Shown: positions 1-44,532 of the stretch, in pieces | How positions within the stretch are numbered: position 1 is the stretch's first letter | Layout: the number at the start of each line of letters is the position of its first letter | Sequence record: OX457022 | Length of the DNA: 44,532 nt | Source of the DNA: Escherichia phage vB_EcoP-CC1 | Reading direction: 5' to 3' (one strand) | Notes under the pieces: generated by a model | What the model was told of the DNA's origin: nothing | The model's input: the letters and a program-made list of their open reading frames with translations, nothing else | Database searches by the model: none | Program-made: the position numbers and the translations under genes

Positions 1-127
1 CATGTGCTGAAGGAGTGGCCTACATGCGACCAAACTTCGACTTCGGAGCTACAGTATCGGAAGACAATAATCTCATCCTGTGGCCGACTGAAGGTGAGAG
101 AATCGCTCTCATAGATGCTGACATGTT
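1..127. repeat. Window-end overlap: exact copy of 44406-44532 (circular-permutation or assembly overlap)
   Basis: Direct reading shows bases 1-127 (catgtgctgaaggagtggcc...gctgacatgtt) are identical to the last 127 bases. The overlap lies inside coding sequence. Confidence 0.95.
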
Positions 128-1052
128 ACCTTATATCGTAGGGTACACAATCAGTGACATGACTTATGTACGAGCCACAACTCGTGTTAAGTCAGGACAA
201 GTCCAATCAATCAAAGATACACCTGAGTGTAAGCAAGCATGTGACCGTGTGAACTCCTTGCTTAACTCTTGGGTGTATGCAGCAGAGTGTGATGCAGCTA
301 AGCTATTCATGACAAAATCAGAAGCTAACTTCCGTGTTCGCCTAGCATTCACCAAGCCTTATAAGGGTCAACGTAAGACCGAGAAGCCTCCATTCTTCTA
401 TGAATTACGAGAGCATCTCTTAGAGGTGCATGGTGCAATCTTGGCTGATGGTGAGGAAGCAGATGACCTAATGAGCATCGCACAATGGGACAGCCATCGC
501 CGCTTCCAGCAAGATACAGGTAACGAGTTCCCTATCGGTAGTCCAGAGCATAAAGCATTCTCTGATACTTGCATCGTTTCCTTAGATAAGGATTTGATGA
601 TTGTTCCCGGTTGGCATCTACTGCCGGGAGGTGAGAAGAAATGGGTAGAGCCTATGGGTTGGCTTGAGCTACGCCGCAAGGCTAATGGTCAAGTGAAAGA
701 CCTTAAAGGTGCTGGCCTCATGTTCCATTATGCACAGATGATTATCGGTGATGACATAGATAATTATGCTGGCATACCTGGGCGTGGAGCTAAATATGCC
801 TATGATCTTCTCAAAGATTGCAAGACAGAGAAAGAGTTGTACATGGCAGTGCTTGGTGCTTACAAGGCTAAGTTCGGACATGGACAAGTTAAGATTAAGA
901 ATTACCGAGGTGGTTATCGTATCGGCAAGGCTTTTGATCTCATGCTTGAATGTGGTCGCCTAGCTCACATGGCGAGATTCAAAGGTGATATCTGGAGGGC
1001 TGATAAGAATGAAATCTTATGGGGAGAAGGTGATGGATGGCTAGTAAACTAA
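24..1052 (+). CDS. 5'-3' exonuclease (T7 gp6-like, FEN family)
   Basis: AAGGAG at 10-15 sits 8 nt before the ATG at 24; the GTG at 15 overlaps the SD. Motifs IALIDADMLPY, SLDKDLMIVPGW and IGDDIDNYAGIPG parallel T7 gp6 (CDKDF..., IKGDITDGYSGIAG; recalled). Confidence 0.85.
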   Translation: MRPNFDFGATVSEDNNLILWPTEGERIALIDADMLPYIVGYTISDMTYVRATTRVKSGQVQSIKDTPECKQACDRVNSLLNSWVYAAECDAAKLFMTKSEANFRVRLAFTKPYKGQRKTEKPPFFYELREHLLEVHGAILADGEEADDLMSIAQWDSHRRFQQDTGNEFPIGSPEHKAFSDTCIVSLDKDLMIVPGWHLLPGGEKKWVEPMGWLELRRKANGQVKDLKGAGLMFHYAQMIIGDDIDNYAGIPGRGAKYAYDLLKDCKTEKELYMAVLGAYKAKFGHGQVKIKNYRGGYRIGKAFDLMLECGRLAHMARFKGDIWRADKNEILWGEGDGWLVN

Positions 1053-1447
1053 AATCTTCAGAGGTGGCAGCTTATAAGAAAGAGCTTATGGAGAAGCAAG
1101 GTTGGAAGTGTCCTCTGTGCGGAGGCAGCCTTAAGGCAGTAAGTCCTATCAACCGTGTACTTGACCATGATCATGAGACAGGTTTCTGTCGTGCTGTTGT
1201 GTGTCGTGGCTGCAACGGTGCAGAAGGAAAGATTAAGGGTGTTATATCTGGCTACGGAAAGGCAGGTAATAACCGCTACTTCCAACTACAATGGTTAGAA
1301 CGCCTGTATAACTACTGGAAGTTGCATAGTACACCTCAGACAGATAAGTTATATCATAATCATAAAACGGAGGCAGAGAAACGAGAGGCTAAAAATCGTA
1401 AGGCTCGCCTGGCTTATGCAAGAAAGAAGGAGGTTAAGAGTGGCTAA
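1037..1447 (+). CDS. Endonuclease VII-type Holliday junction resolvase
   Basis: CPLCGG...LDHDHETGFCRAVVCRGCNGAEG matches the Endonuclease_7 signature (CxxC...DHDH.tG..RG.LC..CN). It overlaps the exonuclease stop. Confidence 0.8.
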   Translation: MASKLKSSEVAAYKKELMEKQGWKCPLCGGSLKAVSPINRVLDHDHETGFCRAVVCRGCNGAEGKIKGVISGYGKAGNNRYFQLQWLERLYNYWKLHSTPQTDKLYHNHKTEAEKREAKNRKARLAYARKKEVKSG

Positions 1448-2447
1448 ACTTCGTAGCCTTTATAAAGACTCCGAGGTGCTTGATGCAATCGAGCAAGCTA
1501 CCGACGAGAAAGGTAATGTTAACTATAATGAGATGGCGAAGGTTCTATCTAGCCACCCTGTGGGTAAGAAGATCACCCGTCAACTTGCTCGCTACTGGCA
1601 TGGTCAATTCAAGAAGACCAAGAAGAATGGTGATTATTACCAGACTCTTCTGCAAGAGGATAAGCGTATCAAAGAAGAGCGTAAGCTCAGGACTCCTGAC
1701 CGCTACGAGGATTTGGCTATTGTACCATTGCCTGACTCGCCTCATCGAAGTGTACTGGTAATCCCTGATACTCATGCACCTTATGAGCACCCAGATACCT
1801 TAGAGTTCCTTGCAGCAGTGGCAGCACGTTATCGACCAGACACAGTGGTACATCTTGGAGATGAGGCAGATAAACATGCCCTGTCATTCCATGATTCGGA
1901 TCCAAATTTGGACAGTGCTGGCATGGAGTTAGAGAAGGCTCGTGTCTTCATGCACAAGTTGCACAAGATGTTCCCTGTGATGCGCCTGTGTCACTCTAAC
2001 CACGGATCTATGCATTTCCGTAAAGCGAGCGCCAAGGGTATTCCTGTGCAATACCTGCGTACCTATCGTGAAGTCTTCTTCCCGAATGGAGGTGGCGACC
2101 AGTGGGACTGGCAGCATACTCATGTGCTTGAGTTGCCGAATGGCGAACAGGTGGCATTCAAGCACCAACCTGCTGGTTCTGTCCTAGCAGATGCAGCGCA
2201 TGAGCGCATGAACCTAGTGTGTGGACATTTGCATGGTAAGATGTCGGTAGAGTATGCACGTAATACACATGAACAGTATTGGGCTGTGCAGGGTGGCTGT
2301 CTGATTGATGAGTCCTCTCGTGCATTTGCCTATGGTCGTGAGTCTAAATACAAGCCAGCATTAGGTTGTGTGGTTATTCTGGAAGGTGTGCCTCATATTG
2401 TCCCGATGCAGACCAATAGTGACAATCGCTGGATTGGTAAGATTTAG
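1440..2447 (+). CDS. Calcineurin-like metallophosphoesterase with an N-terminal extension of about 100 aa
   Basis: AAGGAGG at 1427-1433 precedes the GTG at 1440. Motifs VIPDTHAPYEHPD, HLGDEADK, SNHG and GHLHG are present. Confidence 0.7.
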   Translation: MAKLRSLYKDSEVLDAIEQATDEKGNVNYNEMAKVLSSHPVGKKITRQLARYWHGQFKKTKKNGDYYQTLLQEDKRIKEERKLRTPDRYEDLAIVPLPDSPHRSVLVIPDTHAPYEHPDTLEFLAAVAARYRPDTVVHLGDEADKHALSFHDSDPNLDSAGMELEKARVFMHKLHKMFPVMRLCHSNHGSMHFRKASAKGIPVQYLRTYREVFFPNGGGDQWDWQHTHVLELPNGEQVAFKHQPAGSVLADAAHERMNLVCGHLHGKMSVEYARNTHEQYWAVQGGCLIDESSRAFAYGRESKYKPALGCVVILEGVPHIVPMQTNSDNRWIGKI

Positions 2448-2464
2448 TTGACACTATAGAACAA
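2442..2464 (+). promoter_or_regulatory. Phage RNAP promoter, AGTTG variant (ATTTAGTTGACACTATAGAACAA)
   Basis: The SP6-like core GACACTATAG is present; the predicted +1 is G at 2459. Confidence 0.75.
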
Positions 2465-2499
2465 AGGGCAGGTAATGTCTTGCCCTTGATTGTATAGTG
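2465..2499 (+). promoter_or_regulatory. 5' leader hairpin (AGGGCA...TGCCCT) plus conserved TGATTGTATAGTG
   Basis: A stem-loop follows +1 immediately. The same layout occurs at 42513-42547, with a different stem sequence. Confidence 0.55.
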
Positions 2500-2515
2500 A
2501 ATGGAGGAATTAATT

Positions 2516-3001
2516 ATGTCAGAGACTGATATTAGAAAGATTGATATTGGAGAGTACGTCGTACGCCGTGCAGCTTACCGAGATGCCAACTGGAATAAAC
2601 TGTGTGAAAGACTAAACAAGAAACCAGATGAGGTATTCAAAGTATCCAGTGCAGAACCTAATTATAACTCTATCATGTTAGAAGGTGTTGAGAAGCGCGA
2701 ATGGTATGCGCCTTACTTCCATGTTGTTGACTCATTGCAAGGTGAAGAACCTAACACGTTGGACAACAATATGGTTACTAAGCCGAAGCACTATGAGTTC
2801 TTCGAAGGTGTAGAAGCGATTACTATCATTGCCCGCAGCATGACCGAGAAGCAATTCGCTGGCTATTGCATGGGTAATGCTTTGAAGTACCGCCTACGTG
2901 CAGGTAAGAAGTTCAACACTGAAGAAGACCTGAAGAAAGCAGACTACTATAAGGAGTTATTCCAGAAGCATCGTCACGAATGTATTGATGAGGATATTTG
3001 A
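2516..3001 (+). CDS. T7 gp1.7-like protein (DUF3310; nucleotide kinase family)
   Basis: GGAGG lies 8 nt before the ATG at 2516. KPKHYEFFEGVEAITIIARSMTEKQFAGYCMGNALKYRLRAGKK...ADYYKELFQKH parallels the T7 gp1.7 C-terminus (recalled). Confidence 0.7.
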   Translation: MSETDIRKIDIGEYVVRRAAYRDANWNKLCERLNKKPDEVFKVSSAEPNYNSIMLEGVEKREWYAPYFHVVDSLQGEEPNTLDNNMVTKPKHYEFFEGVEAITIIARSMTEKQFAGYCMGNALKYRLRAGKKFNTEEDLKKADYYKELFQKHRHECIDEDI

Positions 3002-3002
3002 T

Positions 3003-3950
3003 ATGAATATCTTTGAGTTCCTAGGTCTTCCAGAAGATCACCGCAACCACCCATTCATGTTGGTGAAACATCGTGGTGAAGTCCCTGAGAAGAAATTAAC
3101 CTTTCCATGTTATGCACAGGTGAAACGAGATGGAATATTCAGTGCTGTTGTGGTGCGTAATGATGGTGCTGTTGCCATCTTTGGTCGTACTGGTAAGAAG
3201 CTCGCAAATGTTGAAGCCTTGGAAAAGACATTTAGTGTATTTCCTGTCGGGTTGTATCTTGGTGAGTTGCAATCTATGGCTGTTGATGTTTATCTTGAAG
3301 CTCTATCAGGAGTGGTAAACCCTAATCGTACAGAGCCACTTGATTTCATAGGCCAGCAGATTAAAGACAACCTGTATATCGACTTCTTCGATATGTTAAC
3401 CATTAAGGCATTCCATGATGGATTCACTGATGTTTCTTATCTCAAACGTTACGATGCTTTACATCGTCGCATCGGCACTCATCTTAGCGGGTACAACGCT
3501 ATTCTTCCTATTACTCCTTGCCATAATGAGAGAGAGGTTGAAGCGTTTGCTCAAGAGCAAATAGATGCAGGCCGAGAGGGTGCTGTCTTTAAACTTGACT
3601 GTGATTATGAAGCAGGCCATAAAGGATATCGTCAGACTAAAGAAGTCCGTAAGGTAACTTATGACCTTACTTGTATTGGCTTTGAAGAAGGCAAAGGTAA
3701 GTACAAGGGTAAGGTAGCTAACCTCATTTTCAAATGGAAAGGAGGCAAGACAATCAAAGCTATGCTAGGTAAGGGGTGGACTCATGCAGATGCAGAACAG
3801 ATGTTCCATGATATTAAACATGGCGGACGATTGAATGTCATTGGTAAAATCTTTGAAGTCAAAGGTCTTCAGGATTCAAGCAAGGGCAACATTCGTCAGC
3901 CCAAAGCGGGAGAATTAAGACATGACAAAGATGAACCAGATTTCTTTTGA
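3003..3950 (+). CDS. ATP-dependent DNA ligase
   Basis: The adenylation motif VKRDGIF (KxDG) is present. GAGGA precedes the ATG at 3003. Size and position fit a T7-group ligase. Confidence 0.85.
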   Translation: MNIFEFLGLPEDHRNHPFMLVKHRGEVPEKKLTFPCYAQVKRDGIFSAVVVRNDGAVAIFGRTGKKLANVEALEKTFSVFPVGLYLGELQSMAVDVYLEALSGVVNPNRTEPLDFIGQQIKDNLYIDFFDMLTIKAFHDGFTDVSYLKRYDALHRRIGTHLSGYNAILPITPCHNEREVEAFAQEQIDAGREGAVFKLDCDYEAGHKGYRQTKEVRKVTYDLTCIGFEEGKGKYKGKVANLIFKWKGGKTIKAMLGKGWTHADAEQMFHDIKHGGRLNVIGKIFEVKGLQDSSKGNIRQPKAGELRHDKDEPDFF

Positions 3951-4137
3951 TAGTATGAAGGCGACTCGTGCTGTTGAGGTAGCAGAAGCTATCTTTGAAA
4001 CTTTATCTTGCGGCATGGAAGTGCCATATACTTTACTGGCTGATGCAGAAGAACTTGGTCTTTCTGTAGAAGCTATCCAAGAGAAAGTTGAGGAACTCTA
4101 TGGTACAGACGAAGAAGAAACCGACGATTTCATTTGA
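3922..4137 (+). CDS. Hypothetical acidic protein (C-terminus EEETDDFI)
   Basis: The ORF has GGGAGA 8 nt upstream and overlaps the ligase end. The start is uncertain; 3955 is an alternative. Confidence 0.4.
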   Translation: MTKMNQISFDSMKATRAVEVAEAIFETLSCGMEVPYTLLADAEELGLSVEAIQEKVEELYGTDEEETDDFI

Positions 4138-4141
4138 GGGG

Positions 4142-4270
4142 ATGGAGATGCTTGAGATGATTCTCAAGCCTTCTTCTCCGAAAGTAACTAAGACTCATGA
4201 AGAGTTAATCGTAGATGAAGTGAAGCGTTACATTATGGATTGTGTCAAGGCACAACTGGTAGTCCAATGA
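4142..4270 (+). CDS. Hypothetical 42-aa protein
   Basis: GAGGGG precedes the ATG at 4142. The stop overlaps the next start (ATGA at 4267-4270). Confidence 0.4.
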   Translation: MEMLEMILKPSSPKVTKTHEELIVDEVKRYIMDCVKAQLVVQ

Positions 4271-4728
4271 TACGTCAAGCATCTTTCTTAGATATACCTG
4301 AGATTATTAATCTAGGCGACAAGTATGTAGAAGAGGAAGTTAAGGTAGTAGCACACCACTCTCCTTCATGGAATGCAGAACAAAGCGCAGCAAACCTGTG
4401 TGCATCTCTTGTCCGAGATGATTTATTCTTATGGGTTGCTGTAGATGAGGGAATCATTGTAGGATTCCTATGGGCTGGGTATCATGACTTAGCACCTTGG
4501 ACACCAGTGCGTGTTGCATCTGATATTCTTTTCTACATCGTACCAGAGAAGCGTGGCACTCTCTTAGGAATGAGACTTATCAAAGCCTATAAGCAATGGG
4601 CTTTTGAGAAGGAATGTGCTGAAGTGAGACTGTCTATTGCCTCTGGTATCAATGAAGAGCGTGTTGGGCGTATGTATGAGCGGTTAGGCTTTGAGACGTT
4701 CGGCACTGTGTATAACCTGAAACTTTAA
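4267..4728 (+). CDS. GNAT-family N-acetyltransferase
   Basis: EKRGTLLGMRLI resembles the acetyl-CoA motif A (R/QxxGxG/A-like), and MYERLGFE is present at the C-terminus. The start is translationally coupled. Confidence 0.75.
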   Translation: MIRQASFLDIPEIINLGDKYVEEEVKVVAHHSPSWNAEQSAANLCASLVRDDLFLWVAVDEGIIVGFLWAGYHDLAPWTPVRVASDILFYIVPEKRGTLLGMRLIKAYKQWAFEKECAEVRLSIASGINEERVGRMYERLGFETFGTVYNLKL

Positions 4729-4737
4729 GGAGGCAAT

Positions 4738-4947
4738 ATGGGTGTCGTGAAGAAGGCATTTAAAGCAATTGGTCTTGCACCTGAGACGCCGAAAATTGAG
4801 GCGGCTAAGACTCCGGCACAACAGTTAGCGCGTGAACCGGAGACTACGGCAGAGGATATTACATTAGGCCAAGATGATAGCGCAACTGCTGCGGCACGTG
4901 GCAAGCGTGGCCTGATTCGTCCAGTGGCATCGAGCTTAGGGGTTTAA
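4738..4947 (+). CDS. Small protein upstream of portal, possibly T7 gp6.7-like
   Basis: It has a perfect SD (TAAGGAGG). GKRGLIRP near the C-terminus is reminiscent of T7 gp6.7 GRKGLKV (recalled, weak). Confidence 0.55.
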   Translation: MGVVKKAFKAIGLAPETPKIEAAKTPAQQLAREPETTAEDITLGQDDSATAAARGKRGLIRPVASSLGV

Positions 4948-4948
4948 T

Positions 4949-6499
4949 ATGATGCAAGACACCGACCTTGAGTATGGTGGAAAGCGGTCGAAGATACCTA
5001 AGTTGTGGGAGAAGCTATCTACTAAGCGCAGTCCTTTCATGGACAGGGCAAAGCACTATGCGAGGTTGACTTTGCCATACCTCATGAATGAGGAGGGAGA
5101 CAACAATACTTCTCAGAATGGGTGGCAAGGTGTAGGTGCACAGGCCACTAACCACTTAGCTAACAAGTTAGCACAAGTTCTCTTCCCTGCTCAACGCTCT
5201 TTCTTCCGAGTTGACTTGACAGCAAAAGGGGAGAAGATATTAAACAACAGAGGTCTTAAGAAGACCAAATTAGCTACGCTGTTTGCTCAAGTAGAGACTG
5301 CTGCTATGAAGCAACTAGAGCAGCGGCAGTTCCGCCCAGCGGTGGTAGAATGCTTCAAGCATTTGATTGTTGCAGGTAACTGTATGCTGTACAAGCCAAG
5401 CAAGGGTGCAATCAGTGCGATACCTATGCATCACTATGTAGTTAATCGAGATGCTAATGGGGAACTGCTGGATATTATCTTACTACAAGAGAAGGCGCTA
5501 AAGACATTCGACCCTGCAACTCGCATGGCTATTGAAGTAGGCATGAAAGGTAAGAAGTGCAAAGACAGTGATAATGTAAAACTCTACACACACGCCAAGT
5601 ATGAGGGTGAAGGTTTTTGGGAATTAAATCAATCAGCAGATGATATTCCTATTGGTAAATCTAGCAGAATCAAGGCTGATAAACTCCCATTCATCCCTCT
5701 TACTTGGAAGAGGTCTTATGGAGAAGATTGGGGTCGCCCTCTTGCAGAGGATTATTCTGGAGATTTATTCGTAATCCAATTCCTGTCTGAAGCGGTTGCG
5801 CGTGGCGCTGCTTTGATGGCCGACATTAAATACCTGATTCGTCCAGGTGCTCAGACAGATGTAGACCACTTTGTTAACTCAGGAACAGGCGAAGTAATCA
5901 CTGGTGTGGAAGAGGACATCCATATCGTACAACTAGGCAAGTATGCAGACCTAACACCAATAAGTGCTGTACTAGAGGTTTATACCAGACGCATCGGCGT
6001 AGTCTTTATGATGGAGACTATGACACGACGAGATGCAGAACGTGTAACTGCTGTAGAGATACAGCGAGATGCTCTTGAGATTGAGCAGAACATGGGTGGC
6101 GTATACTCACTCTTTGCTACGACTATGCAGACACCCGTGGCTATGTGGGGTTTGCTTGATGCCGGAGACTCTTTCACCAGTGACCTAGTAGATCCTGTTA
6201 TCATCACAGGTATTGAAGCATTAGGTCGCATGGCAGAGTTGGATAAGCTGGCTAACTTCGCTCAGTATATGGCATTACCTATGAGTTGGCCTGAGCCAGT
6301 ACAGGCAGCGGTGAACTGGCCTGATTATATGGATTGGGTTCGTGGTCAGATCTCCGCTGAACTTCCATTCCTAAAATCAGAAGAGCAGATGAAGAAAGAG
6401 CAAGCACAGATGGCACAAGCACAGCAAGAGCAGATGCTTAATGAAGGAGTAGCTAAAGCTGTACCTGGTGTCATTCAACAAGAACTTAAGGAGGCGTAA
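4949..6499 (+). CDS. Portal (head-tail connector) protein
   Basis: At 516 aa it sits immediately upstream of the scaffold and capsid genes, as in the T7/SP6 order. Confidence 0.85.
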   Translation: MMQDTDLEYGGKRSKIPKLWEKLSTKRSPFMDRAKHYARLTLPYLMNEEGDNNTSQNGWQGVGAQATNHLANKLAQVLFPAQRSFFRVDLTAKGEKILNNRGLKKTKLATLFAQVETAAMKQLEQRQFRPAVVECFKHLIVAGNCMLYKPSKGAISAIPMHHYVVNRDANGELLDIILLQEKALKTFDPATRMAIEVGMKGKKCKDSDNVKLYTHAKYEGEGFWELNQSADDIPIGKSSRIKADKLPFIPLTWKRSYGEDWGRPLAEDYSGDLFVIQFLSEAVARGAALMADIKYLIRPGAQTDVDHFVNSGTGEVITGVEEDIHIVQLGKYADLTPISAVLEVYTRRIGVVFMMETMTRRDAERVTAVEIQRDALEIEQNMGGVYSLFATTMQTPVAMWGLLDAGDSFTSDLVDPVIITGIEALGRMAELDKLANFAQYMALPMSWPEPVQAAVNWPDYMDWVRGQISAELPFLKSEEQMKKEQAQMAQAQQEQMLNEGVAKAVPGVIQQELKEA

Positions 6500-7407
6500 T
6501 GTCTTTTGAAATTATTAATGAACCTGTAAGTCAGTCTGACGTTACTGAACCTAAGGAGGTTGCTGATGTTACTACTACCGACACTGATTCTACTGTTGAT
6601 TCTTCTGGCAGCGATGTACAAGCTGACACAGGCAGTGCAGACGTACAAGACACCGGAGGAGCTGATATTGGAGGAGATGCAGGACAAGGAGAAGCATCTA
6701 GTGGATCGGATGATAAACCTGAGCCAGATGGTTCCTCGGACGAAGATGTACGATTCTTCTTTGGCGAACAAGAAGTAGAGATTGAAATCCCTGAAGATGT
6801 CTCCTCTGCCTTGAAAGAGAAAGGCATTGATGCAATGCAGGTAGCCAAGGAGCTTTACGGTGAAGGTGGCAAGTTTGAACTTACGGAAGAGACAAAGCAG
6901 AAGCTGTATGATGCATTTGGCAAGTTCGCAGTAGACGCTTATCTGAATGGACTGAAAGCATCTAACGAGGCATTCCTGATTAAATCTGAAGCTCAAGCTA
7001 AAGAAGCAGAAGCAGCAGATGCCCAACGCTTTACCGATATTGCATCGGAAGTTGGCGGAGAAGAAGGCTGGTCACGACTAGAAGAGTGGGCGCTAGAGAC
7101 GCTGTCTGATGAAGAATTAGCAGCCTTCAATGCAGTGATGGCCTCAGGTAATCAGTACCTGCAACAGTATGCTGTGCGTGAGCTGGAAGGTCGCCGTAAG
7201 CAAGCACAGGGCGATGACAAGCCATCATTGATTGAGCCGTCAGCACCTGCGAAGGCTAATGATGAGAACAGCCCACTTACGAGAGATCAGTATGTCCGAG
7301 CTATCGCAACTCTTAGCCAGAAATATGGTAATGACCGTAAAGCTATGGCGGAGGCTCAGGCGAAACTTGACGCTCGCCGTCGTGCTGGTATGGCTCGCGG
7401 ACTGTAA
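6499..7407 (+). CDS. Scaffolding protein
   Basis: This acidic, helix-rich 302-aa protein lies between portal and capsid. Its start overlaps the portal stop (TAATG). Confidence 0.8.
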   Translation: MSFEIINEPVSQSDVTEPKEVADVTTTDTDSTVDSSGSDVQADTGSADVQDTGGADIGGDAGQGEASSGSDDKPEPDGSSDEDVRFFFGEQEVEIEIPEDVSSALKEKGIDAMQVAKELYGEGGKFELTEETKQKLYDAFGKFAVDAYLNGLKASNEAFLIKSEAQAKEAEAADAQRFTDIASEVGGEEGWSRLEEWALETLSDEELAAFNAVMASGNQYLQQYAVRELEGRRKQAQGDDKPSLIEPSAPAKANDENSPLTRDQYVRAIATLSQKYGNDRKAMAEAQAKLDARRRAGMARGL

Positions 7408-7413
7408 TTCAGT

Positions 7414-7436
7414 ATTTACTGGACACTATAGAAGGG
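7414..7436 (+). promoter_or_regulatory. Phage RNAP promoter (ATTTACTGGACACTATAGAAGGG), capsid promoter
   Basis: It is a consensus match, with +1 G at 7431. Confidence 0.9.
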
Positions 7437-7485
7437 AGAAAACTCTCCCTAGTTATCAATTTGATTTATAAGGAGATTATAATAC

Positions 7486-8685
7486 ATGTCTACACCGAAC
7501 ACTCTGACTAACGTTGCTGTGTCCGCATCTGGTGAGGTTGACAGCCTTCTTATTGAGAAGTTTAATGGTAAGGTAAACGAGCAGTACCTGAAAGGTGAGA
7601 ACATTCTGTCCTACTTTGATGTACAGACGGTAACTGGTACTAACACGGTTAGCAATAAATATTTAGGTGAAACTGAGTTGCAGGTGTTAGCACCGGGTCA
7701 GTCACCTAATGCTACTCCAACTCAGGCCGATAAAAACCAGTTGGTAATTGATACCACTGTGATCGCCCGTAACACCGTGGCACACATCCACGACGTACAG
7801 GGTGACATCGACAGCCTTAAGCCTAAGTTGGCTATGAACCAAGCCAAGCAACTGAAGCGTCTGGAAGACCAGATGGCAATCCAGCAGATGCTGTTAGGTG
7901 GCATCGCTAACACCAAAGCAAAGCGTAACAAACCTCGTGTAAAAGGACACGGCTTCTCTATCAACGTTAACGTGACTGAAAGTGAAGCACTGGCTAACCC
8001 GCAGTATGTCATGGCTGCTGTAGAATATGCTCTGGAGCAGCAGCTTGAACAGGAAGTGGATATCTCTGATGTAGCGATCCTGATGCCGTGGAAATTCTTC
8101 AACTCGCTGCGTGACGCAGACCGCATTGTAGATAAGACTTACACTATTAGTCAGTCCGGTGCTACTATCAGTGGCTTTGTTCTGTCTTCCTACAACTGCC
8201 CTGTTATCCCGTCTAACCGATTCCCGACATTTGTACAGAGTGCTCCACATCACTTACTGTCTAACGAAGATAACGGTTATCGTTATGACCCTACCGCAGA
8301 GATGAACGGCGCTGTAGCTGTGCTGTTTACTGCTGATGCATTGCTGGTAGGTCGCACCATTGAAGTAACAGGTGACATCTTCTATGAGAAGAAAGAGAAG
8401 ACTTACTATATTGATACCTTCATGGCTGAAGGTGCAATCCCTGACCGCTGGGAGGCTGTGTCTGTAGTTACTACTAAACGTAATGCAGGTACTGGTGCGG
8501 CTGACGGTGCAGGCGACGATCACGCAACCGTACTGGCTCGTGCACAGCGTAAGGCTGTCTACGTCAAGACCGCAGGTGCTGCCGCATTATCCGCCGCTAG
8601 CCTGCAAGCAGAAGACTTAGTAGCCGCTGTACGTGCTGTAATGGCTAATGACGTCAAGCCGACTGCACTGAAACCTACTGAGTAA
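7486..8685 (+). CDS. Major capsid protein
   Basis: It has a strong SD, its own promoter and a downstream terminator, and occupies the gp10 position. Confidence 0.9.
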   Translation: MSTPNTLTNVAVSASGEVDSLLIEKFNGKVNEQYLKGENILSYFDVQTVTGTNTVSNKYLGETELQVLAPGQSPNATPTQADKNQLVIDTTVIARNTVAHIHDVQGDIDSLKPKLAMNQAKQLKRLEDQMAIQQMLLGGIANTKAKRNKPRVKGHGFSINVNVTESEALANPQYVMAAVEYALEQQLEQEVDISDVAILMPWKFFNSLRDADRIVDKTYTISQSGATISGFVLSSYNCPVIPSNRFPTFVQSAPHHLLSNEDNGYRYDPTAEMNGAVAVLFTADALLVGRTIEVTGDIFYEKKEKTYYIDTFMAEGAIPDRWEAVSVVTTKRNAGTGAADGAGDDHATVLARAQRKAVYVKTAGAAALSAASLQAEDLVAAVRAVMANDVKPTALKPTE

Positions 8686-8693
8686 TAACCTAT

Positions 8694-8730
8694 GCCCTAT
8701 CTACCTTGCGTAGGTAGGGTTCTTTTGTTT
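8694..8730 (+). terminator. Hairpin plus T-run after the capsid gene (T-phi analogue)
   Basis: CCCTA/TAGGG and CTAC/GTAG pair, followed by TTCTTTTGTTT. Confidence 0.65.
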
Positions 8731-8740
8731 AGGAGGGTTC

Positions 8741-9481
8741 ATGCCTTTAATTCAAAATACAAGTGATGTTGGACGTATCATGGCTGAGGCTTCCTTCAAT
8801 ATCATTGATAGCAAACTGGAAGCAGTTAACCTGTGTATGCGAGCTATCGGTCGTGAGGGTGTGGATTCCCTTGACTCTGGCGACTTAGATGCTGAAGATG
8901 CTAATAAGATTATTGATATTGTCTCACAACGTTTCCAGTACAATAAAGGTGGTGGTTGGTGGTTTAACAGGGAACCTAATTGGCTGCTTAAACCTGATAC
9001 CAACGGCGAAGTGAATATGCCAAACAATTGCCTTGCGGTACTCCAGTGTTACGCCCTAGGTGAACGTAAAGTACCTATGACTATACGAGCAGGCAAGTTG
9101 TATTCTGTTTGGAATCACACTTTCGACATGTCAAAGTATGTGAATCAGGATGGGCGTATTAGGTTGACTCTGGTAACATTACTACCTTTTGAGCATCTAC
9201 CTGCAAGTGTTATGCAAGCTATTGCCTATCAAGCTGCCGTAGAGTTTATTGTGTCTAAGGATGCTGATAAGACTAAGTTACAAGCACACCAGCAGATCGC
9301 AGCACAGCTTATGATTGATGTTCAGTCAGAGCAGTCTTCTCAGAAGAGACTCAATATGCTTGTACATAACCCTACTCAGCGCAACTTCGGAATCATGGCA
9401 GGTGGCTCACAGAATGTACCAGCATTCTCCTATTCCCCTTATGATACTTACCCTGTAAGGCCGTGGGAGGTTGATCGCTGA
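8741..9481 (+). CDS. Tail tubular protein A (gp11-like)
   Basis: Called from synteny after the capsid gene, the SD AGGAGGG and the size. Confidence 0.75.
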   Translation: MPLIQNTSDVGRIMAEASFNIIDSKLEAVNLCMRAIGREGVDSLDSGDLDAEDANKIIDIVSQRFQYNKGGGWWFNREPNWLLKPDTNGEVNMPNNCLAVLQCYALGERKVPMTIRAGKLYSVWNHTFDMSKYVNQDGRIRLTLVTLLPFEHLPASVMQAIAYQAAVEFIVSKDADKTKLQAHQQIAAQLMIDVQSEQSSQKRLNMLVHNPTQRNFGIMAGGSQNVPAFSYSPYDTYPVRPWEVDR

Positions 9482-11886
9482 TGGAAGTGCAAGGCTCATT
9501 AGGTCGTCAGATTCAAGGTATTAGCCAACAACCAGCAGCAGTGCGGTTAGATGGGCAATGTACCGATATGGTTAATATGGTTCCAGATGTAGTCAACGGT
9601 ACACAATCTCGCATGGGGAGTGTGCACATTGCAAAGCTACTGGACTCCGGCAGTGACAATATGGCAACACATCACTATCGAAGAGGCGATGGTGATGAGG
9701 AATACTTCTTTGTTTTAAAGAAAGGTAGTTTGCCGGAAATCTTTGACAAGCAAGGCCGTAGGTGTAATGTGACAACAAGGGATGCTCCTTTAGATTATCT
9801 AAAAGAAGTAGTAAATCCACGAGAAGATGTACAGTTTATGACTATTGCAGATGTCACATTTATGCTGAATAGGAGAAAGGTCGTAAAGACAAGGTCTGCA
9901 CGGTCGCCTAAGATCGGTAACACTGCCTTAGTTTTTAGTGCCTATGGTCAGTATGGGACTACATATCGTATAAAGATTAACAACGTTACAGCGGCAGAGT
10001 ACAGAACTGCAAATGGTGGAGAGGCTAGTGACATTAGTACAATCAGAACCGAAAGGATAGCAAGGGAGTTGTATGAGAAACTGCTCGCTTGGGAAGGTGC
10101 TGCCGATTATAAATTCAGTCGTGATGAGAATGTCATAACCATTAGTACTGTGGACGGTTCTACTGATTTTACTGTATCTACTAATGATGGTGCGAAAGGG
10201 CAAGACTTAGTTGCAATTAAATATAAGGTAACGTCTACTGACCTCCTACCTTCTAGAGCACCCGCTGGTTACAAAGTTCAAGTCTGGCCTACAGGAAGTA
10301 AACCAGAGTCCAGATATTGGCTAGAAGCAGAGAAGAAAGAAGGCAGCTTGGTTACTTGGAAAGAAACCATTGCAGCAGATGTCCTTCTAGGTTTTGATAA
10401 AGCCACAATGCCTTACCTTATAGAGCGCACAGATATTATAGATGGGATAGCGCAGTTCACTATAAGGCAGGGAGATTGGGAAGACCGCAAGGTTGGTGAT
10501 GACCTCACTAACCCCATGCCGTCCTTCATTGATAAAGAGAACCCACAAACTATAGGCGGCATGTTTATGGTACAGAATAGGCTCTGTGTAACAGCAGGAG
10601 AGGCTGTCATAGCTACTAGGACTTCTGCGTTCTTTGACTTCTTTCGCTACTCAGCAGTGGCTAGCGTTGCTACTGACCCGTTTGATGTGTTCTCAGATGC
10701 AAGTGAAGTCTATCAGCTAAAACATGCAGTTACTCTGGATGGTGCTACGGTCTTATTTGCTAACAGGTCGCAGTTTACAATCCCTGGAGATAAAGTACTG
10801 GAGAAGTCAAACATCGTATTACAACCAGCGACCACCTTCGAAGTTGACAACAGGGTTCCTCCTGTGGCAACGGGTGAGTCTGTGATGTTTGCTACTAGTG
10901 AGGGTGCTTACTCTGGTATCCGTGAGTTTTACACAGATTCATATAGCGATACGAAGAAGGCACAGGCTATTACTAGTCATGTGAATAAGTTGATACAAGG
11001 TAACATCACTCACATGGTTGCCAGTACCAATATTAACAGGCTACTCGTGATTACAGACAAAGACCCCAATATCGTCTATTGTTATGATTGGTTGTGGCAA
11101 GGGACAGACCGTGTACAATCCGCATGGCATAAGTGGGTGTGGCCTAAAAATACTCTGATACGATCTATGTTCTACTCTTCGGAGGCTTTGTATCTTCTAG
11201 TAGAAAGAGGCAATACGGGTGTCTACTTAGAGGTGATGGATATGGGGGATGCCCTCACATACGGATTGGTTGATAGGATAAGATTAGATAGGCAGGCAGA
11301 GCTTATCTTTACTTATGACTCTTACAACTCCCAGTGGGTATCAAATCCTTTACCTTGGATACCAACAGACACTACATTGCTAGATTGTGTACTGACCACA
11401 GGGTGGCCTGCTTATATTGGTGGGGCTTTTGGTTTCGAATATGATGCAGGTAGCAACACACTACGGACTACATTTGATTTAGCTGATGAGCAATCTAACG
11501 CTATCGTAGTGGTCGGACAGTTGTATCAACAGGAGTTTGAACCTACGCAAGTGGTTATCAGGGATAATCAAGATAGAGTCTCCTATATAGATGTACCTGT
11601 GGTTGGGTTAGTGCACCTTAATCTGGATAAATACCCTGACTTTGAAGTGCACATTAAGAATTTGAAAAGTGGAAAGGTGCGAAAAGCACTAGCCTCTAAT
11701 CGCAAAGGTGGTGCACTGAATAACATCGTGGGATATGTTAAACCTGAAGAGGGTTCTTTTAAGTTCCCCCTTAGGTCGCTAAGTACCGACACGGTTTATA
11801 GGATAGTTGTCAAATCACCTCACACTTTTCAACTAAGAGATATTGAGTGGGAGGGTTCGTATAACCCAACTAAGAGGAGGGTATAA
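9481..11886 (+). CDS. Tail tubular protein B (gp12-like)
   Basis: It is 801 aa, comparable to T7 gp12, and is coupled by a TGATG overlap. Confidence 0.8.
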   Translation: MEVQGSLGRQIQGISQQPAAVRLDGQCTDMVNMVPDVVNGTQSRMGSVHIAKLLDSGSDNMATHHYRRGDGDEEYFFVLKKGSLPEIFDKQGRRCNVTTRDAPLDYLKEVVNPREDVQFMTIADVTFMLNRRKVVKTRSARSPKIGNTALVFSAYGQYGTTYRIKINNVTAAEYRTANGGEASDISTIRTERIARELYEKLLAWEGAADYKFSRDENVITISTVDGSTDFTVSTNDGAKGQDLVAIKYKVTSTDLLPSRAPAGYKVQVWPTGSKPESRYWLEAEKKEGSLVTWKETIAADVLLGFDKATMPYLIERTDIIDGIAQFTIRQGDWEDRKVGDDLTNPMPSFIDKENPQTIGGMFMVQNRLCVTAGEAVIATRTSAFFDFFRYSAVASVATDPFDVFSDASEVYQLKHAVTLDGATVLFANRSQFTIPGDKVLEKSNIVLQPATTFEVDNRVPPVATGESVMFATSEGAYSGIREFYTDSYSDTKKAQAITSHVNKLIQGNITHMVASTNINRLLVITDKDPNIVYCYDWLWQGTDRVQSAWHKWVWPKNTLIRSMFYSSEALYLLVERGNTGVYLEVMDMGDALTYGLVDRIRLDRQAELIFTYDSYNSQWVSNPLPWIPTDTTLLDCVLTTGWPAYIGGAFGFEYDAGSNTLRTTFDLADEQSNAIVVVGQLYQQEFEPTQVVIRDNQDRVSYIDVPVVGLVHLNLDKYPDFEVHIKNLKSGKVRKALASNRKGGALNNIVGYVKPEEGSFKFPLRSLSTDTVYRIVVKSPHTFQLRDIEWEGSYNPTKRRV

Positions 11887-12611
11887 TGGCGATAATGGCG
11901 ACAGTAGGGTCAAGCCTAGCCAGCATGTTCTCCAGTAGTGCAGGTGCTGCGGCTGCTAGTAGTGCTGCTGGTAGTGCCGCCGCTGGAAGTGGTGGTGTAC
12001 TTGGCTCTATCGGAAGTTTCTTAGGTGGAAGCTCTGCTGGCTTTTCTAATGCAGGTTTGTTGTCTGCTGGACTACAAGGCTTAAACTTACTAGGCGGTCT
12101 ATTCGGTGGACGAGATACCGCTAAGGCTATGCAGAAAGCACAAGAAGAAGAATGGAGACAAAGGCTAGAAGCCACACGTGAAGCCTATTCTTCTGTGGCA
12201 GATGCAGAGCGGGCTGCTGCAAAGCAATATCATTCTGACTTCCTTAGTAATCAAATTTCACTGATGCAGCAACGAGCGCAAGTTGCAGTAATGGCAGGCG
12301 CTACTGGAACAGGTGGTAGCTCCATCACATCCATGCTCAATGATTTGACGGCAGAAGGCGGTCGCAATCAGTCAACCATTATAGATAATTATGAGAATCA
12401 GCAAATCAACTTTGCCAACCAGTTGAAGTCTATTCAACGCAGTGGACAGATGCAGATGCGAACGTTTGACAAACCTTCCGCTTTGGGTACTTTGGTGAAA
12501 GGAATACCAAGCATTGCATCTTCCTATGTCACCGGAAGTAAAGCAGGTATGGCACTTGGCAAGGCTATCACTGAGTCTCGTACTTATTCATCAGGAACTA
12601 GAGGAGTTTAA
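11886..12611 (+). CDS. Internal virion protein A (gp14-position)
   Basis: It has a Gly/Ala/Ser-rich hydrophobic N-terminus and sits in the gp14 position. Confidence 0.65.
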   Translation: MAIMATVGSSLASMFSSSAGAAAASSAAGSAAAGSGGVLGSIGSFLGGSSAGFSNAGLLSAGLQGLNLLGGLFGGRDTAKAMQKAQEEEWRQRLEATREAYSSVADAERAAAKQYHSDFLSNQISLMQQRAQVAVMAGATGTGGSSITSMLNDLTAEGGRNQSTIIDNYENQQINFANQLKSIQRSGQMQMRTFDKPSALGTLVKGIPSIASSYVTGSKAGMALGKAITESRTYSSGTRGV

Positions 12612-15554
12612 ATGGCAATTGAACGTCAAGCTGTACAAGGACTAGAAAGAGTACAGTCAAGGGGCGCGCCAACACCTATGTCTTTCACACCACGACAAGT
12701 GAGTATCTCAGGGGGCGCGGATGCCTCCGGTAGTAGATTTTTGGAAGACTTAGTAAACGCTGCAAGTAGTGTGGCTGATGTCACTACTGCTATCCTTAAT
12801 CAGCAAGTAGAAGACGATAAGGTTCGCCAGATGGATAGGGCTTTATCTGGCATGATGCCTTCTGAGGATGCTACGGTAGGTGGTGCTCGTGCGCATATGC
12901 TGGTTAGTTTACAAAATGATGTAATCGCACAGACAACTGCGCTACAAGTAGAAGCACAGCGATTTCAAGGTAGTGACGAGGATTGGGAAAACTATGTAGT
13001 TCAATCTCGTAATGAGGTACAAAATAGGTTATGGCAAAGTTATCCAGAGCTTCGTGGTGACAAAGATTCTATGAGACTTGTCACTAACGCGTTCATGGAG
13101 CAGCAACCTAGAATTACTGCAACTAGAGCAGAGGCTAAACTTCGTCAAGAAGAAGAAGCACGAATGCAATCTATGCAGTCTCGTATTATCATGGCTACAC
13201 GGGACGTAGCGCCAGATGCCACTGGTGCAGCACTCATCCAGTTACAAAAAGAAGCACTGGCGATGGGTCTTAGTAAACCTGAGTTTGATCAGATGGTTGC
13301 TAAGATTGCATCTGACAGAGCGGCAGTAGGAGATGATAGTCTTATTCAGGGAACCAAAGCACTGGTGGATGATAAGGGTGTCTCTTTGTATGACCGTGTT
13401 GGTGCTTTGCAAACTGGAGAGATTCAAGCTAACAGAGCTTGGGCTGCGCAGAATCAGGTTGCCCTCTTTGAGAAGAAGGATGCAGCTATAAAGGCATTCG
13501 ATGCAGGGCAACTTACTCGTGAAGAGTTACTTCAGGTGATGCAGAATCACAATGAATTGACTGGTGGTACTGCTTGGTCTGATAGCGAGATCAAGGCTAT
13601 CTTCGATAGGCAAGCTAAGGCTAATGCAGAGAAAGCAAAGCTCGAAGATCTTATTGCACGAGGTGAATCTGGGTCGCCTTTAGGTTTACAGGATATTAGT
13701 AAGGATGACAGAAAATCCTATGCTGAAGCCTTAGTTAGTACCTACACTAAGTTGGCAGAAGATGAAATTGCCCGTACTGGTGCAACGGGAGAACAGGCTG
13801 AAGCTATTCGCGGTAGGTATGAGCAGATGCGTTATCTTAAATTAGGGCAACAACTTATTGAAGACCCAATCATTAAGGAAAGATATTCGTCGCTTATGCA
13901 ATTATCCTCTGCCAACCTTAAAGATATGAATGTTGAGCCTGAAGCATTACAGACCATCATGCGAGCGCGGGACTCTATTCCAGAGGATGCACGTCGTGCT
14001 GTCATGGGAGACAAAGAGTATGCCTTTGTAGAGAACTACGACCTAGCAACTCGCATGGGGTATAACGCAGGTCAAGCTATTGAGTTTGCACAGAATGCCT
14101 CTCGTGGAGAGAAGCTACAAGGTTCTGTACTTAAAGAACTGAATGATGATGTAGATGGAGTTGTAAGTGATGTGGCAGGAGGTAGTTGGCTTACTCGTGG
14201 CGATAATATGAGTGAGATGGGTCGTGACATTATGATGGAGGAGGCAAGTACAATTGCGAGAGCAATGAAGGTTGCAGGTCATAATAATGACACGATTAAA
14301 CGTCATCTTAAATCCTATTTGACGAGCCAGTATACACAGTTATCAGAGGGCTTCTTCACCCAAGGTGTTCTGGTGAAAGGTGATGTACGAACATTAGGTG
14401 ACACTATAGGAGTAAACCAGAATGACCTTCCTATGGCGCTACGTCAATATATGGATAACAACAAGCAAGCACTTCTTGATGCATCAGGTGGCTTAGAAGA
14501 GGGTGATTTGTATTTTGATGTAGATGCGCAGCGGGGACTCTTTACCATACGTGCAGGGTCTGGTCGTGTACCTGTTACGCAGGCAATGCCTTTGTCTGAA
14601 ATCAAAGGGCAGTCCTTGCTTAAGCAAAGATATGATGCAGAGGTTAAAGCCCGTGATGAGGGGCGTAAGAATTTTGAAGCACAGCAAATGAGGATGTGGG
14701 GCGCAGGTGGCTACCAAGCACAACCACCTGCAAAGACTACAGCCAAAACTGTAGGCTCCCGTGGGATTGCTGACTTCTTAATGTCACCTGCCTTTGCATC
14801 AGGCGAGAATCTACCAGCAAACTTTGAGTTTGGATATAAGAGGAATAATATGGACTTCTACAATTATGTAGCCAAGATGGAGAATAATGCCAATGTGGGC
14901 TTTGACCGAGTAGCTGGTGTTTATACACCATACAAAGATGCACATGGTCAATCTGTCGGGTACGGTCACTTCCTTACTACTGAAGAGAAGAAGAACGGAT
15001 ACATTATGATTGGTACAGAGAAAGTGCCATTCACTCCGGGACAATCTCAATTAACACCAGAACGAGCCATGCGCCTTCTACAGCAAGACTTGAAGAGTCA
15101 TGTGCCAAACACTTCAGGGTGGGCTGTTCCATTCGAAGAGATGCACCCAGGTGTTCAGCGTGGCCTTATGGACTTGTCCTATAATTTAGGCAAAGGAGGT
15201 ATCCAGAATGCACCTAAAGCCTATGTTGCGTTTAAGGCTGGCAAGTTTACTGATGGATTTATTGAGATGTTATCTACTGCATCTACTGAAGGTAAGCGTA
15301 GTACTGGGTTGTTGGTTCGTAGAGCAGAAGCATACAACCTTGCACAGAGTGGAGGTGCTATTCCTAAGATTAGTGAAGTAGAGACACGAGCCGATGGGTC
15401 TATGTATGTTAAGTTTGCAGGACAGATGTCAGAGGCTTTCGTAAATAAATCAATCTACAATCAGATTGGTAAGGATGGATGGCTGCAAGTGTACCCTCCA
15501 AAACAAGGTGTACTTGCACCTAACACCAAGATTGGTAGAATCAAACTAAGCTAG
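12612..15554 (+). CDS. Internal virion protein B with a C-terminal lysozyme-like (GH24-type) domain
   Basis: It occupies the gp15 position. The C-terminus carries MENNANVGFDRVAGVYTPYKDAHGQSVGYGHF, which fits the T4-lysozyme-like E...D...T/GYGH pattern. Confidence 0.75.
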   Translation: MAIERQAVQGLERVQSRGAPTPMSFTPRQVSISGGADASGSRFLEDLVNAASSVADVTTAILNQQVEDDKVRQMDRALSGMMPSEDATVGGARAHMLVSLQNDVIAQTTALQVEAQRFQGSDEDWENYVVQSRNEVQNRLWQSYPELRGDKDSMRLVTNAFMEQQPRITATRAEAKLRQEEEARMQSMQSRIIMATRDVAPDATGAALIQLQKEALAMGLSKPEFDQMVAKIASDRAAVGDDSLIQGTKALVDDKGVSLYDRVGALQTGEIQANRAWAAQNQVALFEKKDAAIKAFDAGQLTREELLQVMQNHNELTGGTAWSDSEIKAIFDRQAKANAEKAKLEDLIARGESGSPLGLQDISKDDRKSYAEALVSTYTKLAEDEIARTGATGEQAEAIRGRYEQMRYLKLGQQLIEDPIIKERYSSLMQLSSANLKDMNVEPEALQTIMRARDSIPEDARRAVMGDKEYAFVENYDLATRMGYNAGQAIEFAQNASRGEKLQGSVLKELNDDVDGVVSDVAGGSWLTRGDNMSEMGRDIMMEEASTIARAMKVAGHNNDTIKRHLKSYLTSQYTQLSEGFFTQGVLVKGDVRTLGDTIGVNQNDLPMALRQYMDNNKQALLDASGGLEEGDLYFDVDAQRGLFTIRAGSGRVPVTQAMPLSEIKGQSLLKQRYDAEVKARDEGRKNFEAQQMRMWGAGGYQAQPPAKTTAKTVGSRGIADFLMSPAFASGENLPANFEFGYKRNNMDFYNYVAKMENNANVGFDRVAGVYTPYKDAHGQSVGYGHFLTTEEKKNGYIMIGTEKVPFTPGQSQLTPERAMRLLQQDLKSHVPNTSGWAVPFEEMHPGVQRGLMDLSYNLGKGGIQNAPKAYVAFKAGKFTDGFIEMLSTASTEGKRSTGLLVRRAEAYNLAQSGGAIPKISEVETRADGSMYVKFAGQMSEAFVNKSIYNQIGKDGWLQVYPPKQGVLAPNTKIGRIKLS

Positions 15555-15557
15555 TGG

Positions 15558-15601
15558 TATACTCAAGGTTTGTCTCACATGTGAGACATGCCTTTATGAA
15601 T
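15558..15601 (+). promoter_or_regulatory. RNase III-like hairpin with a palindrome apex (TATACTCAAGGT-tTGTCTCACATGTGAGACAt-GCCTTTATGAAT)
   Basis: It is intergenic. The flanks are identical to those of the hairpin at 41961-41996 and resemble the T7 R0.3 segment CTCAAGGGT...GCCCTTTATGAT (recalled). Confidence 0.55.
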
Positions 15602-15621
15602 GACACTGACTAGGAGGTAAC

Positions 15622-18600
15622 ATGGTTGATAGTATTAACCAAAACTGGGTGGCGGTGACTCAACGCAAGTTACCGCCTACCTTCTCTCAAATTGCTGAAG
15701 CTGAGCGTAAGGCTGAAGCCCAGAGAGCTAATGATAAAGTGTTTCAAACAGCATTAGAAAGTGAGTGGGCTTTATATGGCGGACAACGTGCCTATGAACG
15801 CCACACTACAGAGTTTGCTGAACAAGAAGGCTATGAAGTGCCTGAGTCAACTAAGGATGAGTTATCCAAGTTGTATGGGTATGAAATAGCGCAAGACATA
15901 GTTAAGAATGTAAAGTCTCCAGAAGAGTTGCAATTCCGTATGTCTAATGCTGCTGCTGATAAAGACAGAGCAGACATCTTAGCACGTAATGGTTTCACGG
16001 GTTTCAGCGCGCAGATTGCTGCTGGCATCCTTGACCCTGTAGGTTGGGCTGCATCCTTAGTGGCTGCGCCTGTAGCGGGTGCTGTCAAAGTAGGTAGGCT
16101 AGGTAGGATTATCAAGACGGCTGCCTTATCAGGTGCTGAAAATGCTGCATTAGAAGCTATACTTGCACAAGGTGATTACCAGCGAGGGGTTGATGATGTA
16201 CTGGCTGCTGCCGGATTTGGTATGATTATGGGCGGCACTATTGGTGCTGCAACCAGAGAGCGCATAGCCAGTGCTGGTTCTCGTACAGCGGCAGAACGAG
16301 CAGATGCTGTAGTTGATGACTTGGACACTGTAGTAAAAGGTGCTGATGAATTTGACTCGTCTGCGGCTCGTGCTGTACGTGAAGCTATGGAATATGACGC
16401 GTATATGGCAGCGCGTAATTACGAACCACTTCGTGCAAGAGAGGTAGATGCAGACATGGCGATTCTGTCTCACACAGACAATTTGAAAGCCAATGCATCG
16501 GTAAGGATGAGTGCTAGTGAGAAGGGGCAACTGAAGAAGCAGATACGTCAGCTTGAAGCAGAAGCAGCAACACTTAAAGGGAAGAAGATAGACACTGTAG
16601 CGGAAGCTGCGGCTGCTAAGGGTGCACCTAAATCTGCTGCTGACAGATTAGATTTGGATGTTCAGAAGAAAGCATTAGCACGTAGATTTGATGAACCACT
16701 GGCAGACTTACAAGCGCGTCTTGATGAGTTGAATGCTAAATTGTCTCGTGTAAACAATGTAGGCAAAGCCAAGGAAGAGCTTAAGAGATTCTCATCGCTA
16801 TCTCGTGAAGAGCAAATAAAGGAGTTAGGTCTAGACGCACCAGTGCGCAAGGTAGAGATGACCCGTGCCGTGCGAGATGCAATTGACGCAATCCGTGCCG
16901 AGCGTAAGAAGACGCCTACCGAAATACATGCTGAACAAGTCGCAGAAGATGCAATTAAGCAAAGGGCAGACGACTCTGTTGGTGCTAAACGTGTTGAAGG
17001 TTCAGAGATTGCAGGTGAACAGTTTGACCTATCTAAAAACATGGAAGAACTTATGGATGACTTGGCACGAGAAGCATACCAGTCAGAGGTGCGGCCTATT
17101 AATCTTAAGGGTTTAGGTTCAGTGTCTTCTGTGATTCTTAACTCAGAGAATCCTGTGTTCCGAGGCCTAGGTCTTCGTCTGCTTGAAAATGCTCAAGGTG
17201 GTGCATATCAAGGTAAGACAGCTTCTATCTTATCAGATGTGTATGGCAACCTTATTCGTCATGCAGAACGTAACAGATACAATGATGGCTTCTCTCAGTT
17301 CATCAAAGATAATAACCTACGTGCGGTAGACTATCTTAACCCTGCAACGACAAGGGATTTCAATAATCAGATTTATACAGCAATTGTTCGTGGCATACCA
17401 GAAGATACACCTCGTGGTGTTAAACTGGCAGCCGAAGGTATTGCAGATAAGCTCAAGAAAGCACTGGAGATTCGTAAGCAAGCAGGTGAGCGAGGCTTCG
17501 AGGATGTGCAATCTGCTAAAGATTATATTCCCGTTATCTACGATGGTATCAAGATCACAGAGGCAGTTAACAAGTTAGGTAGTAGTGAAGCTGTCATTCA
17601 CTTGCTATCTAAAGGGTATCAGACAGGCAAGTACAAACTTGGCAAGAAAGCTGCTGATGCACTAGCCAAAGTTCAGTATATTCGCGCATCTGACTCCACC
17701 CTCTCTAGTCGTGTTGCATTCGATAGGGTGGTATCCCAGCAGCAGCAGGCTCAATTGATTGAGGATCTGAAGAAAGCAGGAGTACCAGACCATATCATTG
17801 ATAATTTCATTGAAGGTACGGAATTAGCAGAAATGGCTGAATCGGTATCCAATCGAGCTAAAGCTAGTATGGGTATTAATACGCAAGCCGAATATGGCGG
17901 TTTGAAGGTGCAGGATTTGCTTAATACAAACGTAGGCGAGCTAGCTGAGAACTACGGCAAAGAGGCAGCAGGCGGTGCTGCATTAGCTGCCATGGGTTTC
18001 CCCACTCGCCAGTCTGTGCTGAATGCGATAGATGCCGCAGAACGCGCAGGTCGTAATATGGCGGGGTCAAATGCTAAGGCAATCAAACAGCTTAGGGCTG
18101 AGGCAGAAATGCTCAGAGATGCCGTTAAGCTCATTTACGGCAACACTATTGACGCCGACCCTAACTCTGGAATTGTCAGGGGCACTCGACGTGTCCGTGA
18201 GATTACAGGCTTGTTACGATTGGGTCAAATGGGCTTCGCTCAGATACCAGAACTGGCACGTGCAATCTCTAAGATGGGATTAGGTACTGTGCTGAAGTCC
18301 ATACCTGCCACGAAGTTCTTACGTTCAAGGGCGGCTCGTAAGGGAGGAACAGCTCAAGGTGAATTACTTGAACCTGAACTGCGAGAAATGGAGGAACTCT
18401 TAGGCTATATCGGGGAAGATAACTGGCTTACAGGGTGGAACGTCCGTCATGATGAGTTCGGAGAAACTGCTGATAACCTAGGTAAGCTGTCTGCTATTAT
18501 TGATAACGGATTAGCTATGGGTAGTAGAATCAACACAATACTCTCTGGATTTAAAGCAGTACAAGGTGGTTCAGAGAAAATTGTAGCTCGCTCTATCAAT

Positions 18601-19425
18601 AAGAGATTAAAGCAGCACTTGATGGGTGAGAGACAATTACCTAAAGCAGACCTTGAAGAAGTAGGCCTAAGTGAAGATGTCATGAAAAGACTTAAGCGTC
18701 ACTTTGATGACAACCCTCTGTACGCTGAGTACAATGGAGAAAAAGTTCGTATGCTGAACTTTGATGCTATGGAGCCAGACCTGAGAGAGACAGTGGGTGT
18801 TGCTGTGCGAAGAATGTCAGGCCGTCTTATTCAACGTAACTTCATTGGCGATGAAGGTATCTGGATGAATAAATGGTGGGGTAAGGCATTAACGCAGTTT
18901 AAGTCATTCTCTATTGTCTCTATTGAGAAACAGCTAATCCATGATTTACGAGGTGATAAGATTCAGGCTGCACAGATACTTGCATGGTCTACTTTACTAG
19001 GTTATGCATCTTATGCACTACAGATGCAGATGCAAGCGATTGGTAGGGAGGATAGAGACAAGTTCTTGAGGGATAAGTTTGACACACAGAACATCGCTAT
19101 GGGTGTCTTTAATAAACTTCCACAAGTTGCAGGCTTTGGTTTAGCTGGTGATGCTTTGGCAACCTTTGGCCTAATGCCAGACTCCATGATGCAAGCACCG
19201 GGACGCATGGGTTTCCGTCAGCAAGGCTTTGGGGATTTGGTAGCAGGTGCTGGTGTAATAAGTGATACAGTTAATTTGTCACAAGCACTGGTTAAGTATG
19301 CCAGTGGAGACGATGATGTCTCTACGAGGCAGTTGGTAGACAAGGTTCGTCGCCTTGTTCCTTTGGCAAATACTATTGGTGTGGGTCAGATGACTAAAGC
19401 CAGTGTAGATTTATTGGAGGATTGA
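15622..19425 (+). CDS. Internal virion protein C (gp16-position, 1267 aa)
   Basis: Called from size, synteny and the SD TAGGAGG. Confidence 0.8.
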   Translation: MVDSINQNWVAVTQRKLPPTFSQIAEAERKAEAQRANDKVFQTALESEWALYGGQRAYERHTTEFAEQEGYEVPESTKDELSKLYGYEIAQDIVKNVKSPEELQFRMSNAAADKDRADILARNGFTGFSAQIAAGILDPVGWAASLVAAPVAGAVKVGRLGRIIKTAALSGAENAALEAILAQGDYQRGVDDVLAAAGFGMIMGGTIGAATRERIASAGSRTAAERADAVVDDLDTVVKGADEFDSSAARAVREAMEYDAYMAARNYEPLRAREVDADMAILSHTDNLKANASVRMSASEKGQLKKQIRQLEAEAATLKGKKIDTVAEAAAAKGAPKSAADRLDLDVQKKALARRFDEPLADLQARLDELNAKLSRVNNVGKAKEELKRFSSLSREEQIKELGLDAPVRKVEMTRAVRDAIDAIRAERKKTPTEIHAEQVAEDAIKQRADDSVGAKRVEGSEIAGEQFDLSKNMEELMDDLAREAYQSEVRPINLKGLGSVSSVILNSENPVFRGLGLRLLENAQGGAYQGKTASILSDVYGNLIRHAERNRYNDGFSQFIKDNNLRAVDYLNPATTRDFNNQIYTAIVRGIPEDTPRGVKLAAEGIADKLKKALEIRKQAGERGFEDVQSAKDYIPVIYDGIKITEAVNKLGSSEAVIHLLSKGYQTGKYKLGKKAADALAKVQYIRASDSTLSSRVAFDRVVSQQQQAQLIEDLKKAGVPDHIIDNFIEGTELAEMAESVSNRAKASMGINTQAEYGGLKVQDLLNTNVGELAENYGKEAAGGAALAAMGFPTRQSVLNAIDAAERAGRNMAGSNAKAIKQLRAEAEMLRDAVKLIYGNTIDADPNSGIVRGTRRVREITGLLRLGQMGFAQIPELARAISKMGLGTVLKSIPATKFLRSRAARKGGTAQGELLEPELREMEELLGYIGEDNWLTGWNVRHDEFGETADNLGKLSAIIDNGLAMGSRINTILSGFKAVQGGSEKIVARSINKRLKQHLMGERQLPKADLEEVGLSEDVMKRLKRHFDDNPLYAEYNGEKVRMLNFDAMEPDLRETVGVAVRRMSGRLIQRNFIGDEGIWMNKWWGKALTQFKSFSIVSIEKQLIHDLRGDKIQAAQILAWSTLLGYASYALQMQMQAIGREDRDKFLRDKFDTQNIAMGVFNKLPQVAGFGLAGDALATFGLMPDSMMQAPGRMGFRQQGFGDLVAGAGVISDTVNLSQALVKYASGDDDVSTRQLVDKVRRLVPLANTIGVGQMTKASVDLLED

Positions 19426-22400
19426 TGAGTTATACATATACAGACCATGTAGCTAATGGCTCACAGGTTACATTCCCTTTTCGTTTTGCAGGCAGAGATA
19501 AGGCATACATTAGTGCGACAGATGTCCAAGTGGGTTTTGTAGAAGCAGGCACTTGGCTGCCAGCAACAGGTTGGACGCTAAGTGGCACCAATCAGATCAC
19601 TTTCTTAACCCCACCGACAGAAGGTAAACAAATACGAATCAGACGTATTGTAGATAAAATAAACCCATATGCTTACTTCGAGCGGGGTAATGTTTTAGAT
19701 ATTAACTCTTTAAATAACTCATTCATTAAGAACCTGCAAGTCAGTCAAGAAATCCTTGATGGCTTCTTCCCAGAAGGTTTCTACTTCAAGACAGACTTAG
19801 ACATGGGTGGTCATAAGATCATAAACCTACATGAAGGTTCGGAGTCAGGTGATGCTGTAAATTATGATCAGTTTAAAGAGTTATCAGACCGCGTTAATGA
19901 GATTGAGTCAGATTTAACAGGTTTATCTCACAGAACAGTACCTATGTATTATATTGCAACTGGCGGAGAGTCACGTTGGGAGATCGGTCACTGGACTTTC
20001 GACGCTGCAATATTATTTATTAATGGTATATTCCAGAACCAAAACCTAGGAGCTTTTACCATCAGCAACAACGGTTTTAACTTTGCAGAACCATTGCAGA
20101 AGGGGGATGAAGTATATGCCCTTGTAGGAAGCCGCATTGCAGCACCCGATGAGTATGTAACAATCTCTGACTTGAAAGACCCAGATAAAGCATGGAGGCT
20201 AATTGGACGTAAGTACCCATTTGCGACAGATGGAACTTTTATGTCAAAAGTGGTACATGATGTAGACTACTCCAATATCTTCATTGGAGCATCAGGACTT
20301 AGTCAAGGCTTCTGTATTGTAGACACTCCGCAAGGTGCTCGCATGTTCTTCCATCAACCTATCCCAAGCACTAATAAGGTTCGTTTCGTTGAAACAACCT
20401 TTAACCCTGAAGGGGATAATGAAAATCCTTCTGTTATTTCATTCAGCCAGGAACTGGATGATATTGGACACCAGACTGTGTGTGGTGTATATGAGGCGGG
20501 GGGTGTGCGTTTGTACACCTTGAGTGCAGATGAAAAATCTTATTATATCATAGATTGGTTAGGTAATAATACGTCTAATGCACATATGCGTAAGGTGCAG
20601 ATCCCTACGGAGGGTATCTACTCTAAGGACTTATTTGTCTCAGTGGGCATGTCAGAAGATACTAAAACGCTGGTATTCCATGCAACCACCAATACTCAGG
20701 CTTTTGGTAACAAGGATGATGCGAGAGCTATTTACCTCTTCGATAGAAAAACATTGGATTCAACCTCAACTAGAGGTCTTAAGCGTAGATTCGAAGTAGG
20801 AGCACCTGCTGCACCAGATATGGTCTTCCAAGGGGTTGCTTGTGATGACCGCTTCTTGTATATATATCAGGGATATAATGGTGTCCTGCTGTCTCACAAG
20901 ATCTCCGTCTTCACCCTCTCAGGGGAGCATGTACGGGATATTCCCGTTGATAGTGTGCGTGTAAAATATGGAGAAAGGATGTATGGTGACGAAACTTTAG
21001 GGTATCCTGTATTGCAGGAACCGGAAGGTTTGGCAATGTATAAAGGCAAACTTTATATGTTGTGTATGGATTTCTGGTACAAGAATGCAAGTGTAGTTAC
21101 TTTCGCTGGCAGGACTTTTGCTACAAGGAAATCTTCAGCGTTTTCTGGGTACAGTCCATTACAAGCATCATATTGGACACCTACGAACCTAATACCACCT
21201 ACGGGTGCACCAGAGTATAACAAGACTGCTACTTATTCCTGCTCTAATGCTACTAAGCTCAGTAAAGCTATTGTTAGCTTAGAAATAGATGATGGCACAG
21301 GCTTCCCTGCAAGTGTTGGGTGTTCTTTGCCAGAGAGTAGCGCCAGTGTATACCTAAACAACCGAGCGATGAATATGGCTATTGGCCCGAATGAAAACTT
21401 CCAGTTTGGGGTATTTCACCAGAACCTACAGTCATACAAAAACCTGTTACAGCTCAATAGAGAGAACCCAAATACGGATGGATCAGCGGCTGTGTGGAGG
21501 TTGTTCGGAGGTGCGTTCACAGATGACATTCAGAATGAAAGATTTGTTCAGATTAAGCATAGACTTAATCCCACACAAGATGCCATGGAGCTTCGTGCGG
21601 ATGTTGACCTTACGAGCGGTGGTGGGATTAACTTGTATTCTATGAACGACTCTGCCTCTCCTGGTCGAGTAAGGCTATATTGTACTGACGGGTATTCTTA
21701 TTGGTCAGCTCTACTGAGTCCTGTATCCCCATCTTTTCACCCTGATCAAGATAAGACTCTAAACTTAGGTACAGCAAACAACCGTTGGAACCTAGTCCAT
21801 TGTCAAGGTATCCGTATCATCTCTAACGACGAGTTACAGAAGCAAGTCTTTCTTGAAACTACCCGTAAAAAAGGTGCACTACAGATCTCCACTTCCGGCA
21901 ATCTAGGGGTGTGGGATAGTAGCGCAGGTACTTATGTTGTGGCAACCAGACCTGATGGTACAGGCTTTTCACAGGTAGAGATGAGCTTCAAAGGTGATGT
22001 TTTTCCTGAAATAAATAATACTTACAATTTAGGTCGTGAGAATAAGGCATGGGCTAATGCCTACTTTCAAAACGCACCGACTGTTGTCTGTGATGCCAGA
22101 CTTAAAACAGATGCTAGGGAGTTAACAGACGCAGAGAAATCCGCATTCTTAGAGATCTCTAAACTTCCGGCAGTTTGGCAATGGCTTGCTAAACTGGAAG
22201 TAGAAGGAGAGGATGCCCGCTTACACTCTGGATGTACTGTCCAAGCTGCTATCTCGGTTATGGAGAAACATGGCCTAGATTGGACTAAGTATAGTGCTTT
22301 CTGTTATGACAAATGGGATGCCAAGGAGGCTGTCTATGATATAGTGGATGGTAAGGCTATCCTTGTTGAAGAGGCAGTTGAGGCTGGCGACCGTTATCGT

Positions 22401-22508
22401 CTTCGTAGAGAAGAGCTGATGTGGTGGTGCATGAAGGCACAGAATGCTTGGATTGAATCTATTGAGGGGAGGCTGGCGAAATTAGAAGATAAACTCAAGG
22501 AGGTGTAA
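19425..22508 (+). CDS. Tail fibre/tailspike 1: T7 gp17-like N-terminal anchor, unassigned central domain, C-terminal S74-type intramolecular chaperone
   Basis: The N-terminus MSYTYTDHVANGSQVTFPFRF...GHKIINL...GDAVNYDQF fits the T7 tail-fibre N-terminal pattern. The C-terminus NLGRENKAWANAYFQNAPTVVCDARLKTD fits the G....W...Y.......SD.RLK junction, but with Cys in place of Ser. Confidence 0.85.
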   Translation: MSYTYTDHVANGSQVTFPFRFAGRDKAYISATDVQVGFVEAGTWLPATGWTLSGTNQITFLTPPTEGKQIRIRRIVDKINPYAYFERGNVLDINSLNNSFIKNLQVSQEILDGFFPEGFYFKTDLDMGGHKIINLHEGSESGDAVNYDQFKELSDRVNEIESDLTGLSHRTVPMYYIATGGESRWEIGHWTFDAAILFINGIFQNQNLGAFTISNNGFNFAEPLQKGDEVYALVGSRIAAPDEYVTISDLKDPDKAWRLIGRKYPFATDGTFMSKVVHDVDYSNIFIGASGLSQGFCIVDTPQGARMFFHQPIPSTNKVRFVETTFNPEGDNENPSVISFSQELDDIGHQTVCGVYEAGGVRLYTLSADEKSYYIIDWLGNNTSNAHMRKVQIPTEGIYSKDLFVSVGMSEDTKTLVFHATTNTQAFGNKDDARAIYLFDRKTLDSTSTRGLKRRFEVGAPAAPDMVFQGVACDDRFLYIYQGYNGVLLSHKISVFTLSGEHVRDIPVDSVRVKYGERMYGDETLGYPVLQEPEGLAMYKGKLYMLCMDFWYKNASVVTFAGRTFATRKSSAFSGYSPLQASYWTPTNLIPPTGAPEYNKTATYSCSNATKLSKAIVSLEIDDGTGFPASVGCSLPESSASVYLNNRAMNMAIGPNENFQFGVFHQNLQSYKNLLQLNRENPNTDGSAAVWRLFGGAFTDDIQNERFVQIKHRLNPTQDAMELRADVDLTSGGGINLYSMNDSASPGRVRLYCTDGYSYWSALLSPVSPSFHPDQDKTLNLGTANNRWNLVHCQGIRIISNDELQKQVFLETTRKKGALQISTSGNLGVWDSSAGTYVVATRPDGTGFSQVEMSFKGDVFPEINNTYNLGRENKAWANAYFQNAPTVVCDARLKTDARELTDAEKSAFLEISKLPAVWQWLAKLEVEGEDARLHSGCTVQAAISVMEKHGLDWTKYSAFCYDKWDAKEAVYDIVDGKAILVEEAVEAGDRYRLRREELMWWCMKAQNAWIESIEGRLAKLEDKLKEV

Positions 22509-22702
22509 TGATAAACTCCGAACTGGTAGATAATGGTGTGAAGCTGGCGCCACCTGCATTAGTCTCAGGTGGGTACTTCCTCGGTATCAGTTGGGACAAT
22601 TTGGTACTGATAGCAACATTCATTTATACAGTGTTGCAGATTGGCGATTGGTTCTATACTAAATATACAATATGGAGGAATAAGCATGAGCGTGCACAAT
22701 AA
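22508..22702 (+). CDS. Holin (T7 gp17.5-like)
   Basis: It is 64 aa with a hydrophobic core and basic tail. YTVLQIGDW compares with T7 gp17.5 YTVVQIG (recalled). It lies between the fibre and terminase genes. Confidence 0.6.
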   Translation: MINSELVDNGVKLAPPALVSGGYFLGISWDNLVLIATFIYTVLQIGDWFYTKYTIWRNKHERAQ

Positions 22703-22985
22703 ACATGCAGCCACAGAGGATGAAGTAGGCATCCTTCATGGCGCTATTACGAAGATGTTTAATAAGAAAGCACAGGCTATACTGGACACTATAGAAGAAG
22801 ACCCTGATTCTGCTATGCACTTAGTGTCAGGTAAGGATATTGGAGCCATGTGTAAGTGGGTTTTAGATAATGGCATTACTGCAACCCCTGCTGCACAGCA
22901 GGAAGAATCTAAGTTGTCTAAGCGTCTCAAGGCTATCCGAGAGGCGTCCAGTGGTAAGATCATTCAGTTTACTAAGGAGGATTAA
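22686..22985 (+). CDS. Terminase small subunit (gp18-position)
   Basis: GGAGGA precedes the ATG at 22686, directly upstream of the large terminase. Confidence 0.55.
   Translation: MSVHNKHAATEDEVGILHGAITKMFNKKAQAILDTIEEDPDSAMHLVSGKDIGAMCKWVLDNGITATPAAQQEESKLSKRLKAIREASSGKIIQFTKED
22777..22799 (+). promoter_or_regulatory. Intragenic near-consensus phage promoter (CTATACTGGACACTATAGAAGAA)
   Basis: Positions -13 to +5 are identical to the consensus, and it lies upstream of the large terminase. Confidence 0.5.
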
Positions 22986-24880
22986 TGGCTAAGGCAAGAG
23001 AATCACAAGCGGAGGCTCTTGCCAGATGGGAGATGCTACACGAGTTACAGCAGACCTTCCCTTATACGGCAGAAGGTTTGCTTCTCTTTGCTGATACAGT
23101 TATTCATAATTTAATTGCAGGTAGTCCTCATCTGATTCGTATGCAGGCAGACATCTTGAAGTTCCTATTCTATGGGCACAAGTATCGCCTCATCGAAGCG
23201 CCCCGTGGTATCGCTAAAACTACGCTGGCAGCAATCTATACGGTGTTCCGTATCATTCATGAGCCTCATAAGCGTATCATGGTTGTATCCCAAAACGCCA
23301 AGCGAGCAGAGGAAATTGCAGGTTGGGTGGTCAAAATCTTCCGAGGATTGGACTTCCTTGAGTTTATGCTACCGGATATATATGCTGGCGACCGTGCATC
23401 CGTCAAGGCATTTGAGATTCACTACACGTTACGCGGCAGCGATAAGTCGCCTTCTGTATCCTGTTACTCTATCGAAGCAGGAATGCAGGGTGCTCGTGCT
23501 GACATCATTCTAGCAGATGACGTTGAATCTATGCAGAATGCGCGTACAGCAGCAGGTCGTGCATTACTTGAGGAACTGACAAAGGAGTTTGAATCTATCA
23601 ACCAGTTTGGTGATATCATCTACCTTGGTACACCTCAGAACGTCAACTCAATCTATAATAACCTTCCGGCTCGTGGTTATTCCGTGCGCATCTGGACTGC
23701 TCGCTATCCTTCGGTAGAACAGGAGCAATGCTATGGTGATTTCCTTGCACCTATGATTGTGCAAGATATGAAGGATAACCCAGCATTGCGAACAGGCTAT
23801 GGTCTGGATGGCAACAGCGGCGCTCCTTGTGCGCCTGAAATGTACGATGATGATGTCCTGATTGAGAAGGAAATCTCACAGGGTGCTGCTAAATTCCAGC
23901 TTCAGTTCATGCTTAACACTCGCATGATGGATGCTGACAGATACCCATTGCGCCTAAACAATCTAATCTTCACCTCATTTGGTACAGAGGAAGTCCCTGT
24001 GATGCCTACGTGGAGTAATGATTCCATTAACATCATTGGGGATGCACCTAAGTATGGCAACAAGCCTACAGATTTCATGTATCGACCTGTGGCACGTCCA
24101 TACGAATGGGGTGCTGTTACACGCAAGATTATGTATATTGACCCCGCTGGTGGCGGTAAGAACGGAGATGAGACTGGTGTAGCCATCGTATTCCTGCACG
24201 GCACATTCATTTATGTGTATCAGTGCTTTGGTGTACCGGGCGGATACCGAGAATCTTCCCTGAATCGCATTGTGCAGGCCGCAAAGCAGGCAGGGGTTAA
24301 AGAGGTATTCATAGAGAAAAACTTTGGTCATGGCGCGTTTGAGGCGGTAATTAAGCCATACTTTGAACGAGAGTGGCCTGTGACACTTGAAGAGGATTAC
24401 GCAACTGGTCAGAAAGAACTCCGCATCATTGAGACGCTAGAGCCATTGATGACCGCGCATAGGCTCATCTTCAATGCGGAAATGGTTAAGTCAGATTTCG
24501 CTTCAGTACAGAACTACCCGCTTGAACTGCGGATGTCTTATAGTCTGTTCCATCAAATGTCGAACATCACTATTGAGAAGAACAGCCTTAGGCATGATGA
24601 CCGCTTAGACGCTCTGTATGGCGCTGTGCGTCAATTAACTTCCCAGATAGACTATGACGAGGTTACTCGAATTAATCGCCTCAGAGCGCAGGAGATGCGC
24701 GATTATATACAGGCGATGAATACACCTAAACTTCGTCGGGCTATGCTGTACGGCGATTATGGTGATGAGCGAAGAACAACCAACACCTCCTTAGCGATGC
24801 AGCAGCGGGTTTACGGTCAGAATTGGAGGAGCCGCTCTGGGTCTAGAAATACACTTTCCTCAAGGATTTCAAGGATTTAG
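22985..24880 (+). CDS. Terminase large subunit (gp19-like)
   Basis: It is 631 aa with a Walker A-like EAPRGIAKTT and ILADDVE, plus a strong SD. Confidence 0.9.
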   Translation: MAKARESQAEALARWEMLHELQQTFPYTAEGLLLFADTVIHNLIAGSPHLIRMQADILKFLFYGHKYRLIEAPRGIAKTTLAAIYTVFRIIHEPHKRIMVVSQNAKRAEEIAGWVVKIFRGLDFLEFMLPDIYAGDRASVKAFEIHYTLRGSDKSPSVSCYSIEAGMQGARADIILADDVESMQNARTAAGRALLEELTKEFESINQFGDIIYLGTPQNVNSIYNNLPARGYSVRIWTARYPSVEQEQCYGDFLAPMIVQDMKDNPALRTGYGLDGNSGAPCAPEMYDDDVLIEKEISQGAAKFQLQFMLNTRMMDADRYPLRLNNLIFTSFGTEEVPVMPTWSNDSINIIGDAPKYGNKPTDFMYRPVARPYEWGAVTRKIMYIDPAGGGKNGDETGVAIVFLHGTFIYVYQCFGVPGGYRESSLNRIVQAAKQAGVKEVFIEKNFGHGAFEAVIKPYFEREWPVTLEEDYATGQKELRIIETLEPLMTAHRLIFNAEMVKSDFASVQNYPLELRMSYSLFHQMSNITIEKNSLRHDDRLDALYGAVRQLTSQIDYDEVTRINRLRAQEMRDYIQAMNTPKLRRAMLYGDYGDERRTTNTSLAMQQRVYGQNWRSRSGSRNTLSSRISRI

Positions 24881-24881
24881 T

Positions 24882-24904
24882 ATTTACTGGACACTATAGG
24901 AGGA
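24882..24904 (+). promoter_or_regulatory. Phage RNAP promoter (ATTTACTGGACACTATAGGAGGA)
   Basis: It is a consensus match that begins 2 nt after the terminase stop. Confidence 0.85.
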
Positions 24905-25037
24905 AGACCAAGAGAGTAAAAGGAATATTATAGGATAATATAGGATTACCTAGGTTATATAGGTGTACCTTAGTATGGGTGTACTCCTGTACACCTATTC
25001 TTACTTGCTATTTACTTATACGTATAAGGAGTATTAG

Positions 25038-25319
25038 ATGGCTAATGATTATAGTAATCAGCCCTTAACTGGTCGCTATGACCGTAAACAGATTACACCA
25101 ACTAGTGAAGCATTAATGCTCCCTGTTGTTACAGAGGAGTCTATTAAGAAGAAAGCCAATGTTATCAATGATGCAACCAAATCTGGTAAACAGAAAGCAG
25201 CAATGGTGTGTCGTCCTGTAGGTGGCACTCTTGAGATTGCCATTGCTACTGGTAGCAAAGAGGATGCAGATTGGTTGTCTGTTAAAATGGATGGCGTTGG
25301 TTTTATTACACCGGCTTAA
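25038..25319 (+). CDS. SGKQ-module protein A (93 aa), unknown function
   Basis: It has a strong SD and is paralogous to the next two ORFs (see findings). Confidence 0.7.
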   Translation: MANDYSNQPLTGRYDRKQITPTSEALMLPVVTEESIKKKANVINDATKSGKQKAAMVCRPVGGTLEIAIATGSKEDADWLSVKMDGVGFITPA

Positions 25320-25336
25320 TAAAAGGAGAAGATAAT

Positions 25337-25624
25337 ATGTCTAAGTATGGCGATGCAGGTACGACTACTGGTCAGGCTTTTCGTGTAAAAGCAGTACAAA
25401 CTATTGCAACTGCAATCCCTATGCCTATCGTGGCAGAAGCTGACCTTAAAAAGAAAGATCATCCAATTAATATTGAACACCTATCTGGTAAGCAGAAAGG
25501 TGCTATGGTGGTTGTAGATAAAGGAGATAATAGCCTTTATATTGCTATTGCACGTGGTTCTGCACCAACTGACCAGTGGGATGTAACTACTATGGAAGCT
25601 GTACCTGTAACACCAGGAGCTTAA
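25337..25624 (+). CDS. SGKQ-module protein B (95 aa), unknown function
   Basis: It has a strong SD and is paralogous to proteins A and C. Confidence 0.7.
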   Translation: MSKYGDAGTTTGQAFRVKAVQTIATAIPMPIVAEADLKKKDHPINIEHLSGKQKGAMVVVDKGDNSLYIAIARGSAPTDQWDVTTMEAVPVTPGA

Positions 25625-25625
25625 T

Positions 25626-26315
25626 ATGCTGGGAGTAACAGGACAACGCAATAAGAATGTAGCCACCAAAGTAGTGGCTGATTTAGCTACTGCTGCTACT
25701 GTCGAGGAATTACGAGACACACATAACTCTATTAACCGTGCTGACCTTTCTGGTAAACAAGAAGGTTCTGTTGTTCTTGTTAAGAAAGAGGATGGCAACT
25801 ATTCTATCTTTGTAGCAACAGGTAGCAAGCCTACTGATGTTTGGAAAGAGTTGTCTCCAACAATACCAGAGCAAGAGATGCCTGCTGAATATATTGATAT
25901 GGTTGATATTCAAATTCATCAAGACTCTGCAAGTAACTTACGTATGGATTCTTCTCGCACGAGCTTAATACAAACACCAATGTGGGATACTGAAGGTGAA
26001 TTGCTATTCCGTAATACCCTGAGCGCAACATGTTCTTGTACCATTCTTGCTGACGGTGCATCTGGTGTTCGTCAGGATTTTAATTTTAAGATTAATGGAA
26101 TCTTAGAGCAAGAAGAGCAGTATTATGACATTGACACTCTTATGTGCTCTATTCATTCTGCAACAACAACTAATGGTCTTACACTGTGTATGCCAGATGT
26201 TAAGAGCGCAAAGACCAATAAGATGGTAGTAAAGGTCGACACTATGCAGTCATTAACAATGAGTTTTGATCTTAACTTCCTTGTTGAATGGACGTCACCT
26301 ACGAGGTTACTATAA
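25626..26315 (+). CDS. SGKQ-module protein C (229 aa: module plus a C-terminal domain of about 140 aa), unknown function
   Basis: The SD is AGGAG. The N-terminal 75 aa are paralogous to proteins A and B. Confidence 0.7.
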   Translation: MLGVTGQRNKNVATKVVADLATAATVEELRDTHNSINRADLSGKQEGSVVLVKKEDGNYSIFVATGSKPTDVWKELSPTIPEQEMPAEYIDMVDIQIHQDSASNLRMDSSRTSLIQTPMWDTEGELLFRNTLSATCSCTILADGASGVRQDFNFKINGILEQEEQYYDIDTLMCSIHSATTTNGLTLCMPDVKSAKTNKMVVKVDTMQSLTMSFDLNFLVEWTSPTRLL

Positions 26316-26659
26316 TGCTAAACGAATACTTCAAGCGTAAAGAATTTGCTTGCCGTTGTGGGTGCGGTACATCCACTGTTGATGCTGAGTTACTACAGGT
26401 AGTAACAGATGTGCGTGAGCACTTTGGTGCTCCTGTGGTTATTACTTCTGGTCATCGTTGCGCCAAGCACAATGCTAATGTAGGTAGAGCTAAGAACTCC
26501 ATGCATCTTACTGGTAAGGCTGCTGACATTAAGGTCACTGGTGTTAGCCCAATGGAGGTACGTGCGTACCTATGCAATAAGTACACTGATAAGTATGGCA
26601 TTGGTGCTTATCCTACTTTTACACATATCGACGTTAGAGGTAACAAAGCACGATGGTAG
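26315..26659 (+). CDS. Endolysin, zinc peptidase M15 family
   Basis: The start is a TAATG overlap. FACRCGCG...SGHRCAKHN...MHLTGKAADI...FTHIDV gives the H/D/H zinc ligand pattern of Peptidase_M15. Confidence 0.85.
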   Translation: MLNEYFKRKEFACRCGCGTSTVDAELLQVVTDVREHFGAPVVITSGHRCAKHNANVGRAKNSMHLTGKAADIKVTGVSPMEVRAYLCNKYTDKYGIGAYPTFTHIDVRGNKARW

Positions 26660-26767
26660 GTTGTGTTGCATGGTGTGAACGCATGGTTGCTAAGGCTTCA
26701 GAGGAAGGCAACTATGCAGATTGGCAGAACTATTCGACTTTATTAGCTCAATGGAAAGGGAGGTGCA

Positions 26768-26917
26768 ATGAAAAAGCTGTTTAAGTCTAAGAAGGTTGTA
26801 GGTGCACTAGTTGCACTAGCAATTGCCCTTGTTTCTGTAGGACTTGGTGTAGACCTTGGTTCTGGCACTGAGGGGTCTGTGACAGATGTAGTTTGCCAAG
26901 TAATTACTTGTGAATAA
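26768..26917 (+). CDS. 49-aa single-pass membrane protein (holin/antiholin-like or lysis accessory)
   Basis: GGGAGG precedes the ATG. The sequence is MKKLFKSKKVVGALVALAIALVSVGLGV.... It is not in the ORF track because it is under 60 aa. Confidence 0.5.
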   Translation: MKKLFKSKKVVGALVALAIALVSVGLGVDLGSGTEGSVTDVVCQVITCE

Positions 26918-27131
26918 ATTTCTTGAAGCACTTGCAGGTCTTATTGGCCTGCTTGTTGCAGCTAAGAAGAAACAGGAAGAGAAGGAGGCACAAAGTGAAG
27001 CGAATCATGTTGGTGATGACCCTGCTGATTGGTTCGCTAATCACTTCCGGGTGTCAGCAGGCGTTACCAGAGAAGAAGGGTGTGAAGCCGCTGAAGCCGA
27101 CGCTGACGGCAGTTTACGAAGTGGACGATAA
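26910..27131 (+). CDS. Putative i-spanin (Rz-like)
   Basis: It starts at a GTG. An N-terminal TM segment (FLEALAGLIGLLVAA) is followed by a charged region, and it overlaps the lipoprotein ORF. Confidence 0.45.
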   Translation: MNKFLEALAGLIGLLVAAKKKQEEKEAQSEANHVGDDPADWFANHFRVSAGVTREEGCEAAEADADGSLRSGR

Positions 27132-27204
27132 GGTCTGCTTCAGTAAGACTGACGCTACACAATTAGGTTTGTATATTCTTTCGCTAGAACGCGGGTATAA
27201 TTAA
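26995..27204 (+). CDS. Putative o-spanin (Rz1-like lipoprotein), overlapped architecture
   Basis: GAAGGAGG precedes the GTG at 26995 (ATG alternative at 27007). The signal peptide plus lipobox is MLVMTLLIGSLITSGC, and the mature part is proline-rich. Confidence 0.6.
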   Translation: MKRIMLVMTLLIGSLITSGCQQALPEKKGVKPLKPTLTAVYEVDDKVCFSKTDATQLGLYILSLERGYN

Positions 27205-27233
27205 TACATATCTTTATGTATCAATGTCCTACG

Positions 27234-27256
27234 ATTTACTGGACACTATAGAAGGA
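27234..27256 (+). promoter_or_regulatory. Phage RNAP promoter (ATTTACTGGACACTATAGAAGGA)
   Basis: It is a consensus match upstream of the second fibre gene. Confidence 0.85.
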
Positions 27257-27333
27257 GAGATAGTGCCGTTCATTTGAGCGGCCTATTACTAGCCAATCTT
27301 CATGGTGAGGGTTGGGAAGTAATAGGAGATAAC

Positions 27334-28857
27334 ATGGCTAAACTAACGAGAGTCACTGACTGGCTTGTTAAGGTAAAGTCCAGACTCACTGGTGCAGTAG
27401 AGCGACTGCTTGAAGATAAGTTAAATGACACGGTTAGTGTTAAGGACTTCGGTGCTAAGGGTGACGGTGTGACAGACGACACACAAGCATTTGCTGCCGC
27501 CTCAGCCGCATCGCCTCAAGGTGTTTATGTGCCTGACGGAACATATTTATTACCAGAAGATATTAATGGCAGGTTCTATGGTTCTGGTAAACGCATCAAG
27601 GCTGTAGGTGATGGTGGTATTCCTTTTACCAATGTAGCTCAGTCACATAGTAACCTAATATTAGGATATGATGCTGCAAAGGATTACACGGACGAAGGGA
27701 AAGGCAACCAATTAGTATTACTTGGCCCAAGCTCCGGTCGTAACCTTACCACTGGTACTAACTCCATTGTGGTAGGTGTTGGTGGCCTATCGGGTGATAC
27801 ATTAGAAGATGCACTAACAGATAAATCACCTTTCACTGGTACAGAGATTATTAGCATTGGTATCAATGCTCTTAAGAAAACTACCACTGGTAACAACATG
27901 ATTGGTATTGGTCGTGATGCCCTGAACGAGTGTAAGGATGGAAGATTCAACGTAGCTATAGGTATGTCTGCTTTGCAGCAGCTACACTCTGGTGAGGCTA
28001 ACGTAGCAATAGGGCGTTCAGCCGGTATGCGTACTGGCATCTTCACTAACGAAGATGGTGTACGATTAGGCTATACAAAATGTAGCGGTAATACCTTAAT
28101 AGGTAACGCGGCTGGTCGTGAATTGAAGTCAGGTAATCATAACACCGCCGTAGGCAATGGTGCTATGCGAGGTGTCAGTTCTGATATTAATCCATATACT
28201 GGCACTCTAGAGGGTAATTTTAATACAGCTATTGGTGTTGATACCTTAAACTCCTTAGCATCTGGTGAGTTGAACACCATGATTGGCGCAAGGGCTGGGC
28301 GTAAATTACCTAGTGGCTCTGGTAACATCTTCATCGGTGCGGATGCAGGTGCAGGTATTAACATTGAAAAGTCTAACACTCTCATTATTAACAACCACAC
28401 TGGCTTACCTTTCGTAGAAGGTATTATGGATGGTGCTCAGAGTGAGAATAACTACTTACGTGTTGATGGAAGTGTAGCACCTCAGATTGATAACACAAGA
28501 ACTTGTGGTCAGTCTAGCCGTAGATGGCAGACTGTCTTTTCTACCAATGGTGTTATCCAGACATCGGATGGACGATGCAAGGATGTCTACGATATTGCCA
28601 AGACGGAGTACATGGCTGGTCTAGAGTTATCTTCTAGTATGATTAAGTTCAAATGGACAGATACTAAAGAAGATAAGTATCACTTCGGTTGTCTGGCACA
28701 AGAGGTCATGCTGATTATGGAGAAACATGGGTTAAACCCTCTGGATTATTCCCTCGTTACCTATGATGCTGAAGCAGATATGTATGGTGTTAACTATGCA
28801 GAATTGTCTTGCTTCTGTATCGCAGCAATGTCCAATCATGTACTAGGCAGTGCGTAA
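27334..28857 (+). CDS. Tail fibre/tailspike 2 with a C-terminal S74-type chaperone
   Basis: AGGAG precedes the ATG at 27334. VKDFGAKGDGVTDDT is a pectate-lyase-3-type motif. About 9 repeats fit the N.(A/I/V)IG..A(L/G) pattern. The C-terminus reads RRWQTVFSTNGVIQTSDGRCKDV...YHFGCLAQEV. Confidence 0.8.
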   Translation: MAKLTRVTDWLVKVKSRLTGAVERLLEDKLNDTVSVKDFGAKGDGVTDDTQAFAAASAASPQGVYVPDGTYLLPEDINGRFYGSGKRIKAVGDGGIPFTNVAQSHSNLILGYDAAKDYTDEGKGNQLVLLGPSSGRNLTTGTNSIVVGVGGLSGDTLEDALTDKSPFTGTEIISIGINALKKTTTGNNMIGIGRDALNECKDGRFNVAIGMSALQQLHSGEANVAIGRSAGMRTGIFTNEDGVRLGYTKCSGNTLIGNAAGRELKSGNHNTAVGNGAMRGVSSDINPYTGTLEGNFNTAIGVDTLNSLASGELNTMIGARAGRKLPSGSGNIFIGADAGAGINIEKSNTLIINNHTGLPFVEGIMDGAQSENNYLRVDGSVAPQIDNTRTCGQSSRRWQTVFSTNGVIQTSDGRCKDVYDIAKTEYMAGLELSSSMIKFKWTDTKEDKYHFGCLAQEVMLIMEKHGLNPLDYSLVTYDAEADMYGVNYAELSCFCIAAMSNHVLGSA

Positions 28858-28870
28858 GCACTGCTTTTCT
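28846..28870 (+). terminator. Rho-independent-type terminator overlapping the fibre 2 stop
   Basis: GCAGTGC-GTAA-GCACTGC is followed by TTTTCT. Confidence 0.7.
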
Positions 28871-28937
28871 CGCAACTTCCCTTGAAGCAATCTAGCGATA
28901 CCTTCAAGGGAATAGCTCAAGAAAGCAAGGAGGTTTG

Positions 28938-29087
28938 ATGCCGTTGATCAAATCAGTTAAGCAAAGTGCTGTACACCAGAACACAGAAGAACTTATTCAA
29001 TCAGGACGTGACCCTAAGCAGGCCTATGCCATTGCCAAGGATGTACAGCGTCGTGCCATGAAGAAACCTTCTGCATCTTCTGCGTAA
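28938..29087 (+). CDS. Hypothetical 49-aa basic protein
   Basis: AAGGAGG precedes the ATG. The sequence is MPLIKSVKQSAVHQNTEELIQSGRDPKQAYAIAKDVQRRAMKKPSASSA. Confidence 0.5.
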   Translation: MPLIKSVKQSAVHQNTEELIQSGRDPKQAYAIAKDVQRRAMKKPSASSA

Positions 29088-29221
29088 TCAGGTTAATATC
29101 TTAGTGTACACAAGGGCAAACCTATGATAGCTCACAGCACACCTCTGAGTGCCGCTCTGGATTCTATGAATTGTTCCCTGACTATCTAGGTTTGCTCTTA
29201 GTATATTACAAAGGAGGTCAC

Positions 29222-29377
29222 ATGATTTGGATCCACACGTATGGTGTAGGGTCATTCAAGAAGAATGTACTCAGGAAGATCCATGAGTCCGAGGAATCAG
29301 CCTTAGCCAGCCAGAAGGTACTTGGTGGTACTATCCAGTGCTACATGAAGAAGCCACAAGGTTTTGACTTAGTGTAA
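29222..29377 (+). CDS. Hypothetical 51-aa protein (last gene before the genome end)
   Basis: AAAGGAGG precedes the ATG at 29222. The longer track ORF beginning at 29171 lacks an SD. Confidence 0.45.
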   Translation: MIWIHTYGVGSFKKNVLRKIHESEESALASQKVLGGTIQCYMKKPQGFDLV

Positions 29378-29435
29378 CCAAAGGTGGTCACAAAGTAACC
29401 AAAGTCAAAATTTTGATGTAGGCGTGTGTCAGCCC

Positions 29436-29724
29436 TCTCGCCCTCGCCCTCGCCGGGTTGTCCCCATAGGGTGGCCTGAGGGAATCCGTCTTCGACGGGC
29501 AGGGCTGATGTACTCCTTGTACTAGCTTAGTAGTACACAAGGGCTGGCCTTTTGTTTTGCCATGTACTAGCAAGGTGGAACGCTGGAGAGCGCCTAGGAC
29601 GGCCTAGGGATGGGCTTAGTGGTGGACAAGGTGATTGCCTTAGTGAAGCCTCTTAGTGCATTCCTGAGGCCATTCAGGGCGTTTATGAGATATTGACAGG
29701 GTGTGCGTGGGTGGGCTATCTGTT
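29436..29724 (+). other. Presumptive terminal-repeat / concatemer-junction region
   Basis: TCTCGCCCTCGCCCTCGCC begins at 29436, CCCCATAGGG lies at 29462-29471 and CTATCTGTT ends at 29724. These parallel T7 left-end features (TCTC..., CCCCCATAGGGGG, CCCTATCTGTT; recalled). The boundaries are not determinable from a collapsed assembly. Confidence 0.45.
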
Positions 29725-29794
29725 CGTTTCGTTCACTCCGCTTGCGCTACGTTCACTCGCTCACGTGTACCTTAGGTTGTTCCTTGATGGATAG

Positions 29795-29897
29795 CTTAGG
29801 TTAGCCTTAGTGGACTACCTTAGTTATAACCTTAGTGCTTATCTTAGTAATAGCTTAGTAATGTACCTTAGTAAGTCTTAGTGTCTTCTCTTAGTGA
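29795..29897 (+). repeat. Dense array of 9 CTTAG(T/G) short repeats spaced 10-13 bp
   Basis: Read directly. About 10 more copies are scattered across 29526-30216 and one lies at 30835. It is analogous to the T7 SRL/SRR arrays next to the terminal repeat. Confidence 0.8.
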
Positions 29898-30042
29898 TTG
29901 CACATGCAAGCATGTAAGATGCCATTAGGTCGCGGTCGGTAGACCGCTAAAGAAAGAGAATAGTAATAAGATGCAGTAGGAGGAACACCAGAAACCTAGC
30001 CAACCTAACCTATCCTAGCTCTGTATCTATTGCTTTTCCTTA

Positions 30043-30058
30043 GTCTAACATGTGAGAC
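30043..30058. repeat. Palindrome family copy, 1 mismatch (GTCTAACATGTGAGAC)
   Basis: Read directly. It is intergenic, 35 bp upstream of the -35 element of the first early promoter. Confidence 0.7.
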
Positions 30059-30092
30059 AACCTAGATTTATCTTAGTGATGATAGCTTAGTG

Positions 30093-30121
30093 TTGACAAG
30101 GCCATCTCAATGTAATACTAT
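30093..30121 (+). promoter_or_regulatory. Host sigma70 early promoter (TTGACA-17 bp-TACTAT)
   Basis: It has a consensus -35 element, 17-bp spacing and a good -10 element, upstream of the first early ORFs. Confidence 0.65.
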
Positions 30122-30192
30122 TCATCACGTAGGCAGCACTGAGGTGCTTAGTAGCCAGCTAGTAAGGCATACGAAGAGACTAGTGCCTGCAT

Positions 30193-30209
30193 TGCTCTTT
30201 AACAATTTG
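30193..30209 (+). promoter_or_regulatory. rrn-type boxA (TGCTCTTTAACAATTTG)
   Basis: It matches the E. coli rrn leader boxA TGCTCTTTAACAA. A hairpin at 30132-30190 precedes it. Confidence 0.65.
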
Positions 30210-30263
30210 CTTAGTGTAACCTATGTATGCCGTGGTTAATTACTTATTGAATGAGGGTTAACT

Positions 30264-30359
30264 ATGAATTACGAAGAAATGTATGAAGACTACTTCAATT
30301 CACTTGATGAAGGAGAAGAAGCATTGTCCTTTGCTGAGTTTATGGAGGCTTTATCATGA
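30264..30359 (+). CDS. Early 31-aa highly acidic peptide
   Basis: GAGGG precedes the ATG. The sequence is MNYEEMYEDYFNSLDEGEEALSFAEFMEALS. It is coupled to the next ORF by an ATGA overlap. Confidence 0.45.
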   Translation: MNYEEMYEDYFNSLDEGEEALSFAEFMEALS

Positions 30360-30532
30360 TTCTGAATAACCGTGAACTATCCATTCTCTTCACCTTGTTG
30401 TGCTATATGATTCGTAACAACGAATTACTTACAGACGATGAACTGGCACTATATCACCGTTTCCTTAACGAAGGTTGGGTCGATACAGTTAACCAGAAAC
30501 GTGACTTGATGAAGGAGTTAAGCAATGTTTAA
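30356..30532 (+). CDS. Early 58-aa hypothetical protein
   Basis: GGAGG precedes the ATG, and the ORF overlaps both of its neighbours. Confidence 0.5.
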   Translation: MILNNRELSILFTLLCYMIRNNELLTDDELALYHRFLNEGWVDTVNQKRDLMKELSNV

Positions 30533-30734
30533 ACATGAGATTTACACTGATTGCAGTAAATCGGCTAAAGCTATCTGCGATTTGTACAAGGCAGAATGCC
30601 AGACGTACAACCTCAACGATGGTACTGAGATGTTTTATCTTCAGTTTGAAAGCAAGTTATCTCACAAACGAGTGATTAACAGCCTGAATCAACACTCCTT
30701 GGAGTGGGAAGAAGTAAATAGCAATAAAGTTTAA
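30525..30734 (+). CDS. Early 69-aa hypothetical protein
   Basis: AAGGAG precedes the ATG, and the ORF is listed in the track. Confidence 0.55.
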   Translation: MFKHEIYTDCSKSAKAICDLYKAECQTYNLNDGTEMFYLQFESKLSHKRVINSLNQHSLEWEEVNSNKV

Positions 30735-30742
30735 ATTAACTA

Positions 30743-30771
30743 TTGACAGCCACGGCATACAAGGTTACATT
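30743..30771 (+). promoter_or_regulatory. Host sigma70 early promoter (TTGACA-17 bp-TACATT)
   Basis: It has a consensus -35 element and 17-bp spacing, upstream of ocr. Confidence 0.65.
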
Positions 30772-30803
30772 AAGCATCAAGACGGCGACGTCTTTAAACA
30801 TCC

Positions 30804-30820
30804 CGCTCTTTAACAATTTG
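30804..30820 (+). promoter_or_regulatory. boxA (CGCTCTTTAACAATTTG)
   Basis: It has the same 16-nt core as 30194-30209. T7 carries CGCTCTTTAACAATCTGG ahead of gene 0.3 (recalled). A GACG-GCGA-CGTC hairpin precedes it at 30781-30792. Confidence 0.65.
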
Positions 30821-30913
30821 GATGGTAGCTTCTTAGTCTGGATAGGTTAAACCTAGGGGATTCTCTTGAGTCTCCTATAATGTAACCTAACTAACTAAAT
30901 GAGGATTAATAAC

Positions 30914-31273
30914 ATGACTATGTCTAATATGACTTACTCTCAGGTTTACAACACCGCTCATGCTGCATTAGTTGAACGTATCTGGAATGATGCTATTGAT
31001 TGTATCGATAACGCACATGATGCAATCCATGAGGTAGCGGACAGTGCTGTACCAATCTATTATGCTGACATCTTCTCAGTGATGGCGAGTGAAGGTATTG
31101 ATCACTTCTTCGAAGACTCCGGCCTGATGCCAGATACTAAGGATGTAACGGTCGTACTACAAGCCCGTATTTATGAACAACTCACCATTGATTTATGGGA
31201 ACGTGTTCAAGATATGATTGTTGCGTACACCAATTACGCTGAGGATTCAGAAGAAGAAGAAGAGGAAGAATAA
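30914..31273 (+). CDS. ocr: Ocr (T7 gp0.3) homologue: DNA mimic, type I R-M/BREX inhibitor
   Basis: MTMSNMTY...[61 protein letters not shown] is near-identical to recalled T7 Ocr, and it has an acidic tail. Confidence 0.9.
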
Positions 31274-31275
31274 GG

Positions 31276-31389
31276 ATGGAAAAGCAATATAACTTTATCT
31301 TTTCAGACGGTGTGACCCTGAAGTGTTCCCTGCGTTTCGCACAGATTCGCGAGGAAGTGCTAGGAACTACATACAAACTATTTAGCTGA
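31276..31389 (+). CDS. Early 37-aa hypothetical protein
   Basis: The ORF starts 2 nt after the ocr stop. The sequence is MEKQYNFIFSDGVTLKCSLRFAQIREEVLGTTYKLFS. Confidence 0.4.
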   Translation: MEKQYNFIFSDGVTLKCSLRFAQIREEVLGTTYKLFS

Positions 31390-31402
31390 CACTATAAGAG
31401 AG
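31380..31402 (+). promoter_or_regulatory. Phage RNAP promoter variant (ATTTAGCTGACACTATAAGAGAG)
   Basis: It has the SP6-like TGACACTATA core, but A rather than G at the predicted +1 (31397). Confidence 0.55.
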
Positions 31403-31462
31403 GGTTTAACAGGGCGCTCTTGCGAGAGTGCCCGATTAAATCAACTTAACGAGATATTAAAT

Positions 31463-31639
31463 ATGAAATACATACTGATTGCTATGTTTTCTGGCTTCAT
31501 TGGCTATGCTGGTGCTTCTTATGACAACTACAGAAGTAAGCAATTGGCTGCTGAAAAGTGGGATAAAACCTATTTTGCTTGTATGAAACAAGGTAATTTG
31601 ATGCAAGATTGCATACTTAAAGCGCACAGCGAAGAGTGA
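31463..31639 (+). CDS. 58-aa protein with an N-terminal hydrophobic segment
   Basis: The ORF is under 60 aa and has a weak SD. The sequence begins MKYILIAMFSGFIGYAGA.... Confidence 0.35.
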   Translation: MKYILIAMFSGFIGYAGASYDNYRSKQLAAEKWDKTYFACMKQGNLMQDCILKAHSEE

Positions 31640-31703
31640 TGAGCCTATAGCCTACTTAAGTGGGCTATGTGAACACCATTCATTAACTCAAAAGGTGACT
31701 ATT

Positions 31704-32627
31704 ATGACTACTGAAAACACCCTCCTGTCTGTTCGTGAAGCTGCAACCGCTGAGATCAAGCAACACTTAGACAATATCGGCACTTCTTACATCAAAGTTG
31801 GCGCTTGTCTTAATGAGTTACGCGGTGACTTTGAAGGTCAAAAAGACTTTTTGGCTTATGTAGAATCAGAATTTGGAATCAAGAAAGCACAATGTTACAA
31901 GCTGATGAGTGTAGCCCGTGTCTTTGAAGGCGATGATCGCTTTAAAGGCGTGGCGATGCGTGTAATGCTGGCACTTGTTCCTTTCGCTGATGAAAATATC
32001 ATCATGGAGAAAGCCGCAGAACTTGCCGCAGCGGGCAAGCTGGACACTAATGCCGTAAATGCCCTGATTGATCCTAAGAAAGAGACAAAGGCCGAGACGG
32101 TACAATCTAAGGCTGAGGCGGTAAAACCGCAGGAGAATGCGACTGAGGCCGCAGAAACTATGCAAGGACATGCGACCTTTGAGGATTTCATCTTAGAGAA
32201 GGCGAAAGAGGAATTACAAAGTGTGCCGCCAGTAAGTGAGTCGGGTAACGACGAATCCGCACCGTGGGAAGATGAAAGCAAGCCGGAAGCGCCAAAGGCC
32301 GCGCCACTGGATAACACGGCTAACACGGAGAACGCCGCTATGTCTGGCCTACTGGCACAAATTAAGGCACTGACTGAGCAATTACAGGCAGCTAACGACC
32401 GCATCGCCGCCCTAACCAGTGCACGGGAAGGTAAGAAAGCGGCTGCGCCTATGCTTCCGCAGTTTAAATCCTCTTGCTTCTACGCTCGCTTAGGCTTGAG
32501 CGCCGAGGAAGCAACGAAGAAAACAGCAGTGAATAAGGCACGCCGTGAACTGGTTAAACTAGGGTATGGTGAAGGTCATGAGGCATGGCCTTTGATCTCT
32601 GAGGCAGTAGAAGAATTAACTAAGTAA
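31704..32627 (+). CDS. Early protein with a DUF3102-like N-terminal domain
   Basis: AAGGTG precedes the ATG at 31704. IKQHLDNIGTSYIKVGACLNELRGDFEGQKDFLAYVESEFGIKKAQCYKLMSVARVF fits the remembered DUF3102 pattern. The middle is acidic and Ala-rich, and a coiled coil follows. Confidence 0.6.
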   Translation: MTTENTLLSVREAATAEIKQHLDNIGTSYIKVGACLNELRGDFEGQKDFLAYVESEFGIKKAQCYKLMSVARVFEGDDRFKGVAMRVMLALVPFADENIIMEKAAELAAAGKLDTNAVNALIDPKKETKAETVQSKAEAVKPQENATEAAETMQGHATFEDFILEKAKEELQSVPPVSESGNDESAPWEDESKPEAPKAAPLDNTANTENAAMSGLLAQIKALTEQLQAANDRIAALTSAREGKKAAAPMLPQFKSSCFYARLGLSAEEATKKTAVNKARRELVKLGYGEGHEAWPLISEAVEELTK

Positions 32628-32690
32628 CCTTATCGGTGGCATCTTCTTAGGTGTCACCTATTAAGGTTTCTTTCACTAGGAGTAAACAAG

Positions 32691-35318
32691 ATGCAAGATC
32701 TACACGCTATTCAGCTTCAGCTTGAGGAAGAAATGTTTAACGGCGGTATTCGTCGCTTTGAAGCAGACCAACAACGCCAGATTGCATCAGGTAATGAATC
32801 CGATACGGCATGGAATCGTCGCCTGTTGTCGGAGCTTATCGCACCTATGGCGGAAGGTATTCAGGCTTATAAGGAAGCCTACGAAGGAAAGAAAGGACGC
32901 GCACCGCGTGCACTGGCCTTCATTAACTGCGTAGAGAACGAAGTGGCAGCATATATCACGATGAAGATCGTAATGGATATGCTTAACACAGATGTAACCT
33001 TGCAAGCCATAGCAATGAATGTAGCTGATCGCATCGAAGATCAAGTACGCTTCAGCAAGCTGGAAGGCCACGCCGCCAAATACTTTGAAAAAGTTAAGAA
33101 GTCACTCAAGGCAAGTAAGACTAAATCATATCGCCATGCGCACAACGTAGCGGTAGTGGCTGAGAAGTCAGTAGCTGACCGTGACACTGATTTCTCCCGC
33201 TGGGAGGCGTGGCCTAAAGATACCTTACTGCAAATCGGTATGACCTTGCTAGAAATACTGGAGAATAGCGTATTCTTCAATGGTCAACCTGTCTTCCTCC
33301 GCACCTTGCGCACTAATGGTGGCAAGCATGGTGTTTACTACTTACAGACCAGTGAGCACGTAGGGGAGTGGGTTACAGCATTTAAAGAACATGTAGCGCA
33401 ACTTAGTCCGGCCTATGCACCTTGCGTCATTCCTCCGCGCCCTTGGGTGTCCCCTTTTAATGGTGGGTTTCATACTGAGAAGGTGGCAAGTCGCATCCGT
33501 TTGGTAAAAGGCAACCGTGAGCACGTCCGTAAGCTGACCAAAAAGCAAATGCCAGCAGTTTATAAGGCTGTTAATGCTTTACAGGCCACTAAGTGGCAAG
33601 TTAACAAAGAAGTTTTGCAGGTAGTAGAAGACGTTATCCGTCTCGACCTTGGTTATGGTGTACCTTCCTTTAAACCACTCATCGACCGCGAGAACAAGCC
33701 GGCTAACCCAGTGCCGTTAGAATTTCAACACTTGCGAGGCCGCGAACTGAAGGAAATGTTAACGCCGGAACAATGGCAAGCCTTCATCAACTGGAAAGGT
33801 GAATGCACCAAGCTGTATACCGCTGAGACTAAGCGCGGAAGTAAGTCGGCGGCAACCGTTCGCATGGTAGGACAAGCGCGCAAATACAGCCAGTTTGATG
33901 CGATTTATTTCGTGTATGCACTGGATAGCCGCTCACGCGTTTATGCGCAATCTAGCACACTCTCACCGCAATCAAACGACCTAGGCAAGGCGTTACTGCG
34001 TTTTACCGAAGGGCAGCCGCTAAATAGCTCTGAGGCGCTTAAATGGTTTTTGGTGAACGGGGCGAATAACTGGGGTTGGGATAAGAAGACTTTCGACGTG
34101 CGCACCGCTAACGTACTGGACGGCGAGTTTCAAGATATGTGCCGCGACATTGCAGCGGATCCTCTGACCTTTACTCAATGGGTAAATGCCGATTCACCTT
34201 ATGGATTCCTTGCATGGTGCTTTGAGTATGCTCGTTATTTGGATGCACTGGATGAAGGAACACAAGATCAGTTTGTGACGCATTTACCTGTTCATCAAGA
34301 TGGTAGCTGTTCTGGCATCCAGCACTACAGTGCTATGCTACGCGACGAAGTGGGTGCGAAGGCGGTAAACCTTAAACCATCCGACTCGCCTCAAGATATT
34401 TATGGAGCGGTTGCGCAGGTTGTTATCCAGAAGAACTACGCCTACATGAATGCAGATGATACAGAAACTTTCACATCTGGAAGCGTAACACTTACAGGTG
34501 CAGAACTGCGCAGCATGGCTAACGCGTGGGATATGATTGGGATCACTCGCGGCTTAACCAAAAAGCCAGTAATGACCTTGCCATACGGCTCCACCCGCTT
34601 AACCTGCCGTGAATCGGTGATTGATTATATCGTTGATTTGGAAGAAAAAGAGGCGCAGAGAGCTGTTGCCGAAGGGCGGACGGCTAATCCTGTGCACCCT
34701 TTTGATAATGACCGTAAAGACTATCTGACACCTGGTGCAGCTTACAACTATATGACCGCTTTAATTTGGCCTTCTATCTCTGAGGTTGTTAAAGCGCCTA
34801 TAGTGGCGATGAAAATGATTCGCCAGCTTGCACGATTCGCAGCTAAAAGAAACGAAGGGTTAGAGTACACCTTACCCACTGGTTTCATCTTGCAGCAAAA
34901 GATAATGGCTACCGACATGCTACGCGTATCCACTTGCTTGATGGGTGAAATCAAGATGAGTCTACAGATTGAGACTGATGTAGTGGATGAAACGGCAATG
35001 ATGGGCGCTGCCGCTCCTAACTTTGTTCACGGTCATGATGCGAGTCACCTTATTCTGACTGTATGTGACCTAGTTGACAAAGGTATTACATCAATTGCAG
35101 TTATTCATGACTCTTTCGGAACTCATGCAGGCCGTACATCAGATCTTCGTGATAGCTTAAGGGCAGAAATGGTTAAGATGTATCAAGGGCGTAACGCCTT
35201 GCAGCAATTGCTGGATGAGCATGAAGAACGTTGGTTGGTGGACACTGGCATTCAAGTGCCGGAACAAGGGGAGTTTAACCTTGAAGAGATATTAGTTTCT
35301 GACTATTGTTTTGCATAA
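32691..35318 (+). CDS. Single-subunit DNA-directed RNA polymerase (SP6-type)
   Basis: [32 protein letters not shown]... and most of the length closely follow the recalled SP6 RNAP. The C-terminus ends ...YCFA. Confidence 0.98.
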
Positions 35319-35325
35319 TATTGAT

Positions 35326-35357
35326 AGGCCATTCCTTAGGGAGTGGCCTTTTCTTTT
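35326..35357 (+). terminator. Terminator after the RNAP gene (early terminator analogue)
   Basis: The AGGCCA...TGGCCT hairpin is followed by TTTTCTTTT. Confidence 0.6.
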
Positions 35358-35392
35358 ACCTATTACCTGTAACATTTAATTAACATAACCGT

Positions 35393-35408
35393 GTCTCACG
35401 CGTGAGAC
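35393..35408. repeat. Palindrome family copy (GTCTCACGCGTGAGAC)
   Basis: It is a perfect dyad located 2 bp upstream of the promoter at 35411. Confidence 0.9.
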
Positions 35409-35410
35409 TT

Positions 35411-35433
35411 ATTTACCGGACACTATAGGATAA
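35411..35433 (+). promoter_or_regulatory. Phage RNAP promoter, ACCGG class (ATTTACCGGACACTATAGGATAA)
   Basis: It matches the core consensus and is the first of a tandem pair after the RNAP gene. Confidence 0.8.
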
Positions 35434-35573
35434 CCGTCGGAGACGGAAAGAGAAGGGAAGATAAGGATATAAAGGAAGTAATAGGTATTAAAGGTTGTAT
35501 AGGTTTACCTAGGAATACTTATTACCTTCTTCCTTCCTCTTCTTACTACCTAGAGGAAGGGCAGACCTAGGTT

Positions 35574-35589
35574 GTCTCACATGTGAGAC
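35574..35589. repeat. Palindrome family copy (GTCTCACATGTGAGAC)
   Basis: It is a perfect dyad located 4 bp upstream of the promoter at 35594. Confidence 0.9.
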
Positions 35590-35593
35590 TTCG

Positions 35594-35616
35594 TATTTAC
35601 CGGACAGTATAGATAA
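35594..35616 (+). promoter_or_regulatory. Phage RNAP promoter variant (ATTTACCGGACAGTATAGATAAG)
   Basis: It matches the consensus except for a C-to-G change at -5. It is the second of the tandem pair. Confidence 0.6.
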
Positions 35617-35642
35617 GACTAACTTACTTTGGAGATTTAACC

Positions 35643-35771
35643 ATGCGTAACTTTGAGAAGATGACCCGTAAAGCTAACCGTTTTGACATGGAAGAAGGGC
35701 AGACGAGAGGCAAGAAGCTGAATAAACCTGTCCGTGACCGTGCATCTAAACGAGCAGCGTGGGAGTCCTAA
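35643..35771 (+). CDS. T7 gp1.1-like 42-aa basic protein
   Basis: GGAG precedes the ATG. MRNFEKMTRKANRF...GKKLNKPVRDRASKRAAWES compares with recalled T7 gp1.1 MRNFEKMTKRSNRN...GRKLNKTKRDRSHKRSWEGQ. It is not in the track because it is under 60 aa. Confidence 0.6.
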   Translation: MRNFEKMTRKANRFDMEEGQTRGKKLNKPVRDRASKRAAWES

Positions 35772-35774
35772 GTT

Positions 35775-37763
35775 ATGGCTATTATTCAGAACGTACCGTG
35801 CCCTGCCTGCCAAAAGAATGGACACGATAAATCCGGCAACCATCTTATGATATTTGAGGATGGCGCTGGTTACTGTAACCGTGGTCATTTCCATGATAAT
35901 GGCAAACCTTATTACCATAAGCCAGAGGGCGGCATCGAGATAACCGAATTGCCCATTACTGGCAATATCAAATACACACCTTCTCAATTCAAAGAAATGG
36001 AGAAGGAAGGGAAGATAAGCGACCCTAAGCTACGCGCCATCGCACTTGGTGGTATGCGTATGAAAGACCGTTGGGAGGTCATGAATGAGCAAGAAAGGGC
36101 AGACCAAGAAGCAGAGTGGAAACTTGATGTTGAATGGTTCCTCACGCTTAAGCGTAAGAACCTTGTTTCCCGACACATTCGCGGCGACATTTGCGCATTG
36201 TATGATGTACGTGTCGGACACGATGAAGAGGGTAGAGTCTCGCGGCATTACTATCCACGCTTCGAGAAAGGTGAGCTAGTAGGAGCTAAGTGTCGCACAT
36301 TACCTAAAGACTTTAAGTTTGGTCATTTAGGTAAACTCTTTGGTATGCAAGATCTTTTCGGGATGAATACTTTGTCTCACGTGTTAGACAAGGGAAGACG
36401 AAAGGATTGCTTGCTTATTGTTGGTGGGGAACTGGATGCGCTAGCAGCGCAGCAGATGCTCCTTGATTCTGCCAAGGGTACTAAGTGGGAAGGTCAACCT
36501 TACCATGTATGGTCTGTTAACAAAGGGGAGTCTTGCCTTGAAGAGATTGTGCAGAACCGTGAACACATCGCCCAATTCAAGAAGATTATTTGGGGCTTCG
36601 ATGGGGATGAGGTAGGGCAGAAGCAGAACCAGCAAGCGGCTCGCCTGTTCCCTGGCAAATCTTATATCCTTGAATACCCCTCTGGTTGCAAAGATGCCAA
36701 CAAGGCATTGATGGCTGGTAAAGCCAAAGAATTTGTGGATGCTTGGTTTAATGCAAAGTCATCTGATGAAGTCTTTGGTAGCCAGATTAAATCTATCGCA
36801 TCTCAAAGGGATAAGCTCAAGGCTGCACGTCCAGAACAAGGGCTGTCATGGCCTTGGCCTAAGCTAAACAAGGTAACACTGGGTATCCGTAAGAACCAGC
36901 TTATCATTATAGGTGCAGGCTCTGGTGTTGGTAAGACAGAGTTCCTCCGTGAAGTGGTAAAGCATCTCATCGAAGAACACGGTGAATCTGTAGGTATCAT
37001 TTCTACAGAAGACCCGATGGTCAAAGTGTCCCGTGCTTTTATCGGTAAGTGGATTGATAAGCGTATTGAACTACCGCCAACCAATGACCCGAAAGAAGAT
37101 GGCTACCGTGAGGTGTTCGACTATACAGAGGAAGAGGCTAATGCTGCCATTGATTATGTAGCTGATACAGGGAAGCTGTTTGTAGCTGACCTAGAGGGTG
37201 ACTATTCGATGGAGAAGGTAGAGCAAACTTGCCTAGAGTTTGAGGCTATGGGTATTTCTAATATCATCATTGATAACTTAACGGGGATTAAATTAGATGA
37301 GCGTGCTTTTGGTGGGAAGGTTGGTGCACTTGATGAATGCGTCAAACGAATTGGTACTATCAAAGACCGACATGCGGTTACGATTTTCCTTGTCTCTCAC
37401 CTTACACGCCCTCCGGCAAACCGTACCCAACACGAAGAAGGTGGCGAAGTTATCCTTTCTGACTTCCGAGGCTCAGGCGCTATCGGATTCTGGGCATCTT
37501 ACGCCTTGGGGATTGAGCGTAATACAAGAGCTGAAACGCTTGATGAACGGACTACCACGTACATCTCATGTGTCAAAGACCGCGACCAAGGTATCTACAC
37601 TGGAACCAAGGTCATGCTTAAGGGTGACATTCAAACCGGACGTTTAATGGAACCACAAGCCCGTACTAAGTCATTTGATACAGGTGAAGCAAGGCAACAA
37701 GAAGTACCTGATTTACCGGACACTATAGAAGAGACAACCTTTGACGATGAACAGGAGTTTTGA
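35775..37763 (+). CDS. Primase-helicase (T7 gp4-like)
   Basis: A zinc ribbon (CPACQKNGH...CNRGH) and a TOPRIM region are present. The Walker A motif is GAGSGVGKT and the acidic C-terminus reads ...FDDEQEF. Confidence 0.92.
   Translation: MAIIQNVPCPACQKNGHDKSGNHLMIFEDGAGYCNRGHFHDNGKPYYHKPEGGIEITELPITGNIKYTPSQFKEMEKEGKISDPKLRAIALGGMRMKDRWEVMNEQERADQEAEWKLDVEWFLTLKRKNLVSRHIRGDICALYDVRVGHDEEGRVSRHYYPRFEKGELVGAKCRTLPKDFKFGHLGKLFGMQDLFGMNTLSHVLDKGRRKDCLLIVGGELDALAAQQMLLDSAKGTKWEGQPYHVWSVNKGESCLEEIVQNREHIAQFKKIIWGFDGDEVGQKQNQQAARLFPGKSYILEYPSGCKDANKALMAGKAKEFVDAWFNAKSSDEVFGSQIKSIASQRDKLKAARPEQGLSWPWPKLNKVTLGIRKNQLIIIGAGSGVGKTEFLREVVKHLIEEHGESVGIISTEDPMVKVSRAFIGKWIDKRIELPPTNDPKEDGYREVFDYTEEEANAAIDYVADTGKLFVADLEGDYSMEKVEQTCLEFEAMGISNIIIDNLTGIKLDERAFGGKVGALDECVKRIGTIKDRHAVTIFLVSHLTRPPANRTQHEEGGEVILSDFRGSGAIGFWASYALGIERNTRAETLDERTTTYISCVKDRDQGIYTGTKVMLKGDIQTGRLMEPQARTKSFDTGEARQQEVPDLPDTIEETTFDDEQEF
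36374..36389. repeat. Palindrome family copy, 1 mismatch, intragenic (GTCTCACGTGTTAGAC)
   Basis: Read directly inside the primase-helicase CDS, where it codes LSHVLD. Confidence 0.6.
37711..37733 (+). promoter_or_regulatory. Phage RNAP promoter, ACCGG class, inside the 3' end of primase-helicase (ATTTACCGGACACTATAGAAGAG)
   Basis: It is a full consensus match. Confidence 0.75.
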
Positions 37764-37924
37764 TGGAAATTATTAAACCATTATTAAATATCGGCGTTGA
37801 CATCCTATTCATGCTTATGCTAGCAAACTATGCTGCACGATATGGATTCAAGCCAGCTGTGAAACTTATCGTTGCATCTGGTTTTCTTATGTCAATGTTC
37901 TTTATTGTAACACACCTTATCTAG
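37763..37924 (+). CDS. 53-aa two-TM membrane protein
   Basis: It is coupled by a TGATG overlap, with AGGAG upstream. The sequence is MEIIKPLLNIGVDILFMLMLANYAARYGFKPAVKLIVASGFLMSMFFIVTHLI. Confidence 0.5.
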   Translation: MEIIKPLLNIGVDILFMLMLANYAARYGFKPAVKLIVASGFLMSMFFIVTHLI

Positions 37925-37935
37925 TGTATTTATCA

Positions 37936-37963
37936 GGGCTTGTCTCACATGTGAGACAGGCTC
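37936..37963 (+). promoter_or_regulatory. Extended hairpin with a palindrome apex (GGGCTT-GTCTCACATGTGAGAC-AGGCTC)
   Basis: The core is at 37942-37957. The flanks pair with two G-U wobbles on the + strand RNA only. Confidence 0.6.
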
Positions 37964-37996
37964 TTATTAAGTACATTAAATAACTGGAGATTGATT

Positions 37997-38719
37997 ATGT
38001 ATAAATTAGTATTGAATGCAGGTGATTATGTTCGTAACATCAATGAAGCCTCACGTCGTTATCGTTGCCGTGGTGTGGTTAGCTATGTAAGTGAGAACAT
38101 GTACCATGTGGAGTACAGCAACGGCATTAAACAATCTTATCATAAGAAGTTAGCACATAACTACCTTGAGAAGATTGGCGAGACAAGCAATCAATGCAAG
38201 TGTGTACATGATGAGGTTTGCGATAAGTGCAAACGTCAGGCAATTAAAGCCTTTACCTTTGCGCAACGTTATGGTTCTATGTATGGTGCTGGTCACAAGA
38301 CCGTTGCAGAAGCAGCTTGGAAGACATTACAGTTTGAGCATTCAAATGGACGACGCACCACAATTAAGAAAGAGCGCCGCAATGTCATCACTGGTAAGAC
38401 TCAAAGTGAGATGATTAAGCAATGTGGCACTGCATTAGGTGTTACACAGTTCAATACACGTGCTCTAGGTAAATCTACAGGACAAGCTATGTTTAAGATT
38501 GGTGAAGCCATGATGCACCCAAATGTACCTGTGCGAATCATGGATGTTGACCATGCAATCACAGAACATGGTACAACACGGCGTGTAGTTAATAATCATT
38601 TTGCCGACACTATAGAAGATATTATCCGTAAGCAAGGATTGAAAGGTCTTCACATCTTAAATGGTGAAGAGTTGCTGTACCTTCCTATTGTTACCGAAGA
38701 AACCTACGTGAATATCTAA
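37997..38719 (+). CDS. Hypothetical 240-aa protein with a Cys cluster (CKCVHDEVCDKCKRQ)
   Basis: GGAG precedes the ATG at 37997. I do not recognise any family. Confidence 0.65.
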   Translation: MYKLVLNAGDYVRNINEASRRYRCRGVVSYVSENMYHVEYSNGIKQSYHKKLAHNYLEKIGETSNQCKCVHDEVCDKCKRQAIKAFTFAQRYGSMYGAGHKTVAEAAWKTLQFEHSNGRRTTIKKERRNVITGKTQSEMIKQCGTALGVTQFNTRALGKSTGQAMFKIGEAMMHPNVPVRIMDVDHAITEHGTTRRVVNNHFADTIEDIIRKQGLKGLHILNGEELLYLPIVTEETYVNI

Positions 38720-38729
38720 GGAGTTAATC

Positions 38730-38918
38730 ATGACTAAAGTATTGATTTATATGAGAGGTGCTAATAAATGCTATGCAGTTGTAGCACCTGATGGGGTCAA
38801 GCCTTACGGTACTTCAAAAGGATTAGCATTAATAGGTGCTAGTCGCAGTGCAAGTTTCCAAATGGAACTTTTTGGTCATTGGACTGAAAAAAAGAATTCC
38901 GTGAAGAGTTTAATGTAA
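38730..38918 (+). CDS. Hypothetical 62-aa protein
   Basis: AAGGAG precedes the ATG. Confidence 0.5.
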   Translation: MTKVLIYMRGANKCYAVVAPDGVKPYGTSKGLALIGASRSASFQMELFGHWTEKKNSVKSLM

Positions 38919-38939
38919 TTGGCAGCTTTATGGTGAAAC

Positions 38940-39137
38940 ATGCAAAATAAACATAGCCTTAAGATGTTTGATGGTCACGAAGACCTGCAAGCACAAATTA
39001 CCAACCAAGCCTTCCTGTTTGCACAGTTAACTATGGCTGAAGCAAAGAAGAACAGCCTTACTCGTGAGCAGATTATCAAGGAAGGTAGCCGTGGTGCTAC
39101 TCGTCGTACCAAGAACCACAGAAGTGGTGCTCGCTAG
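38940..39137 (+). CDS. Hypothetical 65-aa protein with a basic C-terminus
   Basis: It is a track ORF with a weak SD. Confidence 0.4.
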   Translation: MQNKHSLKMFDGHEDLQAQITNQAFLFAQLTMAEAKKNSLTREQIIKEGSRGATRRTKNHRSGAR

Positions 39138-39147
39138 TCGATAAGTC

Positions 39148-39177
39148 AAGGGTTGTCTCACGTGTGAGACAGCCTTT
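39148..39177 (+). promoter_or_regulatory. Extended hairpin with a palindrome apex (AAGGGTT-GTCTCACGTGTGAGAC-AGCCTTT)
   Basis: The core is at 39155-39170. The flanks pair with two G-U wobbles and are followed by CATCAT. Confidence 0.6.
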
Positions 39178-39201
39178 CATCATATTGATTGGAGGTGCAT
39201 T

Positions 39202-39309
39202 ATGCCACGTGATTATGATTCTGATTGGGACTACTATGACTCAATGAATCCAAAACCCGAACGTTCAGATGATTACTACGAAACAGAGGCAATGTATGAA
39301 AACTATTGA
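39202..39309 (+). CDS. 35-aa Asp/Tyr-rich peptide overlapping the DNA polymerase start
   Basis: GGAGGTG precedes the ATG. The sequence is MPRDYDSDWDYYDSMNPKPERSDDYYETEAMYENY. Confidence 0.35.
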   Translation: MPRDYDSDWDYYDSMNPKPERSDDYYETEAMYENY

Positions 39310-41842
39310 TTGGAAGAAGGAAGCAGAAGGCCGCATCCTCGTCATGGACGCAGAAGCTAAAGGTCTGCTTGATGCTATCCGCTACGGTCATCGTGAAGAT
39401 GTACACATCATTTGCTGCATGGACTTGCTCACCACTGAGGAGTTCCTCTTCTTCGACCCATATGAGATGCGTGACCCTGAAGCAAGAGAACGCCTGAAGG
39501 AGTGGGAAGGCCATCAAGATGGTGACTTGGTTGACGGTGTTAACTTCCTGAAACACTGTGAAGCTATCGTGTCACAGAACTTCCTAGGGTATGACGGCCT
39601 CCTTTTTGAGAAAGCCTTCCCTGATATCTGGAAAGGTTTTAACTATACCGAAAGGCGCGGCAAGGGCAGACTCCGTGCCGACCTGTGTCCTGTGCGAGTC
39701 ATGGACACGCTGGTGATGAGCCGCCTGTTAAACCCCGATAGACGCCTTCCTCCGCAAGCATATGCCAAAGGTATGGGTAACGTCGCCCCTCATTCAATTG
39801 AGGCGCACGGCATCCGTATAGGACGCTATAAGCCGGAGAATGAGGACTGGTCTAAACTAACTGACCACATGGTTCACCGTGTCCGCGAGGACGTGGCAAT
39901 CGGTCGTGACCTTTTCCTGTGGCTGTACAATGGAGAGTGGACGGAGCATAAACGCCGTGGCGTGAATAAACGCACTGGCCTAGGCATTGAGACAGCCTTC
40001 CACATGGAGTCTATTGTGGCGCTGGAGATGAGCCGTCAGGCAGAGCGTGGATTCCGTCTGGATATTGACAAAGCACTAGCGCGATGCGAAGAACTGGACG
40101 CTAAGATTGATGAGACAGTCGCAGCGTTCCGCCCTCACATGCCTATGCGTATCAAGTCTAAACCTTTTAAACCGGAAGAAAAGAATGAAGTATGCCAACG
40201 CGCAAATGAGTATGGAGCTAGCAACAATATACCTACTGTCCTTGACCCCTCACACTTTCTTCATGCCGAGAGACGAGGAGATCGCAAGACAGTATGGAGT
40301 GTCACTACTAAGTCTGGTGATTGGTCGGCTAGCGTCAAGAAAGACTTTCCTCACCTTAGAGGAAACCGTAATGACACGCCAAGCATCAAGTGGATTGGCG
40401 CTTACTCGCCTGTTACTTTCGAAGAGATTCCCTTGGGTAACAGGGATACAGTTAAGCAAGTGCTCTATGATTATGGATGGAAAGGTGTTGAATTTAACGA
40501 TACCGAGCAAGCGCATCTCGATGAGCATGGCGTATTACCCAAACCTTGGAGTGGAAAGATAAATGAGAAATCCCTTACTTTATGGCAAGAAAGAGCCGCA
40601 CGTGAAGGTAAAACAGTACCAGATTGGTGCTTGGGTATCGCTGCATGGTACATACTCGTATCCCGTCGTGGTCAGATCCTCAACCGTGGTGACGTTGAAG
40701 CCTTCGATCAGAAGGGGGCGTGGCCTTCGCAAGCTGGTGTACGAAAGTGTCGCGGCCTTATACCTGTAGCCTTTAACAAGGAATTAGGAATCAATGCGCA
40801 ACAATACTACGAGAGGTATGGGTATTGGCCTACGTCTGACAAGGATGACGGAGAGTGGCGTGTGCCAGCTATTGCTATTAGTATTGGCACTTCTACGTTC
40901 CGTATGCGTCATCGCAATGTGGTTAATATTCCTGCCCGTGGCTTGTATCCTTTACGTGATTTATTCATAGCAGGTAAAGGTAAGCTAATCCTTGGTTGTG
41001 ATGGTGCAGGTCTTGAACTACGTGTACTTTCTCACTTCATGAATGACCCTGAGTACCAAGATATTGTACTGCATGGCGATATACATACTCATAACCAGAT
41101 GAAGGCGGGTCTTCCTAAGCGTGATATGGCGAAGACATTTATATATGCCTTCCTTTACGGCTCTGGTATAGCTAACCTTGCAGCAGTGTGCGGTGTTACT
41201 GAGGAAGAAATGAAGGAAGTTGTGGCAAGATTCGAGATTGAATTACCATCCCTTGCACGTCTTCGTGAGAATGTTATCGCACAAGGCAACAAGTTTGGAT
41301 ACTTACAAGCACCTGACGGGCATTGGGGTCGCATCCGTATGTCTGGTGGAGAACTTAAAGAGCACACTATGCTTAATGTATTACTCCAAATGACTGGCTC
41401 TTTGTGTATGAAATACGCATTGGTCAAAGCGTTTGCAGTGATGCGCAAGGAAGGTGTGGCCTTAGATAGTATGGGACACCCTTGTGGTGTAGCTAACGTG
41501 CACGATGAAATCCAGATGGAAGTACCTGAAGAAGAGGTATTGTATCTTAACTACGACCTACCTTTCACCTTAGAGGGGTTTGAAACAGAGAAGGCTGCTG
41601 TGAAAGCAGTATTCGATGCAGAGGAGAAACGTGTTCATGTGGATTCTGAAGGACGTATGTGGTCTGCTGCAAATCTCATTAGTGTTGATGCTGCTGCTGG
41701 TGTACTTCATTGCCAGCGTCGTTATCACCGCGCAGGGCATATCATTGCCGACGCCATGACTTGGGCTGGTCAGTATCTGAAGATGCGTTGCCCGATGGCA
41801 GGCGAGTATAAGATTGGCGCAAGCTGGAAGGAAACGCACTAG
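39296..41842 (+). CDS. DNA polymerase (family A, T7 gp5-like) with a 3'-5' exonuclease domain
   Basis: The start MKTIDWKK has GAGG upstream. The exonuclease motif is LVMDAEAKGL. Polymerase motifs are LGCDGAGLELRV, RDMAKTFIYAFLYGSG and NVHDEIQMEV. Confidence 0.95.
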   Translation: MKTIDWKKEAEGRILVMDAEAKGLLDAIRYGHREDVHIICCMDLLTTEEFLFFDPYEMRDPEARERLKEWEGHQDGDLVDGVNFLKHCEAIVSQNFLGYDGLLFEKAFPDIWKGFNYTERRGKGRLRADLCPVRVMDTLVMSRLLNPDRRLPPQAYAKGMGNVAPHSIEAHGIRIGRYKPENEDWSKLTDHMVHRVREDVAIGRDLFLWLYNGEWTEHKRRGVNKRTGLGIETAFHMESIVALEMSRQAERGFRLDIDKALARCEELDAKIDETVAAFRPHMPMRIKSKPFKPEEKNEVCQRANEYGASNNIPTVLDPSHFLHAERRGDRKTVWSVTTKSGDWSASVKKDFPHLRGNRNDTPSIKWIGAYSPVTFEEIPLGNRDTVKQVLYDYGWKGVEFNDTEQAHLDEHGVLPKPWSGKINEKSLTLWQERAAREGKTVPDWCLGIAAWYILVSRRGQILNRGDVEAFDQKGAWPSQAGVRKCRGLIPVAFNKELGINAQQYYERYGYWPTSDKDDGEWRVPAIAISIGTSTFRMRHRNVVNIPARGLYPLRDLFIAGKGKLILGCDGAGLELRVLSHFMNDPEYQDIVLHGDIHTHNQMKAGLPKRDMAKTFIYAFLYGSGIANLAAVCGVTEEEMKEVVARFEIELPSLARLRENVIAQGNKFGYLQAPDGHWGRIRMSGGELKEHTMLNVLLQMTGSLCMKYALVKAFAVMRKEGVALDSMGHPCGVANVHDEIQMEVPEEEVLYLNYDLPFTLEGFETEKAAVKAVFDAEEKRVHVDSEGRMWSAANLISVDAAAGVLHCQRRYHRAGHIIADAMTWAGQYLKMRCPMAGEYKIGASWKETH

Positions 41843-41960
41843 TGGATAGATTAGATATTGTTTGCTTGTTCTTTACCTTCTTTCTTGTCTTTCTTATGCT
41901 TGCTTGTTATGGAAGTATTCAGGTAAATATACCTGATGAAGAGGAAGGATACGACTGAGT

Positions 41961-41996
41961 TATACTCAAGGTCACTTACGAGTGGCCTTTATGAAT
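41961..41996 (+). promoter_or_regulatory. RNase III-like hairpin (TATACTCAAGGT-CACTTACGAGTG-GCCTTTATGAAT)
   Basis: The upper stem AAGGTCAC...GTGGCCTT resembles the recalled T7 R1.1/R0.3 stems. The flanks are identical to those at 15558-15601. Confidence 0.55.
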
Positions 41997-42026
41997 AACT
42001 TACTCCTACTTATTTTGTCTAACATG

Positions 42027-42049
42027 ATTTACTGGACACTATAGAAGGA
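42027..42049 (+). promoter_or_regulatory. Phage RNAP promoter (ATTTACTGGACACTATAGAAGGA)
   Basis: It is a consensus match, directly preceded by the half palindrome GTCTAACATG (42017-42026). Confidence 0.85.
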
Positions 42050-42113
42050 AAGCCTAGGTAATCTAGGTTTATAAGGTAGTATAGGTAATTAAGTAAATAT
42101 AGGAGATATAAAT

Positions 42114-42491
42114 ATGTCTATGGTAACTACTCTGGTATTCGTAGCTCAATACTTTCGTGGCCTGGCTAATAAGTTTAAACAGAAAGCAATCTTTGCAATT
42201 CAAGAACGTATTAATAAAATTGAAGAAGAACAAGTAGATGTAGAGGAACATCGTAGTTCTCAGATGATTGACCTGCATAATCGTCTGTACAAAGATCGTG
42301 ATGAGATGCGTCACCGTCATGCGAAGGAAGTTGAAGACATGCTTAACCGCCATGCGGAAGAACAAGCTAAGTTGGAAACCACTTTCCATGAGGATAAACG
42401 TAGCATCGCTCTAGCACATCAAGCTGCATCGGATAGCCTGAAGAAAGAGATTGTTATGCTGGAGATTGAGTTAGACAATCTTACCAAATAA
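42114..42491 (+). CDS. Hypothetical 125-aa coiled-coil protein
   Basis: TAGGAG precedes the ATG. A hydrophobic N-terminus is followed by charged heptad-like sequence. Confidence 0.6.
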   Translation: MSMVTTLVFVAQYFRGLANKFKQKAIFAIQERINKIEEEQVDVEEHRSSQMIDLHNRLYKDRDEMRHRHAKEVEDMLNRHAEEQAKLETTFHEDKRSIALAHQAASDSLKKEIVMLEIELDNLTK

Positions 42492-42512
42492 TTACTGGAC
42501 ACTATAGAACAA
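42490..42512 (+). promoter_or_regulatory. Phage RNAP promoter (AATTACTGGACACTATAGAACAA)
   Basis: It matches the core consensus and overlaps the stop of the preceding gene. Confidence 0.75.
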
Positions 42513-42547
42513 TAGGTCGGCTTAGTTCGGCCTATGATTGTAAAGTG
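42513..42547 (+). promoter_or_regulatory. 5' leader hairpin (TAGGTCGG...CGGCCTA) plus conserved TGATTGTAAAGTG
   Basis: It has the same layout as 2465-2499. Confidence 0.55.
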
Positions 42548-42557
42548 TTGAACCTTA

Positions 42558-42597
42558 TTGTGCATCTTGCACAACCCGATACCGTATCGGGCTTTCT
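42558..42597 (+). terminator. Two adjacent hairpins, the second terminator-like (TTGTGCA-TCT-TGCACAA; CCCGATAC-C-GTATCGGG then CTTTCT)
   Basis: Both stems are perfect on direct reading. They lie in the leader of the SSB-like gene. Confidence 0.45.
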
Positions 42598-42653
42598 AGT
42601 GAGTACATGCTTGTGCTCAGTACAAAGCTAACTGACAATAGGAGACTAAATAA

Positions 42654-43460
42654 ATGGCACGTGGTGATTTTGATTTTGGTGCTCAAGTTACTAAAGCTGA
42701 AGGTAAAGTATTTAAGAACCCAGAAGTAGGTGATCATGAAGCAGTTATCTCTGGCATCATTCATGTTGGTTCCTTCCAAGACATCTTTAAGAAAGGTAAT
42801 ACCACTGAAGTTAAGAAGCCAGCAAACTTTGTTCTGGTTAAGATTATCCTGATGGGTGACGATGACAAGAACGAAGATGATTCTCGCATGGAACAATGGA
42901 TGGCTGTGCCTCTGAAGTCTGGTGATAAGGCAACACTGACTAAGTTCCTGAATGCAGTTGACCCTAAAGAATTGCTTGGTGGCTTCGATGACTTCATTGG
43001 TGAATGCCTGACTGCAACCATGGTTGGCTCTGGTGATAAGAATGACGATGGCTCATTCAAGTATGTTAACTGGAAGGGCTTTGGTGGTATGCCGGAAAAG
43101 CTGAAGAAACTTGTAATTGCTCAGGTTGAAGAAGAAGGTCTGTCTATGACAGGTCACATTACCTTTGACAAGCTGACCAAAGAAATCCTTGATGATATTC
43201 CTGCTAACTTGGTACGCCAATACTTCCTGAATGAAACACCTCGTGGTAAGAACCTGTCTGTTGCTGGTTCTCACGTAGAAGAAATCATTAAAGCTGCTCG
43301 TGAAGAAGACCCAGAATGGAAGAAGGCTAAGAAGAAAGATGATGAGGATGCTACTCCAGCTAATCGTAAGTCTCTGGATACTGGCGAGTCTGTTCCGCAG
43401 GAAGTGCCTGAAGCAGAAGACGCACCTGCACCGGAAATGGATGAAGACGCGGAATACTAA
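42654..43460 (+). CDS. Putative ssDNA-binding protein (gp2.5-like architecture)
   Basis: The SD is strong. The 268-aa protein has a long acidic C-terminal tail ending ...EMDEDAEY. The call rests on architecture and position, not on sequence identity. Confidence 0.45.
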   Translation: MARGDFDFGAQVTKAEGKVFKNPEVGDHEAVISGIIHVGSFQDIFKKGNTTEVKKPANFVLVKIILMGDDDKNEDDSRMEQWMAVPLKSGDKATLTKFLNAVDPKELLGGFDDFIGECLTATMVGSGDKNDDGSFKYVNWKGFGGMPEKLKKLVIAQVEEEGLSMTGHITFDKLTKEILDDIPANLVRQYFLNETPRGKNLSVAGSHVEEIIKAAREEDPEWKKAKKKDDEDATPANRKSLDTGESVPQEVPEAEDAPAPEMDEDAEY

Positions 43461-43469
43461 GGAGGGATG

Positions 43470-43688
43470 ATGAAGGTACAAATCGTAACCCTGCACTGCA
43501 AGAAGGGCATTACAACCCTTGGCGGAAACACTTTTCACTCCTTCTCTGAAGGGGAGACATATTCTGACCTGCACTACATCTGGCGCGATGGGCAGCACGT
43601 GGTGAACTACAGCGACCCCGCTACAGGGAAACGCCACGGCGTATCTCTTCCGGCGCACGACATTGCTCAGGTGAACACAGTTTTATAA
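43470..43688 (+). CDS. Hypothetical 72-aa protein
   Basis: AAGGAGGG lies upstream. The ATG at 43467 or at 43470 could be the start. Confidence 0.5.
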   Translation: MKVQIVTLHCKKGITTLGGNTFHSFSEGETYSDLHYIWRDGQHVVNYSDPATGKRHGVSLPAHDIAQVNTVL

Positions 43689-43689
43689 A

Positions 43690-43705
43690 GTCTCACATGT
43701 GAGAC
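43690..43705. repeat. Palindrome family copy (GTCTCACATGTGAGAC)
   Basis: It is a perfect dyad located 2 nt after the stop codon and 15 bp upstream of the promoter at 43721. Confidence 0.9.
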
Positions 43706-43720
43706 AAATCGGTGTCCAGT

Positions 43721-43743
43721 ATTTACTGGACACTATAGAAGAG
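43721..43743 (+). promoter_or_regulatory. Phage RNAP promoter (ATTTACTGGACACTATAGAAGAG)
   Basis: It is a consensus match. Positions -14 to -5 are mirrored upstream (GTGTCCAGTA at 43712-43721). Confidence 0.85.
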
Positions 43744-43792
43744 AAGAATTTTAATCGGCGATAATGCCATAACTAACAAAGGAGAATTTAAT

Positions 43793-44161
43793 ATGTTCAA
43801 GATTGAAACTATCGTAAACCGTGTTGTTAAAGGTGCTGCTCTGGTGTCCGTTGAATCTTTCATTATCGTCGATGAAGCTGATCAACTGGTAGCTGGCACT
43901 AAGGCTTACGATACCCGTGAAGAAGCTCAGGCTAAGATTGACAGCATGGGTAACTTTGCTGCTGGTCTGGAGTTCGCTCGTGCTTGCTTCCCTGAGCAGG
44001 CTGACAAAGCACAGATTGGTAAGGCTAATATCGTAGCTGAATATCTGGATTGGGTTGCTGCTGGTAAACCAGTGAAAGAAGCTAAGGCTGAAGAAGCTGA
44101 AGCTCCTGCAGTAGAAGAAACCAAAGCAGAAGAAGCTCTGTCTGCTGAAGAAGAATTTTAA
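43793..44161 (+). CDS. Hypothetical 122-aa protein with an acidic Ala/Glu-rich tail ending EEEF
   Basis: It has a strong SD, a dedicated consensus promoter and a downstream terminator. Confidence 0.7.
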   Translation: MFKIETIVNRVVKGAALVSVESFIIVDEADQLVAGTKAYDTREEAQAKIDSMGNFAAGLEFARACFPEQADKAQIGKANIVAEYLDWVAAGKPVKEAKAEEAEAPAVEETKAEEALSAEEEF

Positions 44162-44166
44162 TTGAT

Positions 44167-44200
44167 GCCCTGTCTGCCTTAGTGTAGGCAGGGTCTTTTG
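44167..44200 (+). terminator. Hairpin plus T-run terminator
   Basis: CTGCCT-TAGTGT-AGGCAG, with CCCT/AGGG extension, is followed by TCTTTTGTG. Confidence 0.6.
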
Positions 44201-44225
44201 TGTAATAGTTATTGGAGAATGAATT

Positions 44226-44519
44226 ATGCCGACTATTGAAGAACGTTTCCTGATTCACGTAGACTTCTCACCCATACATCTTGGTTATCTTATCACTATT
44301 CTCTTAGGAGAGGAGGTTTATCTACATAATTACCTTATACCTGAATATGTATGTTTTAGGGATAAGATACACCCGCTTACTTGGGCACAAGAGTGGCTGC
44401 GTGAACATGTGCTGAAGGAGTGGCCTACATGCGACCAAACTTCGACTTCGGAGCTACAGTATCGGAAGACAATAATCTCATCCTGTGGCCGACTGAAGGT
44501 GAGAGAATCGCTCTCATAG
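44226..44519 (+). CDS. Hypothetical 97-aa protein overlapping the exonuclease start
   Basis: GGAG lies 8 nt upstream. The 3' 91 nt overlap the exonuclease CDS, whose start is at 44429 (equivalent to 24). Confidence 0.4.
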   Translation: MPTIEERFLIHVDFSPIHLGYLITILLGEEVYLHNYLIPEYVCFRDKIHPLTWAQEWLREHVLKEWPTCDQTSTSELQYRKTIISSCGRLKVRESLS

Positions 44520-44532
44520 ATGCTGACATGTT

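Follow-up and report, generated by a model that had tools for sequence, protein, structure and literature searches.

The segment from 29436 to 29718 of a 44,532 nt stretch of DNA from Escherichia phage vB_EcoP-CC1 (sequence record OX457022; hereafter the window) is very probably a single, assembly-collapsed copy of a direct terminal repeat of about 283 bp, representing both physical ends of the genome and bordered by an ATCTGTT pause signal (a probability of roughly 0.85). A first-pass annotation, made from the letters of the window, had suggested a terminal repeat and concatemer junction of this kind by analogy with T7, and the reading is supported, with corrections to the inner boundary, to the importance of a hairpin and to the status of the pausing. 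In kind, a terminal repeat with a junction signal is an ordinary, documented and already known property of SP6/K1-5-like phages.

A megablast search with positions 29100-30300 of the window found a match of 100% identity in vB_EcoP-CC2 (OX638290.1), alongside many Vectrevirus and other SP6-like genomes in which, for the most part, 62-82% of the query is matched, at around 84-96% identity; in BLAST comparisons, the region is around 90-95% identical to many Vectrevirus genomes. By sequence identity, the window comes from Escherichia phage vB_EcoP-CC1/CC2, which belongs to Vectrevirus, within the SP6/K1-5 group. The CC1 and CC2 genomes, of 44,531 and 44,532 bp, were assembled with metaviralSPAdes and annotated with Prokka, in a paper that includes no terminus determination (PMC10433417). 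The first 127 bases of the window (1-127) are identical to the last 127 (44406-44532), an overlap of the kind that SPAdes commonly leaves, at k = 127, on a circular contig; the unique length is therefore 44,405 bp, not 44,532 bp. All of the large ORFs are found on the + strand, except for three short overlapping ones, and each of the 13 SP6-type promoter-like sites (repeat family D1, with the consensus ATTTACTGGACACTATAGAAGA) is also on this strand. Searches with T7 proteins using tblastn identified a homologue of the RNA polymerase (32% identity) and one of the large terminase subunit, gp19 (36% identity, 492 aa, E = 2e-81, at 23126-24580). The T7 lysozyme, gp3.5, had no significant tblastn match in the window (the best being 26 aa, with E = 0.011), and neither did gp2 or gp18; the homologue of gp18 is probably too diverged to be detected in this way, and a small-terminase ORF is annotated in relatives.

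The boundaries of the repeat were located through seven related linear GenBank records, spanning three genera, in which the terminal repeat was taken as the longest exact prefix/suffix match between the two ends. These repeats are 174-288 bp long and have homologous boundaries: they extend to 174 bp in SP6 (AY370673), 234 bp in K1-5 (AY370674), 262 bp in phD2B, 283 bp in P3a, 285 bp in R4596 (MK373771.1), 286 bp in mutPK1A2 and 288 bp in K1E (NC_007637), with those of phD2B, P3a (as repeat_region 1-283) and mutPK1A2 (as a 'redundant repeat') being annotated in the records. All seven start within 4 nt of one another, at ...GTGTCAGC(TC)|TCTCG(G)CC..., the equivalent of 29434-29438 in the window, which agrees with the left edge at about 29436 originally put forward, and all end at ...G(G/C)(C/G)TA|TCTGTT, the equivalent of 29718. 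In BLAST alignments, the records of R4596, P3a, EEc4, EEc2, K1-5 and VEc3 start at the equivalent of 29436-29438, and those of P3a, AAPEc6, KAW1A4500, mutPK1A2 and K1E end exactly at position 339 of the query, corresponding to 29718; the match to Proteus phage Pm5460 ends at query position 54 (29433 in the window), with the record itself finishing 2 nt later, at the equivalent of 29435. The first-pass annotation had the repeat running to just past 29724, but the repeats of the relatives stop at 29717/29718, the first base of the heptamer. The ATCTGTT sequence is therefore essentially outside the repeat, and would be present once per virion genome.

No second copy of the repeat was found in the window, as no 15-mer of 29436-29718 recurs elsewhere within it, in keeping with the earlier suggestion that the repeat had been collapsed to one copy. 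Short terminal repeats are known to collapse into a circular closure during assembly (PMC3350473), and for the SP6-like phage UAB_Phi78, Bal31 digestion and run-off sequencing showed that the ends are fixed and carry a short, direct terminal repeat (PMC4837284). On the basis of these homologous records, the ends of the CC1 virion DNA would lie at 29436 and 29718, positions placed by homology; the predicted uncertainty is +/- 2 nt around 29436 at the left end and -1 nt at the right. Deposited left ends vary by up to 4 nt among the relatives, and the right end may owe its final A to an artefact of run-off sequencing (PMC4925675); the T7 repeat stops one base earlier than the deposited SP6-group boundary, which in the window falls after the A of ATCTGTT. 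The predicted virion genome should start at 29436 of the window and comprise approximately 44,405 + 283 = 44,688 bp.

The RefSeq annotation of the UAB_Phi78 repeat (1-180) is offset by around 10-15 nt relative to SP6, and the repeat of R4596 is given as 428 bp by Korf et al. (PMC6563267), as opposed to the exact 285 bp in its GenBank record. CDSs encoding a 'hypothetical protein' are annotated inside or across the repeat and junction of relatives, including UAB_Phi78 gp01 (104-388), phD2B_001 (164-394) and several in the MZ2340xx records; these calls are probably spurious, corresponding to non-coding end sequence.

Table 1. Features at and around the proposed genome ends of vB_EcoP-CC1, in window coordinates
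Feature	Position	Strand	Remarks
Terminase large subunit	22985-24880		
Last SP6-type phage promoter before the junction, ATTTACTGGACACTATAGAAGG	27234-27255	+	Family D1; next downstream at 31380
Conserved unique block left of the left terminus, GGTGGTCACAAAGTAACCAAAGTCAAAATTTTGATGTAGGCGTGTGTCAGCCC	29381-29435	+	Perfect palindrome TCAAAATTTTGA at 29405-29416
Predicted direct terminal repeat, about 283 bp, one collapsed copy	29436-29718	+	From TCTCGCC... to ...GGGCTA
CTCGCC x3 repeat, extreme left end	29437-29454	+	CTCGCC or CTCGGC repeats in 11/11 aligned junctions
GTCCCCATAGGGTGG, C-run/ATA/G-run mini inverted repeat	29460-29474	+	Offset 25-39 from left end; kept in all aligned relatives
Imperfect hairpin, no functional part	29515-29542	+	Fold z = +0.61; segment not conserved
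Right-boundary block, TTGACAGGGTGTGCGTGGGTGGGCTATCTGTTCGTTTCGT	29693-29730	+	Conserved in 11 junctions, 6 genera
ATCTGTT, preceded by T (HATCTGTT), predicted class II pause/termination signal	29718-29724	+	Only sense copy
8 CTTAGT(G/A) repeats, 10-13-nt spacing	29806-29895	+	Part of a larger array
Best sigma-70-type early promoter candidate, TTGACA-17-TACTAT	30093-30121	+	10/12 matches; downstream of left end

As originally described, the motifs of the junction lie within a long non-coding stretch, which appears in the list of ORFs as a gap between the last small + strand ORF and the first early ORFs: no plausible gene is found from 29378 to around 30263, leaving approximately 885 bp between the ORF ending at 29377 and the early ORFs starting at about 30264. 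No known RNA family was detected in 28800-30400 at E <= 1. The three CTCGCC units, GTCCCCATAGGGTGG and the sequence GGGCTATCTGTT (29713-29724) containing ATCTGTT, all of which had been picked out previously, were recovered at the same positions, with TCTCGCC beginning at 29436. The arms of the imperfect hairpin listed with them, CCTTGTACTA (29515-29524) and TAGTACACAAGG (29531-29542), are likewise present, but the structure is neither significant nor conserved. Its predicted folding energy is -16.1 kcal/mol (z = +0.61), with 142 of 200 shuffled sequences folding equally well, and when 11 junctions were put into one alignment, the segment proved to be deleted from K1-5 and to have no counterpart in SP6, phD2B, Koku, the Proteus phage or POP72. 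A role for the hairpin as a functional structure or a terminator was rejected on the basis of its z score, the lack of a + strand terminator call and its loss from K1-5 and SP6.

This alignment represents six genera or groups, namely Vectrevirus, Zindervirus, Tuodvirus, Ulipvirus, a Proteus phage and Axomammavirus, and across these both the end motifs and the GGGCTATCTGTT block have been retained. The start common to the aligned repeats consists of TCTCGCC repeats and CCCCATAGGG, the middle part is variable and rich in indels, and at the right boundary is a block of around 35 bp, of the form TTGACAG.GTGTG...GGGCTATCTGT. The TTGACA motif (29693-29698) is found 18 nt upstream of TATCTG, and TTGACAG is present in 10 of the 11 junctions; it could have been conserved as a weak host promoter or as an element of the processing signal. 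On the other side of the repeat, the 55 bp from 29381 to 29435, which in the virion would lie just inside the right-end repeat copy, have 85-98% identity to phages of Proteus, Klebsiella, Salmonella and Lelliottia whose similarity to the 421-bp query is otherwise slight. This block is the best candidate for a recognition site used in packaging or concatemer processing.

Short oriented repeats flank the terminal repeat and enter it: there are 20 + strand copies of CTTAGT(G/A) in 29100-30215, and the window as a whole contains 57 copies of CTTAGT, compared with 29.6 expected, a number reached by none of 100 shuffles. Similar arrays are found in SP6 (83-569) and in Klebsiella and Proteus relatives. 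A separate family (D4) of near-perfect palindromes, (G)TTGTCTCACATGTGAGAC, is composed of 20-nt units with seven copies, at 15568, 30039, 35570, 36370, 37938, 39151 and 43686; these appear to be intergenic, with one lying in the early leader (30039-30058), and could represent RNA-processing sites, terminator hairpins or protein-binding sites.

The class II signal of phage polymerases is composed of HATCTGTT followed by T-rich sequence (PMC11347151; bioRxiv 10.64898/2026.02.12.705533), and such signals have been described as general to phage RNA polymerases (PMC11347151). In the window, the sequence TATCTGTT at 29717-29724 matches HATCTGTT on the + strand, which serves as the non-template strand and runs the same way as transcription; the heptamer itself is situated in unique left-end DNA, such that in concatemers it would be found directly to the right of each junction. 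The tail that follows, CGTTTCGTT, has six T bases in nine positions with no unbroken run, the T7 concatemer junction (CJ) also having no T-run; in class II signals, a downstream T-rich tract serves release and is not required for the pause.

Over both strands of the window, ATCTGTT is not enriched, occurring seven times relative to an expectation of 8.2; bare enrichment was hence rejected as an argument, the informative part being the strand asymmetry alone. The sense (+) strand carries only one of these copies, at 29718, the remaining six all being on the - strand. In CC2, K1-5, SP6, phD2B and T7, there is similarly one sense-strand ATCTGTT each, at the repeat edge, with 2.7-3.5 expected per genome. 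When six genomes are pooled, the hexamer ATCTGT is observed 19 times on the sense strand, compared with 79 (order 1) or 54 (order 3 Markov) expected, a depletion that could partly reflect coding bias, in genomes that are related to one another and not independent. It is present in all six genomes and ranks at about 45 of around 4000 hexamers, after the palindromes of restriction sites, and is not seen for the reverse complement. Such purging of the sense strand only is what would be predicted from selection against unwanted pausing or termination, and so provides indirect support for the signal. Among the palindromes, CTGCAG (2 copies, as against approximately 105 expected), GCATGC (0, as against approximately 80-95), CAGCTG and GAGCTC, together with CCTGG-containing hexamers, are nearly absent from the pooled genomes; the near-absence of these six-cutter palindromes is classic restriction-site avoidance.

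The heptamer is found at the homologous position in 10 of the 11 junctions, the exception being that of POP72, a Pectobacterium phage of the genus Axomammavirus, which has ATCTGTC at its junction (44108) and no ATCTGTT on the sense strand. The change could mean that the pause specificity has shifted or that the variant is tolerated; it counts against a pause signal at this position, occurring even though class II signals have been described as intolerant of base changes for the T7 polymerase. Scholl et al. 2004 are said to discuss ATCTGTT at the repeat edge. A full-text search of the literature other than that paper and Dobbins 2004 (PMC374404) returned nothing relevant on ATCTGTT at the edge of the SP6/K1-5 repeat.

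Comparison with known systems places the junction closest to those of the other Molineuxvirinae. In K1-5, K1E, SP6, mutPK1A2, R4596 and phD2B the sequence is homologous, at around 75-95% identity, and shares the start, with its TCTCGCC/TCTCGGCC repeats and CCCCATAGGG, the end at GGGCTA|TCTGTT and the conserved block preceding the left end, as well as the CTTAGT arrays downstream. The differences concern the length of the repeat, which varies through indels in the middle part (K1-5 being without around 50 bp, from about 29527, that hold most of the hairpin); a single base at the left junction (CAGCCC versus CAGCTC); and the form of the deposited window, in which there is just one, collapsed copy of the repeat, within a sequence that is arbitrarily permuted.

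In T7 the repeat also begins with TCTC, and a CCCC(C)ATAGGG(GG) motif is again found around 25 nt from the end, as TTCCCCCATAGGGGGTA at an offset of 24-40 with the core CCCCCATAGGGGG. As had been anticipated by the first-pass annotation, the position of ATCTGTT at the inner edge of the repeat also follows the T7 layout: the T7 repeat occupies 1-160 (...GTGTCCCT) and the heptamer 161-167, on the sense strand and as the sole HATCTGTT on that strand. In both phages the repeat is bordered by arrays of short, oriented units, which in T7 are clusters of CCTAAAG at 17-332 and 39671-39837, and the polymerases and large terminases are homologous. However, beyond the short motifs no similarity in sequence is evident, judging by inspection and not by alignment. 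The repeat is 160 bp long in T7 and 283 bp in the window; the flanking unit is CCTAAAG in the former and CTTAGT(G) in the latter; homologues of the gp3.5 lysozyme and gp2 were not detected in the window by tblastn; and the tail of the signal in the window is T-richer (CGTTTCGTT, relative to ACAGTCTCC in T7) and has no TGnTA promoter motif. A T7-like extended -10 promoter within the pause site was rejected owing to the absence of this motif.

The class II terminators PTH, VSV and rrnB T1 have the same HATCTGTT core, likewise on the non-template strand and with T-rich sequence after it (PMC11347151; bioRxiv 10.1101/2021.01.11.426313). These are fortuitous or heterologous signals, with longer U-runs that give efficient termination, whereas that of the window is native to the phage and situated at a genome junction. 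By analogy with the T7 CJ, it is more likely to act as a pause site than as a terminator.

These observations can be assembled into a proposed route from concatemer to virion. The virion DNA would be linear, running from TCTCGCC (29436 +/- 2) round the circular map to a second copy of the repeat ending in ...GGGCTA (29718), and on replication, genomes would be joined head to tail through the repeat to give concatemers with one repeat at each junction. Phage RNA polymerase would then transcribe rightward over the junction, the promoter at 27234-27255 being the likely source of these polymerases. With no terminator-like site found on the + strand in 28700-30500 and the last promoter at 27234, passage of polymerases over the junctions of concatemers is to be expected. 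On meeting TATCTGTT just beyond the repeat, the polymerase would pause a few bases downstream. In the model for T7, the polymerase pauses just past the concatemer junction and recruits gp18/gp19 (PMC5569994; PMC3276506); by the same analogy, the paused complex would mark the junction for the terminase, which would cut at both repeat boundaries, with duplication of the repeat in the course of packaging. That the CC1 polymerase pauses at ATCTGTT, and that packaging needs it to do so, we infer from T7. The T7 pause is stabilised by T7 lysozyme, and a gp3.5 that might mediate the pause in this manner was not found; given that no T7-type lysozyme homologue was detected, any pause here must work without one.

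A tentative elaboration, which we regard as possible but rather doubtful, is that the junction is a composite element of around 35 bp (TTGACAG-N-GTGTG...GGGCTATCTGT), in which a pause heptamer is combined with a site for the terminase or nuclease, operating independently of lysozyme and with the heptamer having co-evolved with the polymerase. Under such an arrangement, the ATCTGTC of POP72 suggests co-evolution of heptamer and polymerase in some genera, and the purging of ATCTGT from the sense strand would constitute a genome-wide readout of the pause specificity of the polymerase.

It is unlikely that, with the ends as given above, the GGGCTATCTGTT block serves chiefly to be recognised and cut as DNA by the terminase or a processing nuclease, the match to the pause heptamer being incidental or secondary. 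Such a role would fit with conservation over some 35 bp (TTGACAG..GTGTG..GGGCTATCTGT), well beyond the heptamer; with the cut context CTN|TCT(C/G) shared by the two repeat boundaries, and by T7; with the retention of the block in POP72 despite ATCTGTC; and with the T7 lysozyme homologue going undetected by tblastn in the window. However, a fragment of 6-7 bp from a long terminase site would need no avoidance elsewhere, while in six genomes ATCTGT is avoided throughout, and on the sense strand alone, as selection by a transcribing polymerase would predict, and class II signals have been described as general to phage RNA polymerases (PMC11347151). Nor are the terminase and pause roles mutually exclusive.

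Also improbable, to a slightly greater degree, is the interpretation of TTGACA (29693-29698) and the TATCTG 18 nt downstream as a promoter for host sigma-70 that overlaps with the pause site. The former is a perfect -35 hexamer, held at a fixed distance in 10 of the 11 junctions, and the T7 junction element has sigma-70 promoter activity that depends on context (bioRxiv 10.64898/2026.02.12.705533), but this activity needs the extended -10 motif TGnTA, which is TGTTA in T7; the window instead has TGTTC, like the inactive PTH signal. TATCTG is itself a poor -10 sequence, with the final T missing, and a consensus scan made no call here. Headful packaging, or packaging with permuted ends, in which the region would be just intergenic regulatory sequence with early promoters or an origin, is extremely improbable: the closure of the assembly as a circle, through a 127-bp overlap, and the host-type promoter candidates just downstream are compatible with it, but circular closure is the expected product of short-repeat collapse (PMC3350473), fixed and identical ends are found at precisely these positions in many relatives, the large terminase is of the T7 gp19 type and the fixed ends of UAB_Phi78 were shown experimentally (PMC4837284).

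With the segment read as a collapsed terminal repeat, the deposited genome is arbitrarily permuted, carries a 127-bp duplication introduced by the assembler and omits the second copy of the repeat; the phage being a therapeutic candidate, the chief gain is a practical one, in the form of a corrected genome structure. The junctions aligned here show that the T7 layout, of a repeat edge directly followed by ATCTGTT, extends over the SP6-like subfamily. This layout and the avoidance of the heptamer core on the sense strand support a conserved, transcription-coupled step in the packaging of these phages, and leave the known picture unchanged.

Follow-up and report, generated by a model that had tools for sequence, protein, structure and literature searches.

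Same-strand CTTAGT repeats around the terminal repeat of an SP6-like Escherichia phage as the probable counterpart of the T7 SRL and SRR arrays

The copies of the hexamer CTTAGT that cluster around the terminal repeat (TR) of Escherichia phage vB_EcoP-CC1 (sequence record OX457022; the window is the whole stretch of 44,532 nucleotides that was analysed) are very probably the counterpart, in the SP6/K1-5 group (Molineuxvirinae), of the T7 arrays SRL and SRR, and a non-coding element of the concatemer junction that acts in cis. SRL and SRR are short-repeat arrays of the unit CCTAAAG which Dunn and Studier are said to have described in 1983 as flanking the TR of T7. The unit of the phage analysed here is a different one, as the original prediction held, with the core CTTAGT in place of the CTAAAG of T7, and since the two units share only ACCT-A the repeats were treated as a counterpart with a different motif and not as members of the same sequence family.

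The 1-kb stretch around the array was 100% identical to Escherichia phage vB_EcoP-CC2 (Vectrevirus, Molineuxvirinae, SP6/K1-5 group) and had matches in 114 further records of the SP6/K1-5 group. The phage was assigned to the T7 supergroup by the Vectrevirus match, by 13 SP6-type promoters, by a small terminase of the family PF11123 and, by homology, by a direct TR. The 13 phage promoters of the window are all rightward and leave a gap without any promoter between 27242 and 31388. The assembly is a permuted circle in which the TR is collapsed to a single copy. The left genome end lies at about 29436-29438, where the records of K1-5, R4596, EEc4, VEc3 and Raoultella phage P3a start, and the records of AAPEc6 and EC120 start at the equivalent of 29719. 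The TR of K1-5 (234 bp, identical sequence at both record ends) terminates at GTGGGCTA, which corresponds to positions 29711-29718 of the window, and for Raoultella phage P3a a repeat_region of 283 bp is annotated at 1-283. On the basis of these record starts and of the TRs of K1-5 and P3a, positions 29436-29718 were therefore taken, by homology, as the single collapsed copy of the direct TR, and the terminal repeat that had first been presumed from the letters of the window is supported by K1-5, P3a and other finished records. By the same homology, the sequence to the left of the TR would be the right end of the genome and the sequence to its right the left end. The features of the region are listed in Table 1.

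Table 1. Coordinates of the repeat copies, of the neighbouring elements and of the candidate reader gene in the window.
Feature	Position	Strand	Remark
Small terminase gene	22686..22985	+	Candidate reader; PHROG 891 'terminase small subunit' (5e-26)
Sparse copies, three CTTAGT (29100, 29197, 29368)	29100..29373	+	Probable counterpart of T7 SRR
Palindrome TCAAAATTTTGA	20 bp before TR		
Direct TR, one collapsed copy	29436..29718	+	Boundaries from homology to relatives
Four CTTAGT inside TR (29526, 29615, 29639, 29652)	29526..29657	+	
CCCCATAGGG box	inside TR		
Perfect TTGACA	29693	+	
TATCTGTT, class II pause/termination (CJ) signal for T7-type RNA polymerase	29717..29724	+	Straddles right TR boundary
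Dense array, ten CTTAG(T/G) (29771, 29795, 29806, 29819, 29831, 29843, 29854, 29867, 29877, 29890)	29771..29895	+	Probable counterpart of T7 SRL
Double hairpin, ACATGC-AA-GCATGT then GCGGTC-GGTA-GACCGC	29902..29947	+	Directly after array
Five dispersed CTTAGT (30039, 30072, 30086, 30147, 30210)	30039..30215	+	Flank main early host promoter
Main early host promoter, strong sigma-70-type	30093-30121	+	10/12 positions match
CTCTTTAACAAT box, then one more repeat copy	between early promoter and first ORF	+	
First ORF	from 30264		

Within 29526-30215 the + strand carries 19 copies of CTTAGK (17 CTTAGT and two CTTAGG) and the - strand none, in agreement with the original prediction of about 20 copies of CTTAG(T/G), the coordinates of which were accurate to within 1-2 bp. 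The dense block of nine copies reported at the outset was recovered at 29795-29895, and it holds ten copies if that at 29771 is counted. Successive copies of the dense array are separated by 24, 11, 13, 12, 12, 11, 13, 10, and 13 bp, with variable spacers of 4-7 bp, and a period of 11.87 bp describes the positions of the nine regular copies to within 1 bp. The array begins 53 bp past the end of the TR (29718). Further + strand copies, absent from the first description, were found before the TR (29100, 29197, and 29368) and at 30832. The three copies before the TR are found among two small right-end ORFs, within the 340 bp of unique sequence that immediately precede the TR. Over positions 29000-30900 the + strand has 23 copies of CTTAGK (21 CTTAGT and two CTTAGG), and the - strand has a single CTTAGG at 29013.

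Chance or composition as the source of the copies was ruled out by enrichment tests. Counted against the rest of the genome, as had been proposed with the original prediction, the repeat is strongly enriched: the 826-bp leader (29438-30263), the GC content of which is 46% and equal to that of the genome, holds 17 CTTAGT where 0.27 were predicted from the rest-of-genome rate (Poisson P = 5e-25), and 5000 first-order Markov simulations of the region itself yielded 0.69 copies on average and never more than six. Among stretches of 700 bp, the - strand never exceeds three copies elsewhere, as against 18 on the + strand here. Over the whole window CTTAGK occurs 84 times on both strands (49.7 +/- 7.3 in shuffles). 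Outside 29000-30900, CTTAGT was found 14 times on the + strand and 22 times on the - strand, which is about the expectation from composition. The earlier remark that the hexamer is rare elsewhere was therefore roughly right as to the counts, but the hexamer is neither avoided nor favoured in the remainder of the genome.

The conservation of the array was assessed in 20 left ends from SP6-group isolates of E. coli, Salmonella, Klebsiella, Proteus, and Raoultella and from uncultivated viral contigs. A same-strand array of 6-10 copies was present in 20 of 20 left ends, starting 50-90 bp past TATCTGTT, so that the array is conserved among relatives, a comparison that had likewise been proposed at the outset. 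The spacing of the repeats in the 20 genomes is 10-14 bp (mode 12, mean 11.9). In an alignment of 17 genomes the mean pairwise identity was 0.84 in hexamer columns and 0.55 in spacer columns (Mann-Whitney P = 1.4e-9). The consensus over 94 copies from seven lineages was tACCTTAGTg, with almost all of the information in CTTAGT; position 6 was T in 84 of the 94 copies and the flanks were weakly biased. The remaining copies recur as well, since relatives also carry copies inside the TR (three in K1-5, three in K1E, one in SP6) and near the promoters. Three + strand copies each are found before the TR at the right ends of K1-5 and SP6, and the circular assemblies of PST_H2, K44PH129C1, and Koku have 2-4 there. 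The dispersed copies of the promoter zone lie at equivalent offsets from TATCTGTT in K1-5, SP6, K1E, PST_H2, and the Proteus phages. As the hexamer is conserved more strongly than the spacers, and as orientation and spacing are conserved too, selection is indicated for the hexamer and for the way in which the copies are oriented and spaced, but not for the sequence between them. Judged from the sequences, such selection is the signature of a repeated recognition site, and the spacing of 10-14 bp is compatible with one protein footprint per unit.

Several other explanations were examined and rejected. A coding region was ruled out, as only ORFs of about 33 aa were listed and stop codons occur in all three frames of the array; the TAG, TAA, and TGA stops generated by the repeats themselves occupy all three frames. 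A structured RNA was ruled out for the array (fold z-score +0.8), and an Rfam search of 28900-31000 gave no match. Fragments of phage promoters were ruled out because no promoter lies between 27242 and 31388, and also because SP6 keeps the same repeat despite a different upstream half of its promoters. A long-range inverted repeat (29789-29805 / 29999-30015) has lost its partner in SP6 and was therefore treated as a by-product of the repeat content. When viral contigs were scanned for three spaced CTTAGT, most matches were unrelated tandem or coding repeats, and only SP6-like contigs, phage Vi06, and the L028/L103 arrays proved informative. In favour of a role in packaging, which is taken up below, five CTTAGTCCC copies of an unrelated uncultivated phage immediately precede a DUF5681 ORF together with the genes for the large terminase and the portal.

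The T7 sequence was re-examined for comparison. It has three CCTAAAG inside its 160-bp TR, about 12 copies or variants with a 13-bp period in SRL, which starts at nucleotide 175, i.e., 15 bp past the TR, and about five copies before the right TR in SRR. All T7 copies are on the top strand (motif count by strand, 11 vs 0), and the layout of T3 is like that of T7 but sparser. As in T7 and T3, the present phage has non-coding same-strand repeats inside the TR, a dense array to its right and a sparser set to its left, with a period of 12-13 bp, and the order of elements is likewise the same, with the array following ATCTGTT on the TR boundary (here within TATCTGTT) and preceding the early host promoters (here at 30093). 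Two further likenesses to T7 are the CCCCATAGGG box carried by the TR and the ACCT-A shared by the extended consensus sequences (tACCTTAGTg here, aCCTAAAG in T7). The differences, apart from the core motif, are that the SP6-group array starts 50-90 bp past the TR and not 15 bp, that it has about 10 copies here and about 12 in T7, that it is followed by a conserved double hairpin where T7 has the phage promoter phiOL, and that the right-end set consists here of three copies only, interleaved with small ORFs. The likeness to the T7 arrays that was first suggested hence holds in detail (copies inside the TR, dense array, set before the TR, ATCTGTT), whereas the location of all copies on one strand, which had been named as a difference from T7, is a property of the T7 copies as well.

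Other lineages carry same-strand motifs of their own after the TR, namely CCATAGG in gh-1 (7:0), CCTGG in phiKMV (17:2), and C(C/T)TAGTG in KP34. The T7-like Salmonella phage Vi06 mixes four CTTAGT with six CCTAAAG in one array. The same layout with a motif of its own in each lineage makes the present array the SP6-group instance of a family-wide feature, which to our knowledge has been described only for T7 and T3. The papers covered by our literature search did not discuss the SP6-group array and assigned no function to the T7 arrays; the genome papers of SP6 (Dobbins et al., 2004) and K1-5 (Scholl et al., 2004), which were outside that search, may already mention the array. T7-like Yersinia phages have 11 to 34 such repeats in the stretch that leads from the left TR to their first phage promoter (PMC5923468).

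These comparisons bear on the possibility that the repeats have no specific reader and are a structural or passive feature, e.g., a series of periodic flexible TA steps, an all-frame stop block against ribosomes on read-through transcripts, or a spacer repeat made by slippage. Such an origin would agree with the repeat-derived stops in all three frames, with the wide variation in copy number among T7-like Yersinia phages, with the mixture of two motifs in Vi06, and with the loose C-T-A/T-A-G flavour that the lineage motifs share. It was nevertheless considered quite unlikely, as the hexamer is almost letter-perfect, including position 6, between spacers that are 55% identical, which exceeds what stop codons or TA steps need, as the strict single orientation and the spacing of 10-14 bp are conserved too, and as the fold of the array RNA is unremarkable (z-score +0.8).

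Over the whole window the + (transcribed) strand has a single ATCTGTT (29718-24), as against six on the - strand. This heptamer is also found at the TR boundary of T7 (161), T3 (232), SP6 (174), and K1-5 (234), and the exact TATCTGTT is present in 18 of 20 relatives. ATCTGTT is a class II signal for T7-type RNA polymerases with its natural site at the T7 concatemer junction (bioRxiv 10.1101/2021.01.11.426313; 10.64898/2026.02.12.705533). In the window, 46 bp of unique sequence separate TATCTGTT from the ten-copy array. The double hairpin behind the array has a DNA fold z-score of -2.9 and no match among Rfam families. Among 17 relatives its first hairpin has two alleles, ACATGC/GCATGT and ATAGCT/AGCTAT, in which the changes of the stem compensate each other, and its second hairpin is nearly invariant.

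The conserved double hairpin after the array is one of three observations that would suit an element of replication or concatemer formation, be it a set of origin iterons, of primase start sites, or of barriers to end resection. The others are that both TR copies have the arrays on their inner side, a place where end resection or the final primer of the lagging strand would matter, and that SRL of T7 adjoins a secondary origin at the phiOL promoter. Each of the three forms meets with objections. The left end has no phage promoter, the nearest being at 27242 and 31388, and hence no T7-style promoter origin. The recognition core of T7 primase is GTC, which the hexamer does not contain, and the repeats of the two ends are oriented alike, although mirrored barriers would be expected if resection were to be halted from opposite ends. 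With origin iterons the repeats share direct orientation and regular spacing, but iteron units measure 17-22 bp, have AT-rich DNA and DnaA boxes next to them, and depend on a Rep initiator; the conserved core is here 6 bp, the leader is no richer in AT than the genome, no DnaA boxes were found in the sequence, and we know of no Rep-type initiator in these phages. A true iteron example, consisting of CTTAGTCTTAGAT units beside TTATCCACA boxes in unrelated viral contigs, looks quite different. A role in replication was accordingly regarded as improbable.

In the window, as in K1-5, SP6, and UAB_Phi78, one CTTAGT copy adjoins the -35 hexamer of the main early promoter (CTTAGTGTTGACA); K1-5 has a further copy within the promoter spacer. 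This placement could be expected if a host DNA-binding protein, or the host RNA polymerase itself, modulated the early promoters via the copies. The dense array, however, lies upstream of the promoter zone and not within it, and no similar array was found in 5,426 E. coli genomes. Moreover, the motif follows the lineage and not the host: SP6-group phages of five host genera have CTTAGT, and T7 and T3, which share the host E. coli, have CCTAAAG. This makes host-factor sites very unlikely and points to a phage-encoded reader or to an intrinsic property of the DNA.

The main rival to the mechanism that we favour, ranked before the passive or structural, the replication-related, and the host-factor roles, is an element of the leading end, in which the repeats would act on the first-entering and last-packaged ~800 bp. 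Internal-core proteins, once ejected, draw in the leading DNA until host RNA polymerase takes over, and the repeats could offer them handles or mark where they stop; alternatively, the end that is packaged last could be retained in the channel of portal and core through contacts with the repeats. In favour of such a role, one strand of the non-coding leader is marked by the motif over its full 826 bp, the five conserved promoter copies included, and CTTAAAG is also present within and near the A1 promoter of T7. T7 internalises about 850 bp without transcription, as known from the Molineux laboratory, and the leader is close to this size; T7 DNA also enters left end first, as Pao and Speyer reportedly found in 1973. 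Against an entry element stand the copies before the right TR, which is the last to enter, the amount of T7 DNA entering, which is not known to depend on sequence, and the core proteins themselves, as we know of none that reads sequence. We hold this role to be unlikely.

The mechanism to which we tentatively give preference is that a maturation or packaging protein of the phage binds to the hexamers, which would provide it with multiple sites arranged head to tail, and the best candidate for this protein would be the small terminase; we infer all three of its parts, i.e., that a protein binds, which protein this is, and that recognition of the junction is the purpose. In concatemers, the phage RNA polymerase would in late transcription traverse first the right-end copies and then the TR in the rightward direction, and would pause at ATCTGTT on the TR boundary, just beyond which the array begins. 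The repeats on either side of the TR have the same sense, and an oligomer bound to them would mark the junction and might help to position the terminase for two staggered cuts; it might also aid the duplication of the TR by which one junction gives rise to two genome ends. Since all promoters are rightward and none lies between 27242 and 31388, late transcripts starting at 27242 would reach the pause site. The single orientation across the junction is compatible with an element that acts as one unit and with one-way transcription to the pause site.

As to the reader, SP6 promoters read ATTTAGGTGACAC, and those of the present phage read ATTTACTGGACAC, while the CTTAGT repeat is common to both; its constancy despite the change in promoter specificity argues against the promoter-recognition loop of the polymerase. 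Of the core proteins, it is usually the small terminase that recognises sequence where concatemers are cut. That of the present phage belongs to the same family as T7 gp18 (Pfam PF11123, 2.4e-16), with 31% identity to gp18 over 52 aa (half its length), and such divergence within PF11123 is compatible with a changed recognition motif. The gene of the large terminase lies at 22985-24880. The R sites of lambda cosB, the pac hexamers of P1, and the pacL/pacR boxes of SPP1 are arrays of short repeats bound by small terminases near the cut. In the present phage, too, several copies of a short motif adjoin the concatemer cut site, as placed by homology. In lambda, P1, and SPP1 binding has been demonstrated, and the repeats are fewer (3-7) and often on both sides close to the cut, whereas the copies regarded here as candidate binding sites reach about 500 bp past it.

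Several observations weigh against junction marking by a packaging protein. The zone of the early promoters, up to 490 bp past the TR, holds five copies, and a further one is found at 30832; a pure cut-site marker has no need of copies outside the junction. The copy number of 11-34 in T7-like Yersinia phages (PMC5923468) shows that this number is only loosely constrained. The mixture of two motifs in Vi06 fits either a tolerant reader or a purely structural property of the DNA. The period of 11.9 bp is out of phase with the 10.5-bp helix, so that the sites spiral by about 47 degrees per unit, which does not support a model of DNA simply wrapped around a flat ring. Finally, the essential pac signals are reported to reside in the TR and on the right-end side and not in SRL, according to plasmid-packaging deletions in T7 attributed to Chung and Hinkle (1990) and to work on T3 attributed to Hashimoto and Fujisawa (1992).

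Taken alone, the array is a routine feature in a well-sampled group of phages, and its value is comparative. The SP6 group provides a second, sequence-distinct version of T7 SRL/SRR with the same architecture and with clear selection on the hexamer, which makes swap, scramble, and binding experiments cleanly interpretable. For annotation, it is of practical use that several relatives in GenBank have 'hypothetical proteins' called over the non-coding array, and that the TATCTGTT boundary and the array are landmarks by which assemblies of these phages can be opened correctly. A wider reading, which we regard as doubtful, is that each lineage of the T7 supergroup has its own same-strand 'address' hexamer or heptamer (CCTAAAG in T7/T3, CTTAGT in the SP6 group, CCATAGG in gh-1, and a CCTGG-type motif in phiKMV) that would co-evolve with the fast-diverging small terminase and set the specificity of packaging. 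If this were true, co-infecting relatives would be unable to package each other's concatemers, and the 40-year-old puzzle of SRL and SRR would have a function for its answer.

The right boundary of the direct terminal repeat (TR) coincides exactly with the junction signal TATCTGTT, and the same placement was found in T7, T3, SP6, and K1-5. Within the 44.5-kb window ATCTGTT occurs only once on the + strand, namely at the TATCTGTT site, and six times on the - strand. TATCTGTT can hereby be used as a landmark when opening assemblies of phages of the SP6/K1-5 group. The TTGACA hexamer, which is retained in K1-5 and SP6, is located 18 bp upstream of the TATCTG of the junction signal. According to a 2026 preprint (10.64898/2026.02.12.705533) the junction signal of T7 also functions as an E. 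coli promoter; if this applied here, the CTTAG(T/G) array would be transcribed early by the host polymerase.

Sequence elements in and around the terminal repeat, the array, and the early region
Feature	Window position	Strand	Location	Remark
TCAAAATTTTGA	29405-29416		20 bp left of TR	perfect palindrome; kept in K1-5
CTCGCC, three tandem units	29437-29454		very left genome end	
CCCCATAGGG box	29462-29471		~25 bp inside TR	
TTGACA	29693-29722		right edge of TR	perfect -35 hexamer; interval includes junction TATCTG
TATCTGTT	29717-29724	+	right TR boundary	pause signal (class II) for T7-type RNA polymerase; contains ATCTGTT
Double hairpin	29902-29947		directly after array	conserved
CTCTTTAACAAT, two copies	30195-30206; 30806-30817		upstream of early ORFs	

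An identical CCCCATAGGG box is located at nucleotides 27-36 of the T7 TR. Since the box is common to T7 and Escherichia phage vB_EcoP-CC2 (CC2), conservation between subfamilies extends to a portion of the TR.

The first of the two hairpins occurs in two allelic forms whose stems compensate fully: ACATGC/GCATGT (CC2, K1-5, P3a, and ACG-C91) and ATAGCT/AGCTAT (SP6, K1E, and the Klebsiella phages). The second hairpin (GCGGTC-GGTA-GACCGC) is nearly invariant. No match to the double hairpin was obtained in Rfam. Both copies of CTCTTTAACAAT are followed within the next 25 bp by a CTTAGT copy. This 12-mer also precedes T7 gene 0.3 within the R0.3 RNase III site. The two sites in the window are likely RNase III processing sites. 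Several GenBank records of relatives, including MZ234019, MZ234020, and MZ234032, list as many as five “hypothetical proteins” over the TR, the array, and the promoters, although this region is non-coding; the annotated genes are almost certainly spurious.

Short motif arrays were also found in unrelated viral contigs. Two uncultivated phage contigs carry five same-strand copies of CTTAGTCCC (L028, 5160-5233; L103, reverse strand, 100-190), followed after about 330 bp by a DUF5681 ORF overlapping the large terminase gene and then by the portal gene. This CTTAGT-type array is in a pac-like position. In five further viral contigs (L043, L050, L054, L055, and L089) CTTAGTCTTAGAT iterons adjoin two or three TTATCCACA DnaA boxes, and these look like a true replication origin unrelated to the CTTAGT array.

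Other lineages of the Autographiviridae were compared over their first 1 kb. Each likewise has a short same-strand motif peculiar to its lineage, both inside the TR and beyond it: CCATAGG in gh-1 (L142; strand split 7:0), CCTGG in phiKMV (L140; 17:2), C(C/T)TAGTG in KP34 (L141), and GGCTAGGCTA inside 32-bp repeats in Era103 (L143). Variant junction signals are present in gh-1 and Era103 (ATCTGTC/ATCTGTA and ATCTAT). The left array of the T7-like Salmonella phage Vi06 (L090, NC_015271; positions 100-320) mixes four copies of CTTAGT with six of CCTAAAG and hereby provides a link between the two motif types.

Follow-up and report, generated by a model that had tools for sequence, protein, structure and literature searches.

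Host-type boxA elements and a covarying long-range RNA helix in the early leader region of an SP6/K1-5-type coliphage

Results

Organization of the early region

Escherichia phage vB_EcoP-CC1 is an SP6/K1-5-type coliphage (Molineuxvirinae, Vectrevirus), and the window analyzed here is the whole 44.5-kb stretch of DNA in sequence record OX457022. The features considered below are, in order:

30093–30121, + strand: P1, predicted host sigma70 promoter (TTGACA-17-TACTAT), the best consensus match in 29000–36500
30129–30190, + strand: structured leader RNA module (RNAalifold)
30193–30209, + strand: boxA-1, TGCTCTTTAACAATTTG (core 30194–30204; consensus match)
30208–30235, + strand: 5' arm of a long-range, leader-trailer-like helix (inverted repeats, RNAduplex, covariation)
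30264–30734, + strand: helix-enclosed cassette of three small early ORFs of 31, 58, and 69 aa (ORF list; CDS annotated in OX638290)
30743–30771, + strand: P2, predicted host sigma70 promoter (TTGACA-17-TACATT; consensus scan)
30750–30776, + strand: 3' arm of the long-range helix (inverted repeats, RNAduplex, covariation)
30779–30794, + strand: small hairpin AAGACG-GCGA-CGTCTT upstream of boxA-2 (structure prediction)
30804–30820, + strand: boxA-2, CGCTCTTTAACAATTTG (core 30805–30815; consensus match), positional counterpart of the T7 boxA
30829–30904, + strand: large local hairpin, located past boxA-2 and before the ocr ribosome-binding site (fold energy)
30914–31273, + strand: ocr (gene 0.3-like anti-restriction), the first gene past boxA-2 (phrog_2568, E 4.6e-48; annotated in OX638290)
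32691–35318, + strand: phage single-subunit RNA polymerase (RNAP) gene, 875-aa ORF (synteny with the annotated K1-5, SP6, and K1E RNAP genes)
35326–35358, + strand: candidate early terminator TE, a hairpin (10 bp, 6 GC) followed by TTTTCTTTT (consensus scan, sequence)

Among sigma70 consensus matches in 29000–36500, P1 and P2 rank highest (10/12 each), which bears out the proposal in an initial annotation of this DNA that a promoter lies ahead of each boxA in this phage. The physical left end of the genome is inferred to be ∼600 bp away from P1, which is conserved in K1-5, UAB_Phi78, SE29, and Proteus phages; the corresponding site in the Pm5460 record is annotated as a putative host promoter. 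P2 is conserved in all SP6-like relatives examined. The three cassette ORFs belong to PHROG families 2061, 9275, and 6403, none with a known function.

The RNAP gene is the last gene in the host-transcribed early unit, and directly 3' of it is an intrinsic terminator-like hairpin (35327–35348) with a T-run. Host-RNAP early transcripts are predicted to span ∼5.2 kb from the boxA leaders to TE, in agreement with the initial annotation, which had assigned the leaders to early transcripts reaching the end of the RNAP gene. Strong internal intrinsic terminators were absent from the consensus scan, and Rho-dependent sites are not predictable, so the need for antitermination is assumed. Against such a need, the cargo is translated mRNA, and ribosomes already protect against Rho.

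None of the records examined annotates a boxA, a helix, or RNA-processing features in this region, and only a few mark host promoters and terminators; a boxA feature is likewise absent from the original GenBank records of T7 and SP6. Rfam returned no family match at E≤1 for 29600–31400 and, on other phage loci, tRNAs only.

Two rrn-type boxA elements

The 16-nt sequence GCTCTTTAACAATTTG was found exactly twice in the window, at 30194–30209 and 30805–30820, both on the + strand, as the initial annotation had stated. When we scanned the 44.5 kb on either strand with the experimentally derived functional boxA consensus GYTCTTTAANA (Baniulyte 2017), boxA-1 and boxA-2 were the only perfect matches. 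Both cores read GCTCTTTAACA, and a scan allowing one mismatch showed no further + strand copies. Shuffling the window gave an expectation of 0.28 perfect matches, and 3 of 100 shuffles reached at least two.

The claim that the core is the E. coli rrn leader boxA also held: boxA-1 (TGCTCTTTAACAATTT) is identical over 16 nt, the core plus five further nt, to the rrnH leader boxA in the E. coli MG1655 genome sequence. The boxA-2 tail, AATTTGGAT, resembles that of the 16S-23S spacer boxA, AATCTGGAT. The boxA of lambda is the weaker CGCTCTTA. Judged by their sequences, both phage elements are genuine rrn-type boxA elements and not lambda-type.

Relative to the −10 hexamers of the predicted promoters, boxA-1 lies 72 nt and boxA-2 33 nt downstream. 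boxA-1 is single-stranded in both the minimum free energy (MFE) and centroid folds of the whole P1 transcript and forms an invariant island in a 27-sequence alignment; boxA-2 is predicted to lie in a loop closed by a weak 5-bp stem.

Local structures before and after boxA

The initial annotation placed a hairpin before each boxA and read the order as the boxB-then-boxA order of rrn leaders. Both structures exist, and the reading fared less well. What precedes boxA-1 is a ∼62-nt branched structure and no simple hairpin, made up of an outer stem (GTAGGC/GCCTGC at 30129–30134/30185–30190), a variable hairpin, and an invariant 35-nt core, TAGTAGCCAGCTAGTAAGGCATACGAAGAGACTAG (30149–30183). RNAalifold on 12 variants gave 18 pairs, five of them with compensatory changes, and Proteus Acadevirus phages share 82% identity with this phage over the region. 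This module is separable from boxA, as another promoter follows it instead in Koku, L136, L143, and L150. The small hairpin at 30779–30794 is kept in close relatives only; many others have an unrelated GCC-GAGA-GGC hairpin or none.

We rejected the possibility that the leader at 30129–30190 is an RNA of the HK022 put type. Compared with HK022 24000–40751, it showed no motif or BLAST similarity beyond chance (a single 12-nt match, located in coding sequence), and the sole likeness to put RNA is that of a ∼70-nt structured RNA directly after an early promoter.

Downstream of boxA-2, the 145-nt leader containing the 30829–30904 hairpin folds at −41 kcal/mol versus −27.6 ± 3.6 for shuffled sequences (z −3.7). 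Its lower stem (GGATAGGTTA/TAACCT) is conserved and its upper hairpin is variable in relatives; a cross-genus consensus fold, made from a poor alignment, recovered the lower stem alone. By its position, which is like that of T7 R0.3, this hairpin is a candidate RNase III site.

A covarying long-range helix encloses the upstream cassette

The 5' arm of the helix begins 3 nt past the boxA-1 core, and the 3' arm lies inside P2, overlapping its spacer, −10 hexamer, and start region. The 27-bp helix encloses three protein-coding ORFs and no rRNA. The initial annotation does not mention it.

By whole-segment RNAduplex, the two arms pair at −48.3 kcal/mol versus −26.9 ± 2.4 for shuffles. Across the alignment, 98.3% of cells are paired, versus 24 to 36% when the arms are slid against each other, and 13 pairs show compensatory change; 0/500 shuffles did as well. 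Its additional use as a promoter inflates the conservation of the 3' arm but not the covariation. Mismatches are G·U rather than A·C by 30 to 7, and from this excess it is the + strand RNA on which selection acts. The helix is retained in the MFE and centroid folds of the 703-nt P1 transcript (z −4.6) with boxA-1 unpaired. The helix is thus real, covarying, and selected on the + strand RNA.

We rejected an antisense promoter or other DNA-level cause of the inverted repeat, since in reverse complement the 5' arm lacks a −35 element and is not called as a promoter, and pairing tolerates G·U and not A·C.

Elsewhere in the early region there were no other strong long-range helices, only weak, chance-level repeats. 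boxA-2 has no long-range partner (RNAduplex −29.2 versus control −32.5 ± 2.6), and no partner above shuffle level was found for the single boxA of T7 or that of K1F; helix coupling therefore cannot be the only role of boxA.

boxA copies follow helix-flanked cassettes in relatives

The boxA elements are conserved islands in Vectrevirus, Zindervirus, Acadevirus, Ulipvirus, and an unclassified Klebsiella phage. In ten SP6-like genomes, drawn from five genera, we counted two to three copies per genome, every one of them on the transcribed strand and within the early leader region; the element itself is invariant and its immediate flanks are variable, and degenerate copies occur in addition to the up to three intact ones.

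The initial annotation assigned a single boxA to every promoter or transcription unit, and on this point relatives disagree. Four copies, in K1-5 (1467), K1E (1975), SP6 (926), and UAB_Phi78 (1056), have no TTGACA promoter within 200 nt upstream, and each lies directly behind a helix 3' arm. At every non-terminal boxA, a covariation-supported helix 5' arm starts 1 to 4 nt downstream, so boxA multiplicity is better fitted by one boxA per helix-flanked cassette. Relatives also have a second helix type that joins one boxA to the next around single ORFs (98.2% paired, four compensatory pairs).

Comparison with rrn operons and other boxA systems

As a positive control we took rrnH, where boxA is followed after 1 to 2 nt by the 5' arm of the 16S processing helix and the same analysis gave −59.6 versus −39.1 ± 2.4. 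The boxA-helix layout of the phage is the same as that of E. coli rrnH: boxA, then directly the 5' arm of a 25- to 40-bp long-range helix around the cargo, and later a boxA after the 3' arm. In both systems boxA is the conserved part, with an upstream hairpin that is dispensable (rrn, whose boxB can be lost) or variable (phages). The systems differ in that the phage cargo is a translated mRNA cassette of 130 to 760 nt in a phage-encoded operon and in that the phage 3' arm doubles as a promoter. The rrn boxC motif (UCUGUGUGGG) is absent from the phage 5' arm, which reads UGCUUAGUGUAACCU, and the rrn boxA-to-boxC spacing of 18 to 19 nt has no clear phage counterpart; boxC is matched in its structural role alone, as the 5' strand of the leader-trailer helix. 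For rrn, a looping model and an essential role of the leader-trailer helix have been published.

boxA-2 in turn resembles the T7 arrangement of promoter, boxA, local hairpin, and ocr. The initial annotation had pointed to an element ahead of T7 gene 0.3, and we located it as CGCTCTTTAACAATCTGG at 811–828, between A3 and 0.3; 17/18 nt match (CGCTCTTTAACAAT[T/C]TGG). The order is P2 (30743), boxA-2 (30805), hairpin (30829–30904), and ocr (30914) here and A3 (750), boxA (813), and gene 0.3 (925) in T7, and both boxA elements are part of an early unit transcribed by host RNAP, with its end near or past the phage RNAP gene. T7 and K1F, however, have one boxA and no long-range helix, whereas this phage has two boxA elements and a helix-enclosed upstream cassette. 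Genetic evidence for the T7 boxA as an anti-termination element is attributed to Savalia 2010, as cited in PMC3709561; since that copy is already treated in this way, boxA antitermination in such leaders is a known idea.

The nut sites of lambdoid phages likewise place a boxA-type NusB/E site on host-RNAP early phage transcripts. There, boxB lies downstream of boxA and is bound by N, whereas in this phage the structure downstream of boxA is a long-range helix arm or a 76-nt hairpin, and the OX638290 annotation contains no N-like gene in the early region. Non-rRNA uses of the consensus on host-RNAP transcripts have been reported before CRISPR arrays (Stringer 2020) and at suhB (Baniulyte 2017). 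In those cases, untranslated arrays are shielded from Rho or translation is repressed, and the available parts of the two papers describe flanking leader-trailer helices for neither. Our literature search found no paper joining boxA with Autographiviridae, and SP6/K1-5 genome papers may already mention multiple copies; nor did it find RNase III sites described in SP6-like early regions.

Discussion

boxA-1 lies at the foot of a long helix that encloses a cassette, and in this respect the early operon is laid out like an rRNA operon. We propose that the rrn-type boxA elements load the host Nus complex for early read-through, with a copy number that follows the rrn-like helix architecture, and we put the probability of this reading at roughly two in three. 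boxA would most likely nucleate host NusB-NusE(S10), NusA, NusG, and SuhB on the polymerase, as in rRNA operons, and the modified host RNAP would transcribe the 5.2 kb to TE in a fast, processive, and Rho-resistant manner. Nus-factor binding and antitermination at the phage sites are probable. By analogy with rrn, the boxA-anchored complex may keep the 5' arm close to the RNA exit channel for as long as the 3' arm has not emerged, so that tether and delivery would be coupled; RNase III could then cut the helix, which by its length and continuity could serve as a substrate, and the next boxA might re-load the complex for the downstream RNA. P2 transcripts would begin right behind the 3' arm.

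The initial annotation instead gave each host promoter its own boxB-boxA leader, serving read-through to the RNAP gene only. This account fits the present phage, in which each boxA is ∼30 to 70 nt from a predicted start site and P2 transcripts would have no boxA without boxA-2, and it fits most boxA copies in relatives, which have a TTGACA promoter 17 to 150 nt upstream. It does not fit the four promoterless copies behind helix 3' arms, the upstream hairpins, which are unconserved or separable modules, or T7, where one boxA serves the three promoters A1 to A3, and we consider it unlikely. Could the boxA and arm repeats mainly be module boundaries, that is, 20- to 45-nt linkers for recombinational cassette swaps, with any RNA function secondary? 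A linker needs neither an exact NusB/E consensus nor a single strand nor pairing kept through compensatory and G·U changes, and the T7 boxA has, by the cited genetics, a transcriptional phenotype. We hold this explanation to be improbable even though cassettes vary in number and content among relatives between nearly identical boxA/arm blocks and K1-5 resembles this phage plus one extra boxA-arm-ORF-arm unit.

More doubtful still is a sponge, in which abundant early RNAs titrate NusB, NusE, and SuhB from host rrn and so aid host shut-off. Strong promoters would supply transcripts with one or two perfect boxA elements each, and the several copies per transcript in relatives would raise capacity; a decoy, however, needs no fixed position of boxA relative to helices or leaders, and the T7 genetics, as cited, point to cis-acting read-through by host RNAP. 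We give the least credence to the idea that boxA-bound Nus complexes act not on elongation but, as at E. coli suhB, as repressors of translation of the neighboring gene. Such repression is documented (Baniulyte 2017) for a boxA within ∼50 nt of a start codon, and the first ATG (30264) is 59 nt past the end of boxA-1; yet ∼100 nt and a large hairpin separate boxA-2 from the ocr start, the boxA-to-start-codon distance varies among relatives, and repression of the first-needed phage genes is implausible.

Returning to the loading of the Nus complex by boxA with helix-set copy number, a wider form of this reading is that early or pre-early operons in several unrelated phage groups, here SP6/K1-5-like podophages, the T5-like phage My1, and a set of lambdoid phages, are built as rRNA-operon mimics. 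We offer it tentatively, as somewhat more apt to fail than to hold. A leader-trailer helix would enclose each mRNA cassette, with the 5' arm placed directly behind a host-type boxA; the Nus/SuhB-modified RNAP would shield the transcript from Rho while holding the 5' arm and delivering it to the 3' arm; and RNase III would excise cassettes, with the following boxA re-arming the polymerase. In the present phage, where the 3' arm doubles as P2, processed P1 and primary P2 transcripts would then share nearly the same 5' end.

If the proposed mechanism is true, virulent phages borrow the whole rrn operon layout of boxA, leader-trailer helix, and boxA, beyond the boxA signal itself. The "anchor and deliver" model of the ribosomal antitermination complex, which is difficult to examine on rRNA itself, could then be studied on a small mRNA system that is not essential. 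The mechanism would also explain why SP6/K1-5-type therapeutic phages have conserved non-coding blocks at their left ends, and it would point out cis-elements to preserve or exploit when such phages are engineered.

Two rrn-type boxA elements in the early region

The window matched Escherichia phage vB_EcoP-CC2 (OX638290) at 100% identity. This phage (Autographiviridae, Molineuxvirinae, Vectrevirus) is a member of the K1E/K1-5/SP6 lineage in the T7 supergroup. The record is circularly permuted, and comparison with K1-5, where the first promoter (P1) lies at 609, placed the physical left end ∼600 bp 5′ of P1. All early genes are carried on the + strand, and the region contains the following features.

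30093-30121, predicted sigma70 promoter P1
30193-30209, + strand, boxA-1
30208-30235, 5′ arm of the long-range helix
30264-30734, + strand, three small ORFs
30743-30771, predicted sigma70 promoter P2
30750-30776, 3′ arm of the long-range helix
30804-30820, + strand, boxA-2
30914-31273, + strand, ocr
between ocr and the RNA polymerase gene, + strand, 310-aa early ORF
32691-35318, + strand, phage RNA polymerase gene
35326-35349, + strand, strong terminator-like hairpin, then TTTTCTTTT

The initial annotation had proposed two rrn-type boxA elements, each behind a host-type promoter, and we confirmed both parts of this proposal. The window contains exactly two copies of GCTCTTTAACAATTTG (30194 and 30805), and GYTCTTTAANA, described in PMC5725501 as a consensus derived from functional boxA mutants, matched only these two copies in 44.5 kb (0.28 expected by chance); a one-mismatch scan found no further + strand copy in the window. 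Across the 7.5 kb scanned for sigma70 promoters, P1 and P2 were the top two matches. In comparison with the rrnH operon of E. coli, copy 1 equaled the leader boxA over TGCTCTTTAACAATTT, in agreement with the claimed rrn match, and the tail of copy 2 resembled that of the spacer boxA. The T7 element that the initial annotation placed ahead of gene 0.3 was also present (CGCTCTTTAACAATCTGG, downstream of A3), and a single boxA copy occurs in K1F.

We examined ten SP6-like genomes (Vectrevirus, Zindervirus, Acadevirus, Ulipvirus, and an unclassified Klebsiella phage), and each contained two to three consensus matches to boxA. Every match lay on the transcribed strand and in the first 1-2 kb of the early region; there were none in the rest of the 6-10 kb examined per genome. 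SP6 and K1E each carry one extra, degenerate boxA 5′ of ocr (GATCTTTAACA and GCTCTTTTAACA); it lies at ∼1535-1551 in SP6 (GATCTTTAACAATCTGG, C2 changed to A) and at ∼2240 in K1E (GCTCTTTTAACAAT, one additional T), so the ocr-proximal boxA may be dispensable where upstream copies exist. Among 27 aligned non-redundant sequences, boxA was invariant or nearly so at every column while the 3 nt 5′ of copy 1 and the 15-30 nt 5′ of copy 2 took several unrelated forms, indicating that boxA is under selection of its own.

We conclude that the two-boxA finding is real. Its interpretation as antitermination is reasonable, although to a large extent it repeats a known element of T7: PMC3709561 treats the T7 boxA as an anti-termination element and, citing Savalia et al. 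2010, reports that boxA mutations render the host-RNAP inhibitor Gp2 dispensable, so the core idea represents a known mechanism in a new lineage. What our analysis adds is an rrn-like helix architecture, of which we found no description in the literature and annotations searched; multiple boxA copies may already be mentioned in the SP6 and K1-5 genome papers.

A long-range helix links successive boxA copies

Listing the flanks of every copy revealed that the sequence directly 3′ of boxA-1 is the reverse complement of sequence inside P2. An inverted-repeat search defined the arms (30208-30222 with 30762-30776, and 30224-30235 with 30750-30761) as 27 bp with one bulged A. Using RNAduplex, we paired the 45 nt 3′ of each boxA with the next 1.8 kb. 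Pairing at boxA-1 reached −48.3 kcal/mol versus −26.9 ± 2.4 in shuffles, and all non-terminal copies in relatives gave −35 to −53.5, with the partner 130-760 nt 3′ and ending 1-30 nt ahead of the next boxA. The weakest was UAB_Phi78 671 at −35.3, where the best of ten shuffles was as good (−35.5). Pairing was at control level for the ocr-proximal boxA and for the one copy in each of T7 and K1F.

Across 27 non-redundant arm pairs, the helix was 98.3% paired, versus 24-36% with the partner slid, and compensatory double changes were found at 13 of 27 base pairs; none of 500 shuffles reached the observed values. The excess of G·U + U·G over A·C + C·A (30 versus 7) indicates that the + strand RNA is under selection. 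A second helix type surrounds single ORFs, from boxA(n) to boxA(n+1), in K1-5, K1E, SP6, and UAB_Phi78; it was 98.2% paired with four compensatory pairs, the number of compensatory pairs alone not exceeding shuffles. When the 703-nt P1 transcript was folded, the MFE and centroid structures both retained this helix of 27 bp (z −4.6) and left boxA-1 unpaired, with the leader module on one side and the helix on the other; there were no other strong long-range helices in the early region. Both anatomy and covariation link boxA multiplicity to helix-flanked cassettes.

Within 30743-30776, P2 and the 3′ arm share 27 nt (spacer, −10 hexamer, and start region). In Proteus phages, the −10 region reads TACACT for TACATT and the 5′ arm, 540-760 nt upstream, is altered to match; this stretch thus seems to be constrained both as DNA and as RNA.

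Proposed and alternative roles for boxA and the upstream hairpins

The two copies could simply represent one boxA for each promoter, as the initial annotation held. That rule failed in relatives, where copies in K1-5 (1467), K1E (1975), SP6 (926), and UAB_Phi78 (1056) have no TTGACA-type promoter ≤200 nt upstream. Less probably, the copies might act as recombination linkers, as a Nus sponge, or in translational repression. We take them to be probable Nus-factor loading sites for host RNAP, on the basis of their exact match to the consensus, strand, position, conservation, and T7 genetics. Complexes of the rrn type, according to Squires-lab work, reportedly resist Rho and stop at intrinsic terminators, which fits the strong hairpin-plus-U terminator that closes the early unit.

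The boxB-like hairpins proposed ahead of each copy held up only in part. The structure preceding copy 1 is real, with an outer stem, an invariant core, and a variable hairpin in which four pairs covary, but it is separable from boxA, being followed by another promoter instead in Koku and three further phage loci (L136, L143, and L150). The hairpin 5′ of copy 2 (30779-30794) is not conserved: four relatives have an unrelated GCC-GAGA-GGC hairpin in its place, and it is absent from Klebsiella, Salmonella, and Proteus phages in the 27-sequence alignment.

The ∼62-nt structured leader 3′ of P1 (30129-30190) has an invariant 35-nt core (30149-30183) kept from E. coli to Proteus phages, with the motif AGTAGCC...GGCATAYGAAG in a hairpin loop. 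This motif recurs 5′ of boxA in PL-side leaders of unrelated lambdoid phages, L020 and L091 (GAAGTAGCCGCCTGGGGCATATGAAGTCCAGG), and after the second cassette of Pectobacterium phage My1. An Rfam search gave no match for the leader, and a comparison with the put region of HK022 showed no similarity; binding of a host factor or RNAP is a possible role.

Comparison with rrn operons and T7

Applied to E. coli rrnH, the same calculation recovered the 16S processing helix (340-393 with 1992-2061; −59.6 versus −39.1 ± 2.4), whose 5′ arm begins directly 3′ of boxA. Published work shows that 30S biogenesis requires the rrn leader-trailer helix, which RNase III cuts, and that the key element is boxA, boxB being dispensable. 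From cryo-EM, boxA was suggested to anchor the leader, delivering its 5′ strand to the emerging trailer. The phage layout is similar: boxA and the 5′ arm lie on one side of the cargo, here an mRNA cassette, and the 3′ arm and the next boxA on the other. By analogy, boxA would anchor and deliver the 5′ arm, and RNase III may cut the helix. Unlike rrn, the phage lacks a boxC sequence, its helix encloses conserved small proteins, and its 3′ arm coincides with the P2 spacer and −10 hexamer. Because of this last coincidence, P2 transcripts would start just 3′ of the arm, and helix-cut P1 transcripts would share nearly the same 5′ end.

The downstream unit resembles T7, with P2, boxA-2, a 76-nt hairpin, a ribosome-binding site, and ocr corresponding to A3, boxA, R0.3, and gene 0.3. 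The 76-nt hairpin (z −3.7) has a lower stem conserved across genera and a variable upper part.

Occurrence in other phages and additional early-region elements

A scan of viral contigs showed that the boxA core is common in phages. My1 (L124, T5-like) has two consecutive boxA plus predicted-helix cassettes in its left terminal repeat, the pre-early region (∼5.8-7.9 kb), the second boxA lying directly 3′ of the first cassette's 3′ arm. Another locus (L113) has such a cassette followed by an 8-tRNA array, a 99-kb contig (L031) has boxA directly before the 5′ arm of a predicted long-range helix, and lambdoid phages of the L020/L091/L115 class have boxA and a predicted helix beside cI. In all these loci outside the SP6 group, the 5′ arm comes directly 3′ of boxA, and the predicted helices (−37 to −48 kcal/mol) enclose at least one ORF.

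CTTAGT is strongly clustered around the left end: the 44.5-kb window has 35 copies on the + strand, 21 of them within 1.7 kb (29100-30832). Eight form a run at 10-13 nt spacing in the 29806-29890 region, those at 30072 and 30086 abut the P1 −35, and others occur at 30147 (leader), 30210 (helix 5′ arm), and 30832 (3′ of boxA-2).

A hairpin, GGTGGCA...TGTCACC (32635-32658), occupies the 63-nt gap 5′ of the phage RNAP gene and could be an RNase III site like T7 R1 or an attenuator of RNAP gene expression. At this position, SP6 (L005 3322) and the Klebsiella and Proteus relatives have a TTGAC-type promoter, which in the Proteus phages overlaps an annotated rho-independent terminator (Pm5460, L006 3848-3896).

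Follow-up and report, generated by a model that had tools for sequence, protein, structure and literature searches.

An early ocr unit of a Vectrevirus genome: a resident slot with a probably exchanged coding sequence

The ocr gene examined here most probably belongs to a resident early anti-restriction unit of Vectrevirus, the K1E/K1-5-like phages of the SP6 supergroup. The slot would be ancestral, the ocr coding sequence would have been exchanged, and no recent acquisition from T7 would be involved; we give this reading a probability of roughly 0.88. The window, which is the whole stretch of 44,532 nucleotides from Escherichia phage vB_EcoP-CC1 that was analyzed, had initially been annotated as carrying a T7-type promoter-boxA-ocr module in an SP6-type backbone. 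The sequence observation behind that annotation was confirmed and is not a chance pattern; the origin that it proposed was not upheld. The features of the unit and its surroundings, with the basis of each in brackets, are as follows.

30093..30206, + strand: first of the early promoters, TTGACA-N17-TACTAT (30093-30121), followed by a separate boxA TGCTCTTTAACAAT at 30193-30206 (scan, boxA match)
30743..30771, + strand: candidate sigma70-type early promoter, -35 TTGACA (30743-30748), 17-nt spacer, -10 TACATT (30766-30771) (10 of 12 consensus positions and conservation)
30804..30817, + strand: boxA CGCTCTTTAACAAT, rrn-type antitermination signal and presumed NusB/S10 loading site (14-mer identity)
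30829..30904, + strand: long imperfect leader hairpin, candidate RNase III processing site (folding, structural conservation)
30901..30905, + strand: Shine-Dalgarno sequence GAGGA, 8 nt before the ATG at 30914 (read from the sequence; aligns with GAGG of T7 gene 0.3)
30914..31273, + strand: ocr (gp0.3 homologue), "A1" allele, 119 aa, poly-Glu tail, net charge -23 (PF08684, PDB 1s7z, predicted fold)
31276..31389, + strand: 37-aa ORF directly after ocr, right flank of the swappable cassette (protein 100% identical to K1-5 gp4)
31383..31401, + strand: core of an SP6-type promoter for the phage RNA polymerase, TAGCTGACACTATAAGAGA, beyond the ocr unit (exact pattern match)

Genome context and existing annotation

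The 901 bases around ocr were 100% identical to those of Escherichia phage vB_EcoP-CC2 (OX638290.1; Vectrevirus, Molineuxvirinae), and 75 further records, mostly Vectrevirus, matched the same bases at 80-99.6% identity. Relative to OX638290.1, the window is a near-identical sequence with a rotated origin, so that subtracting 12007 from a record position gives the window position. The window has one extra base, and the two sequences first differ at window position 21366. The CC2 counterpart of the gene product, CAI9889097.1, is annotated as "Overcome classical restriction gp0.3" and is 100% identical to the window Ocr. The window ocr is therefore an ordinary gene whose annotation already exists in CC2, and it is not new. 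Essentially no difference was seen between the window, CC2 and about 45 Vectrevirus records of the same allele (among them VEc3, ACG-C91, LL11, Sem1-4 and KY435490): the protein is 93-100% identical, the leader and the neighbouring genes are shared, and the gene is already annotated as Ocr or "overcome classical restriction". The RNA polymerase of the window is 97% identical to that of K1-5, 85% to that of SP6 and 32% to that of T7, in agreement with the initial description of the backbone as SP6/K1-5-like and not T7-like.

Ocr homologues in SP6 and K1-5 were reportedly described in the 2004 genome papers of Scholl et al. and Dobbins et al. For the distribution of Ocr, a 2009 paper (PMC2731889) refers to the SP6/K1-5 genome paper, and according to a 2026 paper, Ocr is conserved in Vectrevirus phages.

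The Ocr protein

The ORF as listed spans 30899..31273, and the most plausible start is the ATG at 30914, which yields a protein of 119 aa. The alternative ATG at 30899 (124 aa) was rejected because it lacks a Shine-Dalgarno sequence and because T7 and SP6 align from 30914. A 35-aa ORF with a TTG start (30743..30850) was likewise rejected as coding, as it overlaps the promoter, the boxA and the hairpin.

The product scored 143.9 bits with Pfam family PF08684 ("DNA mimic ocr"), whose cutoff is 25; the E value was 2.5e-42, and the match spanned positions 1-100 of the 101-position profile. The phmmer search against PDB entry 1s7z, T7 Ocr, covered the full length (residues 1-117, E=4e-40), and BLASTP against T7 gp0.3 found 69/102 identical residues (68%, E=5e-47). 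When the two proteins were aligned over their full length, the identity was 64%; by segment, it was 52% for residues 1-46, 86% (44/51) for residues 47-97 and 35% for the tail. The AlphaFold2 model of the window Ocr (pLDDT 89, pTM 0.81) was compared with the PDB by Foldseek, and eight T7 Ocr chains matched this predicted model with TM scores of 0.79-0.90 and an rmsd of 1.0-1.7 A; besides these chains, nothing was found in the PDB at E<0.9. By its sequence and its modelled fold, the product of 30914-31273 is a bona fide member of the Ocr/gp0.3 DNA-mimic family PF08684. The initial annotation had described a 119-aa product with a core near-identical to that of T7 Ocr. The length was correct and the quoted strings were present; the core, at 86%, is highly similar only.

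The composition of the protein is strongly acidic, with 27 D/E against 4 K/R residues, a pI of 4.05 and a net charge of -23, compared with -28 for T7 Ocr. The window Ocr retains 23 of the 34 acidic positions of T7 Ocr and is non-acidic at the other 11, and the lost positions lie mostly in the N-terminal helices and the tail. Because of these 11 losses, the potency or the target range could differ from that of T7 Ocr. One could therefore regard the protein as an Ocr-fold relative whose function has shifted, through the loss of acidic residues, towards weaker inhibition of type I restriction-modification (R-M) or towards escape from Ocr sensors. In addition to the reduced charge, the diversity of alleles described below is as expected under pressure from Ocr-sensing defences. 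However, the core at residues 47-97 retains its 86% identity to T7, and F54, the residue whose mutation lets T7 Ocr escape PARIS, is kept. The fold was predicted with high confidence, the low pI is maintained, and dN/dS was low wherever it was computable (0.07-0.24), with a value of 0.07 inside the allele group. We consider such a functional shift unlikely.

Early promoters and boxA

The promoter upstream of ocr was called from conservation. A consensus scan of the region returned 6 sigma70-like sites against 6.7 expected, which is no excess over chance, so that the call had to depend on conservation instead. The entire promoter 29-mer, including its spacer, is conserved upstream of ocr in 9/9 named Molineuxvirinae genomes (the window, K1E KY435490, ACG-C91, PK1A2, PDP21P3, K1-5, SP6, GRNsp51 and KpK44PH129C1). 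Its conserved form, TTGACA-[G/A]CCACGGC[A/T]TACA..TACATT, is Molineuxvirinae-specific, as is the leader hairpin, and is not T7-like. Transcription is predicted to start at about 30778. The position of the candidate promoter near the leading genome end and its conserved sigma70-like sequence would fit early expression by the host RNA polymerase.

The boxA CGCTCTTTAACAAT begins 33 nt after the -10 hexamer of this promoter and is identical to T7 812-825, as the initial annotation had noted in stating that the leader shares a T7 element. The same sequence, 5'-CGCTCTTTAACAAT-3', is quoted as the box A antiterminator of enterobacterial rrn operons in a study of Sodalis rRNA spacers (PMC4553445). Since the element is the host rrn boxA, both phage groups copy the host and not each other, and the match provides no evidence for a T7-derived module. 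The shared 14-mer is a case of convergence on, or retention of, a host signal. Literature searches yielded no usable account of what boxA does in T7 early transcription.

The 12-mer GCTCTTTAACAA occurs in exactly two copies in the 44.5 kb, at 30194 and 30805. Both lie on the + strand, and each follows one of the two strong sigma70-like promoters of the early region (30093 and 30743). T7 has one boxA copy, SP6 two and K1-5 three, all of them in the early region, and a promoter/boxA arrangement matching the first pair is present in K1-5 (609/710) and SP6 (576/656). The other promoter-boxA pair of the window, at 30093..30206, shows that promoters and boxA elements are paired generally in the early region and that the pairing does not belong to an ocr cassette.

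The SP6-type promoter pattern gave 7 matches on the + strand of the window against 0.01 expected by chance, one of them being the site just downstream of the ocr unit. A minus-strand 19-mer resembling this promoter (30871-30889) was judged non-functional, as both of its mismatches lie within the GACACTATA core, where the seven + strand promoters do not vary, and SP6 does not preserve the similarity.

The leader hairpin

The leader hairpin consists of a lower stem, an internal loop, a 10-bp upper stem and a tetraloop, and its 3' end lies in the ocr Shine-Dalgarno sequence. Its minimum free energy is -29.7 kcal/mol (z=-3.3), and 0/200 shuffled sequences folded as well. An equivalent architecture was found at the corresponding place in PK1A2, SP6, KpK44PH129C1, T7 and EcoDS1, with differing upper-stem sequences; the z values ranged from -3.3 to -5.6 in the window, PK1A2, SP6, KpK44PH129C1 and EcoDS1, and the value was -2.4 in T7. 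A compensatory change from G-C to U-A was seen in the PK1A2 hairpin. RNAalifold returned no consensus for 12 leaders drawn from the two subfamilies, as their upper stems could not be aligned, and the Molineuxvirinae-only alignment gave 17 pairs with weak covariation, 4 of which had changed on both sides; we therefore relied on the individual folds. An Rfam scan of 29000-32800 at E<=1 gave no match, so neither the boxA nor the hairpin belongs to any curated RNA family. The T7 counterpart of the hairpin is, we presume, the RNase III site R0.3, which was reportedly described by Dunn and Studier in 1983. The distance from boxA to the ATG is 109 nt in the window and 112 nt in T7. By analogy, 30829-30904 may be a processing site for RNase III that corresponds to T7 R0.3.

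Conservation of the slot in SP6-like phages

An ocr gene occupied the corresponding slot in 11/11 other Molineuxvirinae genomes or contigs examined, for example SP6, K1-5, K1E KY435490, ACG-C91, PK1A2, PDP21P3, GRNsp51, KpK44PH129C1 and two metagenomic Vectrevirus-like contigs. SP6 gp5 (1637-1996) and K1-5 gp3 (1575-1907) are annotated as ocr-like in RefSeq and stand at the equivalent position. The gene order is ocr, usually the 37-aa ORF, then a gene of about 300 aa and the RNA polymerase gene; the 37-aa ORF at 31276..31389 had no Pfam match. In many relatives, the promoter and the ocr leader are separated by one or two additional small ORFs, with a further boxA at the end of each. The slot, comprising the promoter, boxA, hairpin, ocr and 37-aa ORF, was most probably already present in the ancestor of the SP6-like phages. 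An Ocr homologue is encoded by 571 records of the phage collection, and 45 of them contain the window allele at an identity of at least 90%.

Exchange of the ocr coding sequence

The conserved slot holds very different alleles. RNA polymerase identity is 96-100% within Vectrevirus, about 85% to SP6-like genera and 33-35% to T7-like phages. Among Vectreviruses whose RNA polymerases are 96-100% identical, Ocr identity ranges from 43% to 98%, and in some of them Ocr is only 43-72% identical to the window allele. The initial annotation had held that mosaicism would not be indicated if the module were present at comparable divergence in all SP6-like relatives. The module was present everywhere, but its divergence was not comparable, with Ocr at 43-98% against RNA polymerase at 96-100%.

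Comparison with K1-5 points to probable recombination boundaries of the kind that the initial annotation had proposed to look for. The nucleotide identity is 97.6% in the promoter and boxA, 97.2% in the leader, 60.3% in the ocr coding sequence and 92.9% from the GAAGAAGAGGAAGAATAA tail of ocr onward, with 87.2% in the RNA polymerase gene. According to this profile, the segment replaced relative to K1-5 is the coding sequence alone. At the protein level, the 37-aa product is 100% identical to K1-5 gp4, and the neighbouring Ocr is only 45-54% identical, a value that depends on the alignment. Thus, K1-5 gp3 shares with the window the slot, the promoter, a 97% identical leader and the 37-aa protein, but its Ocr is 45% identical to that of the window and belongs to a Kayfunavirus-type clade, with 82% identity to EcoDS1 gp0.3. 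SP6 gp5 shares the slot, the backbone and the conserved promoter, and its Ocr, 60% identical to that of the window, falls into a T7-like subclade.

The Ocr proteins form two deep clades, 40-52% identical to each other, and each contains both Molineuxvirinae and Studiervirinae. Clade A comprises T7, phiA1122, SP6 (77% identical to T7), GRNsp51, KpK44PH129C1 and the group of the window. Clade B comprises the Kayfunaviruses EcoDS1 and SH3, the Przondovirus kpssk3 and the Vectreviruses K1-5, PK1A2 and PDP21P3; the Ocrs of the last three are 81-82% identical to that of EcoDS1. In the neighbour-joining tree, the window clusters (82% bootstrap) with alleles carried by Vectreviruses and stands apart from T7, SP6, GRNsp51 and KpK44PH129C1. 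The tree was built on about 109 columns and the deeper split in clade A is weakly supported, so that the direction and the number of transfers cannot be fixed from it. Strong purifying selection on the DNA-mimic surface inflates cross-subfamily identity to some degree.

The A1 allele is common to the window, vB_EcoP-CC2, ACG-C91 and the K1E record KY435490, and as a lineage it has so far been found on Vectrevirus backbones only. The K1-5-type allele was present, at an identity of at least 90%, in about 24 records of 44-46 kb.

A purely vertical history, in which ocr was present in the common ancestor of the T7-like and SP6-like phages and diverged in place under constraint and arms-race evolution, would account for several of these observations. 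Both subfamilies share the position of ocr, the spacing from boxA to the ATG and the architecture of the hairpin, the low dN/dS is compatible with long constraint, and the 60% identity between the window Ocr and SP6 Ocr is near the 63-79% of the neighbouring early genes. However, the gene tree conflicts with the genome tree: T7 stands with SP6 and KpK44PH129C1 (71-77%) and not outside all Molineuxvirinae, and clade B unites K1-5, PK1A2 and PDP21P3 with Kayfunavirus and Przondovirus at 74-82%. A vertical history also fits poorly with the sharp drop in identity to K1-5 at the borders of the coding sequence (97%, then 60%, then 93%). Moreover, synonymous divergence of ocr lies above or below that of the flanking RNA polymerase gene depending on the partner. 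Against contigs L018/L019, the proportion of synonymous differences (pS) of ocr is 0.78-0.84 and exceeds the RNA polymerase pS of 0.55-0.60; against KY435490, ocr pS is 0.24 and falls below the RNA polymerase pS of 0.51. SP6 and GRNsp51, with RNA polymerases 97% identical, have Ocrs that are only 77% identical and an ocr pS of 0.75. A purely vertical history is thus very improbable. Rather, as read from these comparisons, the mosaicism is real and consists of allele replacement inside a conserved slot, not of a T7 import specific to the window genome. The initial annotation had offered a mosaic module or an anciently retained one: ancient retention fits the whole slot, and mosaicism applies to the exchange of the ocr coding sequence only.

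Relationship to T7

The idea that a T7-type promoter-boxA-ocr module was recently acquired from a Teseptimavirus by horizontal transfer is largely refuted, and we see very little chance that this occurred. What speaks for it is that Ocr is the most T7-like product of the window (63-68% identity), compared with only 25-36% for the portal protein (head-tail adaptor), tail tube protein, terminase, RNA polymerase and DNA polymerase, that T7-group Ocrs (64-69%) are the best phage-collection matches outside the allele group of the window, and that the boxA 14-mer is identical to that of T7. However, the window and T7 ocr genes share 64% nucleotide identity with a pS of 0.85, and this saturation of synonymous sites speaks strongly against a recent import from T7. 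Closer Ocrs (70-72%) are found on Vectrevirus-like contigs whose RNA polymerases are 96-98% identical to that of the window. The promoter and the leader are of the Molineuxvirinae type and 97% identical to those of K1-5; outside boxA, the T7 leader shows scattered matches only to that of the window, and the boxA itself is the host rrn sequence. Finally, every SP6-like relative examined has an ocr in the slot, and that of SP6 is more T7-like than the window Ocr, with 77% identity to T7 Ocr against 64%. The description of the unit as a T7-type module in an SP6 backbone is not supported, on the grounds of the occupied slot in all 11 relatives, the more T7-like Ocr of SP6, the Molineuxvirinae-specific promoter and hairpin, the host origin of the boxA sequence and the saturated pS.

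Discussion

From these comparisons, we propose a putative mechanism for a resident unit with an exchanged coding sequence. When the leading genome end enters the cell, the host RNA polymerase would start at the sigma70 promoter at 30743, near 30778. The transcribed boxA would presumably load NusB/S10 and allow fast, termination-resistant elongation of the rrn type, which is resistant to Rho; such elongation would be well matched to a phage that relies on early transcription for the entry of its genome. RNase III would presumably cut the leader hairpin, as at T7 R0.3, leaving a stable 5' end, and Ocr would then be translated from the ATG at 30914. The acidic helical protein may fill the DNA-binding groove of type I R-M enzymes and of BREX BrxX/PglX before the phage DNA is met, and may in turn be detected by Ocr-sensing systems such as PARIS AriA. 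The ocr coding sequence itself would be passed, as a cassette, between Autographiviridae that infect the same cell. The targets of the family are documented in the literature and by PDB structures in which T7 Ocr is bound to BrxX/PglX, AriA, RNA polymerase or a type I methyltransferase. By analogy with T7 Ocr, inhibition of type I R-M and BREX by the window Ocr and its sensing by PARIS are expected, and the functional prediction of the initial annotation agrees with these structures and reports.

The phage would accordingly be expected, on the same analogy, to withstand type I R-M and BREX and to be susceptible to abortive systems that Ocr triggers, an expectation that is relevant to the choice of Vectrevirus phages for therapy against K1 or uropathogenic E. 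coli. Because near-identical backbones carry Ocr alleles with identities down to 43-45%, the anti-defence phenotype should not be deduced from genus membership alone. For the window, the main outcome is that its annotation is settled. The pattern of allele swaps, in which Ocr alleles have been exchanged with T7-like and K1F-like phages, offers a modest lead for work on the evolution of anti-defence.

We speculate, with the odds against it, that the ocr slot of enterobacterial Autographiviridae is a maintained polymorphism, in which balancing selection sets the cost of being recognized by Ocr-sensing defences (PARIS, EcoR22I, Ronin) against the benefit of blocking type I R-M and BREX. Old lineages, A1, A2 and B, would circulate across subfamilies and be swapped as exact coding-sequence cassettes. 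The conserved leader and ATG on one side and the GAA-rich acidic tail on the other might serve as recombination joints, and the repeated boxA copies might serve as joints for the neighbouring small-ORF inserts. If this were true, the allele type would predict the host range better than the backbone does.

Among known systems, T7 gp0.3 is like the window Ocr in its full-length sequence (64% identity), its fold as matched by the predicted model, its nature as an acidic DNA mimic and its F54. The two are also alike in having one or more promoters for the host RNA polymerase, a boxA and a long hairpin upstream. The differences lie in the N-terminal helices, the tail, the 11 acidic positions lost in the window and the saturated synonymous sites. 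The promoter and hairpin sequences are unrelated to those of T7 beyond consensus elements, the core proteins show the low identities given above, and ocr is the first early gene in T7, whereas three small ORFs precede it in the window. A Pfam search of the window product detected no ArdA, PF08684 being the sole match. ArdA, which is encoded by plasmids and transposons, belongs to an unrelated sequence family and has a different fold, but it follows the same strategy of acidic DNA mimicry against type I R-M.

A mosaic block, the host-range cassette and other T7-like products in the window

Because two small genes of the window are also unusually T7-like, elevated T7 identity is not limited to Ocr. 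Over 83 aa, the nucleotide kinase shares 58% identity with T7 gp1.7; between the gp1.1 homologue and its T7 counterpart the figure is 56% over 41 aa.
2501-3001: nucleotide kinase
35643-35771: gp1.1 homologue

Positions 12612-19425 form a large mosaic block with no relation to ocr. It encodes the two large internal virion proteins, of 980 and 1267 aa, which share 81-88% identity with SP6 and only 39-43% with K1-5, the opposite of what is seen for most other genes of the window. Beyond their N-terminal adaptor part, two further products have little or no likeness to SP6 or K1-5, and these are the host-range cassette named in the initial annotation.
19425-22508: 1027-aa tail protein
27334-28857: 507-aa putative tailspike
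The putative tailspike is 23% identical to K1-5 and had no match in SP6. When the window was compared with the record of phage CC2, the first difference was found at 21366, inside the gene of the 1027-aa tail protein.

Early promoters and boxA copies

An rrn-type boxA is located downstream of every early sigma70-like promoter, as observed for the two pairs of the window and at the sites in two relatives.
30093-30206: promoter and boxA, window
30743-30817: promoter and boxA, window
710, 1255, 1467: boxA sites, K1-5 (L007)
2975, 3133, 3713: boxA sites, K1E record KY435490 (L008)
In relatives, additional small-ORF inserts separate the promoter from the ocr leader. Since another copy of boxA closes each insert, we suggest that early-gene cassettes may recombine at this repeated 12-14-mer.

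Promoter spacers are not usually constrained in sequence, yet that of the ocr promoter (17 nt, CCACGGCATACAAGGT; window 30743-30771) is kept at the homologous sites of three Molineuxvirinae genera (relatives L006-L013), and this conserved spacer may carry an extra signal.

SP6-type phage promoters near ocr

The SP6-type promoter pattern is expected by chance 0.01 times per window. A perfect core adjoins the 37-aa ORF on its downstream side and marks the first point where transcription by the phage RNA polymerase can begin.
31383-31431: SP6-type phage promoter core (TAGCTGACACTATAAGAGA), then a GC-rich hairpin (GGGCGCTCTTGCGAGAGTGCCC)
A 19-mer on the minus strand (30871-30889), antisense within the hairpin of the ocr leader, also resembles an SP6-type phage promoter. 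Both of its two mismatches fall in the invariant GACACTATA core, and the promoter likeness is not conserved at this site in SP6.

Alleles and forms of Ocr in other phages

The name K1E is carried by two public records with differing ocr alleles: KY435490.1 (3822-4178) has the A1-type allele shared with the window, to which it is 95% identical, whereas the reference genome NC_007637.1/AM084415.1 (2346-2651) has a K1-5-type allele, 96% identical to K1-5 gp3. In some Ocr homologues, the acidic tail is replaced by a C-terminal extension.
906-1328: Ocr of phiA1122 (L014), 140 aa, with an additional Pfam PF27024 domain
950-1459: Ocr of SH3 (L016), 169 aa

What the first reader, a model, noticed from the sequence alone, without database searches (positions are those of the whole stretch)
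31704..32627. DUF3102-like early protein just upstream of the RNAP gene
The N-terminal ~110 aa fit the helix-rich DUF3102 pattern (...IG.SYIKVG..L.EL......Q.DFL.YVESEFG....QCYKLM.VARVF). That pattern is common on plasmids and phages and has no established function. The middle is an acidic, Ala-rich linker, followed by a coiled coil (LAQIKALTEQLQAANDRIAALTS).

The C-terminal segment is FYARLGLSAEEATKKTAVNKARRELVKLGYGEGHE. It superficially resembles J-domain helices I-II (Y..LG......A....IKKAYR.L) but lacks HPD. The gene is transcribed both from the host promoters and from the variant phage promoter at 31380. It is the most plausible phage-encoded DNA-binding candidate for the palindrome family, though that link is pure speculation.
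Basis: inference. Interest (0 to 1): 0.45.

Follow-up and report, generated by a model that had tools for sequence, protein, structure and literature searches.

The report
Phage early protein that reads palindromes

Summary
The ORF at 31704-32627 is real. It is "gp6" of K1-5/K1E/SP6 (phrog_4571, function unknown), and the window is a Vectrevirus.

- **Palindrome link.** Across 27 representative gp6-carrying phages, the repeated palindrome changes by clade: GTCTCAC, GTCCAAC, GTCTAAC, GTTTCAC or GTCTAGT arms. Of about 300 alignment columns, only residue 66 separates arms with C at position 5 (always Lys) from arms with A (Asn/His/Arg). Residue 66 lies in the predicted recognition helix. There were at least three independent co-switches, and further phages examined afterwards kept the Lys66/C5 pairing. 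T7, which has no gp6, has no such palindrome family.

Seven of the eight window sites are intergenic. Three lie 27-40 bp upstream of phage promoter start sites. I conclude that gp6 is a dimeric, site-specific DNA-binding regulator. What it does to transcription, and what its J-like domain binds, remain inferred. I found no paper describing this.

The parts
31704..32627 (+). gp6 coding sequence (307 aa plus stop)
   Evidence: ORF. Annotated homologues are K1-5/K1E/SP6 gp6. phrog_4571, E 2.7e-130.
31693..31697 (+). Shine-Dalgarno AGGTG, 6 nt before the ATG
   Evidence: Read from the sequence.
31704..32078 (+). N-terminal helical domain (residues 1-125); DUF3102 superfamily with a ParB/KorB-type DNA-binding fold
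31842..31925 (+). Predicted helix-turn-helix (residues 47-74): helix 46-57, turn G58-I-K60, recognition helix 61-74 (KAQCYKLMSVARVF)
   Evidence: Secondary structure of the model. K61, Y65 and L67 are nearly invariant. The HTH assignment itself is an inference from the fold match.
31899..31901 (+). Codon of Lys66, the specificity residue
   Evidence: The only alignment column that separates phages with C at arm position 5 from those with A: K versus N/H/R.
32079..32315 (+). Acidic, Ala/Pro-rich linker, mostly low-confidence with one short helix at 159-172 (residues 126-204)
   Evidence: pLDDT below 50 for 126-157 and 172-204. pI 4.3. Length and sequence vary among relatives.
32316..32432 (+). 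Long helix (residues 205-243), probable coiled-coil dimerisation element
   Evidence: Single helix 205-243, with pLDDT 82-93 over residues ~211-240 and lower at both ends. Hydrophobic residues recur along the helix, but the print-out is irregular and I did not test it for heptad periodicity. Weak coiled-coil Pfam hits. Dimerisation is inferred.
32448..32465 (+). P-M-L-P-Q-F motif (residues 249-254), the most conserved stretch of the family
   Evidence: P249, L251 and F254 are invariant; P252 and Q253 are at least 90% conserved. Role unknown.
32466..32624 (+). J-like domain (residues 255-307) with GYGEGH in place of the HPD loop
31380..31402 (+). Variant phage-promoter-like element ATTTAGCTGACACTATAAGAGAG upstream of gp5/gp6
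   Evidence: Conserved in Vectrevirus and Zindervirus relatives. Function not tested.
30043..30058 (.). Palindrome GTCTAACATGTGAGAC, 34 bp upstream of the -35 hexamer of an early sigma-70-like promoter
   Evidence: No RNA structure beyond shuffles.
35393..35408 (.). Palindrome just after the RNAP gene terminator; its centre is 27.5 bp upstream of a phage promoter start
35574..35589 (.). Palindrome; its centre is 30.5 bp upstream of a phage promoter start
36374..36389 (.). Imperfect palindrome GTCTCACGTGTTAGAC inside the primase gene; the only intragenic copy
37942..37957 (.). Palindrome 18 nt after a stop codon, at the tip of a 13-bp hairpin
   Evidence: RNA fold -25.2 kcal/mol, z -6.95.
39155..39170 (.). 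Palindrome 18 nt after a stop codon, at the tip of a long hairpin
   Evidence: z -4.35.
43690..43705 (.). Palindrome; its centre is 40.5 bp upstream of a phage promoter start
15572..15587 (.). Palindrome 18 nt after a stop codon, between the two large ORFs (980 and 1267 aa) that correspond by position to the internal-virion-protein genes of SP6/PM116; extended hairpin
   Evidence: Copies at the syntenic position in SP6 (30569) and PM116 (31971).

Best explanation
gp6 is an early-expressed, probably dimeric, sequence-specific DNA-binding protein.

**How it binds.** Its N-terminal DUF3102 domain has a ParB/KorB-type helix-turn-helix fold. The recognition helix (residues 61-74) reads the 8-nt half-site GTCTCACR of the phage's own 16-bp palindromes, and Lys66 specifies the C:G pair at arm position 5. 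Two DNA-binding domains hang on long flexible acidic linkers. A coiled coil (residues 205-243) holds them together, which would explain why both 16-bp and 17-bp palindromes are tolerated.

**What it most likely does (inferred).** The sites lie at module boundaries: next to the early host-type promoter, directly upstream of three phage middle promoters, and just after gene ends. The protein is therefore most likely a transcription regulator or insulator that modulates initiation or read-through at these points after early expression.

**The C-terminal domain (inferred).** This domain is a degenerate J domain without HPD. It cannot act as a canonical Hsp70 ATPase activator. It is most likely a protein-protein interaction module that brings a still unknown partner to the bound sites, or holds that partner there.

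**Shown here:** the domain homologies, the fold, the absence of HPD, the site distribution and the covariation.

**Inferred:** physical binding, dimerisation, the effect on transcription and the partner.
For: **Architecture.**

**Every gp6-type phage family examined has its own repeated GT-initiated palindrome.**
- GTCTCAC with helix AQxYKLM: Vectrevirus, Erwinia, Vibrio, Pseudomonas and Aeromonas phages.
- GTCCAAC with AQCYNLM: Klebsiella, Proteus, Lelliottia and Pectobacterium phages.
- GTCCAAC/GTCTAAC with AQCYHLM: SP6.
- GTCTAAC with AQAYNLV: a distant clade.
- GTTTCAC with AQASKLM.
- GTCTAGT with AWAYRLM.

**Covariation.**
- Residue 66 is the only one of about 300 columns with no residue shared between the C5 and A5 groups: K versus N/H/R in 27 representatives.
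- A tree built with the recognition helix masked places Vectrevirus (K, C5) inside the N/A5 clade. It places the N/A5 pair L012/L019 next to the K/C5 locus L011. That makes at least three independent co-switches.
- Lys pairing with G:C and Asn pairing with A:T matches the usual amino-acid/base preferences (established knowledge).

**Phages examined afterwards.**
- MJG: predicted and found GTCTCAC, 7 arm counts.
- phiY2: C5 kept.
- Tola (W63, K66): GTCTC[TC]T, so C5 is kept and position 7 changes along with W63.
- Marinomonas CPG1g: a diverged helix goes with a different palindrome, GTTCGAGATCTCGAAC (three exact copies plus one with a single change).

**Controls.**
- T7 has no repeated palindrome.
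- In viral contigs, 10 of 12 multi-copy loci for GTCTCACNNGTGAGAC come from gp6-type phages.

**DNA rather than RNA.**
- Four window sites show no RNA structure beyond shuffles, yet keep the 16-mer, three exactly at every specified base and 30043 with one substitution.
- Half-site position 8 is a purine in all sites listed for the five complete genomes, whether or not the two sides are complementary.
- 37 of the 54 arm differences in imperfect sites would be non-wobble mismatches in a hairpin.

**Placement.** Seven of eight sites are intergenic, against 8% non-coding sequence.
Against: - No binding experiment exists, and I found no literature on it.
- Covariation is correlative. Clades share ancestry, and another phage protein could in principle track the sites as well.
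- Three window sites sit at the tips of long stable hairpins exactly 18 nt after stop codons.
- Asymmetric sites in SP6 (6 of its 7 asymmetric sites; 2 more of the 9 are symmetric) and in Tola (4 of 5) are oriented so that the + strand RNA keeps a U.G wobble. This points to an RNA-level role that the DNA model does not explain.
- A few gp6 homologues showed no clear palindrome family in the DNA available: L014 none, L020 and L060 only two copies each.
- The distance from site to promoter varies (27.5, 30.5 and 40.5 bp), and only 3 of 14 promoter cores have a site. Any transcriptional effect is therefore unproven.
Confidence: 0.7

Rival explanations
1. gp6 is mainly a host-chaperone effector. 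The J-like domain engages DnaK (or DnaJ, CbpA or DjlA) to sequester, inhibit or redirect the Hsp70 system early in infection. The N-terminal domain is a scaffold or a non-specific DNA tether.
For: - The C-terminal domain is homologous to J domains.
- Helix II keeps its basic character (KKTAVNKARRELVK), and the domain has pI 9.2.
- A phage-encoded J-domain protein that acts on DnaK and sigma-32 is known: Rki of RB43 (PMC3486835).
- The gene is expressed early.
Against: - HPD is absent in 61 of 61 family members. His-to-Gln in HPD alone abolishes functional J-Hsp70 interaction (PMC3486835).
- This reading does not explain the residue-66/arm-base covariation or the co-occurrence with palindromes.
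- It is compatible with the best explanation as a second function.
Confidence: 0.12
2. The palindromes act as RNA (or single-stranded DNA) hairpins, for example as processing, stability or termination elements, and gp6 recognises the hairpin rather than duplex DNA.
For: - Three window sites lie exactly 18 nt after stop codons, inside 13-bp hairpins with z scores of -2 to -7.
- Annotators of PM116 marked one site as part of a rho-independent terminator (9815-9858), and AS51's terminator annotation (24969-25015) overlaps the first bases of another.
- Strand-biased U.G wobble asymmetry occurs in SP6 and Tola sites.
Against: - The four bare sites (30043, 35393, 35574, 43690) fold no better than shuffles.
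- Site 30043 lies upstream of the early promoters and is unlikely to be transcribed.
- Many imperfect sites carry A.G, C.A or C.T mismatches.
- A ParB/KorB-type HTH is a duplex-DNA reader (established knowledge).
- Rfam finds nothing.
Confidence: 0.1
3. gp6 and the palindromes are unrelated. The palindromes are read by another factor, or are purely structural. The covariation is a by-product of shared ancestry.
For: - Covariation was counted on clade representatives that are not fully independent.
- Some gp6 homologues lack an obvious palindrome family.
Against: - Only one column in about 300 partitions the two arm classes, and it lies in the predicted recognition helix.
- The pattern cuts across the tree at least three times.
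- It held in further phages.
- The residue-base pairs follow known recognition chemistry.
- T7 lacks both gp6 and the palindromes.
Confidence: 0.08

Closest known systems
KorB of IncP plasmid RK2, and the DNA-binding domains of the ParB family (Spo0J, SopB, P1 ParB, VirB)
   Same: - The cognate sites are palindromes of 13-17 bp, repeated about 8-12 times on the protein's own replicon, some next to promoters and some far from them (KorB OB sites; established knowledge).
- One gp6 clade uses the half-site GTTTCAC. From memory, this equals the chromosomal parS half-site.
   Different: - gp6 has no ParB/Srx-type N-terminal CTPase domain, and no sequence-level similarity to ParB or KorB.
- Dimerisation would be through a coiled coil after a long acidic linker, not through the ParB C-terminal domain.
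- It carries a J-like domain.
- It is encoded by a strictly lytic T7-type phage with no partition function.
DUF3102 (Pfam PF11300), an uncharacterised family of plasmids and phages
   Same: - The N-terminal domains of 27 of 69 family representatives match the Pfam model, profile positions about 10-121 of 129.
- Two relatives carry the label in precomputed annotation.
- The predicted structure matches viral proteins annotated as DUF3102.
   Different: - The window protein does not reach the Pfam threshold, or give any hit at all.
- This branch adds a coiled coil and a J-like domain.
- No function was known for DUF3102: only three papers in the library mention it, none in title or abstract, and I opened none of them.
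J-domain proteins (DnaJ/Hsp40) and HPD-less J-like proteins such as Tim16/Pam16
   Same: - The helix I-II-III arrangement, the LGL motif of helix I and the basic helix II are shared.
- Profile hits go almost exclusively to J domains.
   Different: - There is no HPD. The loop reads GYGEGH here, and YTAATNPEA or similar in distant relatives.
- Helix IV is missing because the protein ends after helix III.
- Canonical stimulation of the Hsp70 ATPase is therefore not expected.
Rki (ORF 057w) of T4-like phage RB43, the first functional phage-encoded J-domain protein
   Same: It is a phage-encoded protein with a J-type domain (PMC3486835).
   Different: Rki has a functional HPD-containing J domain that can replace that of DnaJ, and an H-to-Q change in HPD inactivates it. 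gp6 lacks HPD and carries a DNA-binding domain.

Membership tests
DUF3102 (PF11300) | The protein scores above the Pfam gathering cut-off (24.4 bits) | tested here: not met
   No PF11300 hit for the window protein even at E up to 10.
DUF3102 (PF11300) | Homology of the domain at family/profile and fold level | tested here: met
   27 of 69 representatives hit PF11300, best E 1.5e-7, always in the N-terminal domain. Precomputed PF11300 label on P0260 and P0211. Foldseek hits to viral DUF3102 proteins at E 8e-4 and 0.02.
J-domain (PF00226, DnaJ/Hsp40 co-chaperones) | J-domain fold: helix I, then an antiparallel hairpin of helices II and III | tested here: met
   [not shown]
J-domain (PF00226, DnaJ/Hsp40 co-chaperones) | HPD tripeptide in the loop between helices II and III | tested here: not met
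   GYGEGH in the window protein. 0 of 61 family C-domains contain HPD; the closest is NPD in P0142.
J-domain (PF00226, DnaJ/Hsp40 co-chaperones) | Score above the Pfam gathering cut-off (27.8 bits) | tested here: not met
   No hit for the window protein. The best relative scores 26.0 bits.
J-domain (PF00226, DnaJ/Hsp40 co-chaperones) | Stimulates the ATPase of a partner Hsp70 | not testable with these tools
   Needs a biochemical assay. Not expected without HPD (PMC3486835).
ParB/KorB family | HTH-containing helical DNA-binding domain | tested here: met
   [not shown]
ParB/KorB family | N-terminal ParB/Srx-like (CTP-binding) domain | tested here: not met
   No such Pfam hit in the window protein, and none among the 25 most frequent families listed for the 69 relatives. 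The protein starts directly with the helical domain.
ParB/KorB family | Cognate palindromic sites repeated on its own replicon | tested here: met
   Eight sites in the window. Clade-specific palindromes covary with recognition-helix residue 66. Physical binding was not tested.
ParB/KorB family | Detectable sequence homology to ParB or KorB | tested here: not met
   The N-domain profile against all PDB sequences gives nothing below E 0.17 and no ParB or KorB hit.

The most novel reading that the evidence does not exclude
gp6 defines a new class of phage regulator. A KorB-like operator-binding module tethers an HPD-less J-like domain to about eight defined sites on a T7-type phage genome. There the J-like domain recruits, or blocks, a host or phage machine: DnaK/DnaJ, host RNA polymerase or the single-subunit phage RNA polymerase. 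This would add site-specific, protein-mediated control to a transcription programme usually explained by promoter strength and polymerase entry alone. It would also give the first function to the DUF3102 family of plasmids and phages.
Probability: 0.25. Interest if true: 0.8.

Novelty: new variant of a known kind. Interest (0 to 1): 0.62.

Why it matters
- **An open question about a familiar phage group.** SP6/K1-5-type phages supply a widely used RNA polymerase, and K1-5/K1E-type phages are therapy candidates. Yet the conserved early gene next to the polymerase gene has had no function since the genomes were published.
- **A testable operator-regulator pair.** The analysis pairs this gene with the phage's unexplained palindromes. 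It predicts the contact down to one residue and one base pair (Lys66 with C:G at arm position 5, Asn66 with A:T), which a single EMSA swap experiment can test.
- **A working function for DUF3102.** It proposes sequence-specific DNA binding with a ParB/KorB-type fold for a domain of unknown function found on plasmids and phages.
- **An unusual fusion.** It flags a DNA-binding domain joined to a degenerate J domain.
- **Practical use.** If gp6 modulates T7-type promoters or read-through, it could serve as an orthogonal control element for SP6-polymerase expression systems.

Tried and rejected
- **Direct Pfam scan of the window protein:** only weak coiled-coil noise.
- **phmmer against PDB sequences:** nothing.
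- **Single-sequence AlphaFold model:** unusable, pLDDT 49.
- **N-domain profile against PDB sequences:** no relative.
- **Foldseek against the PDB:** no significant match.
- **afdb50 library:** not available.
- **NCBIfam scan of 69 relatives:** no family hit by more than one of the 69 members, the singletons including weak J-family matches (ActJ, DjlA, DnaJ).
- **Rfam on the whole window:** no family.
- **Literature:**
  - DUF3102 is mentioned in three papers, never in title or abstract.
  - No paper contains the palindrome sequences.
  - Two genome papers list gp6 as unknown. One of them also wrongly tables it as a possible gene 0.3 analogue.
  - The SP6 genome paper (PMC374404) is not held.
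  - The "J-like domain" in a Druantia preprint refers to baseplate protein J and is irrelevant.
- **Protein searches:** the first two word-index searches were swamped by near-identical Vectrevirus proteins. Diversity came from the representative search and from a distant-subfamily profile.
- **Rejected, purely RNA-structural palindromes:** four sites fold no better than shuffles, and many imperfect sites break pairing.
- **Rejected, gp6 as a canonical J-domain co-chaperone:** HPD is absent in the whole family.
- **Rejected, database labels "endolysin" or "andolysin" on some homologues:** nothing found here supports them.
Full report
**1. What is there**

The window is a complete, circularly permuted genome of a Vectrevirus (K1-5/K1E-like, Autographiviridae, Molineuxvirinae). 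The 1.6 kb around the finding is 99.8-100% identical to Escherichia phages vB_EcoP_R4596 and vB_EcoP-CC2.

The finding's coordinates delimit a real gene. It runs from ATG 31704 to the stop at 32625-32627 and encodes 307 aa. An AGGTG ribosome-binding site lies 6 nt upstream. Annotated relatives use the same start.

The gene is "gp6" of K1-5, K1E and SP6. In these phages it lies between an Ocr-like gene plus a few small ORFs and the single-subunit RNA polymerase gene. In some distant relatives one small ORF or a kinase gene intervenes. It belongs to phrog_4571, function unknown.

tblastn finds it in 213 phage records. In 211 of them at least 80% of the query is covered. Hosts include Escherichia, Klebsiella, Salmonella, Proteus, Erwinia, Pectobacterium, Vibrio, Pseudomonas, Aeromonas, Marinomonas and Shewanella.

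An exhaustive search of 1.84 billion cluster representatives found only 131 clusters. The family is therefore small. The homologues traced to named phage records or long contigs all come from T7-type podophages or ~40-47-kb contigs of that size.

**2. Domain architecture**

The window protein has no Pfam hit of its own. I therefore scanned 69 diverse family representatives individually.
- 27 hit PF11300 (DUF3102), best E 1.5e-7.
- 6 hit PF00226 (DnaJ), best E 1e-5.
- In the proteins whose coordinates were printed, the DUF3102 hits lie in the conserved N-terminal domain (seven proteins). The DnaJ hits lie in the last ~50 residues, covering profile positions 6-57 of 63 (three proteins).

A profile of the C-terminal domain (61 sequences) was searched against all PDB chain sequences. 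It returned J-domains almost exclusively. By name, 21 of the 22 best hits (E 1.2e-4 to 0.1) are J domains, and the remaining one is CbpA. They align through helices I-III.

An AlphaFold model made with a 51-sequence alignment is confident for three parts:
- residues 10-125, six helices, pLDDT about 90;
- a single long helix at 205-243;
- residues 250-307, pLDDT above 90.

Residues 126-157 and 172-204 are low-confidence. The linker as a whole (126-204) is acidic, with pI 4.3.

- ParB 5.9, Spo0J 5.5, SopB 5.4, P1 ParB 5.1, VirB 4.8.

Foldseek against the PDB was not significant, although VirB and KorB ranked first and fourth. Foldseek against viral models hit proteins annotated as DUF3102, at E 8e-4 and 0.02.

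HPD is absent. The window has GYGEGH at that place, distant relatives have YTAATNPEA-like loops, and 0 of 61 family members have HPD.

The most conserved stretch of the whole protein is P-x-L-P-Q-F, just before the J-like domain. Its role is unknown.

**3. The palindrome link**

Seven of the eight copies are intergenic, in a genome that is about 8% non-coding.

I collected about 60 loci and genomes that carry gp6 homologues. In each I looked for repeated inverted repeats. Most have a family of 16- or 17-bp palindromes starting with GT. The arm sequence differs by clade and tracks the predicted recognition helix of gp6 (window residues 61-70, KAQCYKLMSV).

| Palindrome arm | Recognition helix | Phages |
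|---|---|---|
| GTCTCAC | AQxYKLM | Vectrevirus, Erwinia phiEa100, Vibrio AS51, Pseudomonas Njord group, two metagenomic clades |
| GTCCAAC | AQCYNLM, or SQCFNLM in Proteus PM116 | Klebsiella, Proteus, Lelliottia and Pectobacterium phages |
| mixed GTCCAAC/GTCTAAC | AQCYHLM | SP6 |
| GTCTAAC | AQAYNLV | a distant clade |
| GTTTCAC | AQASKLM | loci L054, L055 |
| GTCTAGT | AWAYRLM | ECBP5-like phages |

I then aligned 27 clade representatives over the full protein. Residue 66 is the only column with no residue shared between the two groups. Phages with C at arm position 5 always have Lys. Phages with A at position 5 have Asn, His or Arg.

A neighbour-joining tree built with the helix masked shows that this is not simply inheritance:
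- The K/C5 Vectrevirus sits inside the N/A5 enteric Molineuxvirinae.
- The N/A5 pair L012/L019 is sister to the K/C5 locus L011.
- Together these require at least three independent co-switches.

Lys with a G:C pair and Asn with an A:T pair are the textbook preferences. Residue 66 sits at a position of the helix-turn-helix motif that usually contacts bases. Both of these points rest on established knowledge, and the second is inference for this protein.

Four further phages were examined after the rule was formulated:

| Phage | Helix | Palindrome found | Outcome |
|---|---|---|---|
| Aeromonas MJG | KKAQAYKLM | GTCTCAC (7 arm counts) | as predicted |
| Shewanella phiY2 | GKAQAYKLM | GTCTCA[CT] | C5 kept |
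| Aeromonas Tola | KKAWAFKLM | GTCTC[TC]T | C5 kept; position 7 changes along with W63 |
| Marinomonas CPG1g | strongly diverged (GKSSVSEWC) | GTTCGAGATCTCGAAC, three exact copies plus one with a single change | different helix, different palindrome |

Controls:
- T7 lacks gp6 and has no repeated palindrome beyond what shuffles give.
- I scanned IMG/VR for GTCTCACNNGTGAGAC. Among the first 80 loci, 12 had two or more sites, and 10 of these come from gp6-type phages. None of the 68 single-site loci encodes gp6 within the stretch fetched, although several are fragments of gp6-type phage genomes; the rest are consistent with chance matches in so large a collection (my estimate).

**4. DNA or RNA?**

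The window sites fall into two contexts.

Bare palindromes:
- Three have their centres 27.5, 30.5 and 40.5 bp upstream of phage-promoter start sites (35393, 35574, 43690).
- One lies 34 bp upstream of the -35 hexamer of an early sigma-70-type promoter (30043).
- As RNA these fold no better than shuffled sequence, with z between +0.7 and -1.4.

Palindromes in hairpins:
- Three lie exactly 18 nt after a stop codon, at the tip of 12-13-bp stems (15572, 37942, 39155). Their z scores are -2 to -7.

Several observations favour duplex-DNA half-site recognition:
- The bare sites conserve the exact sequence.
- Position 8 of each half-site is a purine in all sites listed for the five complete genomes, whether or not the two sides are complementary.
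- In imperfect sites there are many non-wobble mismatches: A.G 14, C.A 9, C.T 8.

An RNA-level role is not excluded for the hairpin-embedded sites. SP6 (6 of its 7 asymmetric sites, out of 9 sites) and Tola (4 of 5 sites) are asymmetric in the orientation that keeps a U.G wobble in the + strand RNA. I cannot explain this strand bias with the DNA model.

**5. Mechanism**

*Shown here:*
- homology of both domains, and the fold;
- absence of HPD;
- site distribution;
- residue/base covariation.

*Inferred:*
- gp6 dimerises through the helix at 205-243.
- Its two HTH domains, on flexible acidic linkers, bind the two half-sites. This flexibility would explain why both 16- and 17-bp spacings are tolerated.
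- Because gp6 is made early and its sites lie at promoter-proximal and gene-end positions, it most likely modulates initiation or read-through at module boundaries.

I put the DNA-binding assignment at about 0.7-0.8. I put any specific regulatory outcome well below 0.5.

**6. Comparison with known systems, and novelty**

gp6 works like a KorB- or ParB-type operator-binding protein, but it is not a member of that family. It has no ParB/Srx N-terminal domain and no sequence homology.

It belongs to the DUF3102 superfamily at profile and fold level, but lies below Pfam's threshold.

Its C-domain is a J-like domain, not a J-domain. The defining HPD was tested and is absent.

I found no publication that characterises gp6, the palindromes or DUF3102. 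Genome papers list gp6 as unknown, and one wrongly tables it as a possible gene 0.3 analogue.

The combination of a DUF3102/KorB-like HTH, a coiled coil and an HPD-less J-like domain, paired with a co-evolving operator family in lytic T7-type phages, is a new variant of a known kind of system: site-specific HTH regulators.

**7. Verdict**

Noticed in passing
window 15572, 37942, 39155: Three palindromes begin exactly 18 nt after the stop codon of the preceding ORF. They are flanked by AAGG..TT / A..CCTT extensions that give 12-13-bp stems with G.U wobbles, followed by T-rich tails. They look like transcript 3'-end, processing or attenuation hairpins built around the operator sequence.
   Followed up: partly
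L007 (SP6) sites 6264, 7071, 8547, 9383, 14255, 30569; L190 (Aeromonas phage Tola) sites 1261, 8449, 8639, 9134: Asymmetric palindromes (GTCTAAC..GTTGGAC, GTCTCTT..AGGAGAC) almost always lie in the orientation that gives a U.G wobble in the + strand transcript, rather than a C.A mismatch. Pure duplex-DNA recognition does not explain this strand bias.
   Followed up: partly
window 31380-31402: The variant phage-promoter-like element has A instead of G after TATA (TGACACTATAAGAG). It is conserved at the same place upstream of gp5/gp6 in Vectrevirus and Zindervirus relatives, including SP6. It is absent in the Lelliottia, Pectobacterium, Proteus and Erwinia phages checked.
   Followed up: partly
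window 30899-31273: A 124-aa acidic ORF ending in a run of Glu ([10 protein letters not shown]) corresponds to the gene annotated as Ocr-like anti-restriction protein in relatives.
   Followed up: no
P0129-P0235 (distant gp6 homologues); L011, L012, L019: Many distant family members carry an extra 70-150-residue N-terminal extension with a conserved L-K..K and T-K pattern. The window protein lacks it. Its function is unknown.
   Followed up: no
L054, L055 (metagenomic phage contigs): In one clade the palindrome arm is GTTTCAC and helix residue 65 is Ser instead of Tyr. From memory, GTTTCAC is the half-site of bacterial chromosomal parS (TGTTNCACGTGAAACA). This is a curious echo of the ParB-like fold.
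   Followed up: no
L188 (Marinomonas phage CPG1g) 361, 8843, 11265, 14792: This phage's gp6 has a strongly diverged recognition helix (GKSSVSEWCKAA), and the genome carries a different repeated 16-bp palindrome, GTTCGAGATCTCGAAC.
   Followed up: partly
GenBank records of homologues: Some homologues of gp6 are labelled "endolysin" or "andolysin". The neighbouring polymerase is labelled "N4-like RNA polymerase" in one record. One paper tables gp6 as a possible T7 gene 0.3 analogue. Nothing found here supports these labels for gp6.
   Followed up: partly
window 35326-35349: A strong terminator-like hairpin with a T-run lies directly after the RNAP gene. Within 300 bp it is followed by two palindrome-plus-phage-promoter units (35393/35428 and 35574/35612). 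This arrangement recalls the phi1.1A/phi1.1B promoter pair after gene 1 of T7, which lies at the primary replication origin (the origin is from established knowledge).
   Followed up: no
L139 2433-2512 and L143 5168, 8376 (IMG/VR contigs): Two viral contigs not identified as gp6-type carry two copies each of GTCTCACNNGTGAGAC. No gp6-like ORF was found in the 10-15 kb available.
   Followed up: partly

Follow-up and report, generated by a model that had tools for sequence, protein, structure and literature searches.

The DNA analyzed in this study (the window) is the whole 44,532-nt sequence of Escherichia phage vB_EcoP-CC1 (OX457022). The region of interest, 35319-35642, lies between the gene for a single-subunit phage RNA polymerase (RNAP) and gp8, which is followed by the primase/helicase gene. 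No open reading frame of 30 or more amino acids was found inside this interval. The whole window was compared to Rfam at the gathering thresholds, and no family was matched; when 35250-35800 was searched at permissive E-values, sub-threshold matches only were returned, mostly to hairpins resembling miRNA precursors. A preliminary description of this DNA had listed a terminator, two tandem promoters (the second a variant), two palindromes, a small hairpin, a purine-rich and a pyrimidine-rich run and the motif CCTAGG; all of these elements were found in the sequence at the places given there. Their coordinates, along with those of other features of the window, are collected in Table 1.

The 1-kb stretch around the region is identical (100%) in Escherichia phage vB_EcoP-CC2, a member of Vectrevirus within the SP6/K1E group, and many Vectrevirus (K1E/K1-5-like) phages match it at 90-97% identity. 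Zindervirus (SP6) and the Klebsiella Molineuxvirinae match it at ~70% identity. The order of the parts is the same in all of these groups, i.e. the layout is kept across three genera. The downstream gene had been called gp1.1-like, and its product is a member of the Pfam family Phage_1_1 (E 9.5e-16). Because this 42-aa protein matches Phage_1_1, the claimed synteny with T7 (RNAP gene, two tandem promoters, gene 1.1) was confirmed; the T7 elements are located at 5848 (phi1.1A), 5923 (phi1.1B) and 6007 (gene 1.1).

Table 1. Features of the region between the RNAP gene and gp8, and RNase III-like sites elsewhere in the window
Feature	Coordinates	Strand	Evidence or remarks
Gene for single-subunit phage RNAP, 875 aa (upstream boundary)	32691-35318	+	ORF; RNA polymerase annotation in identical/related records
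Intrinsic terminator, putative end of early host-RNAP transcription	35326-35357	+	10-bp stem, 4-nt loop, T run
Non-coding block ACCTATTACCTGTAACATTTAATTAACATAACCGT	35358-35392	+	Near-invariant in Vectrevirus, Zindervirus and Klebsiella relatives (alignment, 19 relatives)
Palindrome copy 1, GTCTCACGCGTGAGAC; 6-bp hairpin, CRYG loop	35393-35408	+	2 nt upstream of P1; clade variants keep the symmetry
Predicted phage promoter P1, ATTTACCGGACACTATAG; +1 = G at 35428	35411-35428	+	18/18 consensus match; present in all relatives
5'-proximal leader hairpin CCGUC-GGA-GACGG, +7 to +19 of the predicted P1 transcript	35434-35446	+	Covariation in 32 relatives
Purine-rich, A+T-rich TAGG/AAGG-repeat leader module; period ~9-10, ends in CCTAGG	35447-35513	+	5' arm and apex of hairpin I
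Hairpin I, 17 bp	35472-35531 (35472-35476/35527-35531 and 35478-35489/35514-35525)	+	RNAalifold, 17 Vectrevirus sequences
Hairpin II, CCUUCCUCU ... AGAGGAAGG, 9 bp	35532-35560	+	RNAalifold consensus structure; uses second half of pyrimidine run
Palindrome copy 2, GTCTCACATGTGAGAC	35574-35589	+	5 nt upstream of P2; downstream of P1, within its predicted leader
Predicted variant phage promoter P2, ATTTACCGGACAGTATAG; +1 at 35612	35595-35612	+	17/18 consensus match; C-to-G at -5
gp8, 42 aa, homologue of T7 gene 1.1	35643-35771	+	Pfam PF08200 Phage_1_1, E 9.5e-16, 58.4 bits
Primase/helicase gene, predicted to be served by P1/P2	35775-37763	+	ORF and annotation; palindrome copy inside at 36374-36389
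R1.1-like hairpin after DNA polymerase gene	41954-42008	+	54.3 bits, E 5e-10
RNase III-like site, palindrome in upper stem	15551-15614	+	35.9 bits, E 8e-6
RNase III-like site, palindrome in upper stem	39134-39197	+	23.0 bits, E 0.008
RNase III-like early intergenic site	31633-31686	+	21.0 bits, E 0.023
RNase III-like site, palindrome in upper stem	37921-37983	+	19.1 bits, E 0.062
RNase III-like site just before RNAP gene, as T7 R1	32621-32678	+	17.8 bits, E 0.12
RNase III-like site just before ocr gene, as T7 R0.3	30842-30894	+	16.9 bits, E 0.2

The terminator consists of the stem AGGCCATTCC/GGAGTGGCCT (35326-35349) and TTTCTTTT, which extends to 35357. Six of the ten pairs in the stem that precedes TTTCTTTT are G-C, and the element has the make-up of a rho-independent terminator. 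The stem covaries: at least five variants were present among the relatives, and pairing is kept in all of them. The stem (AGGCCAUUCC..GGAGUGGCCU) is similar by eye to the upper part of the T7 R1.1 hairpin, its upper stem. A model of T7 RNase III sites (see below) gave a partial 13.9-bit match between the terminator stem and the upper stem of such sites that was not significant (E ~1). Promoters were sought using an 18-nt consensus of the SP6/K1E type, ATTTAC(C/T)GGACACTATAG. The window contains 13 of these sites, upstream of genes, compared to 0.04 expected, and all of them are on the + strand. Both P1 and P2 are kept in the relatives. In SP6 and the Klebsiella relatives, it is another core position of the second promoter that departs from the consensus (TATTG); because the position of the deviation differs between groups, the sub-consensus nature of the second promoter was itself taken to be conserved.

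The best-supported structure of the region is the small hairpin CCGTC-GGA-GACGG. In 32 distinct relatives, its central pair is G-C (25), A-T (4), C-G (2) or T-A (1), such that all four Watson-Crick types are represented and the pair is never broken. The GGA loop is invariant among the same relatives.

The purine-rich and pyrimidine-rich runs that follow are both exceptional in the genome. The segment 35425-35484 is its most purine-rich 60-nt window (80%, compared to a mean of 54% with a standard deviation of 6.7%), and 35504-35543 is among its four most pyrimidine-rich 40-nt windows. CCTAGG is found at 35508-35513, with a second copy at 35566-35571. The runs had been called partly complementary; the two 14-mers quoted are indeed complementary at 11 of 14 positions, and the best stem, that of hairpin I, has 17 bp between 35472-35489 and 35514-35531. 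With bulges, it can be extended to ~30 bp, and it thus reaches the length of about two helical turns expected of an RNase III site. In an alternative minimum-free-energy fold, the upstream purine run pairs with the pyrimidine run in competition with hairpin II. A long imperfect hairpin is present in all five clades, and the sequences of its arms differ. Selection on the pairing of this long inverted repeat is weakly indicated. Shuffling only the 3' arm gave z-values of -2.2 to -2.8 for the pairing, and the fold of the whole region had a z-value of only -1.7 on the + strand. Used as a strand test, folding gave similar results for both strands, with G.U pairs slightly commoner on the + strand. 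Among the 17 Vectrevirus sequences, no compensatory changes were found in the long hairpin; there were seven wobble cells and four broken cells. Insertions in one arm occur without compensation in the other. Finally, cognate and non-cognate arms did not differ in pairing energy; the arms of different clades pair equally well, and the complementarity therefore appears to be largely a matter of purine-against-pyrimidine composition.

The 5' arm of hairpin I belongs to a purine-rich module that is found after two other promoters of the window. Tandem Repeats Finder (TRF) detected periods of 9-10 at 35440-35504, 24925-24946 and 42055-42103. Of the 13 promoters, those at 24882, 35411 (P1) and 42027 have the leaders with the highest purine contents (0.69, 0.77 and 0.67, respectively); each of these leaders contains 5-6 TAGG/AAGG motifs, compared to 0-2 in the leaders of the other ten. 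These three leaders can be aligned locally (z ~7.6, 3.8 and 2.5 vs. shuffled sequences); the similarity of the P1 leader is ~7.6 to that of 24882 and ~3.8 to that of 42027. Promoter 24882 follows the terminase gene, and promoter 42027 follows the DNA polymerase gene; in SP6, too, these leaders follow the DNA polymerase and terminase genes. The 42027 leader is without a downstream pyrimidine arm, which argues for an independent role of the module. The notion that the GGA/AGG repeats are a sponge for CsrA was rejected because most of them are AGGT and do not have the GGA core.

The palindrome is more widespread still. The pattern GTCTCACNNGTGAGAC is found eight times in the window (0.15 expected), and R4596 and SP6 have palindromes at the same eight genome positions, with clade-specific sequences; the SP6 version is GTCYAACRYGTTGGAC. 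The SE29 genome carries the GTCTCAC..GTGAGAC, GTCCAAC..GTTGGAC and GTCTAAC..GTTAGAC types side by side. Each promoter had been said to be guarded by a palindrome, which is true for P1 and P2. It is not true of the genome, in which a palindrome closely precedes only 3 of the 13 promoters and 5 of the 8 copies have no neighboring promoter. The copy within the primase/helicase gene conforms to the type of its clade to the extent that the reading frame permits (S-H-V-L-D vs. S-N-V-L-D). The left-end copy (30043) precedes the first sigma-70-like promoter and may receive little transcription. Within the palindrome, positions 4/13 are T-A, C-G or T.G; eight copies have T.G, and the reverse mismatch, C.A, is found once. 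At positions 5/12, the pair is either C-G or A-T. C7 and G10 are strictly conserved, and they cannot pair across a 2-nt loop. The copies are not independent of one another, which is a caveat on the covariation, and the invariant C7/G10 would suit recognition of double-stranded DNA equally well. A search by phylogenetic profile for a trans-acting factor that recognizes the palindrome was dropped, since SE29 carries both palindrome types. A search of full-text literature returned nothing relevant on palindrome sequences or RNase III sites in SP6-like phages, although earlier descriptions may exist.

The palindromes were compared to the RNase III sites of T7. The T7 sites were placed at the positions reportedly given by Dunn & Studier (1983), and each site so located was confirmed to fold as a hairpin. 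A covariance model was built from seven of the sites, with R6.5 held out, and the model recovered R6.5. With the filters off, the best seven matches in the window were all intergenic and on the + strand (Table 1). The palindromes at 15572, 37942 and 39155 top hairpins that comprise a lower stem, an internal loop and an upper stem (z = -1.1, -5.1 and -4.3, respectively). The flanks of these palindromes differ between clades while their pairing is kept; a resemblance to the T7 sites (ACUCAAGG...CCUUUAUGA) is seen both in these flanks and in the hairpin at 41957-41992. The likeness to the T7 sites (R0.3, R0.5, R1, R1.1, R1.3, R4.7, R6.5 and R18.5) is thus in the stem/loop/stem design of 15572, 37942, 39155 and 41954-42008, in their CUCAAGG...CCUUUAUGA flanks, and in their intergenic, sense-strand location, often beside a promoter. 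The palindrome-bearing sites are unlike the T7 sites in that the apex of the upper stem is one conserved 16-mer; the corresponding sequence is variable in T7. The copies at 35393 and 35574 do not have such flanks. They are bare 6-bp hairpins without the extended stems of the RNase III-like sites, so RNase III alone does not account for the role of the palindrome at P1 and P2. The T7-site model found no match at E<=10 within 35358-35642, the long hairpin included. A 10-mer, ACCTTCTTCC, that is common with the 3' flank of T7 R1.1 was not counted as homology because ~0.06 such matches are expected by chance. As judged from its sequence and distribution, the palindrome is a genome-wide RNA-hairpin module that elsewhere appears to cap RNase III-like hairpins of the T7 type; it is not an origin-specific part. 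RNase III sites are commonly paired with promoters in T7 (PMC6938266), and the pairing of palindromes with promoters here would parallel that arrangement.

Several further comparisons to T7 bear on the interpretation of the region. The palindromes and the polypurine/polypyrimidine arms had been described as extra features that the T7 model does not explain. This assertion was not upheld: T7 itself has the R1.1 hairpin between its promoters, and the palindrome and the purine arm recur elsewhere in the genome. The R1.1 RNase III site of T7 is reported to lie between phi1.1A and phi1.1B (Dunn & Studier, 1983), and a hairpin was found to fold between those promoters. The region resembles the T7 gene 1/gene 1.1 region in having the RNAP gene upstream and a Phage_1_1 gene downstream, an RNA hairpin between two tandem phage promoters, and an A+T-rich tract with short repeats that is tied to the promoters. 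The differences are as follows: a host-type terminator stands directly after the RNAP gene here, whereas the T7 terminator TE stands after gene 1.3; the two promoters flank the A+T-rich tract here, but in T7 the tract follows the second one; a purine/pyrimidine hairpin of ~60-95 nt, not an R1.1-type site, is between the promoters here; a 16-bp palindrome precedes each promoter here; and the best relative of the R1.1 sequence is elsewhere in the window (41954-42008). The phage also shares with phiOL, phiOR and the secondary origins of T7 the presence of A+T-rich, short-repeat leaders after promoters, one of which is located after the terminase gene. The locations of promoters 24882 and 42027 are reminiscent of these 'replication promoters' of T7. 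Short CTTAAG-like repeats and an A+T content of 70-74% characterize the leaders of phiOL and phi1.1B, two T7 promoters linked to replication. In the present phage, the repeat unit is the purine-rich TAGG/AAGG, in contrast to the CTTAAG/TTTAAG-like unit of T7.

With moderate confidence, we consider the region to be the SP6/K1E-type counterpart of the intergenic control region between T7 genes 1 and 1.1, with a structured leader, at which transcription would switch from early to middle. The terminator would stop the host RNAP, and the newly made phage RNAP would start at P1 and at the weaker variant P2. Both gp8 and the primase/helicase gene would be transcribed from either promoter. The ~185-nt P1 leader is predicted to fold into a hairpin that protects the 5' end, the long imperfect hairpin I, hairpin II, and the palindrome hairpin before P2. 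These leader hairpins would occupy the place of the T7 R1.1 hairpin and may have a role in RNA processing or stability. By analogy to T7, transcription from P1 and P2 through the A+T-rich tract would probably also prime or activate DNA replication. In our judgment, this is an ordinary, though nicely structured, middle-gene control region, i.e. a known kind of region made of group-specific building blocks.

Two alternatives would place the function of the repeats at the level of DNA. The 16-bp palindromes could be operators at which a dimeric DNA-binding protein, of phage or host origin, controls P1, P2, promoter 43721 and the first of the early promoters. Their perfect dyad symmetry extends through the center and includes C7/G10, even though these bases are unpairable in the RNA hairpin; of the eight occurrences of the same 16-mer, three precede phage promoters by 2-15 nt and one precedes a sigma-70-like promoter; and the intragenic copy is kept despite the amino-acid change that it entails between clades. 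However, different sequence types coexist in SE29, in place of one sequence per genome. The distance from palindrome to promoter ranges between 2 and 15 nt and is not the same in all clades, and three copies are inside long RNA hairpins that have covarying flanks and match the T7 RNase III sites. Ten small early and middle proteins that were compared to Pfam were without a DNA-binding domain; only Phage_1_1 and ocr were matched. The half-sites covary and the T.G wobble is almost confined to the sense orientation, and a hairpin in the sense RNA is therefore favored over a single sequence-specific DNA-binding protein. Hence, we regard an operator as unlikely. It is less probable still, and very unlikely, that the polypurine/polypyrimidine arms act as non-B DNA (an H-DNA triplex or a cruciform). 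There are uninterrupted tracts of 17 purines (35443-35459) and 20 pyrimidines (35526-35545), and all clades have an inverted repeat, but the arms form an interrupted inverted repeat and not a mirror repeat, and substitutions of the wobble type in the sense strand are tolerated. The apical spacer of ~24 nt and the many mismatches between the arms would make cruciform extrusion unfavorable.

A further possibility, and one that we take seriously while leaning away from it, is that the region is the primary replication origin. Purine-rich transcripts from P1 and P2 would form stable RNA:DNA hybrids, open the A+T-rich tract and be extended by the phage DNA polymerase, with the inverted repeat and palindromes as structural parts of the origin. 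In T7, phi1.1A/phi1.1B are the primary origins, and phiOR and phi6.5 are secondary ones (PMC8373140). The region has the same position as the T7 primary origin, it has a tract of 70% A+T (GC 0.30) at 35460-35519, its P1 leader contains the most purine-rich segment of the genome, and the TAGG module recurs after the terminase gene, i.e. at the position of phiOR. On the other hand, neither the palindrome nor the TAGG module is specific to the locus. The A+T-rich tract is between P1 and P2, not after the second promoter, and only 30 nt separate P2 from the start codon of gp8. Behind the DNA polymerase gene, the order of parts at 41954-42110 is equally origin-like by the T7 standard (an R1.1-like hairpin, promoter 42027 and a leader of 71% A+T), with a far stronger match to R1.1. 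An origin near the SP6 DNA polymerase gene appears to have been suggested by Dobbins et al. (2004), according to a passage of PMC4837284 in which the wording of the attribution is garbled. The cumulative GC and AT skews rise monotonically in the window and were uninformative; the known T7 origin is not marked by GC skew either, and this measure therefore cannot locate an origin here. Of the T7-type origin layout that had been proposed for the region, the position and the promoter pair stand, but the palindromes and purine/pyrimidine arms do not stand as origin-specific extras. On the basis of position, a replication origin at this locus is plausible; the locus would be one of three candidates (the 35411, 24882 and 42027 leaders) and not a unique one. 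A more speculative proposal is that the TAGG/AAGG module marks these three leaders as a set of transcription-primed origins of the SP6 group, with the purine-rich transcript forming a persistent RNA:DNA hybrid, as in ColE1 and the mitochondrial CSB, and with the 16-nt hairpin as a phage-specific RNA signal, for RNase III or another factor, that sets the ends of primers or mRNAs beside promoters. We think it improbable that this proposal is correct.

Phages of the SP6/K1E type find wide use in phage therapy, and a standard RNA polymerase is derived from SP6. Three elements, the TAGG leader, the 13-nt 5' hairpin and the 16-nt hairpin, could be used in engineering these phages, with the caution that the palindromes should not be treated as parts of an origin. 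If the interpretation of the region as a counterpart of the T7 gene 1/gene 1.1 control region is true, the SP6/K1E-type phages would have retained the logic of T7, in which promoters are paired with processing hairpins and, possibly, its origins activated by transcription, and would have rebuilt it from other sequence modules.

The best match to the T7 RNase III sites lay shortly after the DNA polymerase gene. A hairpin there was matched at 54.3 bits (E 5e-10) by the T7-site model, a covariance model built from seven T7 RNase III sites, and it is near-identical to the R1.1 site of T7 in both sequence and design. Promoter 42027 (promoters are named by start coordinate) is located 19 nt downstream of the hairpin, and in SP6 its counterpart was found at 12222-12277. 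The most pyrimidine-rich 60 nt of the window (41851-41910, 23% purine) are situated between the DNA polymerase stop codon, which directly precedes them, and this hairpin.

Six further RNase III-like hairpins of the T7 type were located (see table). Two of these are placed as in T7: those at 32621-32678 and 30842-30894 lie directly 5' of the RNAP and ocr genes, respectively, as do R1 and R0.3 in T7. No mention of RNase III sites in SP6-group phages was found in the searchable papers.

Coordinates of the hairpins, repeats, leaders and conserved block in the window
Feature	Coordinates	Strand	Remarks
R1.1-like hairpin, ACUCAAGGUCACUUACGAGUGGCCUUUAUGA	41954-42008	+	match to T7-site model
T7-type RNase III-like hairpins	15551-15614, 39134-39197, 37921-37983, 31633-31686, 32621-32678, 30842-30894	sense	all intergenic
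10-bp hairpin overlapping promoter 43721	43706-43738		inverted copy of promoter core, GGTGTCCAGT / ACTGGACACT
Palindrome copy within primase/helicase gene	36374-36389		~codon 200
CCTTAG/CCTAGG-type short-repeat arrays	29768-29874 and 29993-30058		period 24 or 12; near physical left end
Non-coding block, ACCTATTACCTGTAACATTTAATTAACATAACCGT	35358-35392		between terminator and first palindrome
TAGG/AAGG-repeat leaders	24899-24965 and 42044-42110		purine- and A+T-rich

A hairpin is also formed at promoter 43721, which is preceded by an inverted copy of its core (local fold z -3.1); a copy of the palindrome, the 16-nt dyad-symmetric element, is found just before it, at 43690. The palindrome copy inside the primase/helicase gene (local fold z -2.9) follows the clade-specific type, reading TCT CAC GTG TTA GAC in the window versus TCT AAC GTG TTG GAC in SP6. 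A full GTGAGAC at this location would create a TGA stop codon, and the second half of the palindrome ends short of that motif. After the left-end arrays, a degenerate copy occurs at 30043, with a sigma-70-like promoter (TTGACA-17-TACTAT) downstream of it. In Salmonella phage SE29, a relative carrying several palindrome types, identical promoter-plus-palindrome contexts were observed at 9093-9178 and 10093-10178, exactly 1000 bp apart; the segment could have been duplicated in tandem, or the recurrence could be an artefact of how the SE29 record was assembled.

Across three genera, the block preceding the first palindrome is better conserved than the non-coding DNA around it. The two leaders, which come after the promoters 3' of the terminase and DNA polymerase genes, are of the same type as the purine arm of 35319-35642 (the repeat module following promoter 35411), and both are retained in SP6.
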